Shown one piece after another: positions 1 to 64,000 of a DNA stretch of 64,000 bases (positions are counted from its first letter, which is position 1; each line of letters opens with the position of its first letter). Position numbers and translations under genes: made by a program. Source of the stretch: Planctomycetota bacterium (lineage in GTDB: Bacteria; Planctomycetota; MHYJ01; WSZJ01); NCBI GenBank assembly GCA_038060895.1, contig JBBTCT010000026.1:39386-103385 (forward strand), in the 5' to 3' direction. The notes beneath the pieces are model-generated. The model ran no database searches, was not told where the DNA came from, and saw only the letters and a list, made by a program, of their open reading frames with translations.

Positions 1-2
1 AC

Positions 3-452
3 GGCAAGCCGCTTCGGCTGTCGCAGGCGTTCGGGCGGCACAAGGACCTGGTTCTCGTGCACAACATGGGGACGTTCTGCCCGTACTGCACGCTCTGGGC
101 GGACGGATTCGTTTCGCTCCTTCCGCACCTGCAGGACCGCGCCGGCTTCCTGGTAGTCAGCAACGATCCTCCGGAGAAGCAGAAGGCGTTCGCGAAGTCG
201 CGCGGGTGGACGTTCCCGATGGCGAGCAGCCACGGCACCGCGTTTTTCGCCGAAATGGGATTTGCCGACAAGAACGGGAACTTCTGGCCGGGGTTCACGA
301 CTTTCCGCAGGAAGGGCAAGAGGGTCGAGCGCGTGGCGCGCCGTTTTTTCGGGCCCGGCGACGACTTCTGCAGCGCGTGGCACTTCTTTGACCTGCTGCG
401 AGAGGGCTCGAACGGGTGGCAGCCGAAGTTCAGTTATCCGGCGAAGGGTTAG
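3..452 (+). CDS. DUF899 family thioredoxin-like protein (5' truncated by window edge)
   Basis: Frame is open from position 3. Motifs HNMGxxCPYCTLWADG and RGWTFPMASS, and C-terminal FGPGDDFCSAWHFFDLL. Confidence 0.8.
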   Translation, partial: GKPLRLSQAFGRHKDLVLVHNMGTFCPYCTLWADGFVSLLPHLQDRAGFLVVSNDPPEKQKAFAKSRGWTFPMASSHGTAFFAEMGFADKNGNFWPGFTTFRRKGKRVERVARRFFGPGDDFCSAWHFFDLLREGSNGWQPKFSYPAKG

Positions 453-552
453 CACGGATCACGCCTTTCGAGACGATCGGGAATACCCGTTCGCTGCCCT
501 GCGTTCCAGTGACACACCGGGTGATCCGCTTCCACTAACTGAGGAGACTGTC

Positions 553-1173
553 ATGAGGCTGCTGCTTCGCGCGTCGTTCGCCGTTTCGCTTGTGCTTGCC
601 GCTTCCGCCGTTCTGTCCGCCGGCGACACGACCTATTACGTGGGACACAGCGAGAAGTTCGTGAACATCCAGTTCGAGTCCGAGACGGACCTGGAGACCA
701 TCATCGGCTCGACCAACAAGGCGACGGGCGAGATTCACGTCGACCTGGACAAGGGCGAAGGCTCGGTGAACCTCACGGTCGCCGTCGCCGACCTCACGAC
801 CGGGATCGCGATGCGCGACGACCACATGAGGGGGGACAACTGGCTCCAGGCGGCGAAGTTCCCCGACATCACGTTCGTGTCGAAAAAAGTGAAGCTCGAC
901 AAGGACAAGGGGACGGCGGAAGTCACCGGCGACTTCTCCATGCACGGCGTCGCGAAGGAGAAATCGGTCACGGCCACCTGGGCGGCGGTCTCGAAGGAGA
1001 GGGCCGAAAAGGCGAAGTTCCCGGCAGGCGACTGGATTCGCATCGTCGTCGAGTTCGACGTCAAGCTCGGGGACCATGGAGTTGACGCGGGGAAGGGCGG
1101 CGGCAAGGTCAGCGACGTCTGGAAGCTCAAGATGACGCTCTTCGCCTGCACTTCGAAACCTGAAAAGAAGTAG
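553..1173 (+). CDS. YceI family secreted protein
   Basis: GAGGAG RBS before ATG 553, signal peptide, TGIAMRDDHMRGDNWLQAAKFPDITF and GDFSMHGV motifs. Confidence 0.85.
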   Translation: MRLLLRASFAVSLVLAASAVLSAGDTTYYVGHSEKFVNIQFESETDLETIIGSTNKATGEIHVDLDKGEGSVNLTVAVADLTTGIAMRDDHMRGDNWLQAAKFPDITFVSKKVKLDKDKGTAEVTGDFSMHGVAKEKSVTATWAAVSKERAEKAKFPAGDWIRIVVEFDVKLGDHGVDAGKGGGKVSDVWKLKMTLFACTSKPEKK

Positions 1174-1186
1174 CACCGGCCGATTT

Positions 1187-1224
1187 CGGCCCCGGCATTC
1201 CGTATGCCGGGGCCGCTTTTTTTT
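1187..1224 (+). terminator. Rho-independent terminator
   Basis: CGGCCCCGGCAT-tccgt-ATGCCGGGGCCG stem followed by T8. Confidence 0.9.
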
Positions 1225-1258
1225 GCGCTCGCCGGGGGACGCTCCTAAGCTGGCCCCG

Positions 1259-1621
1259 ATGAGCGCCCCCATCTGCCACGTCGAGATTCCCGTCCGAAAC
1301 ATGGCCCGGGCAAAGAAGTTCTACGCCGGGGTTTTCGGATGGACGTTCAAGGCCTTTTCGCCGCGCTACGTCATGTTCATGACCGGCGAGGGCGAGAGGC
1401 TCGGCGGCGCGCTCTGCAAGACCGACCTCAAGGAGCTGCCCGCCGACGGCGGAGTCACCGTCTATCTCAAGGTGGACGCGATCAAGGAAGCGCTGTCGCG
1501 CGTGAAGGCGTGCGGCGGACAGGTGGTGCAAAAGCGGACCGAGATCGGCGGGGACAATGGATTTATCGCGTTCCTGCGCGACACCGAGGGAAACCGGATG
1601 GGGTTGTACGGCAGCCACTGA
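1259..1621 (+). CDS. VOC/glyoxalase family protein
   Basis: ICHVEIPV..RAKKFYAGVFGW and FRDTEGN-like motif (FLRDTEGNRMGL). Confidence 0.9.
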   Translation: MSAPICHVEIPVRNMARAKKFYAGVFGWTFKAFSPRYVMFMTGEGERLGGALCKTDLKELPADGGVTVYLKVDAIKEALSRVKACGGQVVQKRTEIGGDNGFIAFLRDTEGNRMGLYGSH

Positions 1622-1734
1622 GCCCGAGCGAACATCCTTCGCGGCAGGCTGCGTCGGCCCAGTGATGATTCTTGAGCGGCCTCTGGCTATCGGGCCGACT
1701 CCGCCCGCCCCGAAGGATGTTCGCTCGGGCTCAG
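1618..1734. repeat. 117-bp foldback element (MITE/REPIN-like) with 24-bp perfect terminal inverted repeat
   Basis: CTGAGCCCGAGCGAACATCCTTCG (1618-1641) pairs with CGAAGGATGTTCGCTCGGGCTCAG (1711-1734). Inner stem GTCGGCCC/GGGCCGAC. Confidence 0.8.
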
Positions 1735-1854
1735 GTCGCAATCTCGTCGGCCTCGATCTTTGTCGTTGCGAACAGTGTTTGACCACAGTCATACCGCTTA
1801 CGCCGAGAAGAGCGCCGATCCGCAATTCGTCCGCCCGGCTTAGAATCCGGCGCA

Positions 1855-4800
1855 ATGCCCACGCCCAGCGATCCTGAAGTCCGCAAGTCCGGCCCTTCCG
1901 CGGGGCCGCCGCCCTCGATGCTGCCACAACTCGAAGCGGCACGGCGGAACCCGAACCTGAATTTCGGGAAGATCACCCTGCTGGAGGAAATCGGCCACGG
2001 CGGGATGGGCGTCGTCTACCGCGCGTGGCAGATCGACCTGCAGCGAATGGTCGCCGTAAAGGTGCTGCCGGCCAATTCCGCGAGGGAGTCCGGCGCGCGC
2101 TTCCTTCGAGAAGCGCGCCTCGCTTCGAAGCTGCGCCACCCGAACATCGTCGCGGTGCACGAGATGGGCGAGCACCAGGGGCGGCCCTGGTTTTCGATGG
2201 ATCTCGTGGGCGGAGGATCGCTGGACCCGCTGGTGCGAGGGAAGAAGCTGCCCGTGAAGCGCCTGATGGAGATTCTGCGCGACGTGGCGCGGGCGCTCGA
2301 TTTCGCGCACGCGGCCGGCGTAGTCCATCGCGACATCAAGCCCGCGAACATCCTGATGGGCGCCGACGGGACGCCCTTCCTCAGCGATTTCGGCCTGGCG
2401 GGCGAAGTGGAAGACTCGGGAGCGAGGCTGACGATTTCCGGGGCGATCATGGGGACGCCGGCATACATGTCGCCGGAGCAGGCGCGCGGGCGGCATGGAA
2501 AGCCGGACGCGCGGTCGGACGTGTACTCGCTGGGCGCGGTGATGTACGAGGGACTGACGGGCGATACGCCGGTCCCGAAGGGCGACCTGGTGGAAATCGT
2601 GAGCGCGATCCTTCACACGGACCCGCCAGCGCCCGCGTCGCGGGTGAAAGACGTGCCGAAGGATGCGGAGACGATCTGCCTCAAGTGCCTGCAGAAAGAC
2701 CCGGTGCGGCGATACCAGACCGCCGGGGCGCTGGCCGACGACATCGACCGCTTCCTGCGAAGCGAGCCGATCGCAGCGCGGGCGTCGTCGCTTCTCCAGC
2801 AGGCATCGCAGCGTGTTCCGCGGCCGAAGATGCTGGCGGCGGGCGCGGTGGTGCTGCTGGTTCTGGCGGTGTTGGGGTGGCTGGTGAAGCGCGAACTCAC
2901 GCGTGGGCGGCAGATCGAGGACCTTCAGCGCCGGATGGCGGCGGCCAACACGCCCGAAGAGCGGTCGCGGATTGCGGGTGAAATGGCTGCGCTGGGGGAG
3001 AAGCCGCCTGGGGTTCCGTCGTCAGGAGAACCCGGACCCGGCTCGACGGTCAAGGCTCCTGCCCCTCCGGCAGATCCACCCAGGGTGACGAGGACCGAAA
3101 AACTCGAGAGCGAGGTCCGCTCGCACATTGACTCCCGGGAATTCAGAAGTGCCCTGGACCTGCTCGTGGGGTTCACGCCCGCGAACGACGCGGAGAACCA
3201 GGCGCGCGGGATCCTGCTCGCGCTGATCTACGGCAAAGCGCAGTCCGCCTTCGACGAGATCGAGGCGCGCGCGCAGGCGCAGCTCCTCATCGGCAACTTC
3301 GACGGCGCGGTCGCCGTCTGGGACGAGGCAACCCGGATCGGACTGGAGAAGTTCTCGAAGCTCGCCGCCGACCACGTCGCCACGGCGAGGAAGAACCGCG
3401 CATCGGGAGCCCAGGCGGCCGCGCTCGATCGCCTCGATCCTTTGCGCGAGAATCTCCTCGAGCGATGCGCGGCGCGCGACTACCCGGGCGCAATGAAGAT
3501 CCTCGACGCCCTCGAGGGCGAGGAGCCGTCGCTCGCGGCAGACCTGGCGCCGATCCGGACGGCGCTTCGCGACGCATCCGACGCGTTCAACGCCGCGCCC
3601 CGGGGAGCCGACCGGCTCAAGGGGACGAAATTCCAGACGAAAGGCGGGCTTGCTGAGATCAAGAGCGCGGACGCGTCGGGAGTGAGGGCGCTCCTGGAGG
3701 GTAAGGCCGACATCACGGTTCCCTGGCGCGAAGTCCCGGCGTCCCGGGTGGCCGACCTGGTCGCCGCAGGCGGCGCGAGCGCGGAACAGCTCGGCTCCTT
3801 TCACCTTTTCGACGGACGCGAGGCGGCAGCCGCCCTCGCCTGGGCGCCGAGCCCGCGGCGGAGGGACCTCGACGAGCTTGCGAAGTCGTTCCACGACACC
3901 ATCGCGCGCGGCGAGTCGAAGGCGCTGCTGGAAGCGCTGCTGCTTGCGGGCGACGCGAAGGACTGGAAAACAGTGCGCGATCTCCTTGCTCTTCGGGGAA
4001 AGCACGCCGCCGCGTGGAGCGCCTCGGCGGATCGGCTGGATGAGCTCGAATACATGGCGGCGGATGAGCACCCGGGCGAGCCGTTTGCGCTGAAGCCCCG
4101 GTCCATTTCGGGCGCGCTGGCCTGGAGGTACGACTTCTCCTCGACGCTTCAGATGAAGGACTGGGCACAAGTGGGCGAGAACGTGGACAGTTCCCGGGGC
4201 ACGTTCGGGCTCACCCTGGACGCCGGGCGGATCGCCCTCTCGGACGCCAATCTCCAGTTCGCGGCGCCCCTGGAAGGCGACCTGCGGCTCACGTTTGACC
4301 TGGAAGTCCGCAACCTGAAGGAAGGGTCGCACTTCGGCGCATTCCTGGGCGGCTATGTCTGGGAGCTCCGGCGAAATGGCGAAAGCCAGGTCTTCTCTCC
4401 CGGTGAGGAAGAACTCGCCAGCACGGAGAAATCCGGGGTCTCGGAAGGAGAATCCGTCCGGGCCGACATGACGATCTCCGGCGGCCGCGTCGTGTGCCGG
4501 ATCGACGGAAAGACCATTCTCGACCACGAGGCCAGCCATCACCTCGTCCCCATCCCGCCACGGATCTGGTCCGCATCAGGAGCGCGGATCGTCGTCGACA
4601 ACGTCTCCCTCTCCGGGAAACTCTTCCCCGCCTGGAGCGCGGAAACACGGGCGCGCCAGGAAAGCCTGCAGGCCGCCGGCAGGGCGACCGCATCCGTGGT
4701 CGCCTCATTCAAGGACGGCTCCTCTCTCGGCAAATTCGGCAAAGGCGACGACGGCACGTGGAAAGTCGAGGACGGCGCGCTGCGAGGGACGTCCGAGGAC

Positions 4801-5538
4801 GACGAAACTCGCGCCACGCTGACTTACGAGGAGCGGAAACTGCGCAACGTGCGGGTCCGCTTCCAGTACTGCGCGCACAAGGGCCGTCACTTCGCCCTCA
4901 CCCTCCGCCAGAACGGCGGCGAGCAAAGGTACTACCTGCCCATGGACCTTCCCGGCCAGTGGCGCTCCGTCGAGGCGGTGATTGCGGAGGAAGCGGCGGT
5001 GCTTCTCGTGGACGAGATCATCCGGGTTGAGCCGCAGGACGGGCTCGAGGCTGTCTTCCCCGGCCACGTGAATTTCACGCTCAAGGGCGCCAGCGTCTCG
5101 ATCCGGTCCGCTTCGGTGGAAGAGCTGCGCGGGCTGACACCGTCACGGGACTGGGAGGTGCTGTTTGACGGAGATGAGCCCAGGAAGCTCGTGCTGAAGG
5201 GGATCAAGCTCGACAAGGACGACCACGAGATCCGTGGAAAGGGATCGATTGACTGGCCGGATGCGGCGCCCGGTCACGAGACCAAGTGGATCGTTTATGG
5301 AGTGCACGAGGCGACGATCCGCGTGGAAGCGGGCGGGGTCGCGCTCTGGGAAATCCGCTGCCCGGACCGGTACCAGACGTTCGGGGTGCGCTGGAAGGGT
5401 GACACCGTGGACGTCATATGGAACGGGGTGGCGGCGGTACGGGACGTGAAGTGCGGAAGGTCCGGCGGCGTGAAGCTGGTCGTCGTGAAGGGAGAAGCCT
5501 CGATTGGCGGGGTGCTGACGCGCGCGTTGTCGCGCTGA
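1855..5538 (+). CDS. Membrane Ser/Thr protein kinase with long C-terminal helical and beta-sandwich domains
   Basis: GHGGMGVVY, VAVK, HRDIKPANIL, DFGLA and GTPAYMSPEQ motifs, followed by a TM helix. Confidence 0.92.
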   Translation: MPTPSDPEVRKSGPSAGPPPSMLPQLEAARRNPNLNFGKITLLEEIGHGGMGVVYRAWQIDLQRMVAVKVLPANSARESGARFLREARLASKLRHPNIVAVHEMGEHQGRPWFSMDLVGGGSLDPLVRGKKLPVKRLMEILRDVARALDFAHAAGVVHRDIKPANILMGADGTPFLSDFGLAGEVEDSGARLTISGAIMGTPAYMSPEQARGRHGKPDARSDVYSLGAVMYEGLTGDTPVPKGDLVEIVSAILHTDPPAPASRVKDVPKDAETICLKCLQKDPVRRYQTAGALADDIDRFLRSEPIAARASSLLQQASQRVPRPKMLAAGAVVLLVLAVLGWLVKRELTRGRQIEDLQRRMAAANTPEERSRIAGEMAALGEKPPGVPSSGEPGPGSTVKAPAPPADPPRVTRTEKLESEVRSHIDSREFRSALDLLVGFTPANDAENQARGILLALIYGKAQSAFDEIEARAQAQLLIGNFDGAVAVWDEATRIGLEKFSKLAADHVATARKNRASGAQAAALDRLDPLRENLLERCAARDYPGAMKILDALEGEEPSLAADLAPIRTALRDASDAFNAAPRGADRLKGTKFQTKGGLAEIKSADASGVRALLEGKADITVPWREVPASRVADLVAAGGASAEQLGSFHLFDGREAAAALAWAPSPRRRDLDELAKSFHDTIARGESKALLEALLLAGDAKDWKTVRDLLALRGKHAAAWSASADRLDELEYMAADEHPGEPFALKPRSISGALAWRYDFSSTLQMKDWAQVGENVDSSRGTFGLTLDAGRIALSDANLQFAAPLEGDLRLTFDLEVRNLKEGSHFGAFLGGYVWELRRNGESQVFSPGEEELASTEKSGVSEGESVRADMTISGGRVVCRIDGKTILDHEASHHLVPIPPRIWSASGARIVVDNVSLSGKLFPAWSAETRARQESLQAAGRATASVVASFKDGSSLGKFGKGDDGTWKVEDGALRGTSEDDETRATLTYEERKLRNVRVRFQYCAHKGRHFALTLRQNGGEQRYYLPMDLPGQWRSVEAVIAEEAAVLLVDEIIRVEPQDGLEAVFPGHVNFTLKGASVSIRSASVEELRGLTPSRDWEVLFDGDEPRKLVLKGIKLDKDDHEIRGKGSIDWPDAAPGHETKWIVYGVHEATIRVEAGGVALWEIRCPDRYQTFGVRWKGDTVDVIWNGVAAVRDVKCGRSGGVKLVVVKGEASIGGVLTRALSR

Positions 5539-5577
5539 CGCCCTCGGTTCATGGCGTAGAATCTCCGAACTCAGGGA

Positions 5578-8500
5578 GTGAGGGGAATCGTGCCGGGTTC
5601 AAGCGACAGCAACATCCGCAAGTCCATCGGCTCCGCAGGCGCCTCGCGTCCCGGCGCGGCGGAGATCGAAGCCGCGCGCCGCAACCCGAACCTGAATCTC
5701 GGGCGCACGGTCCTGCTCGAGGAGCTCGGGCGCGGCGGCATGGGCGTCGTCTACCGCGCGTGGCAGGACGACCTGCAGCGCACCGTCGCCGTCAAGATCC
5801 TCGCCGCGCACGCGCCCGGAAATGCAAACGAGCGATTTCTACGGGAAGCGCGTCTCGCGTCGAAGCTGCGCCATCCGAATATCGTGACGGTTCACGAAAT
5901 GGGTGAGCACCAGGGGCGCCCGTGGTTCTCGATGGACATCGTCGAGGGCGGATCGCTCGACCCGCTCATGCGCGGACGGAAGCTGCCGGCGAAGAAGCTC
6001 TTCGAGATCCTTCGCGACATGGCGCTCGCGCTCGAGTACGCCCACCAGCAGGGCGTCGTCCACCGCGACATCAAACCCGGCAACATCCTGATCGACGCGC
6101 AGGGAAAGCCGTACCTCACCGACTTCGGGCTGGCCGGGGACCTCGAAGGGGCCGCTCGGCTCACGATGACCGGGACGGTGATGGGAACACCTGCCTACAT
6201 GTCTCCGGAGCAGGCGCGCGGAAGCCGCGGCAAGCCGGACCACCGGACCGACATTTACTCCATGGGCGCGGTGATGTACGAGGGGCTCACCGGCCGGACA
6301 GCGGTGCCCAAGGACGACATCGTCGTAATGGTGAACCACGTCATCAACGCGCACCCCGAACCGCCGCGCTCCCTGCTCGCGTCGATCCCGGAGGACGCGG
6401 AAACCATCTGCCTGAAGTGCCTGCAGAAGGAACCGGAGCGCCGCTACCAGTCGGCCAAAGAGCTCGCCGACGACATCGACCGGTTTCTCCAGGGAAAGCC
6501 GATCAAGGCCCGCGCTTCGACCCTCCTCGAGAAAGCCTCCCGGTCGGCCTGGATGCGCCCGCCCGCCCTGGCGGGGATGGCAGCCGGGATTCTTGCCATC
6601 GTTCTCGCTGCGTGGGGGATTGGCCGTTCGCGAGCGCACGACCGCGAACTCGAGCAGCGCGAATCGGCGCTGAAGTCGAGGGAATCGGAGATCCGAAGGC
6701 TGGAGGATGCGCTCGCGAAGGCGACCGACCCGGAGGAGAAGAAGCGGCTCGCGGCGGAACTTGCGGCGAAGACAGGCGCACCGGGTGTGGCGACCGACAA
6801 GAAGCCGCCCGCGACAACAGGGGGAGGCACCACGGAGAAACCGCCCGACCCAGTCGTTCCCGTCCCGCCCAGGCCGGAACGAATTGACGGACTCGAAAGC
6901 GAACTCACCGCACGCCTCCTCCGGGGCGAATACTCGCGCGCCAGCCTGTCCCTGGAAGCGTTCCTCCCCGCGACACCGAAGGAGCGAGAGTGGCAGGCTT
7001 CCGCACGCGCCAGGATCCATGACGCTGCGGCCAGGGTTTTTGAAGGGATCGACGAACGTGCAAAGGGACTTCTCGCCGCGGGGCGAATTGATGAAGCGAT
7101 CGCCACCTGGAATGAAGCGAACGCCATCGGCCTCCAGGTCTTCACCCTCCTCGCTGCGGAGCGCATCGAATCCGCCAGGTCGCCGGCGACCAAACCGCGC
7201 GAAGCCGCGCTTCTCCGCCTCGGACCGCTTCGCGACACCGTCTCGGCGCTGGCTTCGAAACGGAACTACGACGAGTCACTGAAGGAGATTGCAACGCTGG
7301 AGAAGGCCGAGCCGTCGCTGGTTCAGGATCTCCTGCCCCTCCGGGAGGCCGTCGAGGCCGCCAGGAGCGTGTTCGCATCTGCCGCGAAGGGCGCCGCCGC
7401 GTCGAAGGGGAAAGAAATTGCGACCAAGGTCGGGCCTGGGAAGATCGAGGAGGCTGGCGACAAGACGTTCAAGACGAAGGTCGGTTCCGCGACCCTCACC
7501 TTTACGTACGCCGAGCTTGCCGCCGAGCCGCTCGTGCAGCTCGCGGAGGCCGGCCAGGCGCAGCCCGAGGCCATAGGGGTGTTCTGGCTATTCGAGGGCC
7601 GCGCGGACCTCGCCGCGAAGGCGTGGACGAAAAGTCCCCGCAAGCCGGATCTCGATGCTCTCGCGGCTTCGCTGAGGGCAGCTTCCCTCGAACGCGAGGC
7701 GCGCGGGGCGGTGGAGGACCTTCTGACGGCGGCGGAGAAGAAGGACTGGAAGCGCTGCCGCGAGATTCTTGCGCTGCGCGACAGGTACGCGGGGACGACG
7801 GCATGGGGCGCGATTTCCGAACGGCTGGAGGACATCGCGTTCGAGGCTGCGGAGAAGAAGGGGGACGAGCTGTTTGCCGTCGCAGGGCGAAAAGTGGGCG
7901 CGGGGCAGGAATGGCGGTATGACTTCAAGGACGCGGCGCAACTCCGTGACTGGGGGCAGACCGGCGGAGGTTTCTACTCCGCCACGGGTTCCGCAGGGCT
8001 CGGCTGGGACGCCGGCAGCGCATCGCTGTCCATGACGGGCGCCGAATACTTCGCCCCGGTCGAGGGGGAACAGCGGCTCGCGATTGAGATCACGCTGACC
8101 ACCTTCGCGCGGGAAGGATGCGTGGAGCTCCTTGCCGGCGGATACCGCGTGGACTTCTGCGAAGGAGGCTACGCCAACCTGCACGGCCCGGACGGCAAGC
8201 GTATCGCCGAAGCGACCCTTCCCTCGCTCGTCACCGGGAAGCCGGTCAGGATCGAGCTGAACCTCGCCGACGGCCGCGTGCGCGCGCTGCTGGACGGAAA
8301 AGAAGTCCTGTCGGGTGAAATGGCGCACCCGATCCTGCCGATGCCGCCGCGGATCGACATGATCAAGTCGGCCGCGGGACGCATTCACCGCGCGACGCTT
8401 TCCGGCCGCATTCCCCCGGGATGGGCCGAGACGGAAAAGAGCCGGCGCGCCGTCCTGGCCCGGGCGGGGCGGCCATCATCGCTCGGGAAGCCCCTCATCC

Positions 8501-9327
8501 TGACGGACGGAAAATCGATGGGCGTCTTCACCACGGCAGAGGGCGGCGCGTGGGAAGTCCGCGACGGCGCGCTGCGCGGCTCTTCACCATCGGACGGCGT
8601 TCACGCCGAGCTGCACTACCCGGAGCCGAAGCACCGGAACGTCCGCCTGAAGTTCTCCTACCAGATTCACTCGGGAAGGCTGCTCGAAGTCCTCATGCGC
8701 GGGGGCAACGCCCGAGTGGGGTTCAACCTGCCGACCGACCGGCCAGGAAAGTGGCGCGAGGTCGAGATCCTGATGGCAGAGGAATCCGTTCAGTGCCTGG
8801 TGGACGGACAGGTTCCGGTCCTGGGAATCGGCCAGTTGCCGGAGGTCGCCGAAGGCGGTCTGAGGTTCACTCTTCAGACCACGGTCGCGTCGATTCGCAA
8901 CATGACGATGCAGGAGATCAAGGGCCTCCCCGCCACCCCTGAATGGACGGTCCTGCTCGACGGGAACCCGGTGCCGGAGGTGCGCGCTGCGGGTCCGACC
9001 TGGAACAAGGACAGCAGGCTTTACGCGGGAATGGGCTCCCTCGAATTCGACCTGAAGACACTTCCCTGCGAGTACTTCTGGCGACTCGAGGATTGCCACG
9101 GCCGGTTCACGCTCGAGGTCCGCGGCCAGAAAGTCGCTGATTTCTTCTGCGCCCTCGACCACCGGATCCTCCTTCTCCGCGTCCGCGGGGATGCGGCGGA
9201 CGTGCTCCTCAATGGCGTCGAGCTCGCGCGCGACATCAAACTCCCAAAGGGAACAGGGAGCGCGAAGCTGACCGCCTCCGAAGGCGATGCGAAGATCCCC
9301 TCCATCTGCCTGAGACCCCTGCGCTGA
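5578..9327 (+). CDS. Membrane Ser/Thr protein kinase, paralog of 1855..5538
   Basis: Same kinase motifs, shared EAARRNPNLNxG lead-in and collinear C-terminal domains (WRYDF..QLxDW; WxVxDGALRG). Confidence 0.92.
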   Translation: MRGIVPGSSDSNIRKSIGSAGASRPGAAEIEAARRNPNLNLGRTVLLEELGRGGMGVVYRAWQDDLQRTVAVKILAAHAPGNANERFLREARLASKLRHPNIVTVHEMGEHQGRPWFSMDIVEGGSLDPLMRGRKLPAKKLFEILRDMALALEYAHQQGVVHRDIKPGNILIDAQGKPYLTDFGLAGDLEGAARLTMTGTVMGTPAYMSPEQARGSRGKPDHRTDIYSMGAVMYEGLTGRTAVPKDDIVVMVNHVINAHPEPPRSLLASIPEDAETICLKCLQKEPERRYQSAKELADDIDRFLQGKPIKARASTLLEKASRSAWMRPPALAGMAAGILAIVLAAWGIGRSRAHDRELEQRESALKSRESEIRRLEDALAKATDPEEKKRLAAELAAKTGAPGVATDKKPPATTGGGTTEKPPDPVVPVPPRPERIDGLESELTARLLRGEYSRASLSLEAFLPATPKEREWQASARARIHDAAARVFEGIDERAKGLLAAGRIDEAIATWNEANAIGLQVFTLLAAERIESARSPATKPREAALLRLGPLRDTVSALASKRNYDESLKEIATLEKAEPSLVQDLLPLREAVEAARSVFASAAKGAAASKGKEIATKVGPGKIEEAGDKTFKTKVGSATLTFTYAELAAEPLVQLAEAGQAQPEAIGVFWLFEGRADLAAKAWTKSPRKPDLDALAASLRAASLEREARGAVEDLLTAAEKKDWKRCREILALRDRYAGTTAWGAISERLEDIAFEAAEKKGDELFAVAGRKVGAGQEWRYDFKDAAQLRDWGQTGGGFYSATGSAGLGWDAGSASLSMTGAEYFAPVEGEQRLAIEITLTTFAREGCVELLAGGYRVDFCEGGYANLHGPDGKRIAEATLPSLVTGKPVRIELNLADGRVRALLDGKEVLSGEMAHPILPMPPRIDMIKSAAGRIHRATLSGRIPPGWAETEKSRRAVLARAGRPSSLGKPLILTDGKSMGVFTTAEGGAWEVRDGALRGSSPSDGVHAELHYPEPKHRNVRLKFSYQIHSGRLLEVLMRGGNARVGFNLPTDRPGKWREVEILMAEESVQCLVDGQVPVLGIGQLPEVAEGGLRFTLQTTVASIRNMTMQEIKGLPATPEWTVLLDGNPVPEVRAAGPTWNKDSRLYAGMGSLEFDLKTLPCEYFWRLEDCHGRFTLEVRGQKVADFFCALDHRILLLRVRGDAADVLLNGVELARDIKLPKGTGSAKLTASEGDAKIPSICLRPLR

Positions 9328-9389
9328 CCCGCGCGGACCTCCCGCGCGTTGACGGACCGCCCCCGGTCGGGGATGGTATCGCACCTCCC

Positions 9390-10547
9390 TTGCGCATCCT
9401 CATCGTCACCGGCACGTTCCACCCCGAGGCGGGCGGCCCTTCGCGCTACCTCCTCAACCTCGCCACGGACCTCGCGCGCGCCGGCCACGGCGTCTCGGTC
9501 GTCACTTTCGGTGAACCGTTCGAGCACGCGTACCCGTTTGCCGTGAAGCGCATCTCGCGAAAGTGGCCGGTCCCCGTGCGGCTGGCTCTCATGGCGGCTT
9601 CGATCATCCCGCGCGCGGCGACGGCCGACCTTCTCTTCGTCAATGACTACGGCCTCCCGCCCGCCATCGTCAACCTGTCTCTCCGCAAACCCATGGTCAT
9701 GAAGATCGTCGGCGATTTCGCCTGGGAATGGTCCGTCCGCCACGGGCACGTGACCGAGAACATCGATGACTTCCAGGTCCATGGCCACGACGCGACGGTG
9801 TCGCTCGTGAAGGGGCTGCAGCGCTTCTACGCCGGCCAGGCCGACCGGATCATCACGCCGAGCGGATACCTGCGGGGGATCGTCGGCGGATGGGGAATCG
9901 ACAGCGCGCGTGTCCGGGTCGTCACGAACGCCGTGGACCCCGCGAAGTACGTTTTCCCGGAGTCGCGGGAAGCGGCGCAGAAGGCGCTCGGGCTCGAGGG
10001 GCGCTTCGTCGTGACGGTCGCGCGGCTGACGCCGTGGAAGGGGGTGGACGCGCTGATCCGGTGCGTCCCGCGGCTGCCTTCCGGCTGGAAGCTGCTGGTG
10101 GTCGGCGACGGGCCGGAGCGCGCGCGGCTCGAAGCGCAAACGCAGGCCGCCGGATTGACGCAGCGCGTTATTTTCACGGGGGAAGTCGCGCAGGACCAGG
10201 TGCCGGGATACCTCCGCGCCAGCGACATCTTCGCGCTCTTCACCGGCTACGAAGGCCTTTCCCACGTGCTCCTGGAAGCGCAGCTGGCCGGGCTCCCGAC
10301 GGTGGCGACGCGCAAGGGCGGGAACCCCGAGGTGATCCGGCATGGCGAGAACGGAATTCTCGTCGAGTACGGGGACGAGGACGGGTTGTGCCAGGCGCTG
10401 GTGCGGCTGGCCGGGGACGAGGCGGTTCGGGCGAAACTGGCGGAGAATGCGCGTCGCGCCTCGGCAGAATTCGACTGGAGCCGCCTCATGGAAAGGACGA
10501 CGGCGGTTTTCCGGGAGGCGGCGTTCGGGGTGGAGGGAAACCGATGA
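9390..10547 (+). CDS. GT4 glycosyltransferase
   Basis: MRILIVTGTFHPEAGGP N-terminus and EGLSHVLLEA motif. The frame begins at CTG 9389-9391 region per ORF track, so the start is uncertain. Confidence 0.88.
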   Translation: MRILIVTGTFHPEAGGPSRYLLNLATDLARAGHGVSVVTFGEPFEHAYPFAVKRISRKWPVPVRLALMAASIIPRAATADLLFVNDYGLPPAIVNLSLRKPMVMKIVGDFAWEWSVRHGHVTENIDDFQVHGHDATVSLVKGLQRFYAGQADRIITPSGYLRGIVGGWGIDSARVRVVTNAVDPAKYVFPESREAAQKALGLEGRFVVTVARLTPWKGVDALIRCVPRLPSGWKLLVVGDGPERARLEAQTQAAGLTQRVIFTGEVAQDQVPGYLRASDIFALFTGYEGLSHVLLEAQLAGLPTVATRKGGNPEVIRHGENGILVEYGDEDGLCQALVRLAGDEAVRAKLAENARRASAEFDWSRLMERTTAVFREAAFGVEGNR

Positions 10548-11710
10548 GCGCCCCGAGGGTGCGGGTGACGTTCGTCCTTCCGAGCCTGCTCATCGGCGGG
10601 ATCGAGCGGCACCTGATCAAGATGCTGGCGCTGTTCGACCGCGCGCGATTCTCGCTCGCGGTGATCACCCTGTTCGACTACCCGGAGCGCCAGAATCTCT
10701 ACTCAGAAGTCCCGCGGGACGTCCGCGTCGAGCGCCTCGCGTTCCGGGGCTTCTGGGACGCGCGTTCGTGGACGCGGCTCTGCCGCGCCCTCAACGACAC
10801 TTCCCCCGACGTCGTCGTGAGCAGCATGTTCTCCGCCAACGCCGCCGTGCGACTGCTCAAGCCGGTGCTCGCCTACCGCGTCGTGACGCGCGAACACAAC
10901 CTGTACGACGACAAGAAGTGGTACCACTGCCTCCTCGACCACGCGTTCTCGTACCTCTCCGACGGCGCCGTCGCGGTCTCGCGCATGGTCGCGGACTACG
11001 CTTCCGCCCAGGCCCGCATTCCGCGGCGAAAGTTCACGGTGATTCACAACGGAGTGGACCTCGACCGCATTCGCGAATTTGCCGCGAGCTCCGGGCCTGA
11101 GGTCGCGCGCGTGCGGTCGGAGCTCGGAATCGGCCCGGACCGGAAGATCGTCCTGAACGTGGCGCGCCTCAAGCCGCAGAAGAACCACGACCTCCTCATC
11201 GACGGGTTCGACCTCTTCTGGAAAAGCCACCCGGAGTACATCCTCGTCGTCGCCGGGGACGGGGTCGAGCGGCCACGGCTGGACGCCTCCATCGCGCAAC
11301 GCGGCCTCGGCGACCGCGTGCGGATGCTCGGTTTCCGCAAGGACGTCTACTCCTGGTTCGCGGCCGCCGATATGTTCGCGCTGACTTCGCGCCGCGAAGG
11401 ATTCCCGAACGTCGGCGTCGAAGCGCTGGCCTTCGGCCTCCCGTTCGTTTCCACGCTCGTCTCGGGCGTCGATGAGATCATCGAGGACGGCCGCAACGGC
11501 TACATCACCGCCGCCGACCCGGAAGCGCTGGCCGCCGCCCTGGGCCGCGTCGCCGCCCTGACCGCCGCCGACCGCGCGAAGCTCAGCGTGGCCTGCCAGG
11601 AGACCGCGCGCCGCTTCGACATGCCGCGCATCGTGCGCAAGTACGAGGATTTCATCCTGCGCTGCTGCCGCCGCGGCGACCTTTCGCCCTCCCCGGTCGC
11701 CGCCTCATGA
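10544..11710 (+). CDS. GT4 glycosyltransferase
   Basis: ATGA overlap with the upstream stop. GGIERH, VARLKPQKNH and EGFPNVGVEA motifs. Confidence 0.9.
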   Translation: MSAPRVRVTFVLPSLLIGGIERHLIKMLALFDRARFSLAVITLFDYPERQNLYSEVPRDVRVERLAFRGFWDARSWTRLCRALNDTSPDVVVSSMFSANAAVRLLKPVLAYRVVTREHNLYDDKKWYHCLLDHAFSYLSDGAVAVSRMVADYASAQARIPRRKFTVIHNGVDLDRIREFAASSGPEVARVRSELGIGPDRKIVLNVARLKPQKNHDLLIDGFDLFWKSHPEYILVVAGDGVERPRLDASIAQRGLGDRVRMLGFRKDVYSWFAAADMFALTSRREGFPNVGVEALAFGLPFVSTLVSGVDEIIEDGRNGYITAADPEALAAALGRVAALTAADRAKLSVACQETARRFDMPRIVRKYEDFILRCCRRGDLSPSPVAAS

Positions 11711-12777
11711 AACTGTTCCACCTCATCACCACCCTCGACATCGGCGGAGCTGAGAACCACCTCCTCTCGCTTCTCCCGCGCCTCCCCCGCCCCGAATTCG
11801 ACGTCCAGGTCGGCTACCTCAAGGGCGCAGGAGGGCTCGCCCCACGTTTCCGTGAAGCCGGCATCCCCGTCACCGACTTCCACCTGAAGCATGCGGCGGA
11901 CGCCCTCGTGGTCCGACGACTCGCGAAAGCGTTCGAGGGAAGCGACCTGGTCCACACGCACCTGTTCAAGGCCGACGTCTTCGGCGCGGCAGCCGCGAAA
12001 ATGTCGGGCGTGAAGAGGCTGGTCTCGTCGAAGCACAACGAGGACCAGTACCTCAAGGACTTCGCGGCCGGGATGATCGGGCGGATGGCCGCGCGGGCGG
12101 CCGACAAGGTCGTCTGCATTTCGGAAGCGGTGAACCGGTTCATGCGCGAGCGGGGGTTGCGGGAGGACCGGCTCGTGACCATCCCGTACGGCCTCGAAGA
12201 ACGTGCGCCCGACCTGTCGAAGCGGCAGCGGCTGCGCCGCGAGTTCGGCGCAGGCCACGAGGACTTCGTCGTGGGCACCATGGGGCGCCTCGAAGAGCAG
12301 AAGGGACAGAGCTACCTCATTGCCGCGATGCGTCAATGCTCCGGCAGGCTCGTCATCGTCGGCAAGGGCTCTCTCGAAGCCTCGCTGAAAAAACTCGCCG
12401 CCCCTCTCGGGGACCGCGTCCACTTCGCGGGCTTCCGCAACGACGTCCACGACGTGATGGGAGCGTTCGACCTGTTCGTCCTTCCATCCCTCTGGGAAGG
12501 TTTCGGCCTCGTGCTCCTCGAGGCCATGGCCCAGGCGCGCGCCGTCGTGGCGACCTCTTCCGGCGCAATCCCGGAAATCGTTTCGGAGGGCACGACCGGC
12601 TACGTGGTGCCGCCCTCGGACGCGATGGCCCTCGCCTCCGCCATCACGGCCATCATCTCCGATCCCGCCCGGGCCCGCGCGCTGGGCGAGGCCGGGCGAA
12701 AACGCCTGCTCGAACACTTCGGCATCGGGCGCATGGTCGACGCGTACGTGGACTTGTACCGGGGGTTGCACGGATGA
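11707..12777 (+). CDS. GT4 glycosyltransferase
   Basis: GGAENH, GRLEEQKG and EGFGLVLLEAM motifs. Confidence 0.92.
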   Translation: MKLFHLITTLDIGGAENHLLSLLPRLPRPEFDVQVGYLKGAGGLAPRFREAGIPVTDFHLKHAADALVVRRLAKAFEGSDLVHTHLFKADVFGAAAAKMSGVKRLVSSKHNEDQYLKDFAAGMIGRMAARAADKVVCISEAVNRFMRERGLREDRLVTIPYGLEERAPDLSKRQRLRREFGAGHEDFVVGTMGRLEEQKGQSYLIAAMRQCSGRLVIVGKGSLEASLKKLAAPLGDRVHFAGFRNDVHDVMGAFDLFVLPSLWEGFGLVLLEAMAQARAVVATSSGAIPEIVSEGTTGYVVPPSDAMALASAITAIISDPARARALGEAGRKRLLEHFGIGRMVDAYVDLYRGLHG

Positions 12778-13898
12778 GTCGCCTCCCCATTCTCCTGGTG
12801 ACGCGCCCCGGCATCGGCGGCGCGGCCAAGCACGTCCAGATGATCTGCGACCTTATCGACAAGTCCGCCTTCGACGTGAGCGTCGCGGCCTCCCCTCTCG
12901 AGGACCCGCGTTTCCTCATCCAGCTCGCCCAATCCGGCGTCCGCGTAATCGAATTTCCGTTGAAGCGCGAGCCGCACCCGGCGGACGTACTCGCGCTGTT
13001 CGGCCTCGTCAAGCTGCTCCGGCGGCGCCGCCCGGCGCTCGTCCACGCGCACACTTCCAAACCCGGGCTGCTGGCGCGGCTGGCGGGAACGGCGTGGGGG
13101 ATCCCGACGCTCTACACGCCCCATGGCTTTTATTTTCACTACGACCTGCCGGCCTGGAAGCGTCGCCTCTACCGCGAGCTGGAGCGGGTCGCGGGGATGT
13201 GGACGACGCGCATGATCTGCGTGACCGAGGAGGAGGCGCGGCAGGCCGACGAAGCGCACCTGGTTCCGCCGTCGAAGGTCTTCGTTCTCCCGAACGCCCT
13301 CCGGCTCGACCAGTGCGAGGCGAAGCGCACGCGCGCCGAGGTGCGCGCCGAGTTCGGCATCCCGCTTCACGCGCCGCTGTTCGTAATGGTCGGCCGCCTC
13401 GCGTCCCCGAAAGACCCCTTCACGCTCCTCCGTGCCGTGGATCGCCTCGCGGACGATGTCCACGTGCTCTTCGCAGGCGACGGCCCGCAGAAAGCAGAAG
13501 TCGCGGGGCTCGCGCGCGAGCTGGGAATGGAAAAGCGCGTTCACCTCCCCGGCCACCGCGACGATCCCATGGACCTGACGGCGGCGGGCGACATCGCGGT
13601 GCTTTCGTCGAAGTGGGAGGGGCTTCCCTTTGCGCTCCTGGAAGCGATGGCGCTGTCCCGTCCGCTCGTCGCAACCGACGTGAGCGGTTGTCGCGATGCT
13701 CTCGGCGGCACGGGCGCCGGCGTGCTCGTCCCGGTTTCGGACCCCGACGCGATGGCGAAGGCGCTCGGGATGCTCTGGGCCGACCCGAACGGCCGCGCGA
13801 AGATGGGTGAGACGGGACGGCGGCTGGTCGAGGAGAAGTACAGCGCCGGGCTGTGGATCAAGCGGCTCGAGGCGCTCTATCGATCGGTCGCGCGCTGA
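12774..13898 (+). CDS. GT4 glycosyltransferase
   Basis: ATGA overlap. VHAHTSKPG, GRLASPKD and EGLPFALLEAM motifs. Confidence 0.9.
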   Translation: MSRLPILLVTRPGIGGAAKHVQMICDLIDKSAFDVSVAASPLEDPRFLIQLAQSGVRVIEFPLKREPHPADVLALFGLVKLLRRRRPALVHAHTSKPGLLARLAGTAWGIPTLYTPHGFYFHYDLPAWKRRLYRELERVAGMWTTRMICVTEEEARQADEAHLVPPSKVFVLPNALRLDQCEAKRTRAEVRAEFGIPLHAPLFVMVGRLASPKDPFTLLRAVDRLADDVHVLFAGDGPQKAEVAGLARELGMEKRVHLPGHRDDPMDLTAAGDIAVLSSKWEGLPFALLEAMALSRPLVATDVSGCRDALGGTGAGVLVPVSDPDAMAKALGMLWADPNGRAKMGETGRRLVEEKYSAGLWIKRLEALYRSVAR

Positions 13899-13914
13899 GG
13901 GAGAAGCAGATCGC

Positions 13915-14125
13915 TCGAGCTGAGCGATCAAGCTGCCTGACGGCCATCAGGTCGCCGTCGCATACCGCGCGTACATCCCCTTCCCGAAGAGTCACCAACG
14001 CCGCTGTCTTCCCGGAAGCACTCACGAATTCGACTTCCAGGCCTGGCCCCGTCCTCGAGTCGATATCAAGACTGCGGGCCACGCGAAATCCAAAAACGGT
14101 CGTGTCGGATCGCGAGCGCTCACAT
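13915..14125 (-). pseudogene. DUF4926-like protein remnant
   Basis: GLEVEFVSASGKTAALVTLREGDVRAV..DLMAVRQL resembles the DUF4926 C-terminal half. The N-terminus is not intact in frame. Confidence 0.5.
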
Positions 14126-14238
14126 CGTCCCGAGGCGCGGTCGGAGAAAGTCCCGATCGAGCCCGCGCTGCGCCGCGCCGGTGAAGCGCCCGCCGCCGTC
14201 CTCGCGAGATCCAGGTGTCAGGCGAACGTCGTGCATGC

Positions 14239-15408
14239 TTACTTGTCCCTCAACGCCTTCAGCTTTGACGCAAAGAACTTCCAGCCCTCGAAGTGCTCCG
14301 CGCGTTCCGCCTTTCCATCCTCCGTATCGGCGTAGGGCCCGTGCGTTATCGTCATCCGGGTGCCGTTCTCGATCAGCTCAAGATCGATCGTCACTTTCAG
14401 CGCCGGCTTGTCCTTCGGTTCGTGGTCCCACTTCCACGTGAACCCGAACTGCTTACACGGGACCCATGTCGTGATTTCGCCGCGAAGCGTCCACTTCTGC
14501 GCAGGCCACGACAACACGTGCGTGCCGCCGACCTTGTCGCCGACCTCCGCCTTCGTCGCCCACCACTTCTCGAGCAGTTCCGGCTTCGTGTGATGGTCAA
14601 ACATCTCCTGCGGCGAAAACCCGGGGAAGTCGCCCTGGAGGACGAGTGTGTCCTTCGCTGTGGAGACGTCCTTCAGGGCCGCCGGGATTTCCTGGAAGAG
14701 GTCCTTCGTCGGAGTCGAGCTCAGGATGAGGAGGCTGCCCTGGCCCCATTCGATCTGCGCGATGGCGCCTTCGTCCGTCACCCAGGCATAAGTGGGCGGT
14801 CGTTCCAGGCGGTGAGCCTCGTACTTCCAGACGTTCAGGGTCTTCCCCTCCCAGGCCAGCTGCTCCTGTCCAAGGCACCGGATGACGACCTTGCCGGCCA
14901 TCGCGGGAACGCCTGACAAGCTGATCTCCGCAAAGCCCAGGGCGGGCGTCAGTTCTTCGCGCGGCATCGTCGCAGCCAGCACGATGGTGAGTCCGGCGCT
15001 GGCTTGGGAGCTCGTGTCGATCAGGACTTCTTCCTTCTTCTCCGAGGAGGATTTGGCGCCCCGGCCGACAATGCCCTTCTTCGCCTCGGACCATTCGGCC
15101 TCGGCGGACGGGCCGCCGTCGACCTCCATGGCGGCGCGCACGAAATTCCTCCGGGCATCGACTTCCATGGAACGCTTCTCGGCGTAATGTCCGCCCGGAT
15201 AGGCGACCTTGAGCTCCCACGTGGACTTGAGCCCACCGCCCGCCGGCTTGTCGATCGTCAGGCGCATGTATCCCTCGGTCTTCCCGTGCTGTTCGACGGC
15301 GCGGTACCAGAACTCGCCGGTCTTCACGGGCGGCCAGGGCGCCGCTTCCTCGGCGCGGACCAGCGACAGGGTTGCGAAGACCGGCAGGATTGCGAGAACA
15401 CGCTTCAT
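14239..15408 (-). CDS. Secreted protein with C-terminal SRPBCC (AHSA1-like) domain
   Basis: Signal peptide. C-terminal TKPELLEKWW..FGFTWKWD..GTRMTITHGP..EHFEGWKFF pattern. Confidence 0.8.
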   Translation of the reverse strand: MKRVLAILPVFATLSLVRAEEAAPWPPVKTGEFWYRAVEQHGKTEGYMRLTIDKPAGGGLKSTWELKVAYPGGHYAEKRSMEVDARRNFVRAAMEVDGGPSAEAEWSEAKKGIVGRGAKSSSEKKEEVLIDTSSQASAGLTIVLAATMPREELTPALGFAEISLSGVPAMAGKVVIRCLGQEQLAWEGKTLNVWKYEAHRLERPPTYAWVTDEGAIAQIEWGQGSLLILSSTPTKDLFQEIPAALKDVSTAKDTLVLQGDFPGFSPQEMFDHHTKPELLEKWWATKAEVGDKVGGTHVLSWPAQKWTLRGEITTWVPCKQFGFTWKWDHEPKDKPALKVTIDLELIENGTRMTITHGPYADTEDGKAERAEHFEGWKFFASKLKALRDK

Positions 15409-15669
15409 CGGGATCTCCGGGTCAGGGGCGAGTGCGCCGGGGAGTGTTGTAGCATTCCCGCGCCGAAACCGAAGTCGCTCCTTGTTCCGGCGCCGCGGCA
15501 GGCCCGCCAGGAAACCGCCCGGGTCATCAGCGCATGCAAGGGTTCCTCGTGAAGAGAGTGCTCACGGGGGCGCCGCTCCGGAGCGGTTCCCTGCCGGGTC
15601 CGCCGGAAAGAGAAGGGGAACCGCGAATCTGTGGAGAGATCCGCGATTCCCGAATTGAACGGTCAGGAG

Positions 15670-16017
15670 TTACTTGCGGCGGGGCCCGTGATGCCGGTCC
15701 CGGCGATTCTCCCGGCGGTCGCGATGATTCTCGCGGCGATCCTTCACGTCCTCGCGCTTGTCGCGGATGTCTTCGGCCTTGTCCCGCTTGTCCTCGATCT
15801 TGTCCTTCTTGCCGCCGTCATGCTTCGCATCCCGCTTGTCTTCCATCTTGTCCTTCACGTCTTCCTTCTTGTCGCGCACGTCCTCACGACGATCCTTCCG
15901 GTCCTCGACCCTGTCCTTCACGTCCTCTTTCGCGTCCTTGCCCGGCTCGGCGAACGCCGGCGCCGCGAAACTCACGAACAGCGCCACAACCGTTCCCGCC
16001 AGAATCCGGCTCAGCAT
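15670..16017 (-). CDS. Small secreted highly charged repeat protein
   Basis: AGGAGG RBS, signal peptide, repeated DRRED/DKKED-type heptads. Confidence 0.75.
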   Translation of the reverse strand: MLSRILAGTVVALFVSFAAPAFAEPGKDAKEDVKDRVEDRKDRREDVRDKKEDVKDKMEDKRDAKHDGGKKDKIEDKRDKAEDIRDKREDVKDRRENHRDRRENRRDRHHGPRRK

Positions 16018-16213
16018 CTGAACCTCCTTGGGTTATCGAGGATCCCTTGCCTTCGCCTCTCTAAACCCAAGATTTCCGGCCCGGTTTCGCGGTATTTTGT
16101 AAAAAAATTTGCCCGGAATCGGGGGGGGTGTGCGGAATCGCACGAATCGTAAAGGGCGCCGGAGACGTCAAACGGTACGACCAATCCAGCTGCATCCGGC
16201 GCTACCGTGCCTT

Positions 16214-16270
16214 GATCCCAATCCCCATCCCAATCCCCATCCCCCCCCTGCCCATTCCCAGCCCTTCCAA
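16214..16270. repeat. Short C-rich tandem repeat (CCCAAT/CCCCAT)
   Basis: atcccaatccccatcccaatccccatccccccc downstream of the minus-strand VOC gene. Confidence 0.6.
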
Positions 16271-16283
16271 TCCCCTGCCGTTC

Positions 16284-16853
16284 CTACTTCGACCCGATCT
16301 TCACCTTCACCCTCTGCGGCGTCGAATCCAGTTTCTTCCGCACGGTCGTCTTCGGGTCCATCATCCCCCAGAGATCCACCGAGATGCCGTTCGGCGTGCG
16401 GAACGTCGCGCAATAGATCGGCGAGCCGTGTTGCGACACGGGCTTCTTCTCGAACGAAACGCCCCGCTTTTCGAATTCGAGCGCCGTCCCGTAAATGTCC
16501 TCGACCATGAACTGCAGGCGGATCGCATCCCTCGGCGTCGGCGAAGCGTCGTCCTTGGCGCGGACGACGCCGAAATAAAAGTCTTTGTCCGGGCTCGTGA
16601 ACATCGCGTAGTCCTTGTCGAACGCGTTCGTCGGGAAACCGAGCACGTCGATGAAGAACCCGATCTCGGAAGCGAAGTCCGTGACCGTGTATTCGATGCA
16701 ATGCTTCCAGCAGGTCCCCCACTTGATCGACCAGGGATTCGCAGGTTTCGACCAGAGCCGCTTCCAGTCCTCCGGCGATTTGGCGGCACGGGCGGCGGCG
16801 ATTCGGGCCTCGCCGAGTTTCCTGAAGTCGAGTGATGTGGCGCGCGTGGTCAT
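16284..16853 (-). CDS. VOC family protein
   Basis: IEYTVTDFASEIGFFIDVLG, LQFMVEDI and FRTPNGISVDLW. Confidence 0.75.
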   Translation of the reverse strand: MTTRATSLDFRKLGEARIAAARAAKSPEDWKRLWSKPANPWSIKWGTCWKHCIEYTVTDFASEIGFFIDVLGFPTNAFDKDYAMFTSPDKDFYFGVVRAKDDASPTPRDAIRLQFMVEDIYGTALEFEKRGVSFEKKPVSQHGSPIYCATFRTPNGISVDLWGMMDPKTTVRKKLDSTPQRVKVKIGSK

Positions 16854-16989
16854 GGAGGTCTCCCGGGGATCGAGTCCGGGCATTCTCGCGCGAAAGGGCT
16901 CCTGCGTTCAAGGGACAGCGCACCGGTGACTGCGCCTTCTCGTCGAATCGCTTGGCGCGCCCCCGCGGGATGCGGACAATAGGGGCGTC

Positions 16990-17970
16990 ATGTACATCAC
17001 TCCCCAGGAGATCAACCGCGCCGTCCGCATCCTCGAGACCGGCGGCCTCGTCGCGTTCCCGACGGAAACGGTGTACGGGCTGGGCGCCGACGCGGCGAAC
17101 GAGGATGCGGTGAAGCGGATCTACACCGTGAAAGGACGGCCGGGCGGGCACCCGCTGATCGTGCACATCGCGGACGCGAACATGGTCGCGGAGTGGACCG
17201 AAGAATTTCCTGAGGCGGCGCACCGGGTCGCGGCGCGTTTCTGGCCGGGGCCGCTCACGCTCGTTCTGAAGAAGAAACCCGCGGTGCTCTCCATCGTGAC
17301 GGGCGGTCAGGATACGGTCGCTCTTCGAGTCCCGGGACACCCTGTGGCGCAGGCGCTCCTGAAGGCTTTCGGCGGCGGGGTCGCGGCGCCTTCCGCGAAC
17401 CGCTTCGGCAAAGTCAGCCCGACGACGGCGCAGCACGTGTACGACGACCTCGGCAAGGACGTGGACCTGGTGCTCGACGGCGGCCCGTGCGCGGTCGGAA
17501 TCGAGTCGACGATTCTCGACCTGTCGAGCGACGAGCCGGCGATCCTGCGGCCCGGAGGCATTACGCGCGAAGAAATCGAAGCGACGCTGGGCCGTCCGGT
17601 TCCCGTCGTGAAGTCCAGCGGCAAGACACGCGTCCCGGGACAGCTCCCGACGCACTACGCCCCGAAGGCGCAGATCGTGCTCGCGAAGCCGGAGGAGTTG
17701 CTCGAAAAGGCGAACCGCCTCCGGGCCCACGGCAAGTCAGTCGTGATCCTGACCAATTCCCTTCCCGACAAGCCCCCGATCGGCATCGAGACGATCATGC
17801 TCCCGGTTTCGCTCGCCGAACTCGCGCGCGGCCTATACGAAGCACTCCGGGAAGTGGACCGGCGCCGCTTCCAGGCTGCGGTGATCTGCGTCCCATCGAC
17901 GGCAGGGCTCGGTCTTGCGGTAGTAGATCGCCTCGAGAAGGCCGCCGGCGCGACCGAGGTCAGGGAGTAG
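16990..17970 (+). CDS. sua5: L-threonylcarbamoyladenylate synthase (Sua5/TsaC2)
   Basis: VAFPTETVYGLGADA, KGRP..PLIVH, FWPGPLT, AAPSAN and C-terminal PGQLPTHYAP. Confidence 0.95.
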   Translation: MYITPQEINRAVRILETGGLVAFPTETVYGLGADAANEDAVKRIYTVKGRPGGHPLIVHIADANMVAEWTEEFPEAAHRVAARFWPGPLTLVLKKKPAVLSIVTGGQDTVALRVPGHPVAQALLKAFGGGVAAPSANRFGKVSPTTAQHVYDDLGKDVDLVLDGGPCAVGIESTILDLSSDEPAILRPGGITREEIEATLGRPVPVVKSSGKTRVPGQLPTHYAPKAQIVLAKPEELLEKANRLRAHGKSVVILTNSLPDKPPIGIETIMLPVSLAELARGLYEALREVDRRRFQAAVICVPSTAGLGLAVVDRLEKAAGATEVRE

Positions 17971-17992
17971 AGGGAGCTGGCGGCGCCGCGGC

Positions 17993-20641
17993 TCACGCAG
18001 CCTCGCGCTCCGGTGGTTCCTCGCCCGGTGCCTCCATCCAGGTCAGGATCGGGGGTAGCACGAGGAGGCTTGCAAAGAGGTAGCAAAGCATCCCGACGGA
18101 AATTGCGACGCCGAGGCTCTTCATGGCGCGATTGGCCGAAAACGCCAGGCTCCCGAATCCGACGATCGTGGTCAGGCTGGTCAGCGTCAGGCTGGGCCAA
18201 AGCGAAGACACGGTGTCCATGCAGCTCCTCCGCTTGATTTCGCGGAACCGTTCCACGAGGTAGAGGCCGTTGTCCGTGGCCATTCCAGCGAGGATCGGAA
18301 AGACGATCAGGTTCAGGTAGTTCATCTTCATGCCCATGAGCTTCAGGCAGCCCAGGAACCAGAACGTGCCGATGAACGCGGGGAGAATCGAGACGACCAT
18401 CCACCGGAAGGAGCCGTAGAGAATCCAGGCGAGCAGGATGCTGACGGCGCCGCCGGCGAGAGTGGACCAGAAGATGTCCGGGCCGATCCGGTCGTCGATC
18501 TCGCGAAGAACGACCGAAAACCCGGAGAGCACGGCGTCGGGCGAAGCGGCCTGTGCCGTCTGGCGAAGTTTCGCGATGAGGCGGCCGCGCTCGGCGCTGT
18601 CCTGAAGCGGCGACCGGGGCGTGAACCAGACGAGGGCCCGGACCGGCTGCGCGGCGTCGAACGCCATGAATCGCGAACGAAGTGAGAGGAAGAACGGGTC
18701 CTTGACTTCGGAGGGGCGCAAAGGAACCCGCGCCGCCAGCAGGCCGCGAAGCCAGGTGCGGGCGTCGTCGAACGCGGCGAGCTCGAACCCTTCGGCGTCG
18801 AGAGCCCGGTCCAGGTCGGCGACGACGCGATCTGCATCGATGGTCGCGAGCTTCGCGGCCTGCCGGGCCTGCGTTGGAGCCGGCGGCAGAAACTGAACGA
18901 TCGAGGCCGTCTGCGATTCCGGAAGCATGCCCACCGCCGAGGTCACCGCTTCCACGCGCTCCATCGCCTCGTCTTCCGTCGCACCGCGCACGACGATCAG
19001 GATGGGGTCATCCCCCGTCCCGAAGGCCGCCCGCATCCGCGCTTCGATTTCCAGGATCTGGTCGCCCTCCGTCCTGAGATTCTTCACGTCCGTCTCGCGC
19101 TCGGGCAGGCCGAGGGGTGGGCGGCTCATCGCGGCGAGGGACAGGACGGTCAGCAGCGCGGAGAGCGCCGTCGCGGCGACCGGCCGGCCGACGACGAAGG
19201 ACAGCGTGAACCGGGTGCCGGCCTTCGTCATGAGGAGGAGGCACGAAGCGACGATCAGGACGCCGAGCGAGGAGAGGAGCTGGACGGACCAGGCGAAGTA
19301 CACGCCGAAGAGGACCCAGCACGCGCGGACGGTCCAGCGGGAGATTTCTCGAGGCGTGCCTTGCTCGCGATCGAGCCGGGTGAAGAGCGGGATGACGAGA
19401 AACGTGGAGGCGAAGATGAGCAGGACGCCGACGCCGACGAGCGTCCCGAATTCTCTCAGCCCCCGGAATCCGCTGACCCACAGGCAGAGGATCGAAAACG
19501 CCGTGGTGATCATCGCGATGAACGCTCCCGGGCCGGTCCCCGCGTAGGTCCTGAATGACGCGTCGCGCGGTGAAAGCCCGAGGGCGCGCTCGTGGCGGTA
19601 TCGATGGAACATGTGGATCGTGAAGTCGATTCCCATGCCGGCGAGAAGCCCGGCGAACCCGACGGTGACGGCGGTCAGGTGCCCGTATACCAGCCCGGCC
19701 AGGCCGAAGGTCCAGAGGATGCCGACCGTGAGGGAGACCGCGCCGATGGCGAGGCTCGACCACCGCCGCAAAGAAATCAGCAGCATCAGCAGGACGGGAG
19801 GAACGGAGGTCAGGAGGTTGATCCTGAGGTCGGACTTGATGGCGATTTCGCTCTGAAGCGCGACGGGGTAGCCGCCCAGCAGCGACACGGTCCACCCCGC
19901 CGACTCGGGGACTTCCTGCCGGGCTTCCGCCAGCGCGCGGTCCACACGGCCGACCAGGACGCGGGAGAACGCGACGTTCTGCGGAGGTTGTTTTCCCTCG
20001 ATGGTCATGACGAGCGCCGTTCGCCCTTCGTTGAAGTAGTACCCCGACGAAAGGTCCATCGTCCCGCCCGGACGGCCCGCCGCGAGTCGCTTCAGGAAGA
20101 AATCCTCCGTCAGGCTCAGCGGATCACGCGCGACGAGCACGTCCGCCATCCCGATTCCCGGCCGCTGGAGGCGCCGCCGGTTCCGCCTGACCGCCTCCCG
20201 AATCGACCCTCGCTCCAGTCGCTGGAGAAACTTCTCCATGTCGTCGTCCGGGAGAAGCAGCGGCCCGCGCTGCGACACGAGTTCCACGAAAAAGCGCTCC
20301 GACTCTTCTTCGAGCTTCCAGTCCGCACCGAGAACCTCCGGCTGCCCCCGCAGACGCTTCCCGAGCGCGTCGGCCAGTTTCATGGCGCCGTCGTCGGAAG
20401 CCCTGGGATCTGTTTTCTCGAAGAAGGCGAACATCTGGCCCGTGAACGAGAAATGGTCCATGACCTCCTGGACGGCATCGACGGCCGGCGAGTCGGCGGG
20501 GAGGACCTGGGAGATGTCGCTGGAGAAGCGGAGGCGGAGGATCGCGAGGACGGAGAGGGCGGAAAGGACGGAGAGAATGGCAACCACAGCGCGAGGGCGG
20601 TGCCAGGCAAATTCGTGAAGGGCTGCGAAGATTCGGGACAT
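17993..20641 (-). CDS. MMPL/RND family transporter
   Basis: Two TM repeats with GMGIDFTIH and GMATDNGLY, and TTIVGFGSL. Confidence 0.88.
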   Translation of the reverse strand: MSRIFAALHEFAWHRPRAVVAILSVLSALSVLAILRLRFSSDISQVLPADSPAVDAVQEVMDHFSFTGQMFAFFEKTDPRASDDGAMKLADALGKRLRGQPEVLGADWKLEEESERFFVELVSQRGPLLLPDDDMEKFLQRLERGSIREAVRRNRRRLQRPGIGMADVLVARDPLSLTEDFFLKRLAAGRPGGTMDLSSGYYFNEGRTALVMTIEGKQPPQNVAFSRVLVGRVDRALAEARQEVPESAGWTVSLLGGYPVALQSEIAIKSDLRINLLTSVPPVLLMLLISLRRWSSLAIGAVSLTVGILWTFGLAGLVYGHLTAVTVGFAGLLAGMGIDFTIHMFHRYRHERALGLSPRDASFRTYAGTGPGAFIAMITTAFSILCLWVSGFRGLREFGTLVGVGVLLIFASTFLVIPLFTRLDREQGTPREISRWTVRACWVLFGVYFAWSVQLLSSLGVLIVASCLLLMTKAGTRFTLSFVVGRPVAATALSALLTVLSLAAMSRPPLGLPERETDVKNLRTEGDQILEIEARMRAAFGTGDDPILIVVRGATEDEAMERVEAVTSAVGMLPESQTASIVQFLPPAPTQARQAAKLATIDADRVVADLDRALDAEGFELAAFDDARTWLRGLLAARVPLRPSEVKDPFFLSLRSRFMAFDAAQPVRALVWFTPRSPLQDSAERGRLIAKLRQTAQAASPDAVLSGFSVVLREIDDRIGPDIFWSTLAGGAVSILLAWILYGSFRWMVVSILPAFIGTFWFLGCLKLMGMKMNYLNLIVFPILAGMATDNGLYLVERFREIKRRSCMDTVSSLWPSLTLTSLTTIVGFGSLAFSANRAMKSLGVAISVGMLCYLFASLLVLPPILTWMEAPGEEPPEREAA

Positions 20642-20807
20642 GGGGCCTGTTCGATACCCTCCACGCGGAGGCGCCGCAAGGGAGAAATTCCGGGATTCCT
20701 GTCGATCCTGTCCCGTGGCGTCCGTCGTGATGACGAGCGGGAATTGCTTGACCACTTCCGCGGTTTGATATAACAAAAGACTAACATCGTAAGCAGGGGT
20801 TCAAGGA

Positions 20808-21116
20808 ATGCACAGCCACCCAGGTGCCCATTCGCCTTCCCGCCTCCTCCAGGAGTTGCCGAACGTCGGCCCGAGCGTCGCCGGGGACCTTCTCCGGCTC
20901 GGGATCCAGGCGCCGTCGCAACTGAAGGGGCGCGACCCGTTCCGGATGTACGAGCAGCTTTGCCGCAAGGACGGGGTCAGGCACGACCCGTGCCTCATCG
21001 ATGTTTTTATTTCGATCACCGAAATTGCGAAGGGCAGACCAGCTCAACCCTGGTGGCACTTCACGTCGCAACGCAAGGCAGCAATGCTGAAAAGGGGCAG
21101 CGCTTCGAAGCGCTGA
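20808..21116 (+). CDS. Helix-hairpin-helix protein (mitomycin resistance McrB/Cdd1-like)
   Basis: LQELPNVGPSVAGDLLRLGI, DPFRMYEQLC, HDPCLIDVF and PWWHFT. Confidence 0.85.
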   Translation: MHSHPGAHSPSRLLQELPNVGPSVAGDLLRLGIQAPSQLKGRDPFRMYEQLCRKDGVRHDPCLIDVFISITEIAKGRPAQPWWHFTSQRKAAMLKRGSASKR

Positions 21117-21166
21117 CGGAACATACCGATGCACGGAGAGAACCTCGTTTGAGAAGGGAGACCTGC

Positions 21167-21919
21167 ATGCCGTCGTTTTTCTGCTGGCACGAGTTGAAGG
21201 CGCCGGACCGCCAGGCCGCAAAGGCGTTCTACGGCGGGTTGTTCGGCTGGAAGTTCGTGGATCACGACATGGGCCCGGCGGGCGTCTACACCGGGATCAT
21301 GATCGGCGCCCGCGGTATCGGTGGCATCTGCGACGCGGAGAAGGGCGCCCCGCCCCACTGGATTTCGTACGTCACGACCGACAACGTGGACGCCGCAGCC
21401 GAGCGGGCGGTGCGCAACGGAGGAAAACAGCTGTGTCCGGCCATGGACATCCCGGAGACCGGCCGTTTCGCCGTCAGCCAGGACCCGCAGGGCGCCGTCA
21501 TTTGCCCGTGGAAAGGGCTGCAGCCGTCGCGGCCGGACGCTCCGTTCGCGCCGGGAGCGTTCTGCTGGAACGAACTCGTCGCGCCGGACATCGAGAAGGA
21601 AAAGCGCTGGTACGGCGAAGTCTTCGGCTGGAAATTCCAGGACATGCCGGTTCCCGGCATGGGGACGTACACCCTGGTGAAATCCGAAGGCACGGATGTC
21701 GGCGGTATGATGCAGAAGCCACCCGGCGCCCCGGGGCCCGCAATGTGGATTGGCTACGTGTTCGTTACCGATGTGGACGCGTCGGCCGCTCAGGTCAAGA
21801 AGCTCGGCGGAAAGCTGTGGGTCGAGCCGACGGACATCCCGAACATCGGCCGGTTCTCGGTCTGCGCCGATCCTGCGGGGGCGACCTTCGCGCTGTACAA
21901 GTCGCAAGCCCAAGCCTGA
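21167..21919 (+). CDS. Tandem-domain VOC family protein
   Basis: Two FCWxEL..FYGxxFGW..GRFxVxxDPxGA repeats. Confidence 0.92.
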   Translation: MPSFFCWHELKAPDRQAAKAFYGGLFGWKFVDHDMGPAGVYTGIMIGARGIGGICDAEKGAPPHWISYVTTDNVDAAAERAVRNGGKQLCPAMDIPETGRFAVSQDPQGAVICPWKGLQPSRPDAPFAPGAFCWNELVAPDIEKEKRWYGEVFGWKFQDMPVPGMGTYTLVKSEGTDVGGMMQKPPGAPGPAMWIGYVFVTDVDASAAQVKKLGGKLWVEPTDIPNIGRFSVCADPAGATFALYKSQAQA

Positions 21920-21929
21920 GCAACAAGGG

Positions 21930-22019
21930 GAAGCCGGGGGCCAACCGGGCCCCCGGTTTCCTGCCCTTGCCCTTGCCCACCGCACAGGGGGTCACTCGTG
22001 CGGTGGGCAGGGGCAAGGG
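21930..22019. terminator. Two consecutive hairpins (terminator-like stem plus 22-bp imperfect inverted repeat)
   Basis: GAAGCCGGGGGCC/GGCCCCCGGTTTC, then CCCTTGCCCTTGCCCACCGCAC/GTGCGGTGGGCAGGGGCAAGGG. Confidence 0.65.
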
Positions 22020-22071
22020 AACAGCTCTCGAATCTGAGCAACCCATCGCTCGGCGGCTACAATCCCGCCCC

Positions 22072-24150
22072 ATGCCAAAACACCCCATGACCGTCGAGGA
22101 CCTCTGGTCCATCCCGCGCGTCGGATCGCCCGTCCCTTCCCCCGACGGCTCGCGCTTCGTCGTGACCGTCACGCAGTGGTCGATGGAATCCAACGAGGCC
22201 GTTACCCGCCTCTGGCTCTGTTCCACCGACGGCAAGTGCGCGCCCCGCGCCCTCACTCACGCCGAAGCCTCCAGCGGCCAGCCTGCCTGGAGCCCCGACG
22301 GCAAGCGGCTCCTCTTCGTCCGCAAACCCGGCGGCAAGCCCGACGAAAAGAAAAAGTCGGGGCCGAAATTTCCGGATCAACCTCAGCTTTTCCTCCTCCC
22401 CCTCGACGGCGGCGAGCCCGAGCGCCTCACCGACCTCCCTTTCGGCGCCGCCGACGCGCGCTGGTTCCCGGACGGGAAGCGGATTGCATTCCTCTGTTCC
22501 GTCTTCGCCGACAAACCATCGACGGAAGAGGCCGCCCGGCGCAAAAAAGAGCGCGAGGACGACCCCTGCAAGGTCCACGTCTCCGAGGACCGCATCTTCC
22601 GTTATTGGGATCACTGGCTCACCGACGGGCGCGTGCACCACCTCTTCGCGATGGACCTGGATTCCCGCGAAATCATGGACCTCACGCCGGGCTGGAAGCG
22701 CTGGTTCTCGCCGGAAGAGCCCTACGGGCAATACCGGATCTCGCCGGACGGCCGCGAGATCGCGTTCGGCGCCTGCGCGAGCGATCCGCCACACGACCCC
22801 TGGCTCTGGAGCGTGTTCACGGTGGGCGTCCCGCCGGTGATCCGCGCCGGCGCGCGCGCCGGCCGCATCCGGAAAATCGCTTCGCCTGAATTCCGCGACA
22901 CGTCGGGCCCGCAGTACACCCCCGACGGCCGGTGGATCATCTACGGCATGTCGCGCGAATTCGACTTCTACGCGGACAAGACGCGGCTGGTGGCTCTCAA
23001 CCGCGCGACGGGAAAGCACACTGTGCTGACGGAGGCCTGGGACCGCTCGGCAAGCGGGTGGGGATTCTCGGCGGATTCGCGCACGATCTACATCCGCGCC
23101 GAGGACCGCGCGCGGTCAACGCTGTACGCGCTGGACATCGAAGCGGCAGTGCGCGCGCCGAAGAAAAACGCACCGCGGCCCCTCGTTCGCCAGAACACGT
23201 TCGGGTCGCCCGAAATCGCGGGAGGAAAAGCCTTCGTCTCGATTTCGAGCGTCAACTCCCCGCCGGAAGCGGCGATCATCGACCTGAAATCGAAGCGCCT
23301 GCGCCGCGCGACGGAATTCACCAAGCCGGGGATGAAGGACATCCAGCTTTCCGCAGTGGAAGAAACGCACGTGACCGGCGCCGCAGGGGAGCCGGTGCAG
23401 ATGTGGATCTTCTACCCGCCCGGCATGAAAAAACCGTCGGGACCGCTTCCCGCGGGGAAGCGCCTCCCGCTCGTCCACGTGATCCACGGCGGCCCGCACG
23501 GCACGTTCGGGGACGACTGGCACTGGCGCTGGAACGCGCACGCCTTCGCGGCCCCGGGCTACGTGGTCGCGCTCGTGAACTTCCACGGCTCGACGGGCTG
23601 GGGGCAGAACTTCGCCGCGTCGATTCTCGGACGCTGGGGCGATCAACCCTACTTCGACATCACCGTCGCGACCGACATGCTCATCGCCCGCGGCCTCGTC
23701 GACCCGAAGCGGATGGCCGCGACCGGCGGCTCCTACGGCGGTTACATGGCCGCCTGGATCGCGAGCCAGACGGACCGCTTCAGCTGCATCGTCAACCACG
23801 CCGGCGTAAGCGATCTTCAGACGCAGTACGGAAGCGACGTCACGCAGGGCCGCCAGCGCTCGATGGGCGGCGAGCCCTGGGATCGCGTCGAGGGGATGGA
23901 CCGCTGGAACCCGATGCGCCACGCGCGCGGATTCAAGACGCCGATGCTGATCGTGCATGGCGAGCGCGACTACCGCGTCCCGTACGGGCAGGGGCTGGAA
24001 ATCTACAACGTGTACAAGGCGATGAAGCTGCCCGCGCGGCTGGTGGTGTATCCCGAGGAGAACCACTGGATCCTGAAGCCGCGCACGAGCCGGCACTGGT
24101 ACGGAGAAGTGCTGGGGTGGCTCAAGAAGTGGATCGGGAGGAAGCGGTAA
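22072..24150 (+). CDS. S9 family peptidase (acylaminoacyl/prolyl oligopeptidase)
   Basis: PD40-like SPDG repeats, IHGGPH, GGSYGG nucleophile, HGERDYRVP and EENHW. Confidence 0.93.
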   Translation: MPKHPMTVEDLWSIPRVGSPVPSPDGSRFVVTVTQWSMESNEAVTRLWLCSTDGKCAPRALTHAEASSGQPAWSPDGKRLLFVRKPGGKPDEKKKSGPKFPDQPQLFLLPLDGGEPERLTDLPFGAADARWFPDGKRIAFLCSVFADKPSTEEAARRKKEREDDPCKVHVSEDRIFRYWDHWLTDGRVHHLFAMDLDSREIMDLTPGWKRWFSPEEPYGQYRISPDGREIAFGACASDPPHDPWLWSVFTVGVPPVIRAGARAGRIRKIASPEFRDTSGPQYTPDGRWIIYGMSREFDFYADKTRLVALNRATGKHTVLTEAWDRSASGWGFSADSRTIYIRAEDRARSTLYALDIEAAVRAPKKNAPRPLVRQNTFGSPEIAGGKAFVSISSVNSPPEAAIIDLKSKRLRRATEFTKPGMKDIQLSAVEETHVTGAAGEPVQMWIFYPPGMKKPSGPLPAGKRLPLVHVIHGGPHGTFGDDWHWRWNAHAFAAPGYVVALVNFHGSTGWGQNFAASILGRWGDQPYFDITVATDMLIARGLVDPKRMAATGGSYGGYMAAWIASQTDRFSCIVNHAGVSDLQTQYGSDVTQGRQRSMGGEPWDRVEGMDRWNPMRHARGFKTPMLIVHGERDYRVPYGQGLEIYNVYKAMKLPARLVVYPEENHWILKPRTSRHWYGEVLGWLKKWIGRKR

Positions 24151-24200
24151 GCAAGAGGATTGGGATGGAGTCCATGACTCGTAACCAGGAGGGCCTTCGC

Positions 24201-25016
24201 ATGAGTTCAGCTCCGCTCGATCTTGCGGCCGTCACGAACAAACAGAAGTCCGTCTGGGGCTCGGGAGACTTCAACGTCCTCGCGCTCAAAACCATGGTCG
24301 TGAGCGACGCGCTGTGCGCAGCGCTCGACCCGCAGGCGGGGCAGAAGGTGCTCGACGTCGCGTGTGGAAGCGGCAACGGGGCGCTGGTCGCTGCCCGGCG
24401 CGCTTGCGACGTGACGGGGATTGACTACGTCGGGTCGCTCGTCGAGCGCGCAAAAGTGCGCGCCGCGGCGGAGGGGACGACGATCGATTTTCGCGAAGCG
24501 GACGCGCAGGCGCTTCCCTTTCCGGACTCGTCCTTCGACGTTGTGATGTCGGTGTTCGGGGTGATGTTCGCGCCGGACCAGGAGAAGTCGGCGGCGGAGC
24601 TGTTGCGCGTGTGCAAGCCCGGGGGGAAGATCGGGCTGGCCACGTGGATGCCGGAGGGATTCGGCGGCGATTTCTTCAAGACGGTGAGGACGTACGCCCC
24701 GCCCCCGGAGGGTTTGAAGCCGCCGACGCGCTGGGGGACCGAAGCGGGGCTGCGCGAGCTGCTCGGCGGCGGGACAAGCGCGCTCGTTCATGAACGGAGG
24801 ACGTTCATCCAGCACTTCCGCTCGACGGATCATGCGCTCGAAACGATGTTCCGCTACTTCGGGCCGATCGTCCGGGCGCACGAAAACCAGGACGAGAAGG
24901 GCCGCGCCGCGCTTCGCAAGGACGTGGCTGACTGCTTCAGCCGCTTCAACAAGGGCGGCAATGGTCCGCCGGCGTTCGAGTGTGCGTACATGTCGACGAT
25001 CGCGACTCGCAAATAG
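24201..25016 (+). CDS. Class I SAM-dependent methyltransferase
   Basis: VLDVACGSGN, DAQALPFPDSSFDVV and FGVMFAPD. Confidence 0.92.
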   Translation: MSSAPLDLAAVTNKQKSVWGSGDFNVLALKTMVVSDALCAALDPQAGQKVLDVACGSGNGALVAARRACDVTGIDYVGSLVERAKVRAAAEGTTIDFREADAQALPFPDSSFDVVMSVFGVMFAPDQEKSAAELLRVCKPGGKIGLATWMPEGFGGDFFKTVRTYAPPPEGLKPPTRWGTEAGLRELLGGGTSALVHERRTFIQHFRSTDHALETMFRYFGPIVRAHENQDEKGRAALRKDVADCFSRFNKGGNGPPAFECAYMSTIATRK

Positions 25017-25024
25017 CCGTCAGG

Positions 25025-27676
25025 TCAGATTTCGCGATGCGGCTGTCCCAATCGCACGACGCCGGCGAGCCGGAAACCGGTCGTCGACTCCAGCGACGCG
25101 GGGTTGTTCGCCATGCGGTGTGCCGCGCGTGCGTAGAGGAAGGATCGTGACCAGCCGGAGCCGCGGTTCTGGCGGCGCTGGGGGAACTGCTTGCCGGCCG
25201 CGTTCAGGCACTGCTCCTGCACGTTGCCCGCGAGACCGCGGATGCCCCACGGCGACTCGTCGCGCGGAAAGTCCGACGGACGCGCGGGGCGGGGGCCGTC
25301 CTGGAGGGAGTCAACGACGTTGCACCAGGTCGGGTCGAAGCGCTTTCCCCAGGGGAACGAGCGGCCGTCCACGCCGCGCGCGGCGGCTTCCCACTGGTCG
25401 CCGAGGGGTAGGGTGAAGAGCCAACCGTCGCGGGCGGAGAGCCAACGCGCGTAGGCCATCGCGTCGAACCAGGTGACGCTCATCACTGGCCACTCCGGGT
25501 CCCAGGCGCGGACGTGGGTGGCGGGAAAGCCGATGCTCTTGTCGGGATCCTCCTTCTGCGCCGCGAACCACTCCGCGGTCGGCAGGATCCACTTGTTTCC
25601 AACGCGCGGCCACCAGGGCCGGTTCGGCGCCATCGACGAACGAGGCACCCGGCGCGCCGCTTCCTCCGGGGGCAGCCCGTCGAGGAACGCGGCGTAGTCG
25701 CGAGCACTGACGACGTCGCGCTTGAGGAAAAAGTCGGGGATCCGCTCGACGACGGCGTTGCGCGCCATTGCGACGTCGCGGTCGCCCTGAAGCGTCGTTT
25801 CGGTCTCGAGGATGGGTTGGAACCCCGGCGGGACTTCGCCGGCCCGGAAGAGCGTCACATCGAGGACCGACGCCTGGCCGCGGCGGACGCGCACGAGCGA
25901 CCGCGCCGCGCGTCCGTCGGCCGCGACGACAACGACGAGCCAGGCGCCGACGCCGAGGGGAAGAGGCGAGGTGGACGCGAGGAGTCTTCCGGGGCCGCGC
26001 GGACGGTAGGGGGAGGCGCCGAAGAGTGCGTCCATCGCCGCCGTGGGCGGAGGCTCGCCTCCGCTGCCCGCTGTCTGCGGAACGAGGACGCGGTCCGCCT
26101 CGGCGTAGAGCCAGACCCAGGCCTTGATGCCTGCGACGGGTGTGGCGCGGCATGAGGCGGCGTGCACGCGCAGCCGTAGCGGGCTTCCCGGTTCCGGCTC
26201 GGGTGCAAATGAGGGGCTGTCGCCCGCCAGCAATCGGCCCGACCAGGGGTGCCATCCCTGCAAGTCGAGTTCGCCGGGCGATACGTCCCTTCCTTGCGCC
26301 AGGCAGCCGCAGCTGAACGCCCGCGCCCGGACCTCCAGCGTCCCTTCGTCGCGAAGCGCCTCCGCGAGCGCGCCGTCGTGGAACTGCTCGGCGACACGCC
26401 GGTTCACGACCATCTCGGATTCGTCGCCCGCTTCTTCGGCTTCGAGGAATCTCTGCCAGGCGAGTTCCGCGCGGAGGCGGCGCGCTTCCGCGTGGTCGGG
26501 GACATGCGACAGTGCGGATGCGAGCGCGCCGAGAGCGTCGGCGTAGACCTCGAGGCTGCGCCGCCGCGAAGTCTCCGCGCGATCCCGCGCTGCCCACAGC
26601 GGCGCCTTCGCGGATTCTCCTTCCCACGTCGGGATCGTCTCGGTCAGCGTCCGCGCCTCGCGCCCGGCGGCGAGCGCGTCCGCCGCGAGCTGCCGCCGCA
26701 GGTCCATGGCCGCCCGCGCGCGCTTCAGCTCCCCGGCCGCCTCTCCCTCGCGCCGCTCGCGGTCCTTCGATCCTTCGAGCCAGGCGTCGAGTTCCGCGGA
26801 GAGCTCGGCGACGCCCTCGTAGCGGTCCTCGCTTCTCGGCGAGAGCGCGCGCAGGCAGATCGCCTCGAGCTCCGGCGGCGCCGGCCGTCGCTTCGACGGA
26901 GGCTCGACGTTGCCCCTGCGGGCGCTCTCGAGGCACTCCGTGGCCGTCGCGCCGGCGTGCGGCGGCTGCCCCGCGAGAATTTCGTAGAGCGTCGCGCCGA
27001 GCGAGTAGACGTCGCTCCTGCGGTCGATGTCGGCGAGCCGCCCGCGCGCCTGCTCCGGGGACATGTACGCCGGGGTCCCCAGCACGTCGCCGTCCAGCGT
27101 GAGCTGGGAAGTCTCGCCCGACCCGGCGGTGAGGTCGAGACTCCCCGGCACCGCGCCGCGCAGCGTCTCCTCCGGCTCCGCGACAACGCGCGCAAGCCCC
27201 CAGTCCACCACCAGCGTCTCGCCGAATTCGCCCAGCATGATGTTCGCCGGTTTCAGGTCGCGGTGAATCACGCCCTTCGCATGCGCGTACGCGACGGCGC
27301 GGCAGGCGTCGCGAAGAGCCTCGACGAGCCGCCGGAGCTTCCACTTCCCTTCGCGGATAACGCGATGCATGTCCTGGCCGCCGATTTTCTTCATGGCGAT
27401 GAAGAGCTGGCCGTTCCCGTGAAGCCTGCCGATTTCGTGGACGGGGACCACGCCGGGGTGCTCGAGACGGCCGGTCACGCGCCCTTCCCAGCGGAAGCGC
27501 TCGACGGTGTGAAGCGGGGCGTCCGCGCGGAGAAGTTTAAGAGCGACGGGGCGACCGATGGCGGTGTCGGTGGCCTCGATGACTGAGCCGAATCCGCCGC
27601 GTCCGAGCTCGGGGCCGGGAATGTAGCGCGGCGCGGCCGGTGGGCCGGACGAGTCAGCGGGGTCCGGCTCTTCCAT
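25025..27676 (-). CDS. Ser/Thr kinase with C-terminal FGE-sulfatase (SUMF1) domain
   Basis: GRGGFG, HRDLKPANIM and DWGLA. C-terminal WEAAARGVDGRSFPWG, SPWGIRGLAGNV and TGFRL. Confidence 0.92.
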   Translation of the reverse strand: MEEPDPADSSGPPAAPRYIPGPELGRGGFGSVIEATDTAIGRPVALKLLRADAPLHTVERFRWEGRVTGRLEHPGVVPVHEIGRLHGNGQLFIAMKKIGGQDMHRVIREGKWKLRRLVEALRDACRAVAYAHAKGVIHRDLKPANIMLGEFGETLVVDWGLARVVAEPEETLRGAVPGSLDLTAGSGETSQLTLDGDVLGTPAYMSPEQARGRLADIDRRSDVYSLGATLYEILAGQPPHAGATATECLESARRGNVEPPSKRRPAPPELEAICLRALSPRSEDRYEGVAELSAELDAWLEGSKDRERREGEAAGELKRARAAMDLRRQLAADALAAGREARTLTETIPTWEGESAKAPLWAARDRAETSRRRSLEVYADALGALASALSHVPDHAEARRLRAELAWQRFLEAEEAGDESEMVVNRRVAEQFHDGALAEALRDEGTLEVRARAFSCGCLAQGRDVSPGELDLQGWHPWSGRLLAGDSPSFAPEPEPGSPLRLRVHAASCRATPVAGIKAWVWLYAEADRVLVPQTAGSGGEPPPTAAMDALFGASPYRPRGPGRLLASTSPLPLGVGAWLVVVVAADGRAARSLVRVRRGQASVLDVTLFRAGEVPPGFQPILETETTLQGDRDVAMARNAVVERIPDFFLKRDVVSARDYAAFLDGLPPEEAARRVPRSSMAPNRPWWPRVGNKWILPTAEWFAAQKEDPDKSIGFPATHVRAWDPEWPVMSVTWFDAMAYARWLSARDGWLFTLPLGDQWEAAARGVDGRSFPWGKRFDPTWCNVVDSLQDGPRPARPSDFPRDESPWGIRGLAGNVQEQCLNAAGKQFPQRRQNRGSGWSRSFLYARAAHRMANNPASLESTTGFRLAGVVRLGQPHREI

Positions 27677-27761
27677 CCTGGTGGGTCCCCTGAAATCGCG
27701 GCAGGAGGGAACTTTATCGTGCCGCGCGTCCAGAGTGGCCGAAATAGCCGATCATGGGCCT

Positions 27762-28535
27762 GTGCTTCCACTCCTCATCGTGCTGGGCATCGCCGGCGCC
27801 GTCATCCTTCTGCTTTACGTCGTCGCTCCGCTCATCGTGTTTTTCATGCATCGACAGTCGCCCGCCCCGGAGGTCCTTCCTCACGACCCGGGCCCGTACC
27901 CGACCCCCGCCGACGAGTTTTTCAATGAACTCGGCCCGCGTCTCGCCGACCTGGGCTTCGGCGAAACCCAGCGCTGGTCGTTCCGCGGGTTCGCGCCCAA
28001 CGTCGCCGCCGAATTCTGCACGATGGCCGACCGCCGCCGGCGGGTCTTGGCAGTCGGGTACGTCATGCACGTGCGCCGCGGTAACGTCTTCCGGCCGCAC
28101 TCGACCTTCCTCGAACTCGTTTCCAGCGAGGGAAAAACCCGCACCCTCAACACTTCTAACTCCACGACGCCGCTGCTGGTCACCGACATGGGAGAGCGCC
28201 GGATCGTCCTGCTCCCCTCGCTTCAGGATCCCTCAGCCCTCCTGAACGCCCATCAGAAGCTGGTCTCTCGCGACAGGCTCGCCACATCCGCCCAGGAACC
28301 GCCCTCCCGTGCTGAAATCCCCGGGCGGGTGCGAGAAGCGATCGCCGCGTCCCATGCGTGGCAGGTTTCGATCGGGCTCCTCTCGCCCCTCCCCAGCGGG
28401 AGCTTCCGGCTGACGCTCAAGGGCGCGTTTCTCTTCACATGGACGGCGCTTCCTCCCGGAAAGCAGTGGCTCAAGCGTCGATGCGCGGCCCGGGAAGCGC
28501 TTCTGCTGAAGGACCTCGGCATCGTGAGCGCGTGA
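27762..28535 (+). CDS. Hypothetical protein with N-terminal TM helix
   Basis: Long ORF with hydrophobic N-terminus. Start codon uncertain. Confidence 0.6.
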   Translation: MLPLLIVLGIAGAVILLLYVVAPLIVFFMHRQSPAPEVLPHDPGPYPTPADEFFNELGPRLADLGFGETQRWSFRGFAPNVAAEFCTMADRRRRVLAVGYVMHVRRGNVFRPHSTFLELVSSEGKTRTLNTSNSTTPLLVTDMGERRIVLLPSLQDPSALLNAHQKLVSRDRLATSAQEPPSRAEIPGRVREAIAASHAWQVSIGLLSPLPSGSFRLTLKGAFLFTWTALPPGKQWLKRRCAAREALLLKDLGIVSA

Positions 28536-28589
28536 GTGACGGTCGCCCGTCGTGCCGATATCATCTGCGGGGTCGCCGGCGGGCCCACG

Positions 28590-29993
28590 ATGCTGAAACG
28601 ACACTCCCAGCTGATCGAAGCCTTCATGTTCCTCGCGGACATGGCCGTCACCGCAGGGGCGTGGGCATTTGCCTTCTGGGTCCGGTTTGACTCCGGGTTG
28701 TTCGAGGCGCAGAAGGGCCGGCCGGATTTCGCCCACTACGCGAAATTCCTGCCCGCGGTGCTGGTCCTTGCCGCGGTCTCCTATCGCGCGTTCCGGTTCT
28801 ACTCCGCGCGCCGCAGCGACTCGCTCCTTACCGAGTGGTTCGACATCGCACGGGCCCAGATCATGCTGTTCCTGTTCATGACCGGCCTGACCTTCGTTTA
28901 CAAGTCCTTCGAATACTCGCGGCTTGTGTTCGGGATTTTCATTGCGCTGAATTTCGTGGCGCTGGCGGTCGAGCGGACTTCGGTGCGCATTGCCCTCCGG
29001 TGGGCACGGCGGCACGGCTGGAACCTGCGGCGCGCCCTGATCGTCGGAGCGGGACGAACCGGGCAGGAGCTGGCGCTTTCGCTTCGGCGGCATCGCTGGA
29101 TGGGGATCGTGCCCGCGGGCTACGTGGACGGCCGCGAGGACCGGCTCGGGAAGAAGTTCCACCGCGTGCTCGTCGTCGGAAAACCGGAGGACCTCCCGGC
29201 GCTGATCAAGGAGCACAGCGCCGACCAGGTCTACGTCGCTCTTCCGGCGCGTGAACACGAGACCTTCGAGAAAGTGATGGAGCTCCTCTCGGAGGAAACC
29301 GCCGACATCCGCGTCATCCCCGACATCGGCTCCTTCGACGCGCTCAACCACTCGATTTCCGACATCGACGGCCTCCCCGTCATTCTCCTCAGGGAGTCGC
29401 CGTTGTACGGATGGAACCTCCTCCTGAAGCGCTTCCTGGACTTCGCCTTCAGCGGCTTCGCCCTGCTTCTGATTTCCCCGGTCCTCGCGTTCGTCGCCAT
29501 CGGCGTTAAACTGTCCTCGCCCGGTCCCGTCTTCTACGGCCAGGAACGCATGGGCCTCGACGGGCGCACGTTCAAGATGTGGAAGTTCCGCTCGATGCGT
29601 GTCGATGCCGAAGCGCAGACCGGTGCGAAGTGGGCGACCGCGGACGACCCGCGCAAGACGAAGTTCGGCGCGTTCATCCGCAAGACCTCGCTCGACGAGC
29701 TCCCGCAGTTCTGGAACGTTCTCGTCGGAGACATGAGCGTCGTCGGCCCGCGCCCCGAACGTCCGGTCTTCATCCAGGACTTCAAGAAGCAGATCCCGCG
29801 CTACATGCTGCGGCACAAGATGAAGGCAGGGATTACCGGATGGGCGCAGGTGAACGGGTGGCGCGGGAACACCTCGCTCAAGAAGCGGATCCAGTACGAC
29901 CTGTACTACATCGAGAACTGGTCGCTGTGGCTCGACGTGCGAATCATCCTGCTCACGGTGATCCGGGGATTCGTGAATCCGAATGCGTACTGA
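28590..29993 (+). CDS. wcaJ: Undecaprenyl-phosphate glucose phosphotransferase (WcaJ-type)
   Basis: N-terminal TMs, ALIVGAG, KRFLD, KFRSM, SLDELPQFWNVLVGDMSVVGPRPE and GITGWAQVNG. Confidence 0.9.
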   Translation: MLKRHSQLIEAFMFLADMAVTAGAWAFAFWVRFDSGLFEAQKGRPDFAHYAKFLPAVLVLAAVSYRAFRFYSARRSDSLLTEWFDIARAQIMLFLFMTGLTFVYKSFEYSRLVFGIFIALNFVALAVERTSVRIALRWARRHGWNLRRALIVGAGRTGQELALSLRRHRWMGIVPAGYVDGREDRLGKKFHRVLVVGKPEDLPALIKEHSADQVYVALPAREHETFEKVMELLSEETADIRVIPDIGSFDALNHSISDIDGLPVILLRESPLYGWNLLLKRFLDFAFSGFALLLISPVLAFVAIGVKLSSPGPVFYGQERMGLDGRTFKMWKFRSMRVDAEAQTGAKWATADDPRKTKFGAFIRKTSLDELPQFWNVLVGDMSVVGPRPERPVFIQDFKKQIPRYMLRHKMKAGITGWAQVNGWRGNTSLKKRIQYDLYYIENWSLWLDVRIILLTVIRGFVNPNAY

Positions 29994-30022
29994 CAAGTGC
30001 GGCAAGGTCCTGACAGGACATG

Positions 30023-30063
30023 GAGGCACAGAGAAAGGAAGAAACAGTATTTCTCTGTGCCTC
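30023..30063. repeat. REP-like palindrome
   Basis: GAGGCACAGAGAAA-N13-TTTCTCTGTGCCTC, a 14-bp perfect stem. Confidence 0.7.
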
Positions 30064-30218
30064 GGCGCCTCAGTGGTGAGGTCGTTCGACGAATGACCGG
30101 ACCATCGACGCCGCGCAGTACTCTCCGTGACCTTCGTGTCGGCCGATTGGCCTTCAGTCGGCGTTTCCACTCCACGATCTAACTTCACGCCCCGCGCCTT
30201 CTGACCGACACTCTTCCG

Positions 30219-31712
30219 ATGCCCGAGGTCGCCCCGGCTCCGGATCCGCCCGCTGCTGACGCTCCGGAGCCCTCATCTCGCGTCATTCCCACGCTCGCCG
30301 CCATCGTCGCGCTCGCATTCGCCGCGCGGCTGGGGTGCTTTCTCCTCAAGGCCACCGTTGCGACCGACGCCTACTACTACGTGCGCATCGCGAAGATGAT
30401 GCTCGCCGGCGACTGGCACCACGCCCTGACGCATGGGTACCACCCGCTGTATCCTGCGCTGACGGCCCTCTCCTCATTCGTCTTCGGCGACGTCGCGGCC
30501 GCCGGGCATGCCGTCTCGATCCTGCTCGGCGCGCTCACGGCCGTCCCCGCGTGGTTCATCGGCGCGCGACTCGGCGGCCTTCGCTCGGCGCTCTTCGCGT
30601 CGCTACTGGTCGCCGTTCACCCGGATTGCGTCGATGTCGGAAGCGACATTCTCGTCGAAGCGACGTTCGTGTTCTTCTTCATCAGCGGCGTCGCCTGCGC
30701 GCTGCGCGCCGTGGCGCTGCTTGACCTGCGCGCCGCCGCACTCGCCGGACTCGCCGGCGGCCTCGCCTACCTGACGCGCCCGGAGGGACTTGCCCTTCCT
30801 GCCTTCGCCGCCATCGCGATTTTCGTCGCGGGGCTCCCTCGTTTTTGCGCGACCGCGGCGCCCCGATGGGGTCGCCGTGCTACGGCCGCTTCGGTGACCG
30901 TCGCCGTCTTCCTCGCCTGTTTCGTGCCCTACGTCGTCAAGATCCACGATCACCTGGGCCGGTGGGCCGTCACCGGAAAATCGGGAGGCGAAGCCTTCGT
31001 GGCGGGTGCGAAGGAGGGAACGGGCGAGGGGCAGAAGACGGTCACGGAAAAAGGAACGCAGAACCCGCTCTACCGCCCCTGGTATTTCGTGCGCAAGTTC
31101 AGCATGACGATCTACCTCGGCTTCCTCCCCCTCCTCCTCGCCGCCGCGTTTGTCTCCGTCCCGCGCGCGCCGGACCACCGCCTCGCGCGCCTCGCGCTCT
31201 TCGGTCTCCTCGCCATTTACCTCCCGCCGCTTCTGCGCCTGCTTTACGCAAAGGGCTACCTTTCAACCCGCCACCTTCTCCTTCCGTCCGTGGTCGTCGT
31301 TCTTCTCCTCGCTCCGTTCGCGGCCGCGCTGTCCGAAAAATGGAAACGAGGACTGGCGACTCTCGTGCTCCTCCTCGCCGCCGTGGCTCTTCCAAAATCC
31401 CTGCGCCCCGGCCGCCGCGACCAGCTTCCGCTGAAGGAAGCCGGGCTCTGGCTGCGCGCGACGGCGCCGGGAGCGGAGCTGATGGGCCCCGAGAAGGTGG
31501 CGTTCTACGCCGGTGTCAATTTCCGGATCGTGCCGGACTCCAGGGAGAGCCGGGGCATCGAGGCGGACATGCGCGAGGCGCAAGTGATGTGGCTCGTGCT
31601 GCTCGAATCCGATGAGCCCGGCGTGTCGGCGAAGCTCGACGGGCGGTTCCAGCTCGTAAAGGAATGCGGCAACGGCGAAGGCCGGGTCCAGGTGTTTCGC
31701 CTGGCCCCGTAG
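30219..31712 (+). CDS. GT-C fold membrane glycosyltransferase (PMT_2/ArnT-like)
   Basis: TDAYYY..YHPLYP, multiple TMs and LAYLTRPEG. Confidence 0.8.
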   Translation: MPEVAPAPDPPAADAPEPSSRVIPTLAAIVALAFAARLGCFLLKATVATDAYYYVRIAKMMLAGDWHHALTHGYHPLYPALTALSSFVFGDVAAAGHAVSILLGALTAVPAWFIGARLGGLRSALFASLLVAVHPDCVDVGSDILVEATFVFFFISGVACALRAVALLDLRAAALAGLAGGLAYLTRPEGLALPAFAAIAIFVAGLPRFCATAAPRWGRRATAASVTVAVFLACFVPYVVKIHDHLGRWAVTGKSGGEAFVAGAKEGTGEGQKTVTEKGTQNPLYRPWYFVRKFSMTIYLGFLPLLLAAAFVSVPRAPDHRLARLALFGLLAIYLPPLLRLLYAKGYLSTRHLLLPSVVVVLLLAPFAAALSEKWKRGLATLVLLLAAVALPKSLRPGRRDQLPLKEAGLWLRATAPGAELMGPEKVAFYAGVNFRIVPDSRESRGIEADMREAQVMWLVLLESDEPGVSAKLDGRFQLVKECGNGEGRVQVFRLAP

Positions 31713-31794
31713 TCCCCGTCCTTGATCCGCGCGCCCCACAACTCGATAATGCGCCCTTCAGCGCGCTCTCCCTCTTTCTGCGAGGATTTCACCT

Positions 31795-32628
31795 ACGCAA
31801 CGCGGCAACGACGAAAACCTCGACTTCTACATGCGACAGGTGAAAAAGGTCGCGCTCCTCACGCCTGAAGAGGAAAAGGAGCTGGGCCGCCTCGTGCAGA
31901 AGGGGGACCAGGCGGCGCGCGAGAGGATGATCCGCGCGAATCTGCGGCTCGTCATTTCGATCGCGAAGAAGTACACGAACCGCGGAATGACCTTCCTCGA
32001 CCTCATCGAGGAGGGAAACCTCGGGCTCCTCAAGGCCGTGGAGCGCTTCGACCCCGAACGCGGCGTGAAATTCGGAACCTACGGCACCTGGTGGATCAAG
32101 CAGGCGATCCATCGCGCGCTCATGGACACGGCGCCGACTGTGCGCATCCCGACGTACATGGTCGAGATGATCCACAAGTGGAAAGCGACGAACCTGAAGC
32201 TGACGCAGAAGCTCGGTCGCAAACCGTACCCGGCGGAAATCGTGAAAGCGCTGAAGCTCAAGGGCCCCGCCGGCGAAGCGGTACGCCAGGCGCTGAACAC
32301 GAGCTACTCGAGCAGCCAGCCGCAGTCGCTCGACCTGCTGTGGCAGGCGATCCACGATTCGCCGAGCGAGCCATCCTGGCTCCCCGAAATCTCCGAGGAC
32401 GTCTCCGGCATCCTCGAGCGCTACCTCGCCAACGTCGATCTGCGCGAAGCGGACGTCCTGAGGATGCGCTACGGCGTCGGCGGGCAGGACCCGCGGACGC
32501 TTCGCGAGGTCGGCGAAATCCTCGGCATCACACGAGAGCGGGTCCGCCAGATCGAAAAGGCCGCGCTCAAGAAAATCCGCACCGCGCTCGGCAAAGCGAA
32601 GATCGCGCGCGAAGAATACGACGATTGA
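31795..32628 (+). CDS. Sigma-70 family RNA polymerase sigma factor (RpoD/RpoS-like, no region 1.1)
   Basis: LLTPEEEKEL, ANLRLVISIAKKY, DLIEEGNLGL, TWWIKQAI and TLREVGEILGITRERVRQIE. First ATG is at 31831, but region 1.2 homology extends upstream. Confidence 0.92.
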   Translation, partial: TQRGNDENLDFYMRQVKKVALLTPEEEKELGRLVQKGDQAARERMIRANLRLVISIAKKYTNRGMTFLDLIEEGNLGLLKAVERFDPERGVKFGTYGTWWIKQAIHRALMDTAPTVRIPTYMVEMIHKWKATNLKLTQKLGRKPYPAEIVKALKLKGPAGEAVRQALNTSYSSSQPQSLDLLWQAIHDSPSEPSWLPEISEDVSGILERYLANVDLREADVLRMRYGVGGQDPRTLREVGEILGITRERVRQIEKAALKKIRTALGKAKIAREEYDD

Positions 32629-32768
32629 GCGCACGATGGCCGGGTGGCCGGCCGGGAACGGCGTCAGCCCGACTCGCGCGACGTGCGGAGGAGGTTTCTT
32701 GTGGCGCCCTCCCCGCGCCAGCCGGGCCGAAGCCGCTCCCCTCCGTCCACCCGGCCATCGTGCGCTCA
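32626..32768. repeat. 143-bp foldback element with 22-bp perfect terminal inverted repeat
   Basis: TGAGCGCACGATGGCCGGGTGG (32626-32647) pairs with CCACCCGGCCATCGTGCGCTCA (32747-32768). Confidence 0.8.
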
Positions 32769-32800
32769 CGAACGACCCAAATTCAATTCAGGGGGCATTC

Positions 32801-33250
32801 ATGATCAGACCGCTGCTCGTGCTTCGAACGATCGCCCTTGCCGCTTACTTCGGCGGCGGCGCCGCCATCGCCCTGATCGTCGCCCCGGTCGCGTTCAAGA
32901 CTCTCGCTCCCGACCGCGCGTCCGCGGGCGCCGTCGTCGGCGGCGCGCTCCATGTCTTCGAGTACGCAGCGTTCGGCGCCCTCGGGCTCGCCCTCGCCGC
33001 TTCCCTCACCCTTCGCTGGCTCAAACAGCCGTCCCTCCTCTGCGACGCGGCCATCGCCACTCTCCTCGCCGGCACCCTCTTCCTCAGCGCCTGGGTGTCC
33101 CCGTCTCTCTCCGCAGCCCGCCCGCAGGGAACCGGCGCCGGCACCGAGTTCGACCGCCTGCACAAGATGTACGAGCGGGTGTTCGGGATCGAGCTGCTCG
33201 TCGCCCTGGCGGCGCTGTCTCTTTCAGCCTCCGCCCGGAAGCGAGAATAG
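32801..33250 (+). CDS. DUF4149 membrane protein
   Basis: Four TMs, VAPVAF..AGAVVG and FDRLH motif. Confidence 0.8.
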   Translation: MIRPLLVLRTIALAAYFGGGAAIALIVAPVAFKTLAPDRASAGAVVGGALHVFEYAAFGALGLALAASLTLRWLKQPSLLCDAAIATLLAGTLFLSAWVSPSLSAARPQGTGAGTEFDRLHKMYERVFGIELLVALAALSLSASARKRE

Positions 33251-33257
33251 CCGTACC

Positions 33258-33293
33258 AAAAAGAAAACCCCGGGAAGCTTTCGCCTCCCGGGG
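33258..33293 (-). terminator. Terminator between convergent genes
   Basis: CCCCGGGA/TCCCGGGG stem with an adjacent A-run. Confidence 0.7.
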
Positions 33294-33316
33294 CCGTTTC
33301 GTGGCTCGTTTGTTTT

Positions 33317-33526
33317 TTAAACGGCGGCCTTCGACACGTTGATCGCGCGGGCACCCTTGACGTCCTGCGTGATGTCAAACTGGACCTTCTGGCCTTCGGC
33401 CAGCGTCCGGAACCCGTCCATCGTGATCGCGGTGTGGTGAACAAAGACATCCTTGCCACCATCGTCCGGAGCGATGAACCCGTAACCCTTCTGATCGTTG
33501 AACCACTTCACTGTACCTGTCGCCAT
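33317..33526 (-). CDS. csp: Cold-shock protein
   Basis: [27 protein letters not shown]. Confidence 0.97.
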
Positions 33527-33856
33527 TCGACTGCTCCTTCGCTATCTCTGACGTTCTGGATTCCCGCCTTCAATGAATAAGCCCGAAGAGCTCAGGGAAC
33601 TCTCCGGGCTGGGACGCGCTTGCGACCCTTCGAAGACGGGCGTTCCTGTAACGACGATATTCATAGCAAAGCTGGAGCGTGGGACCAAGGACTATTTTTG
33701 AAGAGGGCGCTCCCTGGCCGAGTTGCAGACACAAATCTACCTGGCCGAGGACCTGAAGTACCTCCCCGAGACCGAGTCAGCAACTCTCCGCGACCGAATC
33801 GGCCGCCTCCGAGGTCTAATTCTGCGCTTCAAATCCTCAATGCCCTGACCCAAACG

Positions 33857-33940
33857 CAGCCCCCGCAGCCTCCGCAGCCTCTGCCAGCCTCTGCCAGCCT
33901 CTGCCAGCCTCCGCAGCCTGCGCCAGCCTCCGCCAGCCCC
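33857..33940. repeat. Tandem 9-10-bp repeat, (C)CAGCCTCYG, about 8 units
   Basis: gcagcctccgcagcctctgccagcctctgccagcctctgccagcctccgcagcctgcgccagcctccgccagcc. Confidence 0.8.
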
Positions 33941-33968
33941 TCGCCCCGGGGCGCCAACCCCACAAAAC

Positions 33969-34005
33969 AAAAAAAGCCCCGCAGCCGAAAAACGGCCGCG
34001 GGGCT
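33969..34005 (-). terminator. Rho-independent terminator of the second csp
   Basis: AGCCCCGC..GCGGGGCT stem plus A7 (U-tract on the minus strand). Confidence 0.85.
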
Positions 34006-34018
34006 CGCAGTTTCAACG

Positions 34019-34231
34019 CTATGTTCCCGGCACCTTCGTCACGTTCACCGCACGTCCGCCCTTCGCATCCTGCTGAAGGTCGAACTGCACCTTCTGGCCC
34101 TCCTTGAGCGAACGGAAACCCTGCTCCTGGATCGCCGTGTGGTGGACGAACACGTCCTTGCCGCCGTCGTCCGGAGCGATAAAGCCGTACCCCTTCTGGT
34201 CGTTGAACCACTTCACAGTGCCCGTCGCCAT
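34019..34231 (-). CDS. csp: Cold-shock protein (tandem paralog)
   Basis: N-terminal 34 aa identical to 33317..33526. Confidence 0.97.
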
Positions 34232-34400
34232 GTCTCTATCTCCTCTTACTGCACCACGGATCCGCCCGCCTGACCCGAAATCGGACCGAGCCGGCTTTCG
34301 CCGGTCCGGCCGGGCCCCTCTTTGGAGCGCCGACTGCCGGGCGGTTCCGCCTTGAGTTGGGAAAGATAGCAGGAAAGGAGGCCGAATGTAGGAGGATTTT

Positions 34401-35468
34401 CTACTTCAAATCCTTCGCTTCGGGGATCGACTTCAGCCGCTTCAGCACCCCCGCATTCTCCAGAAGTTTTTCCACGTCCGGCTTCGCGCCTTGCGTTTCT
34501 TCGATGATCTGTGAAGTGTCCGGCCGCCCGGCCAGCTCTTCCCCGCTCATCCACAGCCCCTTGCGCTCGCCCGTGGCGTCGCGGTTCGTGCCGATGTGGT
34601 TCATCCGCAGCAGGACTTTGGAATTCCCGACGGCGCCGATCGAGCCGCCGTCCTTCGACGCGTTGTTGCGGTCGATCCAGCAGTCCTGCACGACCGGGCA
34701 GCCGCGGTCGTAGCACGAAATCGCGCCGCCGGTCGAGCCGGCCCCGTTCAGTCCGAACCAGGATTTCTCGATCGCGGGCGAAGCGCCCCGGAGGCAGTGG
34801 ATCGCGCCGCCGTACTTCGCGAAGTTCGCGGCGAAGATGCACTGGTCGATGAACGGGTCGCAGGCGACGCAATGCACGGCGCCCGCGTCCTCGCGCGCCC
34901 GGTTCACACGGAAGTCGCACTTCACGATCTGCACCTTCGCCTTGTTCCACGCCGCGACCGCGCCCCCCCATTCGGCCGCGTTGTCCTCGAAGCGGCAATT
35001 CCGGATCTCGACCCGCGCGTCGCCGCAGATGAACAGCGCCCCGCCGGCCATGACGGCGAACGCGGCGCCCTTGGCGTCCTCCGGCTTCGCGAAGTCCTTG
35101 AACTCGTGGTCGGCATTGAACCGCGCCAGCCGCCCGCGGCCGTTGGAGAAGCGGCAGTTGTCGAGCGTCGAGCCGTCGGTGCCGGGCGCGAGCATGGCGA
35201 CGTTCGCCCAGCCGCGCTCCGGATCGCGCGCGATGAACTTCACGGGCTTGGACGCCGTCCCGCGCGCGTCGAGAATCCCGCGGCAGATGATCCCGACCCC
35301 CGGCGCGAACTTCAGCGTCACTCCCGACTTGATGATCAGCTTCCAGTCCTTCTTCACTTCCAGGTCCGCCGAAAATTCGCAGTCCGCCTCGATGATCTGC
35401 TCGCGCGTGTCCTGCGCGACGGCGGGGGAAGCGGCGATGGCGAGAAGGAAAAGCGTGGCCAGGCGCAT
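34401..35468 (-). CDS. Secreted right-handed parallel beta-helix protein
   Basis: Signal peptide, GTASKPVKF and repeated CxFxxNxAxxGGAI units. Confidence 0.82.
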
Positions 35469-35513
35469 GGCGTCGAGTCCTGAAAGTGACTGCCGGAATG
35501 ATACTCTCCCGGG

Positions 35514-35960
35514 ATGCCCGCCCCGCGCCTCCACGTGCACAGCGGCCGCTGCTTCTGCGGCGCCGTCCGGGTCCGTTTCGAATCGCCCACCCCGCCGCAC
35601 GCCACGCCCCTGCGCTCCTGCACGTGCACGTTCTGCCTCAAGCACGGCGCCCGCAACGCCAGCGACCCCGCCGGCCGCGTCCGCTTCGAGATCCGTCGCC
35701 CCGACCGCCTTTCGCGCTTCGATTTCCGCCCCGCGACCGGCGGGCGGTTGCTCTGCGCGTTCTGCGGCGCGTACGTCGCCACGGCGCGCCGGTTCGGCGG
35801 CCGCTGGCTGGCCACGGTCAACGTGAACTCGCTCGACCGGTCCCAGGAATTCACGCGCAAGCCGCAACTCATGGACTACTCGGGCGAAACTCCTGCGCAG
35901 ACCCGAGCCCGGCGCAAGGCGCGCTGGACGCCGGCGACGGTCGTCATCCGGAAGCGGTAA
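35514..35960 (+). CDS. GFA/CENP-V family Zn-binding protein
   Basis: HSGRCFCGAVR, CTCTFCLKHG and CAFCG. Confidence 0.85.
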   Translation: MPAPRLHVHSGRCFCGAVRVRFESPTPPHATPLRSCTCTFCLKHGARNASDPAGRVRFEIRRPDRLSRFDFRPATGGRLLCAFCGAYVATARRFGGRWLATVNVNSLDRSQEFTRKPQLMDYSGETPAQTRARRKARWTPATVVIRKR

Positions 35961-36669
35961 GGGCCTCCAGCAGAACCTTCCCCGCATCCAGCGGCTCCAT
36001 CAGGCACCAGTCGTGCCCCCCGCGCACTTCGACCAGGCGCGAGCCCGGAAGCGCCGCAGCTCGCTCGCGCACGAAGGCCAGCGGGAACAGTTCGTCGTGG
36101 CTCGCGGCCACGAAGACCACCCGCGACCCGGCGTCCGCCGGAATCCGGTAGCAGACCTTCGCCGCGCGCAGCGCCAGCATCCCGAGCCTCCAGGCCTTCC
36201 CCGGCTGGAATCCCACCGTCGCCATGAAATGCGGCAGCACCCGCCAAAGCGCCGGCCACGCCGGCGGCCACAGCGCGACTCGCAGATTCTTCAGCACGAA
36301 AAACCGCACCAGCAGCATCCCCATCGAGAACGGCGTGCCGCACCCCGCCGAGTCGATCAGCACCACCCGCCCCGGATACCCGCGCGCCCCCGCCAGCGCA
36401 ATCCCCACCGCCCCACCCAGCGAATGCCCGATCACCACCTCCGGTTTCACGCCGCGCGCGTCGAGAAACTCCCCCACGTCCTGCGCGAATCCCACCAGCG
36501 TCGCTTCCCCCCGCGGCATCGGCGTCCCCCCCGCCCCCGGCATGTCCGGCGCCAGCACGTGAAATCGCTTCGCCAGCTCCACCAGCAGCGGCCGGTAAGC
36601 CGCGGCGCGCATGCCTACGCCATGGAGGAAGAGGAGAGGGGGGCCGGAGCCAAGTTCGAGGAAGGTCAC
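35944..36669 (-). CDS. Alpha/beta fold hydrolase
   Basis: GPPLLFLHG, DMPGAG, GHSLGG and GGHDW. Confidence 0.88.
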   Translation of the reverse strand: MTFLELGSGPPLLFLHGVGMRAAAYRPLLVELAKRFHVLAPDMPGAGGTPMPRGEATLVGFAQDVGEFLDARGVKPEVVIGHSLGGAVGIALAGARGYPGRVVLIDSAGCGTPFSMGMLLVRFFVLKNLRVALWPPAWPALWRVLPHFMATVGFQPGKAWRLGMLALRAAKVCYRIPADAGSRVVFVAASHDELFPLAFVRERAAALPGSRLVEVRGGHDWCLMEPLDAGKVLLEALTASG

Positions 36670-36732
36670 GGGAGGAGCGATTGTACGCCGCTGCTTTCAG
36701 GGATAGCTTCGGCCCTCTACAATCCGTGACGC

Positions 36733-36770
36733 GCCCACGTAGCTCAGTTGGAAAGAGAGCCGTTTCCTGA
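36733..36770 (+). pseudogene. Degenerate 5' half of tRNA-Arg(CCT); left boundary of the accessory region
   Basis: GCCCACGTAGCTCAGTTGGAAAGAGAGCCGTTTCCTGA aligns to 42757-42795 and is preceded by TACAAT at 36718. Confidence 0.75.
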
Positions 36771-36940
36771 TGGCCTTCTTCGAGTCAGCGCCGCTCGGCG
36801 ATCCGTGGGGGCGATGTTGTCCGGTGTTGCCAATCGTTGGCGAGATTCGTAACAGAAGCCTGACCTTCTACGCTGCCGACCTGAACGTTCGGTCCGTCGG
36901 ACAACTCCGCTCACATTCCTTCTTCAATCGAGTATTCGAT

Positions 36941-37531
36941 ATGAAGCGCCTTGCGATAGCCGTTCTCGCAGTCGTGACCTTTGCTGGTCTCTGCGGCTGC
37001 GGGAACAGCAAGCCGACGGAAGCAAGAGGCGGCCCCGAAACCGGCTCGAAGTCGAGCGTTCCGACGGCCGGTCCCGACTTCAACTCCCAAGGTGCAGAGG
37101 TCCAGGCCGCGCTCGAGGAGGGACTCGCCGCTTCGGTGTCCGAGGATCGAGGAAGATTCTCAGCCTGGTTCAGAGCAATGGTCATTCCGGACTACGAGGC
37201 TTGGTGCAAACGATCCTTTGGTGAAGAGAAGGGGGCGAAGCTTGCAACGAGCCTGAAATCGCCGCCCAACGTCGAGGAATTCCTTCGCAAGTCCTTTGCC
37301 ACGATCCACAACGCGGGTGCGACCGATGTTCGCGTGGTTCTGGTTACAGCAGACTCCGACCAGGCGCCGTCACGAGATCGGAAAGTTGTGGCTGGCATGC
37401 GAGAGAAATTCTCACTCTTCAGCGCGAGCTTCATTCAGAAAGGAGAGTCTCAAAGCACCTTCGAATGGGGAGGGTTTGCCTTCGTTGAAGGTCGGGCGCG
37501 TTGGATCGGAGAATTGAGCTCCCTGGAGTGA
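36941..37531 (+). CDS. Hypothetical lipoprotein
   Basis: MKRLAIAVLAVVTFAGLCGC lipobox-like signal. Confidence 0.7.
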   Translation: MKRLAIAVLAVVTFAGLCGCGNSKPTEARGGPETGSKSSVPTAGPDFNSQGAEVQAALEEGLAASVSEDRGRFSAWFRAMVIPDYEAWCKRSFGEEKGAKLATSLKSPPNVEEFLRKSFATIHNAGATDVRVVLVTADSDQAPSRDRKVVAGMREKFSLFSASFIQKGESQSTFEWGGFAFVEGRARWIGELSSLE

Positions 37532-37666
37532 TCGTTCGGTGCGGCGCGACTCCGGTGCTGAGTTTCAAATTCCGCTAGGTGGACAGTTAGGAGGCGCTGC
37601 AATGAACAACGTCATCTGCCCCGGCGCGCGCAGGTAAGATCCGGGCCTAACCAGAGGTACAAGACG

Positions 37667-38869
37667 ATGAGCACACTTCGGGCGTTCTTGTGGTACGCGC
37701 TGCTGGCAACCTCCTTCGCCCGCACCGCCGAAGCACAGGAGTTTCACCCAAGCATCTCGGCGGAGTGTGCGTCCGGACGCTTTCGAATTGATGCGGAGTC
37801 ACCGAATCCAGGTTTCGCCACGAACTTGAAGAGTTTCAAGTACACGTTGACCGACACGACCACGAAAGAGCCCGTCTGGACGCGCTCGCAGCCGCAGGGC
37901 GGCGCGGGGCCGAACGGAGAGGCCGCGGCCAAGAGGGCGTGGGTCGATGACGATGGACTGACGCTGGTGCGGACGGAGAAGGACGAGCTGTTCGCTCTTG
38001 GCGCTGCTGACGGCAAGAAGACATTTCAATTCGTTCTTCATAGCCAGTTCTCGGACGCTGACACCGACGAGTACGTCGAACCCTGCTCGCCGTCGCCGCA
38101 GTGGGCGGGAGGATCTCGAAGCTACTTCATCTCGCTCGACGTGGATGGCGTTTCGCGAAGGCTGTTCATCATCCGCACCTACTGGGGGCGTCGAATCGTC
38201 GTGGATCTCGCTGGCGGCAATGTGCTTGCGGAGGACCGGCTCGACGCGAAGAACTTGGCGGAGGCACAAAAGTCCGAGGAAGCGTGGGCGCACGAGGTCC
38301 TTTCCAAGTGGGCGAAGCGAGTGGAGAAGGACAAGTACCAGTTCCTGTATGACCCCGATTGGGACCAATACGAGGAACTCCGAGCCGCCGTTTTGTTCGC
38401 AGGGTTGCAGGGTCTGAAAGCGGAGCTTCCGTTGCTTCGGACGTTGGAAGAGTGTCACGGCGGCAACGGCGTCCGCCCAAATCTAGCGGGTGGACTCCGG
38501 GCCCGCTACGACCCGCTACGCCAGGCGTGCCAGGCCGCGCTACGGCGACTCGGTGCAACCCCGTCGGCGCAGCCAGGAGTCGAAATCAAGAGCGACTCTG
38601 GGGACGACGTGAAGACGAACGTGACCCTCAAGGATCGCGTCTCGCGAGTGGACAAGGTGAAGGAGGGCATGTCATTGCGAGAGGTTGCGGAGTGCCTCGG
38701 CAATCCAGACTTCGACAACTTCGACCGATCCCTCGTTTGGGAATACGACATCGACGCCGAGAAGCCGTTCACCTTGAGGATCTCATTCGAGGCCAACTCA
38801 AAAGTTGAGCGCCTTGAGCCGCCGGTTTGGAAGAAGGCTTCGAAGCGGGATCGAGGCCCGAATGGCTAG
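37667..38869 (+). CDS. Secreted hypothetical protein with C-terminal SmpA/BamE-like motif
   Basis: Signal peptide. VKEGMSLREVAECLGNPD..VWEY. Confidence 0.65.
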   Translation: MSTLRAFLWYALLATSFARTAEAQEFHPSISAECASGRFRIDAESPNPGFATNLKSFKYTLTDTTTKEPVWTRSQPQGGAGPNGEAAAKRAWVDDDGLTLVRTEKDELFALGAADGKKTFQFVLHSQFSDADTDEYVEPCSPSPQWAGGSRSYFISLDVDGVSRRLFIIRTYWGRRIVVDLAGGNVLAEDRLDAKNLAEAQKSEEAWAHEVLSKWAKRVEKDKYQFLYDPDWDQYEELRAAVLFAGLQGLKAELPLLRTLEECHGGNGVRPNLAGGLRARYDPLRQACQAALRRLGATPSAQPGVEIKSDSGDDVKTNVTLKDRVSRVDKVKEGMSLREVAECLGNPDFDNFDRSLVWEYDIDAEKPFTLRISFEANSKVERLEPPVWKKASKRDRGPNG

Positions 38870-39006
38870 ACTCTGTCTGCCAACGCCGTAAGGTGCCTAT
38901 AGATTGAAGCGGCAGGGTTCCGACCCGTGGCAAGTGTCGGTGGACACGGGATCTCCGCCGCCCGACGCATCCGTTTGCCAACCAAAGTGGCTGAGGAAGC
39001 ACCTCC

Positions 39007-39978
39007 ATGCCCAACAAGGGGTTTTTCACGCAGGGTGTTGCGGTCCTGCTCAAGGAAAGCGTGACACTAGCCGACTTGGAGCGCCTGCTGACCGGGTTCA
39101 AGATTTCCAAGCGCAAAGAGGAGTTCGAGAACTGGGAACTGGGAGGCCCTGCGCTCGTCCTCGACTACCGGCCAGAGGTAAACGGGCACGTCTCCGTGGA
39201 CATCGTGGATCGGCCCTGGCCGGACAACATGGGCGACCCAAAGAGCGAGCCGACTCTCTTCGCGGCATGGAGCATGGGGCACTTCGGGCCGTTCGCGTGG
39301 CCTGAGAGTCAGAAGAGAGCGATCCAGCACTGCTACTGTTGGGAAGAGGGGCGACAGATCGCTCCTCAGCACAGGGCATTCCTTCGGATTCGCACCAGCT
39401 ATGTCTTCGGCGCGCCGGAGTCCGCTCCGGTGTTTCCTGAGGACTGCAAGCCTGCTGACGAACTGAGCTTTATCCTCCGAGTCGTCATGGCGTTGCTCCG
39501 GCATCCCGCCGCGCTTTGCTACTTCAATCCGAACGGAGAGGTTCTCGCGGAGCGGAAGTCTATGGAGCGAGTCCTCGCGCACTACGGCAAAGCGAAGTTG
39601 CCGCCTGTGGATCTTTTGGCCAACCGGCGCATCTTCAAATTCGAGAACGGTTGGACCATGACGGACACGGTGGGAATGCAGCAGCTTGACTTGCCCGACA
39701 TCGAGGCCTGCTTTCATCCCGACAGGTTTGACCTGAACGACGTCGGCCAGTTCCTGGCGAACGCCTCGTTGTATCTCACCGAGGCTGGGCCCGTGATCAA
39801 AGATGGGGAAACCATCGATGGTCCCGGAGAAATCCGCTTCCGGGCGAAATCGTTCAAGGAAGGGCTGTGGACTCCGCCCCGCCCCACCCTGCGCTTTCGT
39901 CCTGAGGACGGCACCACTCCTCCGATGGAGTTCGGATTCGAGAACCCGGCCCCGAAAAAGAAGTGGCGATTCTGGTAA
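39007..39978 (+). CDS. DUF4261-like domain protein
   Basis: DTVGMQQLDLPDIE..YLTEAGPVIKDGETI and KKKWRFW tail. Confidence 0.7.
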   Translation: MPNKGFFTQGVAVLLKESVTLADLERLLTGFKISKRKEEFENWELGGPALVLDYRPEVNGHVSVDIVDRPWPDNMGDPKSEPTLFAAWSMGHFGPFAWPESQKRAIQHCYCWEEGRQIAPQHRAFLRIRTSYVFGAPESAPVFPEDCKPADELSFILRVVMALLRHPAALCYFNPNGEVLAERKSMERVLAHYGKAKLPPVDLLANRRIFKFENGWTMTDTVGMQQLDLPDIEACFHPDRFDLNDVGQFLANASLYLTEAGPVIKDGETIDGPGEIRFRAKSFKEGLWTPPRPTLRFRPEDGTTPPMEFGFENPAPKKKWRFW

Positions 39979-40105
39979 GGAAGATCGGGCGCGGCGAAGT
40001 CGCCAGGGACTTGCTACGGCTGTCGCTAAGGCAACGCCGCCAAAACCAGACTTTCTCGGACTCCGCCCGACTCTTCGACTTTGGAGAGCGGAAAGCGGTA
40101 ACCCC

Positions 40106-40133
40106 TTGAGTGTCCTCGATTTCCCTCTAGAAT
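40106..40133 (+). promoter_or_regulatory. Sigma70-like promoter of the tRNA half
   Basis: TTGAGT-N16-TAGAAT, 9 nt before the tRNA 5' end. Confidence 0.55.
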
Positions 40134-40142
40134 CGCGCCCGC

Positions 40143-40185
40143 GTCCCCGTAGCTCAGTTGGATAGAGCGGCGGTTTCCTAAACCG
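40143..40185 (+). pseudogene. 5' half of tRNA-Arg(CCT), truncated after the anticodon stem (att-site remnant)
   Basis: GTCCCCGTAGCTCAGTTGGATAGAGCGGCGGTTTCCTAAACCG, after which similarity stops. Confidence 0.9.
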
Positions 40186-40261
40186 AAGAGCGCAGCTCGG
40201 TCGCCGGCGCAAGATTCGTGGCTCTAAGGACTTGCGGATGCTTCAAATTCGAGCCCGAGAT

Positions 40262-40280
40262 TTGTGCCGTACTTGTGCCA
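40262..40280. repeat. Tandem TTGTGCC direct repeat (possible integrase arm-type sites)
   Basis: TTGTGCCgtacTTGTGCC about 75 bp from the tRNA half. Function is inferred. Confidence 0.45.
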
Positions 40281-40341
40281 ACTTGACGCCGATTTCAGAT
40301 TGCCTACGGCGACCCTTCGCGGCAATTCCTCGCGTCGATGC

Positions 40342-42621
40342 TCAAGGCTGTCGCTTAGGAAATCTTTCGGGATCGATCCTGGTTCCGTCAGAGTAGGGGA
40401 TGGCCCTTTGATCCAAGCCGAACTGCTGGTAGACAATTTTCAGCACACGAAATGCAGCGAGCCCAGGATCCACAGAGATGCTCTCAACCTCTTCCCAGAA
40501 CTGATCCGTCGGGGAATCTTGCCAAGTGTTGGCAAGTCCGCCCCACTCGAGGTCGAGGACGCCTGGACAGAGCCTGGTCGGCGGATTAGAAATCCTGAGG
40601 TCGGCCATGCCTACCCCGGCGATCCACGTCCCAGAGCGTGGTTCGGTGGCCGGTACGATGTGATTTAGGAACAGGAGGAAGAAACAGTAGGTCGATTCCA
40701 CAAGAACAAGCGGGTGAATGTTGTTCGCCCCATCCTTGTCATTTGAGGATCGCGACAAGAACTCCCGCCCGGCCCTACAAGACCAAGTGAGAAGACCAGA
40801 GGGCTGCAGGCTACGGCAGTGCCTTTCATGAACGGCCCTGATGCCCCCTCCGGGCAACGTCACAGGTGTCTTCAGGTCGCCTACGCTGAATCCGTCTGGC
40901 CGAGCAAGAGGAGGAGTTTCAAACGCCTTTCGCACTTCACTCCCCGAGTAAAGGCCCAGACCCTGAACAGTGGTTGGGCCGACAGGTCGCGCCTGAAGGA
41001 AGTACCGCCGCTCCCCTGCCAAGCGACACGCTGACCAATCGTCCCGAAGGGAATTCCCCACCTCGGAATTTGGCAACACCATCCCTTGCGCAGGAAGAGG
41101 TGCGACGGCAGGAGAAGTAGGTTGGTATCTCATCAGCCAAGATCTCGAAGGAGTTGCGGGAAGTCCCGCAGGATCTAGCGCAGTTGTCCGAGACTTGGAC
41201 CGTCGGATTGCTCTTGGAACAGGGGTCGAGGTCGATGTTGCCAGGGCGGGGCGTTGTTGCAACCCATTCAGCGCGTTCGGGTCCGAGAACACAAGTTCCG
41301 CCAGAGACGACGCGGCGGCAGCGGCCATTTCCTGATAGCCGCTGTGCTTTCTACCGTCTGCCCAGTCACAAACTCCCTTCACGACGATCCATTCAGTCTT
41401 GTCGCGCGAAGCTGCTGCGAACACGCCCGCGCCCTCCATCTCCCCACCGATTGCCTCGGGGTACTTGATCATCAACTCGCGCTTGAAAGCTGGGTTGTCG
41501 ACGAGCTTTTCCCCTGAAAGCAGCCTGCCGCCGTGAAACTTCACATTGGATCCATCTGGTCTCGCGAAGTCCCAGTTAAGAACATTCCGAAAGCGGTTGA
41601 GCAGTGTGAGTCCGGTCAGCGGAATCGGATCGCGGGGAATCCTCACCTCTCCGACCCGCTCCCCTTCATAGGGAACGAGGTGACTCGCGACCAACACGTC
41701 CGCTGGCTGGTGTCGCTTCCGATCAGCGCCGAACGCGATCCCGAGCAAGACAAGGGCTGTCGGTTCCCACAGCTCCAGGGCGGACCGGGCAGTGTGCGTC
41801 GATCCACTCGGGCCGCCTGAACCCATGGTGCACATGGTTACTGCGGTCCTGAACGCTCCAAATCGTCCCAGAAAATAGGTCTCAGGACCTGAGGCGATTT
41901 TCTGAATCAGTCTCGCTGGTGGATCGGGTCGGAGCAGACGAAGTATCTGCTTCAGCTCGGTATCGGTTGCGCACATGAGAACAAGGTCCACGGGCTTCTG
42001 GGTGTTCCCCACAGGCAATGGAACACTCTTTAGTTTTGGGAGCTTCGGATCGTGCCACTCCATTCCGATCACGTCGTACACCGGGTCTTCGATGAACTCA
42101 GGATCATCATCCGTCTTGTTTTTCGCGCCGGCTGAGGTCGAGGCCGAATCTCCAGCTGGGCTTGCTTCCTCCTCTTTGCCTTGCGTCACGATGCTGGGGA
42201 GCTTCGCGTCGACCTCTGCATCGGGCGATGGCGTCGTGAGCGCTTCGGTCCCTCTGCCGGGGCCTGCCGTGGGAGGAACCAATCGAACCACTTCACCGTC
42301 AACTGCCATGCTGAATCCGTCCTTGCTCAGGAGATTGGTGAGACGCAGGCGAAATCCTTCGTCGGACCGGCCCTCGGGGCGATTCAGAACGAGTTCCATC
42401 AAGCGGAGGAGCTTCTCGGTGTGGGACGGACTATCGAGCCTCACCGTTTGAAAGTACCCCCGCACCAGCGTTCGGCGTTCACCGACTCCAACCTTTGGGG
42501 TTGATTCCCCCATGTCGATGTCGGCTTCTTCGAAACACTGGCGGATGGTTCGCAGCACATGCTTCGCGGCGAAGTGATCCTCGATGGCGTTCATCAGAGC
42601 CTTTGCCTGCGTGAGCGGCAT
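40342..42621 (-). CDS. Multidomain protein: Abi-type N-terminal domain, purine nucleoside phosphorylase/MTA-SAH nucleosidase domain, and unknown C-terminal domain
   Basis: LLGIAFG, SGEKLVDN, GGEMEGAG and VVKGVCDWADGRK are PNP_UDP_1 effector-clade motifs. Confidence 0.8.
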   Translation of the reverse strand: MPLTQAKALMNAIEDHFAAKHVLRTIRQCFEEADIDMGESTPKVGVGERRTLVRGYFQTVRLDSPSHTEKLLRLMELVLNRPEGRSDEGFRLRLTNLLSKDGFSMAVDGEVVRLVPPTAGPGRGTEALTTPSPDAEVDAKLPSIVTQGKEEEASPAGDSASTSAGAKNKTDDDPEFIEDPVYDVIGMEWHDPKLPKLKSVPLPVGNTQKPVDLVLMCATDTELKQILRLLRPDPPARLIQKIASGPETYFLGRFGAFRTAVTMCTMGSGGPSGSTHTARSALELWEPTALVLLGIAFGADRKRHQPADVLVASHLVPYEGERVGEVRIPRDPIPLTGLTLLNRFRNVLNWDFARPDGSNVKFHGGRLLSGEKLVDNPAFKRELMIKYPEAIGGEMEGAGVFAAASRDKTEWIVVKGVCDWADGRKHSGYQEMAAAAASSLAELVFSDPNALNGLQQRPALATSTSTPVPRAIRRSKSRTTALDPAGLPATPSRSWLMRYQPTSPAVAPLPAQGMVLPNSEVGNSLRDDWSACRLAGERRYFLQARPVGPTTVQGLGLYSGSEVRKAFETPPLARPDGFSVGDLKTPVTLPGGGIRAVHERHCRSLQPSGLLTWSCRAGREFLSRSSNDKDGANNIHPLVLVESTYCFFLLFLNHIVPATEPRSGTWIAGVGMADLRISNPPTRLCPGVLDLEWGGLANTWQDSPTDQFWEEVESISVDPGLAAFRVLKIVYQQFGLDQRAIPYSDGTRIDPERFPKRQP

Positions 42622-42756
42622 CAACGCCTCCGAGAGAAAGCAATTCAGATAGCCCCGATGTTATCCGGGCAGCCCCGCACGACAACCAAGCCTTCCCGTG
42701 CATGGACCTTCTCGCGCTTCTTATCTCGCGTCCCGCTCTCTACAATCCGGCGTCTC

Positions 42757-42830
42757 GTCCCCGTAGCTCAGTTGGATAGAGCGGCAGTTTCCTAAACTGC
42801 AGGTCGTGCGTTCGAATCGCACCGGGGACA
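42757..42830 (+). tRNA. tRNA-Arg (anticodon CCT)
   Basis: Full cloverleaf: GTCCCCG/CGGGGAC acceptor stem, GCTC/GAGC D-stem, GCAGT-TTCCTAA-ACTGC anticodon arm, GTGCG-TTCGAAT-CGCAC T arm. TACAAT at 42741. Confidence 0.97.
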
Positions 42831-42971
42831 TCCGTACAGCTCGGGAGTGGCGTTTCATGTGCGTCCTGGCCGTCGCTGACCGAGGTGTGCGGGGCACCTC
42901 GGTGAGCGGGATCGACGCAATCTTGGATTCTCATGTTCCACCGGGTTATCACGGCGGGGGCGAGGGAGCAA

Positions 42972-45848
42972 ATGGTGCTGAAGCGCGGTTCCGAGTGGAA
43001 CAGGTGGGACCCCCACATTCACACTCCGGGTACGTCCCAGGCCTGCGAGTTCCCTGCCGACGGCTGGGCAGACTACGTCACCAGGATTAACTCGGCAACT
43101 CCAGCCGTGGTCGCCCTCGGCATCACCGACTACTGGTCCATCGAGAACTACGTGGAGGCGCGGCGGCGCTGGCAGGCTCAGGAAATGCCGGGGGTACAGC
43201 TGTTGTTCCCGAACGTAGAACTGAGGCTTTCGGTACACACCGAGAAGGCCAGGGGAATCAATGTGCATCTTCTCTTCTCACCCGATGACCCGTGCCACGT
43301 CGACCTGATCCGAGAGCGGCTAAGGGCGCTGACGTTCGAGTACAAAGCCCACCCGTACCCCTGCGACCGGCCGGGACTTGTTCGCCTCGGTGCCGCACAC
43401 AACGCAACTATTGCTGACGAGCAAAAGAAATACGAAGAGGGAGTGAAACAATTCAAGGTCGAGTTCACCGCGCTCCGGGACTGGTATCGCAAGGACGAGT
43501 GGCTTCGAAAGAACTGCCTAGTTGCAGTCGTGGCCGGGACGAACGACGGCACGAGCGGAGTGAAGAAGGACGATGCGTTCGCCGCGTATCGAAAAGAGGT
43601 GGAGAGGTTCGCGCACATCATCTTCTCCCCCAGACTTGGCGATCGGCAGTTCTGGCTTGGAGAAAGCGCTCTTCCACACGAGGAGTTCGTCAAGGACCAC
43701 GGGGGCCCCAAGCCGTGCCTTCACGGCTGCGACGCCCACGGACCAGCAAGAGTTTTGCTACCGGACGATGATCGGCTCTGCTGGATTCGAGCCGAACCCA
43801 CTTTCGAGGGCCTCCGCCAAGTCCTATTCGAACCCGGCGATCGAGTCCACATAGGTCCGGATCGCCCTCGCCGTCCCCGATCTAACACTGTCCAGTCCTT
43901 GGTTGTTTCACAGGCAGACTGGTTCCCGGCAACTCCAATCGAGCTCAACGAGGGCCTCGTCGCGATCATCGGCCCTAGAGGATCCGGGAAAACCGCGCTA
44001 GCCGACATGATTGCGACCGGCACCGATGCTTATGAGGAGGGGCCCGCTTCGTTTCTCGGGAAAGCGAAGGATCTCGTCACCGGTGCCCGAGTCCAATCCA
44101 TTTGGGAGGGTTCCGATCCTCCTGAGTCCCCTCGCTGTGTCGGGGAACCTCCCGCGGTGGCCCCGCGGGCTCGCTACCTGTCTCAGCACTTCGTTGAACA
44201 ACTCTGTTCGGGGGAAGGCGCCAGCGAAAAACTCGTGCAGGAGATCGAGGCAGTTGTGTTCGCAGCGATCGAGGAACCTGAGCGCCTTGGCACCGTCTCG
44301 TTCGAGGATTTACGGGAAACGTTGACTCGCACAAGTTCCGAACGGATCGCAATTTATCGAGCAGAAATCGTCGCCTGTACCACGGAGATCGCGAGAGAGA
44401 ATTCCTTGAAGGCCACTCTCCCCGCGATCCAAACCAGGCTGGTATCGATCGACGCGGAAGTGAAGGGCGTCGCGAAATCTCTGGCCGCCACCGTCGTTCA
44501 AGGAAAGGAGAAGAAGTTCGCCAAGCTCCAGGAACTGCAGGTTGCGATCGTCAAACAGGAGAACGACCTCGGAACCTGGCGCGACTTGGAGCAAAGGCTC
44601 GCGGATCTGGCGAGCCGCGTTGACCAAACGGAGGAGCAGGCGGAGGAACTCCACGGCCAGTGGAGCCAGGAACTGCGAGAAATTGGTTTCACCGAAGTCC
44701 AGATTGCAGGGTTCCGCCGCAGGTACGTGGGTGACGTTTCCACTCTCATTCGTGAGCGACGTCAGCAGGTCGCGAAAGAAATCGACAAACTCAGAGGTGT
44801 GCCGGCAAGCCAGGATCCGGCCAAACCATCTCTCCCGAAACTGTTGGCAGAGCGGGATGCGGTGCAGAAGGAGATCGCTGGGGATGCCCAGCGAGAGCGC
44901 CAAATCGCCGAATTGCAGCGACGGGATCAGCGATTCAAGCAGGAGTGGAACAAGCTCTCGGCCGAGATCAAGCACATCGGAGGAGTCGGGGCTCGAGTAG
45001 ACGCCCTTCAACGGAGACGACTCCAGAGGTACGCCGCGATCTTCCAGGAGCTACGCCTGCAGAAGGATAGCCTTGCCAAGCTCTACGAGCCTCTTGCGGA
45101 GCGCTTGAGCAAGAGTCCGGAGGAGCGACGCAAGCTGGAGTTTTACCTGCGCCCCGAAATCGATCTGGAGTCGTGGACGAAGCGCGGCGAAAGACTCCTC
45201 GACCTGCGAAAGAAGTCGATTTTTCAGGAAGAAGGGGCCGTCGCGCGAGAGGCAGTCAGGTGCCTGTTCGAAGCATGGAGAAGCGGTGATCCGGCCTTGG
45301 TGGAGGAGGGGATGAAGGAATTCCTAACGCACTTCCCCAACATCAGTCAGCTTCTCGCACCCACAGCTACCCTCCCACAGTTCGCGGAGTGGTTGTTCGC
45401 GACCGACCACGTCCGACTGAACTACGGCATCAAGTATGAAGGCACGGAGATCCAGCGATTGTCACCAGGCGCACGCGGCATCGTCCTGATGATCCTCTAC
45501 TTGGCGCTGGACGAACTGGACGAGCGACCATTGATCATCGACCAACCGGAAGAGAATTTGGACCCACAGTCGATTTACGAGGTTCTTGCCGGTTATTTCA
45601 AGGACGCCAGAAGGAGGAGGCAAGTGATCCTGGTAACCCACAACGCCAACCTCGTGGTGAACACGGACGCTGACCAGGTCATCATCGCTCAGGGCGTGAG
45701 ATCGAAACCGGGAGCCTTGCCTACGTTCACTTACGAGGGAGGCGCGCTCGAAGACCCGAAGGTACGCCAGCAAGTGTGCAGGATCCTCGAGGGTGGAGAG
45801 AAGGCGTTTCGACAACGCGAGCGTCGCTACGGGCTTTCCCAAGACTAG
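42972..45848 (+). CDS. PHP domain-SMC/ABC ATPase fusion (TrlF/Ppl-like)
   Basis: RGSEWNRWDPHIHTPG, GITDY, GCDAH, Walker A GPRGSGKT, coiled coil, LSPG signature, IIDQPEENLD and VTHN. Confidence 0.88.
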   Translation: MVLKRGSEWNRWDPHIHTPGTSQACEFPADGWADYVTRINSATPAVVALGITDYWSIENYVEARRRWQAQEMPGVQLLFPNVELRLSVHTEKARGINVHLLFSPDDPCHVDLIRERLRALTFEYKAHPYPCDRPGLVRLGAAHNATIADEQKKYEEGVKQFKVEFTALRDWYRKDEWLRKNCLVAVVAGTNDGTSGVKKDDAFAAYRKEVERFAHIIFSPRLGDRQFWLGESALPHEEFVKDHGGPKPCLHGCDAHGPARVLLPDDDRLCWIRAEPTFEGLRQVLFEPGDRVHIGPDRPRRPRSNTVQSLVVSQADWFPATPIELNEGLVAIIGPRGSGKTALADMIATGTDAYEEGPASFLGKAKDLVTGARVQSIWEGSDPPESPRCVGEPPAVAPRARYLSQHFVEQLCSGEGASEKLVQEIEAVVFAAIEEPERLGTVSFEDLRETLTRTSSERIAIYRAEIVACTTEIARENSLKATLPAIQTRLVSIDAEVKGVAKSLAATVVQGKEKKFAKLQELQVAIVKQENDLGTWRDLEQRLADLASRVDQTEEQAEELHGQWSQELREIGFTEVQIAGFRRRYVGDVSTLIRERRQQVAKEIDKLRGVPASQDPAKPSLPKLLAERDAVQKEIAGDAQRERQIAELQRRDQRFKQEWNKLSAEIKHIGGVGARVDALQRRRLQRYAAIFQELRLQKDSLAKLYEPLAERLSKSPEERRKLEFYLRPEIDLESWTKRGERLLDLRKKSIFQEEGAVAREAVRCLFEAWRSGDPALVEEGMKEFLTHFPNISQLLAPTATLPQFAEWLFATDHVRLNYGIKYEGTEIQRLSPGARGIVLMILYLALDELDERPLIIDQPEENLDPQSIYEVLAGYFKDARRRRQVILVTHNANLVVNTDADQVIIAQGVRSKPGALPTFTYEGGALEDPKVRQQVCRILEGGEKAFRQRERRYGLSQD

Positions 45849-45942
45849 AATTGAGACCGGGGCTACTCTTCGGAGAAGGCGCGGCCGAGAAGCGCCAGAA
45901 ACCACCGTAAACAAAGGACCGTGCTAGTTCCTCAGGTTCTGA

Positions 45943-45985
45943 TTCCTGAGCCGCATGTCATGCGTTCGCGTCGCACCGGGGGACA
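45943..45985 (+). pseudogene. Decayed 3' half of tRNA-Arg(CCT) (att remnant)
   Basis: TTCCTGAGCCGCATGTCATGCGTTCGCGTCGCACCGGGGGACA aligns to 42789-42830, and both are followed by TC. Confidence 0.8.
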
Positions 45986-46084
45986 TCTGGGTACGAGGGA
46001 CACCGCGGGGGCCTGACGCGCGCAGGTGATCGTACTTCGAGGGCTGGAGTTGCCACTGCGGGTCTTGTCGAAGGAGGTGCGAGC

Positions 46085-46345
46085 TTGGGTTTCTACTATC
46101 GAAAATCAGTCGGACTGGGTCCGTTTCGCCTGAACCTGAGCAAGGGCGGCTTCGGTTTCTCGGCCGGTGGCCCAGGATTCAGGACGGGCATCTCTTCCTC
46201 GGGGAGGAAGTACCAGACCTTCTCAATTCCGGGGACGGGGCTGGGATATCGATCGTCTGGGGGCAAACGAGGTTGCGCGGTCACCTTGGCGACGCTGGCC
46301 GGGATTGCCTGTGCTGCCGCCGCAACCGCAAGGGGCTTCGCATGA
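46085..46345 (+). CDS. DUF4236 domain protein
   Basis: AGGAGG RBS plus TTG start. GFYYRKSVGLGPFRLNLSKGG..SIPGTGLGYR. Confidence 0.85.
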   Translation: MGFYYRKSVGLGPFRLNLSKGGFGFSAGGPGFRTGISSSGRKYQTFSIPGTGLGYRSSGGKRGCAVTLATLAGIACAAAATARGFA

Positions 46346-46647
46346 TCTCTTGGAAACGCACACTTCGAACTCCACATTCAGAACGCTTCCTGGCCGTGCG
46401 CGAAGGGCGGGAAGTGGCTGCCGTCGACATCCACTACCTTCCGAACGGGCACGCGAGCGGCACGGTGATCCTGCTGCGATCGGCGGGGTGGAAGGAGGAA
46501 GAGATTCCGAAGCTTCTGGCCTCTCTTGACGAAGATTTCCTACCGGATGTGGACTTGCTTCAGGGAACGCTGACGTACACGGTGGTCATGGGAGACGTGG
46601 TAGGCAATTTCGAAGCGGAAGAAAAAGCGGATTCGGCAAACAAGTGA
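46342..46647 (+). CDS. Hypothetical protein
   Basis: ATGA-coupled to the DUF4236 gene. Globular composition. Confidence 0.7.
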   Translation: MISWKRTLRTPHSERFLAVREGREVAAVDIHYLPNGHASGTVILLRSAGWKEEEIPKLLASLDEDFLPDVDLLQGTLTYTVVMGDVVGNFEAEEKADSANK

Positions 46648-46810
46648 TGAATCGCCGGAACCGAGCCTTCCCAATTGTCCCTCTCCCCGCCGAAATCGCC
46701 AGAGGACCAGGGTCCCATTCGTCCCCCGAGTCGGACGCTGATTGTCGAGGGGAAAGGAAGCGCGAGTTAGAAGCGCCTGGCTCCTCCGAAAAGAGCCGAC
46801 CCGAGGAACC

Positions 46811-47761
46811 ATGAACACCTCGAGCGTCGATTCCGTCTTTGCGATCCTGGTTCTGGAGTCGAACCTGATGACCCGGGATCAGGTGGACCACCTCTTGCTG
46901 GAACTTAAGACAGGTGATTCGGATGCGAAGGTCCCGTGTCTCTCGGACCTCTGCCTCCAGCGTGGACTTCTCACACGTGAACAGGTTGAGGAACTACATC
47001 TGCGAGTCGAGTTCTCCCTGATGCGCGAGCGCAACACGGCGCTCGGCGCCCTTGTGGTCAAACGGGGATTTGCGAGCATGTCCGAGGTTCAGGAGGCGCT
47101 CGGTGAACAGCAGCGATACTTCGCCTCGGAGCGGAAGTTGCCCCCGCCCATCCTGGAGATCCTGGTTGGCATGGATCTTCTGACCCGGCAGCAACTTCAG
47201 GAGCTTTCAGGCATCGATTCACAAGCCCCTCCATCTGGCGAAGAGCAGATCCCATTCGCCTCGATGCCAGCCACTCTCGCGCGTTGTCCGGCGTGCGGTA
47301 TAGGAATCAAGAGTGCAGATTCCCACTGCCCGCTCTGCAAGGCCGAACTCCCTCGAACTCCGAATCAGAACGCCACAACCCCTTCGGATTCCACAAAGCC
47401 GGTCCAGTTTGTAAGTGAGGCCCTAACCACGACTCTTGCGGTAGCTACCGCCCATGAGGAACGCCCGCAGCCGGCGGATCCACCTTCCGCGCCACAGGAG
47501 GCCGATCAGCTTTCGCCCGGCGAGCAACTCTCTCGTGTGGAGCAGGTCACATCTCACTGCCTGGGCTGCGGCAAGAAATTACGGAACGTGATCTCGTGCC
47601 CCAGGTGCCCCGGCACTTTTTGCTCTGAGGTCTGTGTCCGGAGGCACTTCAAAGCCACCGGTCATAACATGAGTGGCGGCTGCCTCATTCTTCTTGCCGC
47701 AACGGCCGTCGCTGCTGCTTCGGGCTTGGCCGCGGCGCTACTGGTAGCCGCAATACCCTAG
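46811..47761 (+). CDS. Hypothetical protein: helical N-terminal repeats, zinc ribbons, C-terminal TM
   Basis: GAGG RBS. LGALVVKRGFASMSEVQEAL, CPACG..CPLC and CLGC..CPRC..FCSEVC. Confidence 0.65.
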   Translation: MNTSSVDSVFAILVLESNLMTRDQVDHLLLELKTGDSDAKVPCLSDLCLQRGLLTREQVEELHLRVEFSLMRERNTALGALVVKRGFASMSEVQEALGEQQRYFASERKLPPPILEILVGMDLLTRQQLQELSGIDSQAPPSGEEQIPFASMPATLARCPACGIGIKSADSHCPLCKAELPRTPNQNATTPSDSTKPVQFVSEALTTTLAVATAHEERPQPADPPSAPQEADQLSPGEQLSRVEQVTSHCLGCGKKLRNVISCPRCPGTFCSEVCVRRHFKATGHNMSGGCLILLAATAVAAASGLAAALLVAAIP

Positions 47762-47780
47762 CCCGCCTCCGGCCGTCCGC

Positions 47781-49136
47781 TCAGCGCTGTCGAAACACCA
47801 GGCTGTCCTTGAGGAGGGGCGCGCGGCCGGTACTGCCGATGACGCGTCGGTACTCGATCAACTGCTCGTACTGTCCCATGACCGTCATGGTGACTCCGTC
47901 GGGTACGTGACTCAGGTCTTCGCTCGCCTCGAAAGCTACGTAGTCCACCTTTCCGACGCGAATCAGGTGGTAACCAGATTTCGTTCCCTCGTACTCCCCG
48001 GAATATAGACACCAGGTCCCCGGTGCGTTCTCGACAAGCCCGAATTTCCCCCGGAGATCCCGAGCCTCGTACATGATCACGGCCTGAGTTGCCGTTTCCG
48101 GGGAGACTCGGCCTCGCAGCCCCTTGATGATGCCCTTCGCTGCCACCACCAGTTGATCCACTTCGGCCTGAGTGTCTTCACAGGCGATCGAGTGGAGAGT
48201 GGGGTCGACTCCAGTCAGGTCGATTCCGGGCTCACTTCCCATGAACCGCGTCGCAAGGTCCAGCGCGTCCTTGAATCTGCCGGCAGCATTCGCTTCGGCC
48301 GCAGCGGCGTAGTGCTTGAGCCTGAAGTACGGCAGCCGCCTGGAGTACACGCAGGCCTTGTCCGTCACCGCTTTCGCCAGCTTGCGGAAAGGCTCGCGGT
48401 ACTCCGAGACCTTCGGATGTGGCACACCTTGGCAATTCAGCACGTTCTCTGGCTTGTTTTTCTGCATGGTGGAGATGCTCTCGCACAAGGCAACGAGCGT
48501 GGTGCGAAACGAGGCCGGCTCCCAACGAATCGAAGCGACTTGGTCTTTCGCTTTGGCCCAACTCTCCGCCATGCGTCGGGAAGCGGCGTTCCGGTCGGTG
48601 TTCAGGGACTTCTGTCCCATGACTTGATGGTATTCCGCGATGGCATCGACGATCTTCTTCGCCTCAGCCTCGACTTGCCCCTCGAACCAGCCGCCCTGTC
48701 GGGGCATGCCCGGGAGCTGTGAAAAGTCAGGACTCTTCAACTGCCTGATGCACGCCTGCCTGAAGTCAGCTACTTTTTGTACGACCATCGCGTTCTTCTT
48801 CCCGGAGTCGCTGTTACGAACGTACTTCTCGAACTCGTCGAGCAGCGTGTTCAGGGCCGGCGGTTCGGAAGATTCGACCATCTGGCTTGGCATGACAATT
48901 TCAGGCAGCGCGCTCAGGAGAGTCGCCCTTTCCTGCTCGTCAAAGTCCTTCCAGGGATGTTCCGAGTCGAATGCGCGTGCGCGCTCGACCAGAGGCGGGA
49001 GTTGAGTCTTGGAGGAACCGCCACCCGTGCCGCCGCCTCCCGCCGCCGGGCCTGAACTCGGAGCCTTGGAACATCCGCCGATTGCCACCACTGAAATCGT
49101 GAGCAGCCATGCAGGCACGTGAGACCTGACTGTCAT
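47781..49136 (-). CDS. Hypothetical lipoprotein
   Basis: VVAIGGC lipobox, Gly linker, long ORF. Confidence 0.65.
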   Translation of the reverse strand: MTVRSHVPAWLLTISVVAIGGCSKAPSSGPAAGGGGTGGGSSKTQLPPLVERARAFDSEHPWKDFDEQERATLLSALPEIVMPSQMVESSEPPALNTLLDEFEKYVRNSDSGKKNAMVVQKVADFRQACIRQLKSPDFSQLPGMPRQGGWFEGQVEAEAKKIVDAIAEYHQVMGQKSLNTDRNAASRRMAESWAKAKDQVASIRWEPASFRTTLVALCESISTMQKNKPENVLNCQGVPHPKVSEYREPFRKLAKAVTDKACVYSRRLPYFRLKHYAAAAEANAAGRFKDALDLATRFMGSEPGIDLTGVDPTLHSIACEDTQAEVDQLVVAAKGIIKGLRGRVSPETATQAVIMYEARDLRGKFGLVENAPGTWCLYSGEYEGTKSGYHLIRVGKVDYVAFEASEDLSHVPDGVTMTVMGQYEQLIEYRRVIGSTGRAPLLKDSLVFRQR

Positions 49137-49303
49137 GGCGCTTCCCCTTGATTCCGCATTCGACTTGGAAATTCGAAAACCCAGACCCCTCTGAAAGAAC
49201 GCCGAATCTGATCTGGCCGCCGTTGGGAGCCTGGCCGGCGGCGGCCTTGGTGTGGAGCGAGTGCCTCTCGAATAAGGATCCTAGTCCCCGGGACGAACTG
49301 AAA

Positions 49304-49723
49304 TCAAGAGCCGTCCAAGGCCTCGTCGCAAAGAGCGTCCGCTCGGGCGTTGGCCCATCGAGGTAGGTGAAGGAAAGTCACCACGGCGAAACCAGCGACC
49401 AGGCGGTGTGCCTCGGCGGCGAGATCGATGAGGTTTGCGTTCTTCGTCCCGTACTCCTTCTTCATCTGACCGACGAGAACTCGGCTATCACTTCTCACCT
49501 CGAGTGTCGACCGGCCTGGATCCAGCAGACATTTGCGGGCCTGGCGGAGTCCGCGAACCAGTGCCAAGTACTCCGCCTGATTGTTGGTAAGACGACCCGC
49601 GAGTTCGCCCTTGGCCATGAATTCCCTCCCACCTCGGAGGAACACGATTCCGGTCGAGGCCGGGCCAGGATTCCCCCGCGAGGCACCATCGACGTAGACG
49701 ACGAGATCCGGCGGATCGGTCAT
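49304..49723 (-). CDS. Ribonuclease HI family protein
   Basis: All four acidic residues present: YVDGASRGNPG, TNNQAEY, RSDSRV and NARADAL. Confidence 0.92.
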   Translation of the reverse strand: MTDPPDLVVYVDGASRGNPGPASTGIVFLRGGREFMAKGELAGRLTNNQAEYLALVRGLRQARKCLLDPGRSTLEVRSDSRVLVGQMKKEYGTKNANLIDLAAEAHRLVAGFAVVTFLHLPRWANARADALCDEALDGS

Positions 49724-49780
49724 CGTGAATTCTACCCATGGTTACGGTGCCTGTCTGACGTCGAATCTTTCTAGGGCCGC

Positions 49781-50896
49781 CTACAGCGCTCCCGGAAGAT
49801 CGCGACCCTTGAAACTCGGGATTTCTTCTCTCACGAGTCGAGAAACCGCTTCCTTCTTCTCGTTTGGAGCCAAATGTAGATACCGGGCTGTCGTCTTGAG
49901 GTCCGAATGCCCCAGAAGTTCCTTGATCGTGTTGATTCCGACGCCGGCAGCGGCAAGATGGGAGGCGAAAGTATGGCGCAGAGTGTGAAAACTGACGTCC
50001 CGGAGGCCCGCCTGGCGGGTGGCCCTCTGCAGGGCGTGGTACACATCGCGGAAGGGCAGCTCTGTGGCCGGGTTGGTGAAAACGTAAGGGCTAAGCCCGT
50101 CCTTGCCTGCGTGGGGCAAGACTCCCTTCAGCGCCGAAATCAGCGTCTTGTTCATCGGAATTACTCGGTTCCGATGGTTCTTCGTGTTGATCACGGTCAG
50201 CTGTTCACCTACGAAATCGACCTCGCTCCATAAGAGGTCCAGTGATTCTCGACGGCGAAGCCCAGCATTCAGAGCGGTGATCAAGACGGGACGAAGCCAC
50301 TCCTGCGACACGGTGAGCAGACGCTCGACCTCGACCTCGGTCAGGAAACGCCAGCGCTTTCCGTGCTCAGGTCTCTGTTTGACCCCGGTGACGGGGTTCT
50401 TTAAAAGATACCCACGGCGGACCGCCTCTGACATGACGCTCGACATCAACATGAGGGAACGATTCACGCTCGCTGCAGACCTAGGTTTACCACGGCGGGT
50501 CTCCCGCCCCAGCTCGCGATCCACGAATCTTTGAATGTCGCCGGTGATGATCTCCCCGAGCTGCTTTTTTCCGAAGTACAGCAGAAGGGCGTGAAACATG
50601 CTCAGGTATCCCCGAGCGGTGGACGTCGTGCGGGTGGCCAGGACGTGGGCTCGAAATTCATCCTGCAAGAAGTCGACGAACTGCATCGGCTTCAGCGACT
50701 CGACGCTGGTCACGCCGGCGATCTTGGCCTTCGTGATGGCAGACATCTTTGCACGCAGGATCTCTTCCGCCTCCGCCCGCGTGGTGGCGTTGGTACTTGC
50801 CCGCCGACGCCGACCGTTGAGGTCGACGTACGAGACGCACCACGGCTGAAAGCCGCCGAATTTGCGCTTTCGCTTATCCCGGTACACCTTGGCCAA
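49781..50896 (-). CDS. int: Tyrosine recombinase/phage-type integrase
   Basis: GLRRRE (R), TKN (K), FHTLRHTFAS (HxxR), LLGHSD and TARY (Y). GGAGG RBS before TTG 50896. Confidence 0.95.
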   Translation of the reverse strand: MAKVYRDKRKRKFGGFQPWCVSYVDLNGRRRRASTNATTRAEAEEILRAKMSAITKAKIAGVTSVESLKPMQFVDFLQDEFRAHVLATRTTSTARGYLSMFHALLLYFGKKQLGEIITGDIQRFVDRELGRETRRGKPRSAASVNRSLMLMSSVMSEAVRRGYLLKNPVTGVKQRPEHGKRWRFLTEVEVERLLTVSQEWLRPVLITALNAGLRRRESLDLLWSEVDFVGEQLTVINTKNHRNRVIPMNKTLISALKGVLPHAGKDGLSPYVFTNPATELPFRDVYHALQRATRQAGLRDVSFHTLRHTFASHLAAAGVGINTIKELLGHSDLKTTARYLHLAPNEKKEAVSRLVREEIPSFKGRDLPGAL

Positions 50897-50942
50897 CGGC
50901 CTGTCCTCCAGCTGATCATTCAGGTTTGAAGTAAATCGGCCC

Positions 50943-51007
50943 GGGAGGGGAGGCACATGGGTGGCGGAATTCCCGGTCCGTGTACTCTGGACACGTCCTC
51001 CCCTCCC
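50943..51007. other. Structured intergenic hairpin between RT and integrase
   Basis: GGGAGGGGAGG (50943-50953) pairs with CCTCCCCTCCC (50997-51007). Inner CGTGT/ACACG stem. Confidence 0.6.
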
Positions 51008-51043
51008 TACGGCGGGCGGGTTTATGGCGGTCGTCGACTGCGG

Positions 51044-52453
51044 CTAGGGGCTCCCCCTCCTGTGTAGGAGATGAGTGGGGTGCCAGATCTCCTTCCCTGG
51101 CTCGCCCCTTCCGCTGACGTCGGTGACCAAGAGCCTCCGAGCTACTTCTCGGAGTTCCTTCTCTACGTCCGTGTTCCAGTACCGTCCGATGCTGGGTTTT
51201 GTCGCAAACTGCAGTGTCTTAAGGGCTTGCGTGGTACTGGACATTAGCAATCCCGACAGGCTCTCAGCCTTCCCGATGAACAGCTCGTCAAGCATGAGGA
51301 CCTGTTCCCGGATCAAGTCGGAGCCCATCCCGTTGTAGTGCCGGCGAATTCCCTCGTAGATCTCTGGGTCAAACCCCTTCCGCATCACTTTCTCGAGGAT
51401 CTCGAGGACCTTGTTTCCGGCGATGGCGACCGGCCTGCCGTACGCGAATGTCTGCCCCAAGAACTGGGGAGGAAACGTCCAGGACCAATCGCGAGGATTG
51501 TCCGTCGCCAGTCCGAGGGCGAACTTGAACCGATTGAGGTGGCAAGAGGCCGGGTACTCCGTCTTGAGGTATTCCTCGAAGCCTTCCTTCTCGGACTCGA
51601 GTTCGGAAGCGTCCTTTCCCAGGAAGAGGACGTCGTCGGCGAATCGGAACGAGAACAAGCCCTGCTGGGCGAGCCACTTGTCCGCAGCGTCCAGATAGAT
51701 GTTCGCGAACAGCGGCGAGAGCGGGCTCCCGAGCAAGATCCCGAGTTTTGCGTTTGAGAACCGACCAGCCTTCCAGAAGGACATCGAGTGGTGCTCGATG
51801 ATCTGGGAGAGGACGGCCAACAGCCGCCTGTCCTGGATGCGATCAGCCAGGAGTTTGCGCAGGTGGGCGGTGTCGATGTTGTAGAAGAAGTCCTCGAAGT
51901 CCACCCGGAACCAAGCCGTGAACCCGTTCTGAACTCGCTGCTGAATTGCCTCGAGGGCGTCGTGCACGGACCGTCCGGGCCGATACCCGTACGAACTGGC
52001 CTCGAAGCCCGGCTCGAACAGCGGCTCGATCAGCATCCGAAGGGCCGTCTCGATGATCTGGTCGCGCAGGTTCAGGCAGAAGAGCGTCCGCTCCTTGCCA
52101 CCCGTCGACTTGGTGAAGGTGCCGACGTGCGAGGGAAAGTACCGCCTCTCCCTGAGCACCCGGCAGATGGCTCGTTCTTCGTCCAGCCACGCCTGGGGAT
52201 TTTTCGCCAGGTCCTGTGTGGATCTCCCGTCAGGTCCGATGGCTTTCGGGCTTCGGTTCTTGACGACCCAGGCGATCGCTCTGCGGACGAGCTTCCTCCG
52301 GTAGAGCTGCGAATACACGACGCGTGAACGCGAAGGGACCTGCCCTTCGTGACCACATTTCGCCTCGGCAGAAGCCGCGCGGTCCTTCGACCCGGCCGCA
52401 TTGGACGGCAAGATCCCTAGATCCGTGTTCGAGGTTTTATGCGTTGAGCACAT
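51044..52453 (-). CDS. Group II intron-like reverse transcriptase
   Basis: RT0 AIGPDG, RT2 RDQIIETALRMLIEPLFEPGFEASSYGYRPGRS, RT3 VDFEDFF, RT4 GILLGSPLSPLFANIYLD, RT5 RFADD and RT7 FLG. Confidence 0.93.
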   Translation of the reverse strand: MCSTHKTSNTDLGILPSNAAGSKDRAASAEAKCGHEGQVPSRSRVVYSQLYRRKLVRRAIAWVVKNRSPKAIGPDGRSTQDLAKNPQAWLDEERAICRVLRERRYFPSHVGTFTKSTGGKERTLFCLNLRDQIIETALRMLIEPLFEPGFEASSYGYRPGRSVHDALEAIQQRVQNGFTAWFRVDFEDFFYNIDTAHLRKLLADRIQDRRLLAVLSQIIEHHSMSFWKAGRFSNAKLGILLGSPLSPLFANIYLDAADKWLAQQGLFSFRFADDVLFLGKDASELESEKEGFEEYLKTEYPASCHLNRFKFALGLATDNPRDWSWTFPPQFLGQTFAYGRPVAIAGNKVLEILEKVMRKGFDPEIYEGIRRHYNGMGSDLIREQVLMLDELFIGKAESLSGLLMSSTTQALKTLQFATKPSIGRYWNTDVEKELREVARRLLVTDVSGRGEPGKEIWHPTHLLHRRGSP

Positions 52454-52460
52454 GAGATAC

Positions 52461-52688
52461 CTAGGCGCTTTCGCTCGGTGTCGGCCGGTACCCGATCCAG
52501 GCCAAGAGCTTGGCGGTGACGAGCCTGACGCGACGCTTCCCCATCTTGAGGATGCACTCGAGTGGAATTTCGCGACGGCGCATCATGGACCGAAGCGCGT
52601 CGGGTGAAATGCGCATGAAGTCCGCTGCCTCGTCGACGCGCCACAGCAGCGGCTCGGCGGTCACTTCGCGTGCCTGTTCTTTTCCCAT
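52461..52688 (-). CDS. Excisionase-like HTH (HTH_17) protein
   Basis: 75 aa, LLWRVDEAADFMRISPDALRSMMRRREIP, AGGAG RBS. Confidence 0.8.
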   Translation of the reverse strand: MGKEQAREVTAEPLLWRVDEAADFMRISPDALRSMMRRREIPLECILKMGKRRVRLVTAKLLAWIGYRPTPSESA

Positions 52689-52698
52689 TTCGATTCTC

Positions 52699-53484
52699 CT
52701 ACGAACTGGACTTCCTGGAAGTGCGTGCCTTCTTGTGGCTGTTACGCGATGACCCGGGCAGGCCAGACTTGCGGAGGTTCTGAAGGGCTGCGCCCAAATG
52801 GGCCAGCTTCAAGTCAATCCGAGCGTGCTCTTCACGCAGGCGGCTGACCTCGGCGGGCGTCATGTCCTCGAAGGAACGAGGAAGCAGTCCGCCAGTCGCA
52901 CTGAGATCGTCGCAGGCCTTGTTCGTGACGGCGTACGTGAAGGCGGCGTTGGGCATGTCGGTCTGGTGGGCTTCGAGCATCTCCCGAAGCAGCTTGAGGA
53001 TGTCCTCCTCGCCGCCAGCCGTGAAATGGACCATCACCTGACCATCGGAGCCGTCAACGATGCGCCAAGTCAGATCGCGAACGTCAGAATCGAAGGCCCC
53101 CACCCGCGCAGCAAGCTCAATGGCGTCGTGGAACCGTCGCGAGTTCTTGCTTGCCGAAGGGGACACCAAGCGCGAGAGATCGATCAGCGGCTTCGATGTG
53201 AGGAACTCTACTGGTCCCGGCCGCCACCAGCCGCGCCGGCGGGACTGCTCGTCCAGTGGGATCCCCGCCTTCGTTTCGGACTTGATCAGGTCCACCGCGT
53301 CGAGAAAGTCCGTCGTGTTGTACAGCACGATCCTCCCGAGGTTCCGTCCGCGGCTCTTGTGCACGGCAGCTCGCGGAAGCAGATGTTTCTTCGCCCAGAA
53401 GCGCAGGGTCGTAGCCGGCACACTGCACCTGACGGCGAGTTCGTCAAGCGTGCCCAGGTCGGCCTTCAGGTTGTCTCGTTTCAT
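52699..53484 (-). CDS. MerR-like HTH DNA-binding protein
   Basis: TLDELAVRCSVPATTLRFWAKKHLLP N-terminal HTH. Confidence 0.7.
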   Translation of the reverse strand: MKRDNLKADLGTLDELAVRCSVPATTLRFWAKKHLLPRAAVHKSRGRNLGRIVLYNTTDFLDAVDLIKSETKAGIPLDEQSRRRGWWRPGPVEFLTSKPLIDLSRLVSPSASKNSRRFHDAIELAARVGAFDSDVRDLTWRIVDGSDGQVMVHFTAGGEEDILKLLREMLEAHQTDMPNAAFTYAVTNKACDDLSATGGLLPRSFEDMTPAEVSRLREEHARIDLKLAHLGAALQNLRKSGLPGSSRNSHKKARTSRKSSS

Positions 53485-53491
53485 CAACTAG

Positions 53492-53520
53492 AAGTTATTA
53501 CGGGAGTTCCCTTCTGTCAA
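53492..53520 (-). promoter_or_regulatory. Sigma70-like promoter, likely leaderless transcript
   Basis: TTGACA-N17-TAACTT-N7-ATG with no SD. Confidence 0.65.
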
Positions 53521-53570
53521 GAGCGATTCCAATAGATCGTTTTCAGCCAGGACGGTCGCGTCGGGTCAGC

Positions 53571-53628
53571 ATCTCCAGGAAGCCTTCAGAACTGCAATCG
53601 ATTGCAGTTTGGGAGGGTCGCTGGAGAT
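53571..53628. promoter_or_regulatory. Long hairpin containing a perfect 20-bp palindrome
   Basis: AACTGCAATCGATTGCAGTT (53590-53609) inside an ATCTCCAG/CTGGAGAT stem. Confidence 0.65.
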
Positions 53629-53665
53629 CCCCCGCTTCGGACCTTTCCTCACACCTCGCACTCCG

Positions 53666-54322
53666 TCAATCCACGTACTTTCCTCCCTCGAGTAGACGGT
53701 CAGCGTCCGGCCAGCTGACAGCGCCGAAAAAGCAACGATGGCGTCGGAAAGCAGAGGAGACCATGCGCTCGTCCTCCGACGGGATACTCGATCGCCTGTA
53801 GTAGAGAAGGATCGCGGTGAGGTTCATGCTCGACGCCGACAGGGCCGCCACGAGCTCGCTCTCAGAAGTCACCGGTGCGCCTATCTTGGAGAGCCAAGCT
53901 TCGAATCTCCCCCACTGACCTTGGTTGTGCTCCCCGCGCTGATACCGAGCCTTCCGCTTCTGGGTTAGGAACGCGTCCTTGATCATGGTGTCGAGGATCA
54001 ACTGCCCTCGCCCGGCCACGGATTCCCAGCCAGCAAGGTAGGTGAGCAGTTGCTCGACGCCGATGGGCGCGATCGATTTGTCGCGGTCGTGTGGGCCCTT
54101 GTGCCCTTCACACTCCACCAAGCCGATTCGAGGCTCGGGCTTCACGGTGAACAGCGTGAAATCCGGATCCTTGCTGTTCGGGGTCCGGACACGGCGAAGG
54201 CAGACGCAGTTTTCGAAGCCGGGAATCTTCCTGAAGACGTTCTCCCAGTTCGGGTAGAGCCGGAAGTTCGGCTCCGACCTCGTCTCGTCTGTGTCCCCTT
54301 CTTTCAGCGCGATCTTCGGCAC
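53666..54322 (-). CDS. Hypothetical protein, possible PD-(D/E)xK-like nuclease fold
   Basis: DPDFTLF..GLVECEG and QLLTY motifs (weak). Confidence 0.5.
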   Translation of the reverse strand: MPKIALKEGDTDETRSEPNFRLYPNWENVFRKIPGFENCVCLRRVRTPNSKDPDFTLFTVKPEPRIGLVECEGHKGPHDRDKSIAPIGVEQLLTYLAGWESVAGRGQLILDTMIKDAFLTQKRKARYQRGEHNQGQWGRFEAWLSKIGAPVTSESELVAALSASSMNLTAILLYYRRSSIPSEDERMVSSAFRRHRCFFGAVSWPDADRLLEGGKYVD

Positions 54323-54325
54323 GGG

Positions 54326-54835
54326 TTAGGCCTCCGGGTGACTAGCGTTGTTCGCGAGAAGGGCCCGACGCGCGGCAACGCCGGAGTCGAATGAGCCAAG
54401 CACTGCTAGAGCTGCATCGCGGTGCTCCGGCGATGACGGATGAAAGTGGATCTGGGTCTGGTGCTCCGGCCACTGCCCTTTCCGACGTATCTCGTACACC
54501 ACCTCGGCCTCGATCGTCTCCAGTTCGCGTACAGCTGATTTTCCGCGGCGGGGATGGAACCACAGCCAGAGGGATGCGGTCTTCAGGCACCTTCTCCACG
54601 CGTAACCGTAGTAACCAGTCCGCCCGTCGGCGTACCAACCGTAGCGAAGGCGGGCAACAATCGGCTGCCTGGTGATGCCGACATAGACGGGCACCTGGCC
54701 GTCGGTGACGACGTACAGCTTCGGCCTCCGGGCTCTCGCCCGTGCGGACATCCCTTCCTTGGCCCGCGGAACGAGCTTCTCGAACTTGCACTTCGTGAAT
54801 TCGAGATCGAATTCCTCTGGTCCGATCAGGTTCAT
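54326..54835 (-). CDS. GIY-YIG-like nuclease
   Basis: KLYVVTDGQVPVYVGIT..ARL and ETIEAE. Confidence 0.65.
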   Translation of the reverse strand: MNLIGPEEFDLEFTKCKFEKLVPRAKEGMSARARARRPKLYVVTDGQVPVYVGITRQPIVARLRYGWYADGRTGYYGYAWRRCLKTASLWLWFHPRRGKSAVRELETIEAEVVYEIRRKGQWPEHQTQIHFHPSSPEHRDAALAVLGSFDSGVAARRALLANNASHPEA

Positions 54836-54859
54836 GCGGCCCCCCCCTGTCTCCCCGGT

Positions 54860-55126
54860 CTACTTCCGAATCGGCCGGCGACTGCGTCGCGCAACCCTAC
54901 GAGGCTTCCCCAAGTGGGGGCAGACGCCGCCGTGGTCTCGTAGAAACCGATCCACGGCGACAAGATCGCGAACGAGATCCGGGACATGCTCAAGTCGGAA
55001 GAGCAAGTAGCCCATCGTAGCGGCGTTGAATTTCGCCACCCTGTCGATGAACGCGTCGACGGTCGCCTTGTCGACGTCGCGCGCGGCGATCTTCGCGAGA
55101 AGCCGGTCCGGGTCTTGGGTCTTCAT
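54860..55126 (-). CDS. Small hypothetical protein
   Basis: ATGA-coupled to the upstream nuclease stop. Confidence 0.5.
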   Translation of the reverse strand: MKTQDPDRLLAKIAARDVDKATVDAFIDRVAKFNAATMGYLLFRLEHVPDLVRDLVAVDRFLRDHGGVCPHLGKPRRVARRSRRPIRK

Positions 55127-56637
55127 CCCTTCAGCCCGTCCAGCGCCCGGGCGATGTGCGCCATCGCGAAACAGTCGTCGCGATGATAGTCGAGGGCTTT
55201 TCTCCAATCTTCCGTCTCCTGTCCTGCTAGGAATTTCCAGTAGGCCACCATGCTCGTAAATGCGTTCGCGTCGGAGTGACGCCACTTGTATCCCTGCCCC
55301 ACGAACGGAGCGACGAGCTTGATACTCCACGTGGCCGTCGGAATGAACACCTGAGGCTTGAGGCAATCTTTCAGGTCCACGAGCCGGGTGAGCAGACGGT
55401 CAAGACTCGGAGCAATCTCCGGGCATCGACCGCGTGCCTGCTCGATGACGGTCCGTTCATACGGTGACCACATGAATATGGTCGCGTCTTCCAGTTCACC
55501 GATTACTTTCAGCATCGCCCGAAACATCTCGGTTTCGTCCTTGGCCCCGCGGGCTAGGAACTGGTCAAACTTCCCTGTTTCGTGAGACAGAAGGCCCGTT
55601 AAGTAGGCATGCTGTGGCTGTGCGATTTCGGGACCCGTCCAGTCGGTGGTCTCAAAATCTAGGTGAAAGTTCCGTCTGGTCCAGGGGATCGAGACGGTCT
55701 GTCCTGGCGGCACGACGGGCTTGTTGAGCGCGTAGGCCTGCACATTGAAGAAGGTGCTGCGTCCAGTCTTAGCTCCGATTGCCTCGGTCAGCTCCTGCTC
55801 GCTGAATCGCCCGAGGTCCGGGATGCTTGTGACTCCAAGTCGACGCCGGAGTTTCTCGCGGGTTGCCCGCCCAACGTCACCAAGCAGGGTGAGATCCTTT
55901 CGATCCAAGAGCGTCTTGTTCGCAAATTTCCGCCACGGAGTTCCGGTCTTGTCGTACCCAGGCGGGTCCGGGACGAGCACCCCGTCGCGAATTTTCTGCC
56001 ACGAGTCAACCGCCTCGCGAAGTGCAGGAATGTGGTCCAGAGTCTTGAACGCCTGGGTGCCTGAAGGCAGGACGATCTCGAACTCGGCGGGGAGCTCTCC
56101 CTGCAGAACAGCCACGATCAGGCTGTAGGCACACGCCTGGGCGCAGTGATATTTTTTCGTGTCGACCGCGTTTTTTATTTCCAAGACTTTCCAACTGTAG
56201 GAGCCGAACGAGGAGGGCGCGTTGTCGACCCGTACGAGCAGATCGGCTTTTCCGTAGAGCCCCTCTTCGAGCGACCACAGGACAGGCTGCCAGATGGCCG
56301 GCACGCCCTGCCTCATCAACTGCAGTGTGGCGATCATTCCTTCCCGACCCCATGCCGGTGACGGAGTCACGGCCTGCGGGTAGTTCGCCTCCACCCACTT
56401 TCGTTCAAACTCGACACCCCTCCCCATCGCAAGCTTGTCGTATTCTGACTCCTCGTCAACCGCCTCGGCCTTCGGCGCATGGTGGTGACACCAAACCCAG
56501 AAGGGATTCTCAACCAAGTGGTACAGGAGGCTCGGCCGCAGCATGCGTTCGCGGTCGAGCTCGAGACCAGCGGTCGCGCGATCGGTCAGCTGCTCGAGCG
56601 TCAGCCCATTTTCCGTCGCATCGTTCTCGACTGCCAT
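55123..56637 (-). CDS. TM0106 family RecB-like nuclease with C-terminal RNase H-like domain
   Basis: GKADLLVRVD..LEIK..HCAQACAY, HhH region, LDFET, WSPYE, SIKLVAP and YHRDDC. Confidence 0.85.
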   Translation of the reverse strand: MAVENDATENGLTLEQLTDRATAGLELDRERMLRPSLLYHLVENPFWVWCHHHAPKAEAVDEESEYDKLAMGRGVEFERKWVEANYPQAVTPSPAWGREGMIATLQLMRQGVPAIWQPVLWSLEEGLYGKADLLVRVDNAPSSFGSYSWKVLEIKNAVDTKKYHCAQACAYSLIVAVLQGELPAEFEIVLPSGTQAFKTLDHIPALREAVDSWQKIRDGVLVPDPPGYDKTGTPWRKFANKTLLDRKDLTLLGDVGRATREKLRRRLGVTSIPDLGRFSEQELTEAIGAKTGRSTFFNVQAYALNKPVVPPGQTVSIPWTRRNFHLDFETTDWTGPEIAQPQHAYLTGLLSHETGKFDQFLARGAKDETEMFRAMLKVIGELEDATIFMWSPYERTVIEQARGRCPEIAPSLDRLLTRLVDLKDCLKPQVFIPTATWSIKLVAPFVGQGYKWRHSDANAFTSMVAYWKFLAGQETEDWRKALDYHRDDCFAMAHIARALDGLKG

Positions 56638-56766
56638 GTCGCCGACCTTTCCTGCCGAGTCACAGAACTTTCCTCGTCGCGGTGACGAAGCGGCGACCAT
56701 TATCTCAATTCCCGGCTCGAGAATCTCGTCCCTTCTCAGGCGTTCAGCAGGTATCACTTCCGAGTC

Positions 56767-57432
56767 CTACTTGCCCCCGCCGGACTTCTTCTTCTCTTCC
56801 TCCTCCCGTTTCTTCCGGTCGAATTCCTCCTCTTCCTGTTTCGCTTCCTTCTCGACTTCCCTCCACACTTTCTCGGACTCGTTTGCAGCTTCCGCCTCCT
56901 CGTCTTCCCACTCTTCGCCGGTGAAGGCGCCGATCACCTGCCCGTTCCTGACATAGAAGTGGTAGTCCTGCAGGATGAGCGCGCCGAAAGCGTTCTTGCC
57001 TCTGAATTTCATGTGTACCAGCCAGCAGTAGATCCGCTCAGAGGTCATACATCGCATCGGCGGATCCGTGCTGACGTGCTTGAAGGACCCGGGGTCGTTC
57101 ATCACGTTCTTGAGCGCTGACACGACCTCGGGAACGCTGCCGTCCCAACCGGATACGGTCGGCTTCGGGCCGTGCTCGTCTTCAGGAACTTCGGTCTTCC
57201 CGCCGTTCTTTCCGGTTCGGGAGCCAGACGCGGCCGCATCTTTTTGTGCCTGTTCGTAGGCGGCCTGGAAACCGCCCGGAGTTTTCAGGATCGCCCAGAT
57301 GATGATCCCGAAAACGCCGATCGCCGGGACGATGATCGCCGCCGCGCAGCATCCGAGCGGTCCCATTCCCTTTTTTGGCGGGGGCTGGGGCGGGTAGCGC
57401 ATCGGCGTCGCCATCGGAATGGGTGCGGCCAT
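56767..57432 (-). CDS. Hypothetical membrane-anchored protein
   Basis: TM helix, NDPGSFKHV..FRGKNAFGA motif, acidic tail. Confidence 0.7.
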   Translation of the reverse strand: MAAPIPMATPMRYPPQPPPKKGMGPLGCCAAAIIVPAIGVFGIIIWAILKTPGGFQAAYEQAQKDAAASGSRTGKNGGKTEVPEDEHGPKPTVSGWDGSVPEVVSALKNVMNDPGSFKHVSTDPPMRCMTSERIYCWLVHMKFRGKNAFGALILQDYHFYVRNGQVIGAFTGEEWEDEEAEAANESEKVWREVEKEAKQEEEEFDRKKREEEEKKKSGGGK

Positions 57433-57504
57433 CTTCTGCTCCCGGTCACAGCCTGCTGCGACCCTGTACAGGATGCCTTCGTGCTGCTTTCACCGTGCGA
57501 CCGA

Positions 57505-58197
57505 CTAGACCTGCTCGAATTCCACCTCAAGCACTAATTTCACTTTCAGCCCGACGAGCTGGCGCGGGTCCATTTCCAGTCGCAGCGGGAAGCCGCTGGG
57601 TAGAACCTCGTTCGGGACGAAGTTTTCGTCGTCGTTCAGCTCTTCAGTGGCGGGTCCAGGCCGCCAGAAACTCGCCATCGATTCACCCTCCATGGTTGGG
57701 ACGTCGCCGGGAGTCTTTCCATCGGCGGGCAGTGCAACTTCACAATCCTCGAGATACCTCTGAACCTCGACGAGATCCCCTCGAAGTTCCGGGGGCAACT
57801 CCGAGTGCTTCATGAACGCCCTCATCGCGCTCTCGTTGTCGTGTAGTTTCCAGGCGGCGTGCCCGAAAACGATCCACGCGTCAGCGTTCAAGGCGTTCAG
57901 CTGGAGCGCCCGGCCGCTGTCGGCTTCCGCTCGCTCGAACAAGCCCTTTGCGGCGAACGCGCGGGCACGCAGAACAAGGGCCGCTTCGTTCGCCGGATGC
58001 TGGGCCAGGACATGGTTCAGGTCGCCGATGGCGAGGTCCGGGCTTCCGGTCTTCAGCAGAAGATCGGCCCGCTGGAGTCGGGATGGGATCGTGTCCTCGA
58101 GGGTCAAGAGCTGGGTGAGGAACTCGACGGCCAGCTTGAGATTCCCGTCCCGGACGCTATTCGCAATCAGGTCCTTCAACGGCTCGAAGTTTTCCAT
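57505..58197 (-). CDS. Tetratricopeptide repeat protein
   Basis: AIGDLNHVLAQHP, AEADSGRALQLN and AWIVFGHA helices. Confidence 0.75.
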   Translation of the reverse strand: MENFEPLKDLIANSVRDGNLKLAVEFLTQLLTLEDTIPSRLQRADLLLKTGSPDLAIGDLNHVLAQHPANEAALVLRARAFAAKGLFERAEADSGRALQLNALNADAWIVFGHAAWKLHDNESAMRAFMKHSELPPELRGDLVEVQRYLEDCEVALPADGKTPGDVPTMEGESMASFWRPGPATEELNDDENFVPNEVLPSGFPLRLEMDPRQLVGLKVKLVLEVEFEQV

Positions 58198-58331
58198 GCT
58201 TCCGGCTCCCTCGGATCCTCTACGGGCGTAGGTCCTCCCGGCGTCGACCACGCGTCGGCGATCTCCGGGGCCGGGATTCTATCACTGCTCCCGTGTCGGG
58301 AGCAAGCCATGCGAAAAAGCATGATTTTGAA

Positions 58332-58601
58332 GTGAACAAAACGCTGCACACTCCGCAGGGCGACGAGGTTCCGAAGTGGCTCGTCGAACTGCGCAAGCGA
58401 GCTGGGCTGACACAACGCGAGCTCGCGAAGTTGGCCGGAGCCCTGCCGAGTACGATTGCGAAGATGGAACTGAAGGAATGGCGAGTCGATGTGGTCCAGT
58501 TCTACCTGCTGTGCAAGGCAATGAAGGTCGACCCCGCCCGCGAGGCGAAACGACTCTTCGAGGCGTTCGACGCCGCGAGGCGAAAACACGGTCGCCCCTG
58601 A
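58332..58601 (+). CDS. XRE family HTH regulator
   Basis: LVELRKRAGLTQRELAK..STIAKME..RVDVVQF. Confidence 0.88.
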   Translation: MNKTLHTPQGDEVPKWLVELRKRAGLTQRELAKLAGALPSTIAKMELKEWRVDVVQFYLLCKAMKVDPAREAKRLFEAFDAARRKHGRP

Positions 58602-58605
58602 ACTC

Positions 58606-59121
58606 TTAGATCTCCGGCCTACCCGGGAAGATCGGCGTGTCGATCGTAAGGAAGACCGCGCTGACCTCCAGGGTGCGCTCGTCGAGCAGTAGATACCCCT
58701 TCCTCTCCCGCTCCCCGATCCGCGCGAAGAATCGGGAAAGGTCGACGCCGAGGTCGATGGCATCCAGGCAGCGCGCGGGCTTGGATCCGCCAACCTGCTC
58801 GAACGTCAGCGTGACCGTTGCCGGCGCTCTCGGAAGGGCAGGCAAAAGAAACTCGCCGGCCGAGGGCGGCATCATCCGGCGGACCGCCCGCGCCAGCGGG
58901 CCGACCTTCTCCGACAATCGGCGCAGGTCAAAGCCGAATTCGCGCAGCAGCTTGCGAGTGACCCGTGCCGTCCGAGACTGGTCTTCCACGCGTGCTTCGA
59001 GCGTGCACCTGAGTCGCAACGGGTACCCCTTGGCCGGTAGCTCCCAGCCGTGAGTCAGGGAGAGCCGACCGAGGGACTTCCCTGAGGGAAAGAGTCGGAC
59101 GAAGTAGTGAGCCATTTCCAT
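58606..59121 (-). CDS. Hypothetical protein
   Basis: AGGAG directly upstream. ORF converges on the XRE gene. Confidence 0.55.
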   Translation of the reverse strand: MEMAHYFVRLFPSGKSLGRLSLTHGWELPAKGYPLRLRCTLEARVEDQSRTARVTRKLLREFGFDLRRLSEKVGPLARAVRRMMPPSAGEFLLPALPRAPATVTLTFEQVGGSKPARCLDAIDLGVDLSRFFARIGERERKGYLLLDERTLEVSAVFLTIDTPIFPGRPEI

Positions 59122-59210
59122 CTCCTGTTCCGTGGTGTCCGTCGGCCTGGGTCCTCGTGCAACGTGCTTCTTGGTGCGAACGAACCTTAGGCGCGTCGAC
59201 CACGGCGGTT

Positions 59211-59690
59211 TCACGGGGCGGAGGCCCTCGGAATTAACGCGGGAGGGATTCCCGGCCAGGCGACCGCCATCAGCGTCAGCCCGATCCAATACACACGAGA
59301 AGGCCTGTGCCTTCTTCGAAACATCGAGAACCCTGATTGAGGGCCGACCGCGATCCAAAACGAGCGGAGGTCTCCGTACTGCAGTTCATCCAGTAGCCGA
59401 AGTTCCCGCCCGCCTGCGGATTCGACCGTCAGAATCTGCTCGTCGAAGCGTTGCGGCTCAAGGAAACCGGCAGTGCGCTTGTGACTCTCCGGCGGCGAAC
59501 CACGGATGCGGGACATGCCGAAGCGTTCCAGCAGGAAGTGCGCGAGGAGTCCGCGAGCGCTCGTCCGGTCCCCCTCACGCGCCTGGCAGCTGAGGCAGAA
59601 CACGCCGCCGGACGTGCGTGGATGATCGAATTCGCTGCCAGAGAGTACGGCCAGCTCATTTCGGTCGGGCCAGGTGCGGATCGTCCACAT
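59211..59690 (-). CDS. Hypothetical protein
   Basis: GGAGG RBS, and preceded by the conserved GCTGACA-N16-GTCTCAC motif. Confidence 0.55.
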   Translation of the reverse strand: MWTIRTWPDRNELAVLSGSEFDHPRTSGGVFCLSCQAREGDRTSARGLLAHFLLERFGMSRIRGSPPESHKRTAGFLEPQRFDEQILTVESAGGRELRLLDELQYGDLRSFWIAVGPQSGFSMFRRRHRPSRVYWIGLTLMAVAWPGIPPALIPRASAP

Positions 59691-59716
59691 CGTGTCTCCT
59701 CCGGATCAAGTGATCC

Positions 59717-59749
59717 CGAGTGAGACCGGTGAGTCCGGCAGCTGTCAGC
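59717..59749 (-). promoter_or_regulatory. Bipartite motif copy D
   Basis: GCTGACA-N16-GTCTCACTCG. Confidence 0.6.
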
Positions 59750-59924
59750 AACCGTCCGGAAAATCGCCTTTGACTGCAATCAATGCAAAAGAACGAGCGG
59801 ACGGAGCGCACGCCCCTGCATGCGCAGCGCAGAAATCTGGCCCGCGCTTTCCGTACCGCTCGCGCGCGGAGACTACCAGATTATCGGTCGACCGATGCGA
59901 GTGCGGATTCATCGATCGTCCACT

Positions 59925-60509
59925 TCACGGCCAGCGGCCAAGCTCGCCCCGTCCGCACATGAATGGCCCTCGCGGACCGCACCCGTGCGAGGCCATCACC
60001 TGTTCGGTGTTCTGATCAGGAGGCCACAGGTGCTTGATACTGGGCACGATCGGCTCGAACTTGTCGAGCGTGATGCCGGGGAGGCGGGAGTTGAAAACTT
60101 TGACGACGGCATCGCCGGGCTCGCCGACGATGACGGCGTCGTAACTGTGATCCCACCGACGGTCCAAAGTCGTGAAGAGGCCGTTGGCGACGACGAAGAT
60201 GTCGCCGCGGCGCTTGAGCATTTTCGCAAGATTCTCGGCGATCCAGGCATTCCCCCAGTCCACTGTCGGGAGCAGGACGTCGGCCGTCTGGATGACGACC
60301 ATCTTCGGTTTCCAGGACAAGATCTGCTCGTACATCTCGCCGTAGAGCGAAGACCGGCCGTCGACGACCGGCTTGAACCACTCGTCGAACTGTTCGAAGA
60401 GTCTTTTCCAACGCAGATAGACGGCGCCGTTGGGGGGCGCGGGGACGTGATCGGCGTTGTAGACGACGTGGCTGATGCCGGCTTTCTCGAGCTGCGCCGA
60501 CATGTACAT
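59925..60509 (-). pseudogene. Truncated B12-binding radical SAM gene fragment
   Basis: B12-binding-like domain (YMSAQLEKAG..YNAD; DAVIVGEP), then VMASHGC with the CxxxCxxC motif broken and a stop shortly after. Confidence 0.6.
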
Positions 60510-60798
60510 CTGGCTGATCGAGGCTTTGTTGTTTTCCTGGGCGTCGTTTCGCCGTTGCCGTCCTCGGGGAGGGCCGGTGAGTGCGCGCTCCGCATTGGTC
60601 GCGCGCGAACCGGCCCTCCCCCCGGACGGGGCCTTGCCCGAAGAGGCGCAAGCGTCAGGATCTCAGTCGAACGCCCGCGACTCTCGAGATCCGCGGGGCG
60701 CCGAAGGGACGAGCACGAGGAACCTCACGCTGACTCCCCGTACCCGTCCTCTTCGTCAAAGACACCGCCTGCTGTCCTCAATATCCGACGATACCGCG

Positions 60799-61476
60799 CT
60801 AGGGGCAGTTCATCGAATCCCTGCATGCCTGCGCGTTTTCAAACCTACGACGGCCCCGCCGGAGAAGCCGCTCGGCCCACTGATTGACCGGACGAAGCCC
60901 AACGTCAACGAGTCCATTTTCAGCTCCGACCGCGAATTTCGCGATGTGCCAACAGTCGAGATCGAGGGCAGCGTCCTCGAAGGCGCCGAGGATCATTTCC
61001 TCCGTGATGTTGATGACGTTCGGGCCAGCCGGAAATCTCCGCGCGCGTTTCTTTCCGAACTTCTGCCCCTCGCGCCAGCACAAGGGGAACCTGCGAGGGA
61101 TTGCCAGCTGCGGACAGTTGAAACCCGGCATCTCGCTGAAGCCGATCTGGAAGGGCGCTCCGCGCCGAAGCAGGTTCTCGACTTCCGCCCAGAAGCCGTA
61201 TCCGTGCGAGAGACCGCTCAGCGACCGCGTCTTGTCCGCCGCGTGACACATTTCGTGAAGAAGCGTGCGCCGAACGCTCCGGTCGGATCCGTGGCGCCCC
61301 ACGTCGATGACGATCCTGCCATCTTCGCTGTTGCAGAACCCGATGCAGTCGCCGTCCGACTTCTTCATCGGCCGGGCCTGCACCAAGAAGGGCGGCACCT
61401 TTCCGTCCCAATAACGATCGTTGTACTTCTGAAACAACTCCGACAACCGCTCACTCGTCCACTTTGCCCTGTTCAT
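60799..61476 (-). CDS. SprT-like zinc metalloprotease
   Basis: LFQKYNDRYWDGKVP, TLLHEMCHA and HGYGFW. Confidence 0.85.
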   Translation of the reverse strand: MNRAKWTSERLSELFQKYNDRYWDGKVPPFLVQARPMKKSDGDCIGFCNSEDGRIVIDVGRHGSDRSVRRTLLHEMCHAADKTRSLSGLSHGYGFWAEVENLLRRGAPFQIGFSEMPGFNCPQLAIPRRFPLCWREGQKFGKKRARRFPAGPNVINITEEMILGAFEDAALDLDCWHIAKFAVGAENGLVDVGLRPVNQWAERLLRRGRRRFENAQACRDSMNCP

Positions 61477-61554
61477 ACCCGCCTCCTGAATGGGCCCCCG
61501 TTTGCGGGGGCGGTTAGGACGGGTAAGACATTCAGAGAGGCATCGTTGTCAGCG
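61477..61554 (-). promoter_or_regulatory. Bipartite motif plus leader hairpin, copy C
   Basis: CGCTGACA-N17-GTCTTACCCG..CCCCCG-caaa-CGGGGG..GGAGG-ATG. Confidence 0.75.
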
Positions 61555-61615
61555 CGCAGAACTGAATTCCGTAACCCTTGACTGGGCAGAAGGTTGAACG
61601 GGCTTGGACACCTGT

Positions 61616-61888
61616 TCAGACTCCGTCCGAGCGGTCTACGAATTCTTCGAGTTCCTCCTGACTGTTGATGTCCAGCTCGACAAGGCACCTGTCGATCCTC
61701 TTGAGCGGCACGGCGCAGCGCCTGGCGATCTCCGCCTTGTCCGAGGGACCGCCGCTTCCGCAAGGACCGTTGAGGACCATCAGCACCAGCTTGGCCTGAG
61801 GGGAAAGCGTCGGGTCGGCGAGCAGTTCGCCGAAGATTGCGTACGGCGCTCCACGACCCTCTTTCACGTGCATGCTTCCTTCCATCAT
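61616..61888 (-). CDS. Small winged-helix/HTH protein
   Basis: LLADPTLSPQAKLVLMVL..KAEIARRCAVPLKRIDRCLVEL. Confidence 0.65.
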   Translation of the reverse strand: MMEGSMHVKEGRGAPYAIFGELLADPTLSPQAKLVLMVLNGPCGSGGPSDKAEIARRCAVPLKRIDRCLVELDINSQEELEEFVDRSDGV

Positions 61889-61964
61889 CAGACGGTCACC
61901 TTTGAATGCCCCGTTTCCGGGTGGGTAAGCGGGTAAGACAGGCGTGGGCACCCACTTCTCAGCG
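61889..61964 (-). promoter_or_regulatory. Bipartite motif plus leader hairpin, copy B
   Basis: CGCTGAGA-N17-GTCTTACCCG..CCCGGAAACGGG..TTCAAAGG. Confidence 0.7.
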
Positions 61965-62032
61965 CTTTAGGCGGAATTTCAGCAAGGGCCTGCAGCGCGT
62001 CTGGCCCTCGGGCCAGAAGGGTCCACCACCTC

Positions 62033-62704
62033 TCAACCACGTTTCACCTCCGTCGGCATATCCAGCCGGGCCCGAAATTCGTTGAAGTGCCGTTCGCCAC
62101 AACGAAGGATCCGCGCGGCTCGAACATTGATCGGCTGGAGGCCGACATCGATGAGGCCGAAGACACATCCCACTGATTCTCTTGCCACGGGCCAGTCCGG
62201 GGTGAACTTTGCCGCGTGCTCGATCGCTTCTTTGATGAAGGCTCGGGGCACGTCAAGGAAGGAACTCTGGGGCTCGCACAATTCCAGCTCTTCCGCGGCG
62301 GCTCGGGCATGCGGGAATCTGAGCGGGAGGGCAAGGACAGGATTTCGAAAGCCCGGCATGTCGCCCTCTGTAACTGGATACGGAACGCCCTTCCGCATGA
62401 GCATCTCGACCTGCTCCCAGAAGCCGTACCCGTGCCGATAGTTGCCGGGCCCGGCGGACGCGTCGGCGGCGTGGCACATTTCGTGAAGAAGGGCGTGCAT
62501 GATTTCCGCGTCATTCTTGAAGGTGAACGTGTCGATCACTATCTCGCGGTGGCCCTTGTCGATTGTTCCCCCGCAACCTTCCTTGTAGCTCGACAGCCGC
62601 CGCGCCCGGATCTTGTAGCGCGAAAGCTTCCCGTCCCAGAACGTGTCGTTGAACTCCTCGAACCGCCGCTCCAGCGATGCCCGGTTCCACTTGGACTGCC
62701 TCAT
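62033..62704 (-). CDS. SprT-like zinc metalloprotease (paralog)
   Basis: FEEFNDTFWDGKL, ALLHEMCHA and HGYGFW. Confidence 0.85.
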   Translation of the reverse strand: MRQSKWNRASLERRFEEFNDTFWDGKLSRYKIRARRLSSYKEGCGGTIDKGHREIVIDTFTFKNDAEIMHALLHEMCHAADASAGPGNYRHGYGFWEQVEMLMRKGVPYPVTEGDMPGFRNPVLALPLRFPHARAAAEELELCEPQSSFLDVPRAFIKEAIEHAAKFTPDWPVARESVGCVFGLIDVGLQPINVRAARILRCGERHFNEFRARLDMPTEVKRG

Positions 62705-62778
62705 CTCCGCCTCCTTTGAAGGCCCCGTTGCCGGGGTGGTTAGGCGGGTAAGACCATACTGGCGGCTGGCTGTCAGCG
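62705..62778 (-). promoter_or_regulatory. Bipartite motif plus leader hairpin, copy A
   Basis: CGCTGACA-N16-GTCTTACCCG..CCCCG-gcaa-CGGGG..TTCAAAGGAGG-ATG. Confidence 0.75.
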
Positions 62779-62881
62779 TTCGGACGCAGATTCCCTTCGT
62801 CGGGAGCGAGACGTCGACCGGCTGAGGATGAAATTTGGTCGTCACCCTCAGCACGATCGACACGCCCTGCACGCCGCTCGA

Positions 62882-64000
62882 CTATGACTTGTCACTCAGC
62901 CACCATCGCTGGCCACCGTTGCCACGCCCAACGCTGCGCAGCACCAGTCCGCTCACCGGCTGGTCAATCCGCTGGCTCAACAGCTGGCCGATTGCTCTCG
63001 GGGACAGCGCCTTGCCGTCGTCGCTCACACACTCCTCCCGCAGAATCTTCATCAGCCCTGCGTGCGCGACCTCCTGCGTCGGAGTTTCCGCCCGGAACTC
63101 CAGGAGCTGTTTCGTTGTCACTTTTCGCTCCCCGATTGCGACGTGCCAGCAGGAAAGCAGCCCGGTCTCGTACTCCCTCGGGGATGCGCTCGTCGACCCA
63201 ATTGCCTGATCAGCGCCGCGATCGGAAACGTGCCCGTTGGTGACCACGGGAGTACAGATCCCCGTCGGCCGGATTTCCACTGCCGCGGCGCTCGCTCTCG
63301 GGTCCTCCATTCCAATCCAGATCAGAGCGCCGCGCACCAGCCTGCTCCAGTCTTCGAAGGATCCGAACCCGGAGAGGCCCGGCTTCTGAGGACAGCCTTC
63401 GGTGATGTAGGCACGCAGGATGGTGTGGCCGGCCGAGACCAGGCTGCCACGGCTCGCCCCGACCCAGTCGAGGAGCGGGTCGTGACGGAAACCCGTCCTG
63501 AGTTGAGGCTCGTCCATGCTCGAGGCCAGATTGATGCGGACAACTCGCCGATCCATCTCCGTCCCGGTCTTGACGTCCACCCCCGTTGCGAACCAGGTCC
63601 CGCACATCTTCGCCCTTTTGAAGCGGAACTGGTGAGGGGTCCGCTCGATCAACTCGCAGCCGGTCAGCGCACCTTCCAATTCTGACGACTCGAGCCGATC
63701 TCTAACGTTGTCCAGCAACGCGATCGGTTCCTGCGTTGCAGCTGTCGTGAAGATTAGCTTCCGCATTTCGGATTCGTCCGTACGAAACGAGTTTCGAGGT
63801 GCTTCCCTCCCGCACGCGATCTTGGAGATGACGTCGACCAGCATCGACTTCCCCTCACTCGGCTTGGGTGAAGTAACCACGAACATCGGGGAAGTCCGCA
63901 GCTGGTGGCGGACGAGAGCCGTCAGGATCGCGGCCAGCGCAGCCGTGTGCCTGGCGGCTGTGATTAGCGGCTCAGCCCTGGAAATCCCCTGACACGCCTG
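62882..64000 (-). CDS. Phage/plasmid primase-associated P-loop helicase C-terminal part (5' truncated by window)
   Basis: Frame is open to the window edge. AALAAILTALVR, Walker A-like SPKPSEGKS, LLDNV, FATG, RRVVRI and FGSFEDWSRLVRGAL. Confidence 0.75.
   Translation of the reverse strand, partial: QACQGISRAEPLITAARHTAALAAILTALVRHQLRTSPMFVVTSPKPSEGKSMLVDVISKIACGREAPRNSFRTDESEMRKLIFTTAATQEPIALLDNVRDRLESSELEGALTGCELIERTPHQFRFKRAKMCGTWFATGVDVKTGTEMDRRVVRINLASSMDEPQLRTGFRHDPLLDWVGASRGSLVSAGHTILRAYITEGCPQKPGLSGFGSFEDWSRLVRGALIWIGMEDPRASAAAVEIRPTGICTPVVTNGHVSDRGADQAIGSTSASPREYETGLLSCWHVAIGERKVTTKQLLEFRAETPTQEVAHAGLMKILREECVSDDGKALSPRAIGQLLSQRIDQPVSGLVLRSVGRGNGGQRWWLSDKS

What the first reader, a model, noticed from the sequence alone, without database searches (positions are those of the whole stretch)
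49304..53520. Candidate bacterial tyrosine-recombinase retroelement: HTH, Xis, RT, integrase and RNase HI in one co-oriented module
Seen: five minus-strand genes behind one TTGACA promoter, with gaps of 10, 7, ~147 and 57 bp. The RT sits between excisionase and integrase, and both the integrase (R-K-HxxR-H-Y) and RNase HI (D-E-D-D) have intact catalytic residues. Only 7 bp separate xis from the RT start, and no domain V is visible downstream, so this is not an ordinary group II intron insertion. No cas1, avd/TR or retron motifs are present. Known: RT + RNase H + tyrosine recombinase is the enzyme set of eukaryotic DIRS/Ngaro retrotransposons, and bacterial RTs normally lack a dedicated RNase H. 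Inference: the element may make a cDNA (circle) that is integrated by Int, or the RT may be domesticated to assist or regulate integration/excision or capture cargo. I know no described prokaryotic system with this layout.
Basis: partly seen in the sequence, partly recalled or inferred. Interest (0 to 1): 0.9.

Follow-up and report, generated by a model that had tools for sequence, protein, structure and literature searches.

The report
Intron-less reverse transcriptase inside integrase operon
A lone reverse transcriptase of the group II intron type, but without any intron RNA, sits between the excisionase-like and integrase genes of a genomic island, next to an extra RNase H gene; it looks like captured cargo, not a new kind of bacterial retrotransposon.

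Summary
The five co-oriented minus-strand genes are real: a MerR-like HTH, an HTH_17/Xis-like protein, a reverse transcriptase (RT), a tyrosine integrase and RNase HI. Spacing and catalytic residues are as reported.

The RT is a free-standing group-II-intron-like ("G2L"-type) enzyme. No intron RNA is detectable even at E<=10, while the same library finds intron RNA in 15 of 20 loci of ordinary RT relatives. It forms a tiny clade with two metagenomic proteins.

The retroelement reading finds no support:
- The RT is single-copy in its genome.
- No terminal repeats bracket the module.
- No excision or circle joints appear in four runs.
- 0 of 14 loci of the nearest integrase relatives carry an RT or RNase H.
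- 10 of 10 relatives checked sit directly beside a tRNA gene, the usual DNA-island layout.
- The RNase H is a diverged paralogue of the genus's own chromosomal RNase HI.

The module lies in a low-GC tRNA-Arg hotspot with defence-like genes. Best reading: a captured G2L RT as island cargo, function untested. The layout is seen once only.

The parts
52699..53487 (-). 262-aa protein with an N-terminal MerR-type HTH (residues 13-48); the rest is unknown. It is the first gene of the co-oriented array.
   Evidence: ORF. Pfam MerR_1 E=1.1e-4, 22.6 bits. No homologue in 7 other genomes of the genus. Only itself is found among 5.8 billion clusters by the word-based search.
52461..52688 (-). 75-aa HTH_17 / excisionase-like DNA-binding protein (candidate Xis).
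   Evidence: HTH_17 E=7.9e-5 but below the cut-off. TIGR01764, 17.6 bits, below the cut-off. PHROG 66 'excisionase and transcriptional regulator' 5e-5. A 37.5%-identical homologue lies directly upstream of the integrase in relative L030. Some integrase relatives are HTH_17-Int fusions.
51044..52453 (-). Free-standing group-II-intron-like (G2L-type) reverse transcriptase, 469 aa (424 aa if it starts at the GTG at 52318). It has an FADD active site and a helical thumb-like C-terminus, and no intron RNA.
   Evidence: RVT_1 1.2e-19. TIGR04416 158.6 bits against a cut-off of 300; retron and DRT models score <=39 bits. AF2 model pLDDT 81.6. Foldseek top hit is the GsI-IIC group II intron RT over 441 columns. 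Clade with P0228 and P0080, SH-aLRT 99.
50957..51043 (-). RT-Int intergenic spacer (87-156 nt depending on the Int start). No structured RNA is detectable.
   Evidence: Fold z-score -0.23 against shuffles. No Rfam hit at E<=10.
49781..50956 (-). Phage-type tyrosine integrase with intact R-K-HxxR-H-Y residues.
   Evidence: Phage_integrase 6.3e-33. PHROG 1 integrase 1.5e-71. Motif positions. Nearest relatives are 45-53% identical. 10 of 10 relatives examined lie next to a tRNA gene.
49304..49723 (-). Second, island-borne copy of a type 1 RNase H (Halobacterium / LC11 / Rv2228c-N type) with an intact DEDD.
   Evidence: RVT_3 4.2e-14 and RNase_H 1.1e-10. PDB 4e19 6.5e-23. The genome has a second copy on contig C27, 52% identical, which is the orthologue of the single copy in all 7 other genus genomes. 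Invariant D12, E51, D79, D129.
53571..53628 (.). Imperfect 30-nt-arm palindrome between orf218 and the MerR-like gene. It could be an operator or a terminator; its role is untested.
   Evidence: Repeat I2. Fold z = -3.85 (+ strand) and -1.86 (- strand).
45943..45981 (+). Decayed 3' fragment of tRNA-Arg(CCT). It is the nearest att-like remnant on the integrase's downstream side, 3.3 kb beyond the RNase H stop.
   Evidence: Repeat D3, 82% identical to 42789-42827. Sequence read. tRNA scan score 48.

Best explanation
The module is the regulatory and recombination end of a remodelled, DNA-based integrative island at a tRNA-Arg(CCT) hotspot. It consists of an HTH regulator, a Xis-like protein and a phage-type tyrosine integrase. 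An ORF-only, group-II-intron-like (G2L-type) RT gene has been captured between xis and int. A diverged extra copy of the host-type RNase HI has come to lie downstream of int.

Any mobility is by Int/Xis recombination of double-stranded DNA, not through an RNA intermediate.

The RT is an intact, probably active polymerase that works in trans as cargo. Its most likely role is an accessory nucleic-acid function of the kind proposed for other G2L RTs: anti-phage or anti-MGE defence, or DNA repair. The neighbouring RNase HI may remove the RNA strand of its products.

Shown: gene content, intact motifs, absence of intron RNA, single copy, the canonical layout of integrase relatives without RT or RNase H, the paralogous origin of the RNase H, and the island context.

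Inferred: capture of the RT into a former xis-int unit, co-transcription, any RT-RNase H cooperation, and the defence or repair role.
For: RT class:
- The group II RT/maturase model is by far the best family (158.6 bits against <=39 for retron and DRT models).
- Best PDB sequence hits are GsI-IIC RT (6.4e-25) and LtrA (1.6e-19).
- The predicted fold aligns with GsI-IIC RT over 441 columns.
- No intron RNA is found. In the positive control, 15 of 20 loci of ordinary relatives have group II RNA hits.
- This matches the published definition of G2L RTs. The review PMC8632793 (passages seen) states that 25% of known G2L RTs lie close to known defence systems.

Rarity and clade:
- In 1.84 billion representatives, 6 proteins reach E<=1e-30, self included. 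Only two of them, P0079 (a fragment of P0228) and P0080, align beyond the palm.
- These form a clade with the window RT at SH-aLRT 99.
- None of the five clade and sister members has a Pfam GIIM domain.

DNA-island nature:
- Integrase relatives lie 15-270 bp from a tRNA gene in 10 of 10 loci.
- 0 of 14 integrase-relative loci have RT, RNase H or MerR-like hits by tblastn at 1e-4. Four of those 14 loci are shorter than 7 kb.
- A Xis homologue sits directly upstream of int in L030.
- HTH_17-Int fusions exist among relatives.

Context:
- GC falls from about 0.67 to about 0.60 from ~37 kb to the window end.
- tRNA-Arg fragments lie at 36.7, 40.1 and 45.9 kb around the intact gene.
- A Ppl/OLD-like ATPase and a PNP_UDP_1-domain protein lie nearby.

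RNase H:
- It is the second copy in the genome. Only same-genus chromosomal genes reach E<=1e-30 among 401 phylum genomes (4 of 401, G000 included).

RT composition matches its neighbours: GC3 is 0.80, against 0.78-0.79 for xis, the MerR-like gene and orf218.
Against: - The layout is known from one organism only, so capture and cargo status cannot be tested by comparison.
- Two RNA/DNA-hybrid enzymes (RT and an extra RNase HI) flank one integrase with short gaps. That is suggestive of more than chance, and my reading leaves it only loosely explained.
- The integrase is not next to a tRNA, and no right-hand att repeat was found in the window. The window ends at the contig end. The island's borders, and even whether it is still mobile, are therefore unknown.
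- No defence function is shown. No PADLOC model for a complete known RT system fits; the best hit is a generic RT model (167.8 bits).
- The genomic context of the two nearest RT relatives is unseen. If they also sit between xis and int, cargo would be the wrong word.
Confidence: 0.6

Rival explanations
1. A prokaryotic tyrosine-recombinase retroelement (DIRS/Ngaro-like in logic). The operon transcript is reverse-transcribed, RNase HI removes the RNA, and the resulting (circular) DNA is inserted by Int with help from Xis.
For: All three enzyme activities are encoded in one co-oriented array with short gaps and intact active sites. The RNase H is an extra, island-borne copy. RNA-library contigs identical to parts of int and RT exist, although this does not show transcription.
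Against: - The RT is single-copy in the genome.
- No direct or inverted terminal repeats bracket the module. The longest repeats in 40-64 kb are tRNA pieces. Around the RT there are only 10-11-nt exact matches, about what chance gives.
- No deletion or circle joints were seen in 4 runs (these are contigs, so rare forms would be missed).
- The integrase belongs to a family whose relatives sit beside tRNA genes (10 of 10) and lack RT and RNase H (0 of 14).
- The RT is of the group II type, not the LTR-retrotransposon type.
- The RNase H is nearest to the genus's own chromosomal gene.
- No recurrence was found anywhere in the collections searched.
Confidence: 0.04
2. A relic of a group II intron that once inserted between xis and int. 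The ribozyme has decayed, and the ORF is a leftover with no present function.
For: The nearest characterised relatives are intron-encoded RTs, and 15 of 20 loci of ordinary relatives carry intron RNA. The architecture is like GsI-IIC RT. In relatives, xis and int are adjacent or fused, so the RT looks inserted.
Against: - The 469-codon frame is uninterrupted, with all RT motifs and FADD present.
- GC3 of 0.80 is typical of a coding region and matches the neighbours.
- Only 7 bp (or 142 bp) lie between xis and the RT start, so there is no space for domains I-III.
- Nothing resembling domains V/VI is found downstream.
- It shares a distinctive C-terminal region with P0228 and P0080, which implies selection on a small family lacking the Pfam maturase domain.
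Confidence: 0.12
3. The RT, possibly with RNase HI, serves the island's own recombination cycle without an RNA-copy route. Examples would be G2L4-like gap filling or end joining at recombination junctions, or priming or regulation of excision.
For: The RT lies inside the xis-int unit and would be co-expressed with it. G2L4 RT is published as a double-strand-break repair enzyme (abstracts seen in the listing). A RecB-like nuclease of the TM0106 family lies 2.7 kb upstream.
Against: Tyrosine recombinases need no DNA synthesis. The similarity to G2L4 is weaker than to intron RTs (1.5e-10 against 6.4e-25), and the active site is FADD, not the YIDD named in that abstract. Relatives of the integrase manage without any RT.
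Confidence: 0.1

Closest known systems
G2L (group II intron-like) free-standing bacterial reverse transcriptases (Simon & Zimmerly 2008, PMC2602772; Gonzalez-Delgado et al. 2021, PMC8632793; passages read)
   Same: The RT is closest to group II intron RTs but has no intron RNA. The catalytic aspartates are intact. It stands alone as a gene. It lies in an island with defence-like genes, as reported for a quarter of G2L RTs.
   Different: It forms its own tiny clade with P0228 and P0080 and is not close to G2L4 (1.5e-10). No Pfam maturase (GIIM) hit was found, whereas the 2008 paper notes a conserved domain X motif in G2L3-5. Its position between xis-like and int genes, with an extra RNase HI next door, is not mentioned in the passages I read. 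Supplements were not seen.
Mobile group II introns (e.g. GsI-IIC, Ll.LtrB)
   Same: Best sequence and fold matches. The domain order is fingers-palm-thumb.
   Different: No ribozyme domains (against 15 of 20 controls). Single copy. No En domain hit. No flanking exon context.
Eukaryotic DIRS/Ngaro/VIPER tyrosine-recombinase retrotransposons (abstracts seen)
   Same: The same three enzyme activities are encoded together: RT, RNase H and tyrosine recombinase.
   Different: These are separate genes, not a pol-type fusion. The RT is of the group II lineage. The RNase H is a host-type paralogue. The integrase is a phage-type, tRNA-associated enzyme. There are no terminal repeats, only one copy, and a prokaryotic host.
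   Same: An RT gene with no role in the element's own transposition rides in an integrative element that targets a tRNA gene, close to int.
   Different: Those RTs are retron or Abi-type with their own ncRNA or effectors. This one is G2L-type, lies between xis and int, and has no identified partner except possibly RNase HI.

Membership tests
G2L-type free-standing RT | RT domain with conserved motifs and catalytic YxDD-type aspartates | tested here: met
   RVT_1 1.2e-19. Motifs GPDG 73-76, YRPGRS 157-162, LGSPLSPL 241-248, FADD 271-274.
G2L-type free-standing RT | Closest RT class is the group II intron RTs | tested here: met
   TIGR04416 158.6 bits against retron 39.2, Drt2 29.2 and Drt3a 27.8. 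PDB: GsI-IIC 6.4e-25. Foldseek top five are all GsI-IIC chains.
G2L-type free-standing RT | No group II intron RNA structure around the ORF | tested here: met
   No Rfam intron family at gathering scores in the window or at E<=10 in 48000-55000. In the control, 15 of 20 loci of ordinary relatives are positive.
G2L4 subgroup (DNA-repair RT) | Close sequence relationship to G2L4 RT; YIDD active site | tested here: not met
   G2L4 chains 9d4s and 9d5x score only 1.5e-10, weaker than the intron RTs. The active site is FADD. YIDD is taken from the abstract in the listing.
Mobile group II intron | Ribozyme domains I-VI flanking the ORF | tested here: not met
   Only 7 bp lie upstream to xis. The downstream spacer folds no better than shuffles (z -0.23).
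Mobile group II intron | Maturase (X/GIIM) domain | tested here: inconclusive
   No PF08388 hit, unlike P0084 and P0093. The model does have a helical thumb-like C-terminus that aligns with GsI-IIC RT.
Mobile group II intron | Multiple copies or homing sites in the genome | tested here: not met
   1 match in the 5.4-Mb assembly, which is 86.5% complete.
DIRS/Ngaro-type tyrosine-recombinase retroelement | RT, RNase H and tyrosine recombinase encoded by one element | tested here: inconclusive
   The three genes are adjacent, but the element's borders are unknown. It is therefore not shown that they belong to one mobile unit.
DIRS/Ngaro-type tyrosine-recombinase retroelement | Terminal repeats (inverted or split direct repeats) that allow a circular cDNA | tested here: not met
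   No such repeats in 40000-64000 or around the RT.
DIRS/Ngaro-type tyrosine-recombinase retroelement | Repeated copies in the genome; RNA-mediated copying | tested here: not met
   Single copy. No joints in contigs of 4 runs. RNA-mediated copying itself is not testable with these tools.
tRNA-targeting integrative island (phage-type Int + Xis) | Tyrosine recombinase with the R-K-H-R-H-Y catalytic set | tested here: met
tRNA-targeting integrative island (phage-type Int + Xis) | Integrase adjacent to the tRNA/att site | tested here: not met
   Relatives: 10 of 10 lie next to a tRNA. Window: the nearest tRNA-derived sequence is 45943-45981, 3.8 kb from the int stop.
tRNA-targeting integrative island (phage-type Int + Xis) | Flanking direct repeats (attL/attR) | tested here: inconclusive
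   tRNA fragments lie at 36.7, 40.1 and 45.9 kb. None lies to the right of the module before the contig end at 64000.
Retron / DGR / CRISPR-associated RT | msr-msd ncRNA; TR/VR pair with Avd; cas1 and a CRISPR array | tested here: not met
   The retron model scores 39 bits against a cut-off of 235. No long near-repeat pair. No Cas1 among the neighbours. The only CRISPR-like Rfam hit scores 19.4 bits against 39.

The most novel reading that the evidence does not exclude
The array is a working prokaryotic retro-integrating element. The operon RNA is copied by the G2L-type RT, cleared by the element's own RNase HI, and the DNA copy is inserted by a phage-type tyrosine integrase. That would be a bacterial counterpart, in logic, of DIRS/Ngaro elements. 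A milder version: RT and RNase HI form a cDNA-producing pair that the island uses for its own spread or for defence.
Probability: 0.04. Interest if true: 0.95.

Novelty: new member of a known kind. Interest (0 to 1): 0.35.

Why it matters
If the retroelement reading were true, it would be the first prokaryotic retrotransposon that uses a tyrosine recombinase. It would bear on the origin of eukaryotic DIRS-like elements.

As it stands, the locus adds a very rare clade of intron-less group-II-like RTs: three members found among 1.84 billion representatives of about 15 billion proteins. It shows such an RT lodged inside an xis-int unit beside a dedicated RNase HI copy.

That makes it a reasonable candidate for testing what free-standing G2L RTs do. 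It also offers a concrete case of how an intron RT can be captured by another mobile element.

Tried and rejected
Context of the nearest RT relatives:
- P0079/P0228 and P0080 come from JGI contigs of 2,041, 2,551 and 4,715 nt.
- Pattern scans with alignment A1 did not retrieve them. The scans returned 15 loci from metagenome contigs, 34 from genome contigs and 5 from viral contigs.
- All of those are ordinary relatives at <=33% identity over long matches (short best segments reach 36-41%). The 5 viral loci were not included in the tblastn.
- I looked for the contig lengths 4,715, 2,551 and 2,041 among homologues of the MerR-like protein (only itself found) and of the integrase (120 listed, none on such a contig). 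This gave nothing.

Integrase in genome contigs with the single sequence: no relative found.

Search of the genus for the island's DNA: only tRNA pieces and short weak matches. The island borders could not be set by synteny.

Read laying:
- No joints or loose ends define an excised or empty form. All runs were contigs, which drop rare variants, so this is no evidence of immobility.
- Stretches without cover in X3, X6 and X11 mean nothing.
- The RNA-library contigs on int and RT do not show transcription or strand.

Complex prediction of the RT (residues 40-445) with RNase HI: no verdict. It is neither for nor against binding.

An exact 11-nt direct repeat at 50864-50874 and 52465-52475 brackets the RT. 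I considered it as an insertion scar. I rejected it because roughly 0.4 or more such pairs are expected by chance in 1.9 kb (my own estimate).

A structured ncRNA template near the RT: the RT-Int spacer (z -0.23) and the RNase H-lipoprotein spacer (z +0.74 and -1.43) are unremarkable. Only the palindrome upstream of the MerR-like gene stands out.

Supplementary files of papers were not opened. The G2L neighbourhood tables of PMC8632793 may bear on whether integrase or RNase H neighbours have been seen before.

Full report
WHAT IS THERE. On the minus strand of 49304-53487 lie five co-oriented open frames. From first to last they are a 262-aa protein, a 75-aa protein, a 469-aa RT, a 391-aa integrase and a 139-aa RNase H.
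- The 262-aa protein has only a weak N-terminal MerR-type HTH (MerR_1, 22.6 bits).
- The 75-aa protein resembles HTH_17/excisionase DNA-binding proteins. All its scores are below the curated cut-offs: 23.3 against 27; TIGR01764 17.6 against 28.8; PHROG 66 at 5e-5.
- The RT matches RVT_1 at 1.2e-19.
- The integrase matches Phage_integrase at 6.3e-33.
- The RNase H is type 1 (RVT_3 4.2e-14, RNase_H 1.1e-10).

The gaps of 10, 7 and 57 bp are exact. The RT-Int gap is 87, 147 or about 156 bp depending on the start codon chosen.

The catalytic residues are all present:
- Integrase: R/K/HxxR/H/Y.
- RT: FADD at 271-274.
- RNase H: D12, E51, D79, D129.

WHAT KIND OF RT. The group II intron RT/maturase model is by far the best family, although below its cut-off (158.6 bits against 300). 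Retron and DRT models score 39 bits or less.
- The best solved relatives by sequence are GsI-IIC RT (6.4e-25) and LtrA (1.6e-19). G2L4 RT scores only 1.5e-10.
- An AlphaFold2 model built on a 45-sequence alignment has a mean pLDDT of 81.6. Residues 1-35 and 444-469 are unstructured.
- Foldseek aligns the model over about 440 columns with GsI-IIC RT. The helical C-terminus is therefore thumb-like.
- Rfam finds no group II intron RNA in the window at gathering scores. It finds none at E<=10 in 48000-55000 either.
- The same library finds intron domains in 15 of 20 loci of ordinary RT relatives. The negative result therefore has power.
- Only 7 bp separate xis from the RT's ATG. The spacer downstream folds no better than shuffled sequence (z -0.23).

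This is what the literature calls a G2L RT: closest to intron RTs, without intron RNA (passages of PMC2602772 and PMC8632793).

HOW RARE. A word-based search of 5.8 billion clusters gave 78 hits. The best non-self hit is 36% identical over about half the protein.
- A full HMMER scan of 1.84 billion representatives gave 16,771 hits at E<=0.001, but only 6 at E<=1e-30, self included.
- Two of those, P0079 (6e-50) and P0080 (1.4e-38), align into the C-terminal region.
- P0079 is a fragment of the 427-aa P0228.
- In a 56-sequence maximum-likelihood tree the window RT, P0228 and P0080 form a clade (SH-aLRT 99). It is sister to P0104 and P0178 (98).
- None of these five has a Pfam GIIM domain, unlike the typical intron RTs P0084 and P0093.
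- In 401 genomes of the phylum, 130 have an RT match at E<=1e-10. The best non-self match is 37% identical.
- The own genome has a single match.

IS THE LAYOUT RECURRENT? I could not see the contigs of P0228 and P0080.

For everything I could see the answer is no.
- Among 60 loci of RT relatives, 0 have a hit to the window's RNase H, MerR-like or Xis-like proteins (tblastn, E<=1e-4). 3 have a distant integrase hit (L076, L082, L084).
- Among 14 loci around the nearest integrase relatives in the phylum, 0 have RT, RNase H or MerR-like hits. These include the 48% paralogue in the own genome and the 45% relatives in G229 and G402. Four of the 14 loci are shorter than 7 kb.
- One locus (L030) has a Xis homologue immediately upstream of int.
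- In 10 of 10 of these loci scanned, a tRNA gene lies within about 15-270 bp of the integrase stop codon. Two of these tRNAs are tRNA-Arg(CCT), in a same-genus genome (L036) and in G402 (L035).
- Across 5.8 billion clusters the best integrase relative is 53% identical. Several relatives are HTH_17-integrase fusions.

The ancestral unit thus looks like xis-int next to a tRNA. In the window an RT lies between xis and int, and an RNase H lies where the tRNA would be.

THE RNase H. The genome has two copies. The one on contig C27 (52% identical) is the orthologue of the single copy in each of the 7 other genomes of the genus.
- In 401 phylum genomes only 4, all of this genus and G000 included, reach E<=1e-30.
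- The 8 chromosomal copies form one conserved set. The window copy is 45-54% identical to each of them, and the DEDD residues are invariant.
- The nearest solved structures are Halobacterium RNase HI, LC11 RNase H1 and the Rv2228c N-domain.

It is therefore an extra, island-borne, probably active paralogue of a host-type enzyme. It is not a retroelement RNase H.

SURROUNDINGS. GC falls from about 0.67 to about 0.60 at ~37 kb and stays there to the window end, which is also the contig end.
- Around the intact tRNA-Arg(CCT) (42757-42830) lie 5' fragments at ~36712-36768 and 40142-40188. A 3' fragment lies at 45943-45981. These are the marks of repeated integration at one hotspot.
- Between them are a 760-aa PNP_UDP_1-domain protein and a 971-aa Ppl/OLD-like ATPase.
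- Upstream of the module is a TM0106-family RecB-like nuclease.
- No tRNA-derived repeat lies next to int, or to the right of the module.
- The genus genomes share none of this DNA apart from tRNA pieces.
- The MerR-like protein has no relative anywhere searched.
- The codon-position GC of the RT (GC3 0.80) matches xis, the MerR-like gene and orf218 (0.78-0.79).

MOBILITY AND EXPRESSION. The 5-kb module occurs, letter for letter where covered, in groundwater and aquifer metagenomes of three studies.
- One source-run contig spans 42770-60563.
- No joint (deletion or circle) was reported in the four runs laid.
- An RNA-library run holds small contigs identical to 50358-50570 (int) and 51778-52039 (RT), among eight pieces laid, seven of them spread across 44.7-57.5 kb. 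This does not prove transcription.

VERDICT. The retroelement interpretation is not supported:
- single copy;
- no terminal repeats;
- a canonical DNA-island integrase whose relatives lack RT and RNase H;
- a group-II-type RT;
- a host-type RNase H;
- no recurrence.

The decayed-intron reading is also weak. The frame and motifs are intact, and a small clade shares the C-terminal region.

I favour a captured G2L-type RT carried as cargo inside the xis-int end of a remodelled tRNA-Arg island in a defence-rich hotspot (confidence 0.6). A possible but unshown partnership with the adjacent RNase HI remains open.

Paper searches listed only eukaryotic tyrosine-recombinase retroelements. No paper combines RT, excisionase, integrase, genomic island and RNase H. 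These are listings and abstracts, not proof of absence.

The residual novelty is the unique gene order and the very rare RT clade. The bold reading keeps a probability of a few percent until the contexts of P0228 and P0080 are seen.

Noticed in passing
window 36712-36768, 40142-40188, 42757-42830, 45943-45981: tRNA-Arg(CCT) hotspot. One intact gene is flanked by two 5' fragments upstream and a decayed 3' fragment downstream. The first fragment coincides with the drop in GC from about 0.67 to about 0.60. This suggests several islands integrated in tandem.
   Followed up: partly
window 42933-45848 (+) and 40342-42624 (-): A 971-aa ATPase matches the PADLOC Ppl model (2.3e-29) and OLD/Gabija/Lamassu-like ATPase models. 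A 760-aa protein has a PNP_UDP_1 phosphorylase domain (4.5e-11). Both are defence-like genes lying between the tRNA pieces.
   Followed up: partly
window 55123-56757 (-): A 544-aa TM0106-family RecB-like nuclease with an RNase_H_2/DUF2779 C-terminal part (TIGR03491 4.1e-40). It lies in the same orientation, 2.7 kb upstream of the RT.
   Followed up: no
window 53571-53628: Imperfect palindrome with 30-nt arms and a perfect CTGCAATCGATTGCAG core, between orf218 and the MerR-like gene. It folds far better than shuffles on the + strand (z -3.85). It could be an operator, a terminator or a recombination site.
   Followed up: partly
window 50864-50874 and 52465-52475: An exact 11-nt direct repeat (GCGCTTTCGCT) brackets the RT gene, one copy at the end of xis and one inside the 5' end of int. 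It is about what chance allows in 1.9 kb, so I gave it no weight.
   Followed up: partly
window 60558-60629: A 30-nt-arm inverted repeat (83% complementary). The contigs of the source run break here, and one run shows a back-joint with 3 extra letters. It is possibly an invertible or repeated segment.
   Followed up: no
window 61165-61270 and 62393-62498; 62033-62872 (-): Two stretches 1,228 bp apart are 79-84% alike, suggesting paralogous neighbouring genes. One of the genes is SprT-like (3.8e-7).
   Followed up: no
window 54326-54835 (-); L022 (G402:C54): The 169-aa protein of unknown family, two genes upstream of the module, has a 49%-identical homologue in another genome of the genus. It is the only island protein besides Int and RNase H with such a relative in my tblastn.
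   Followed up: no
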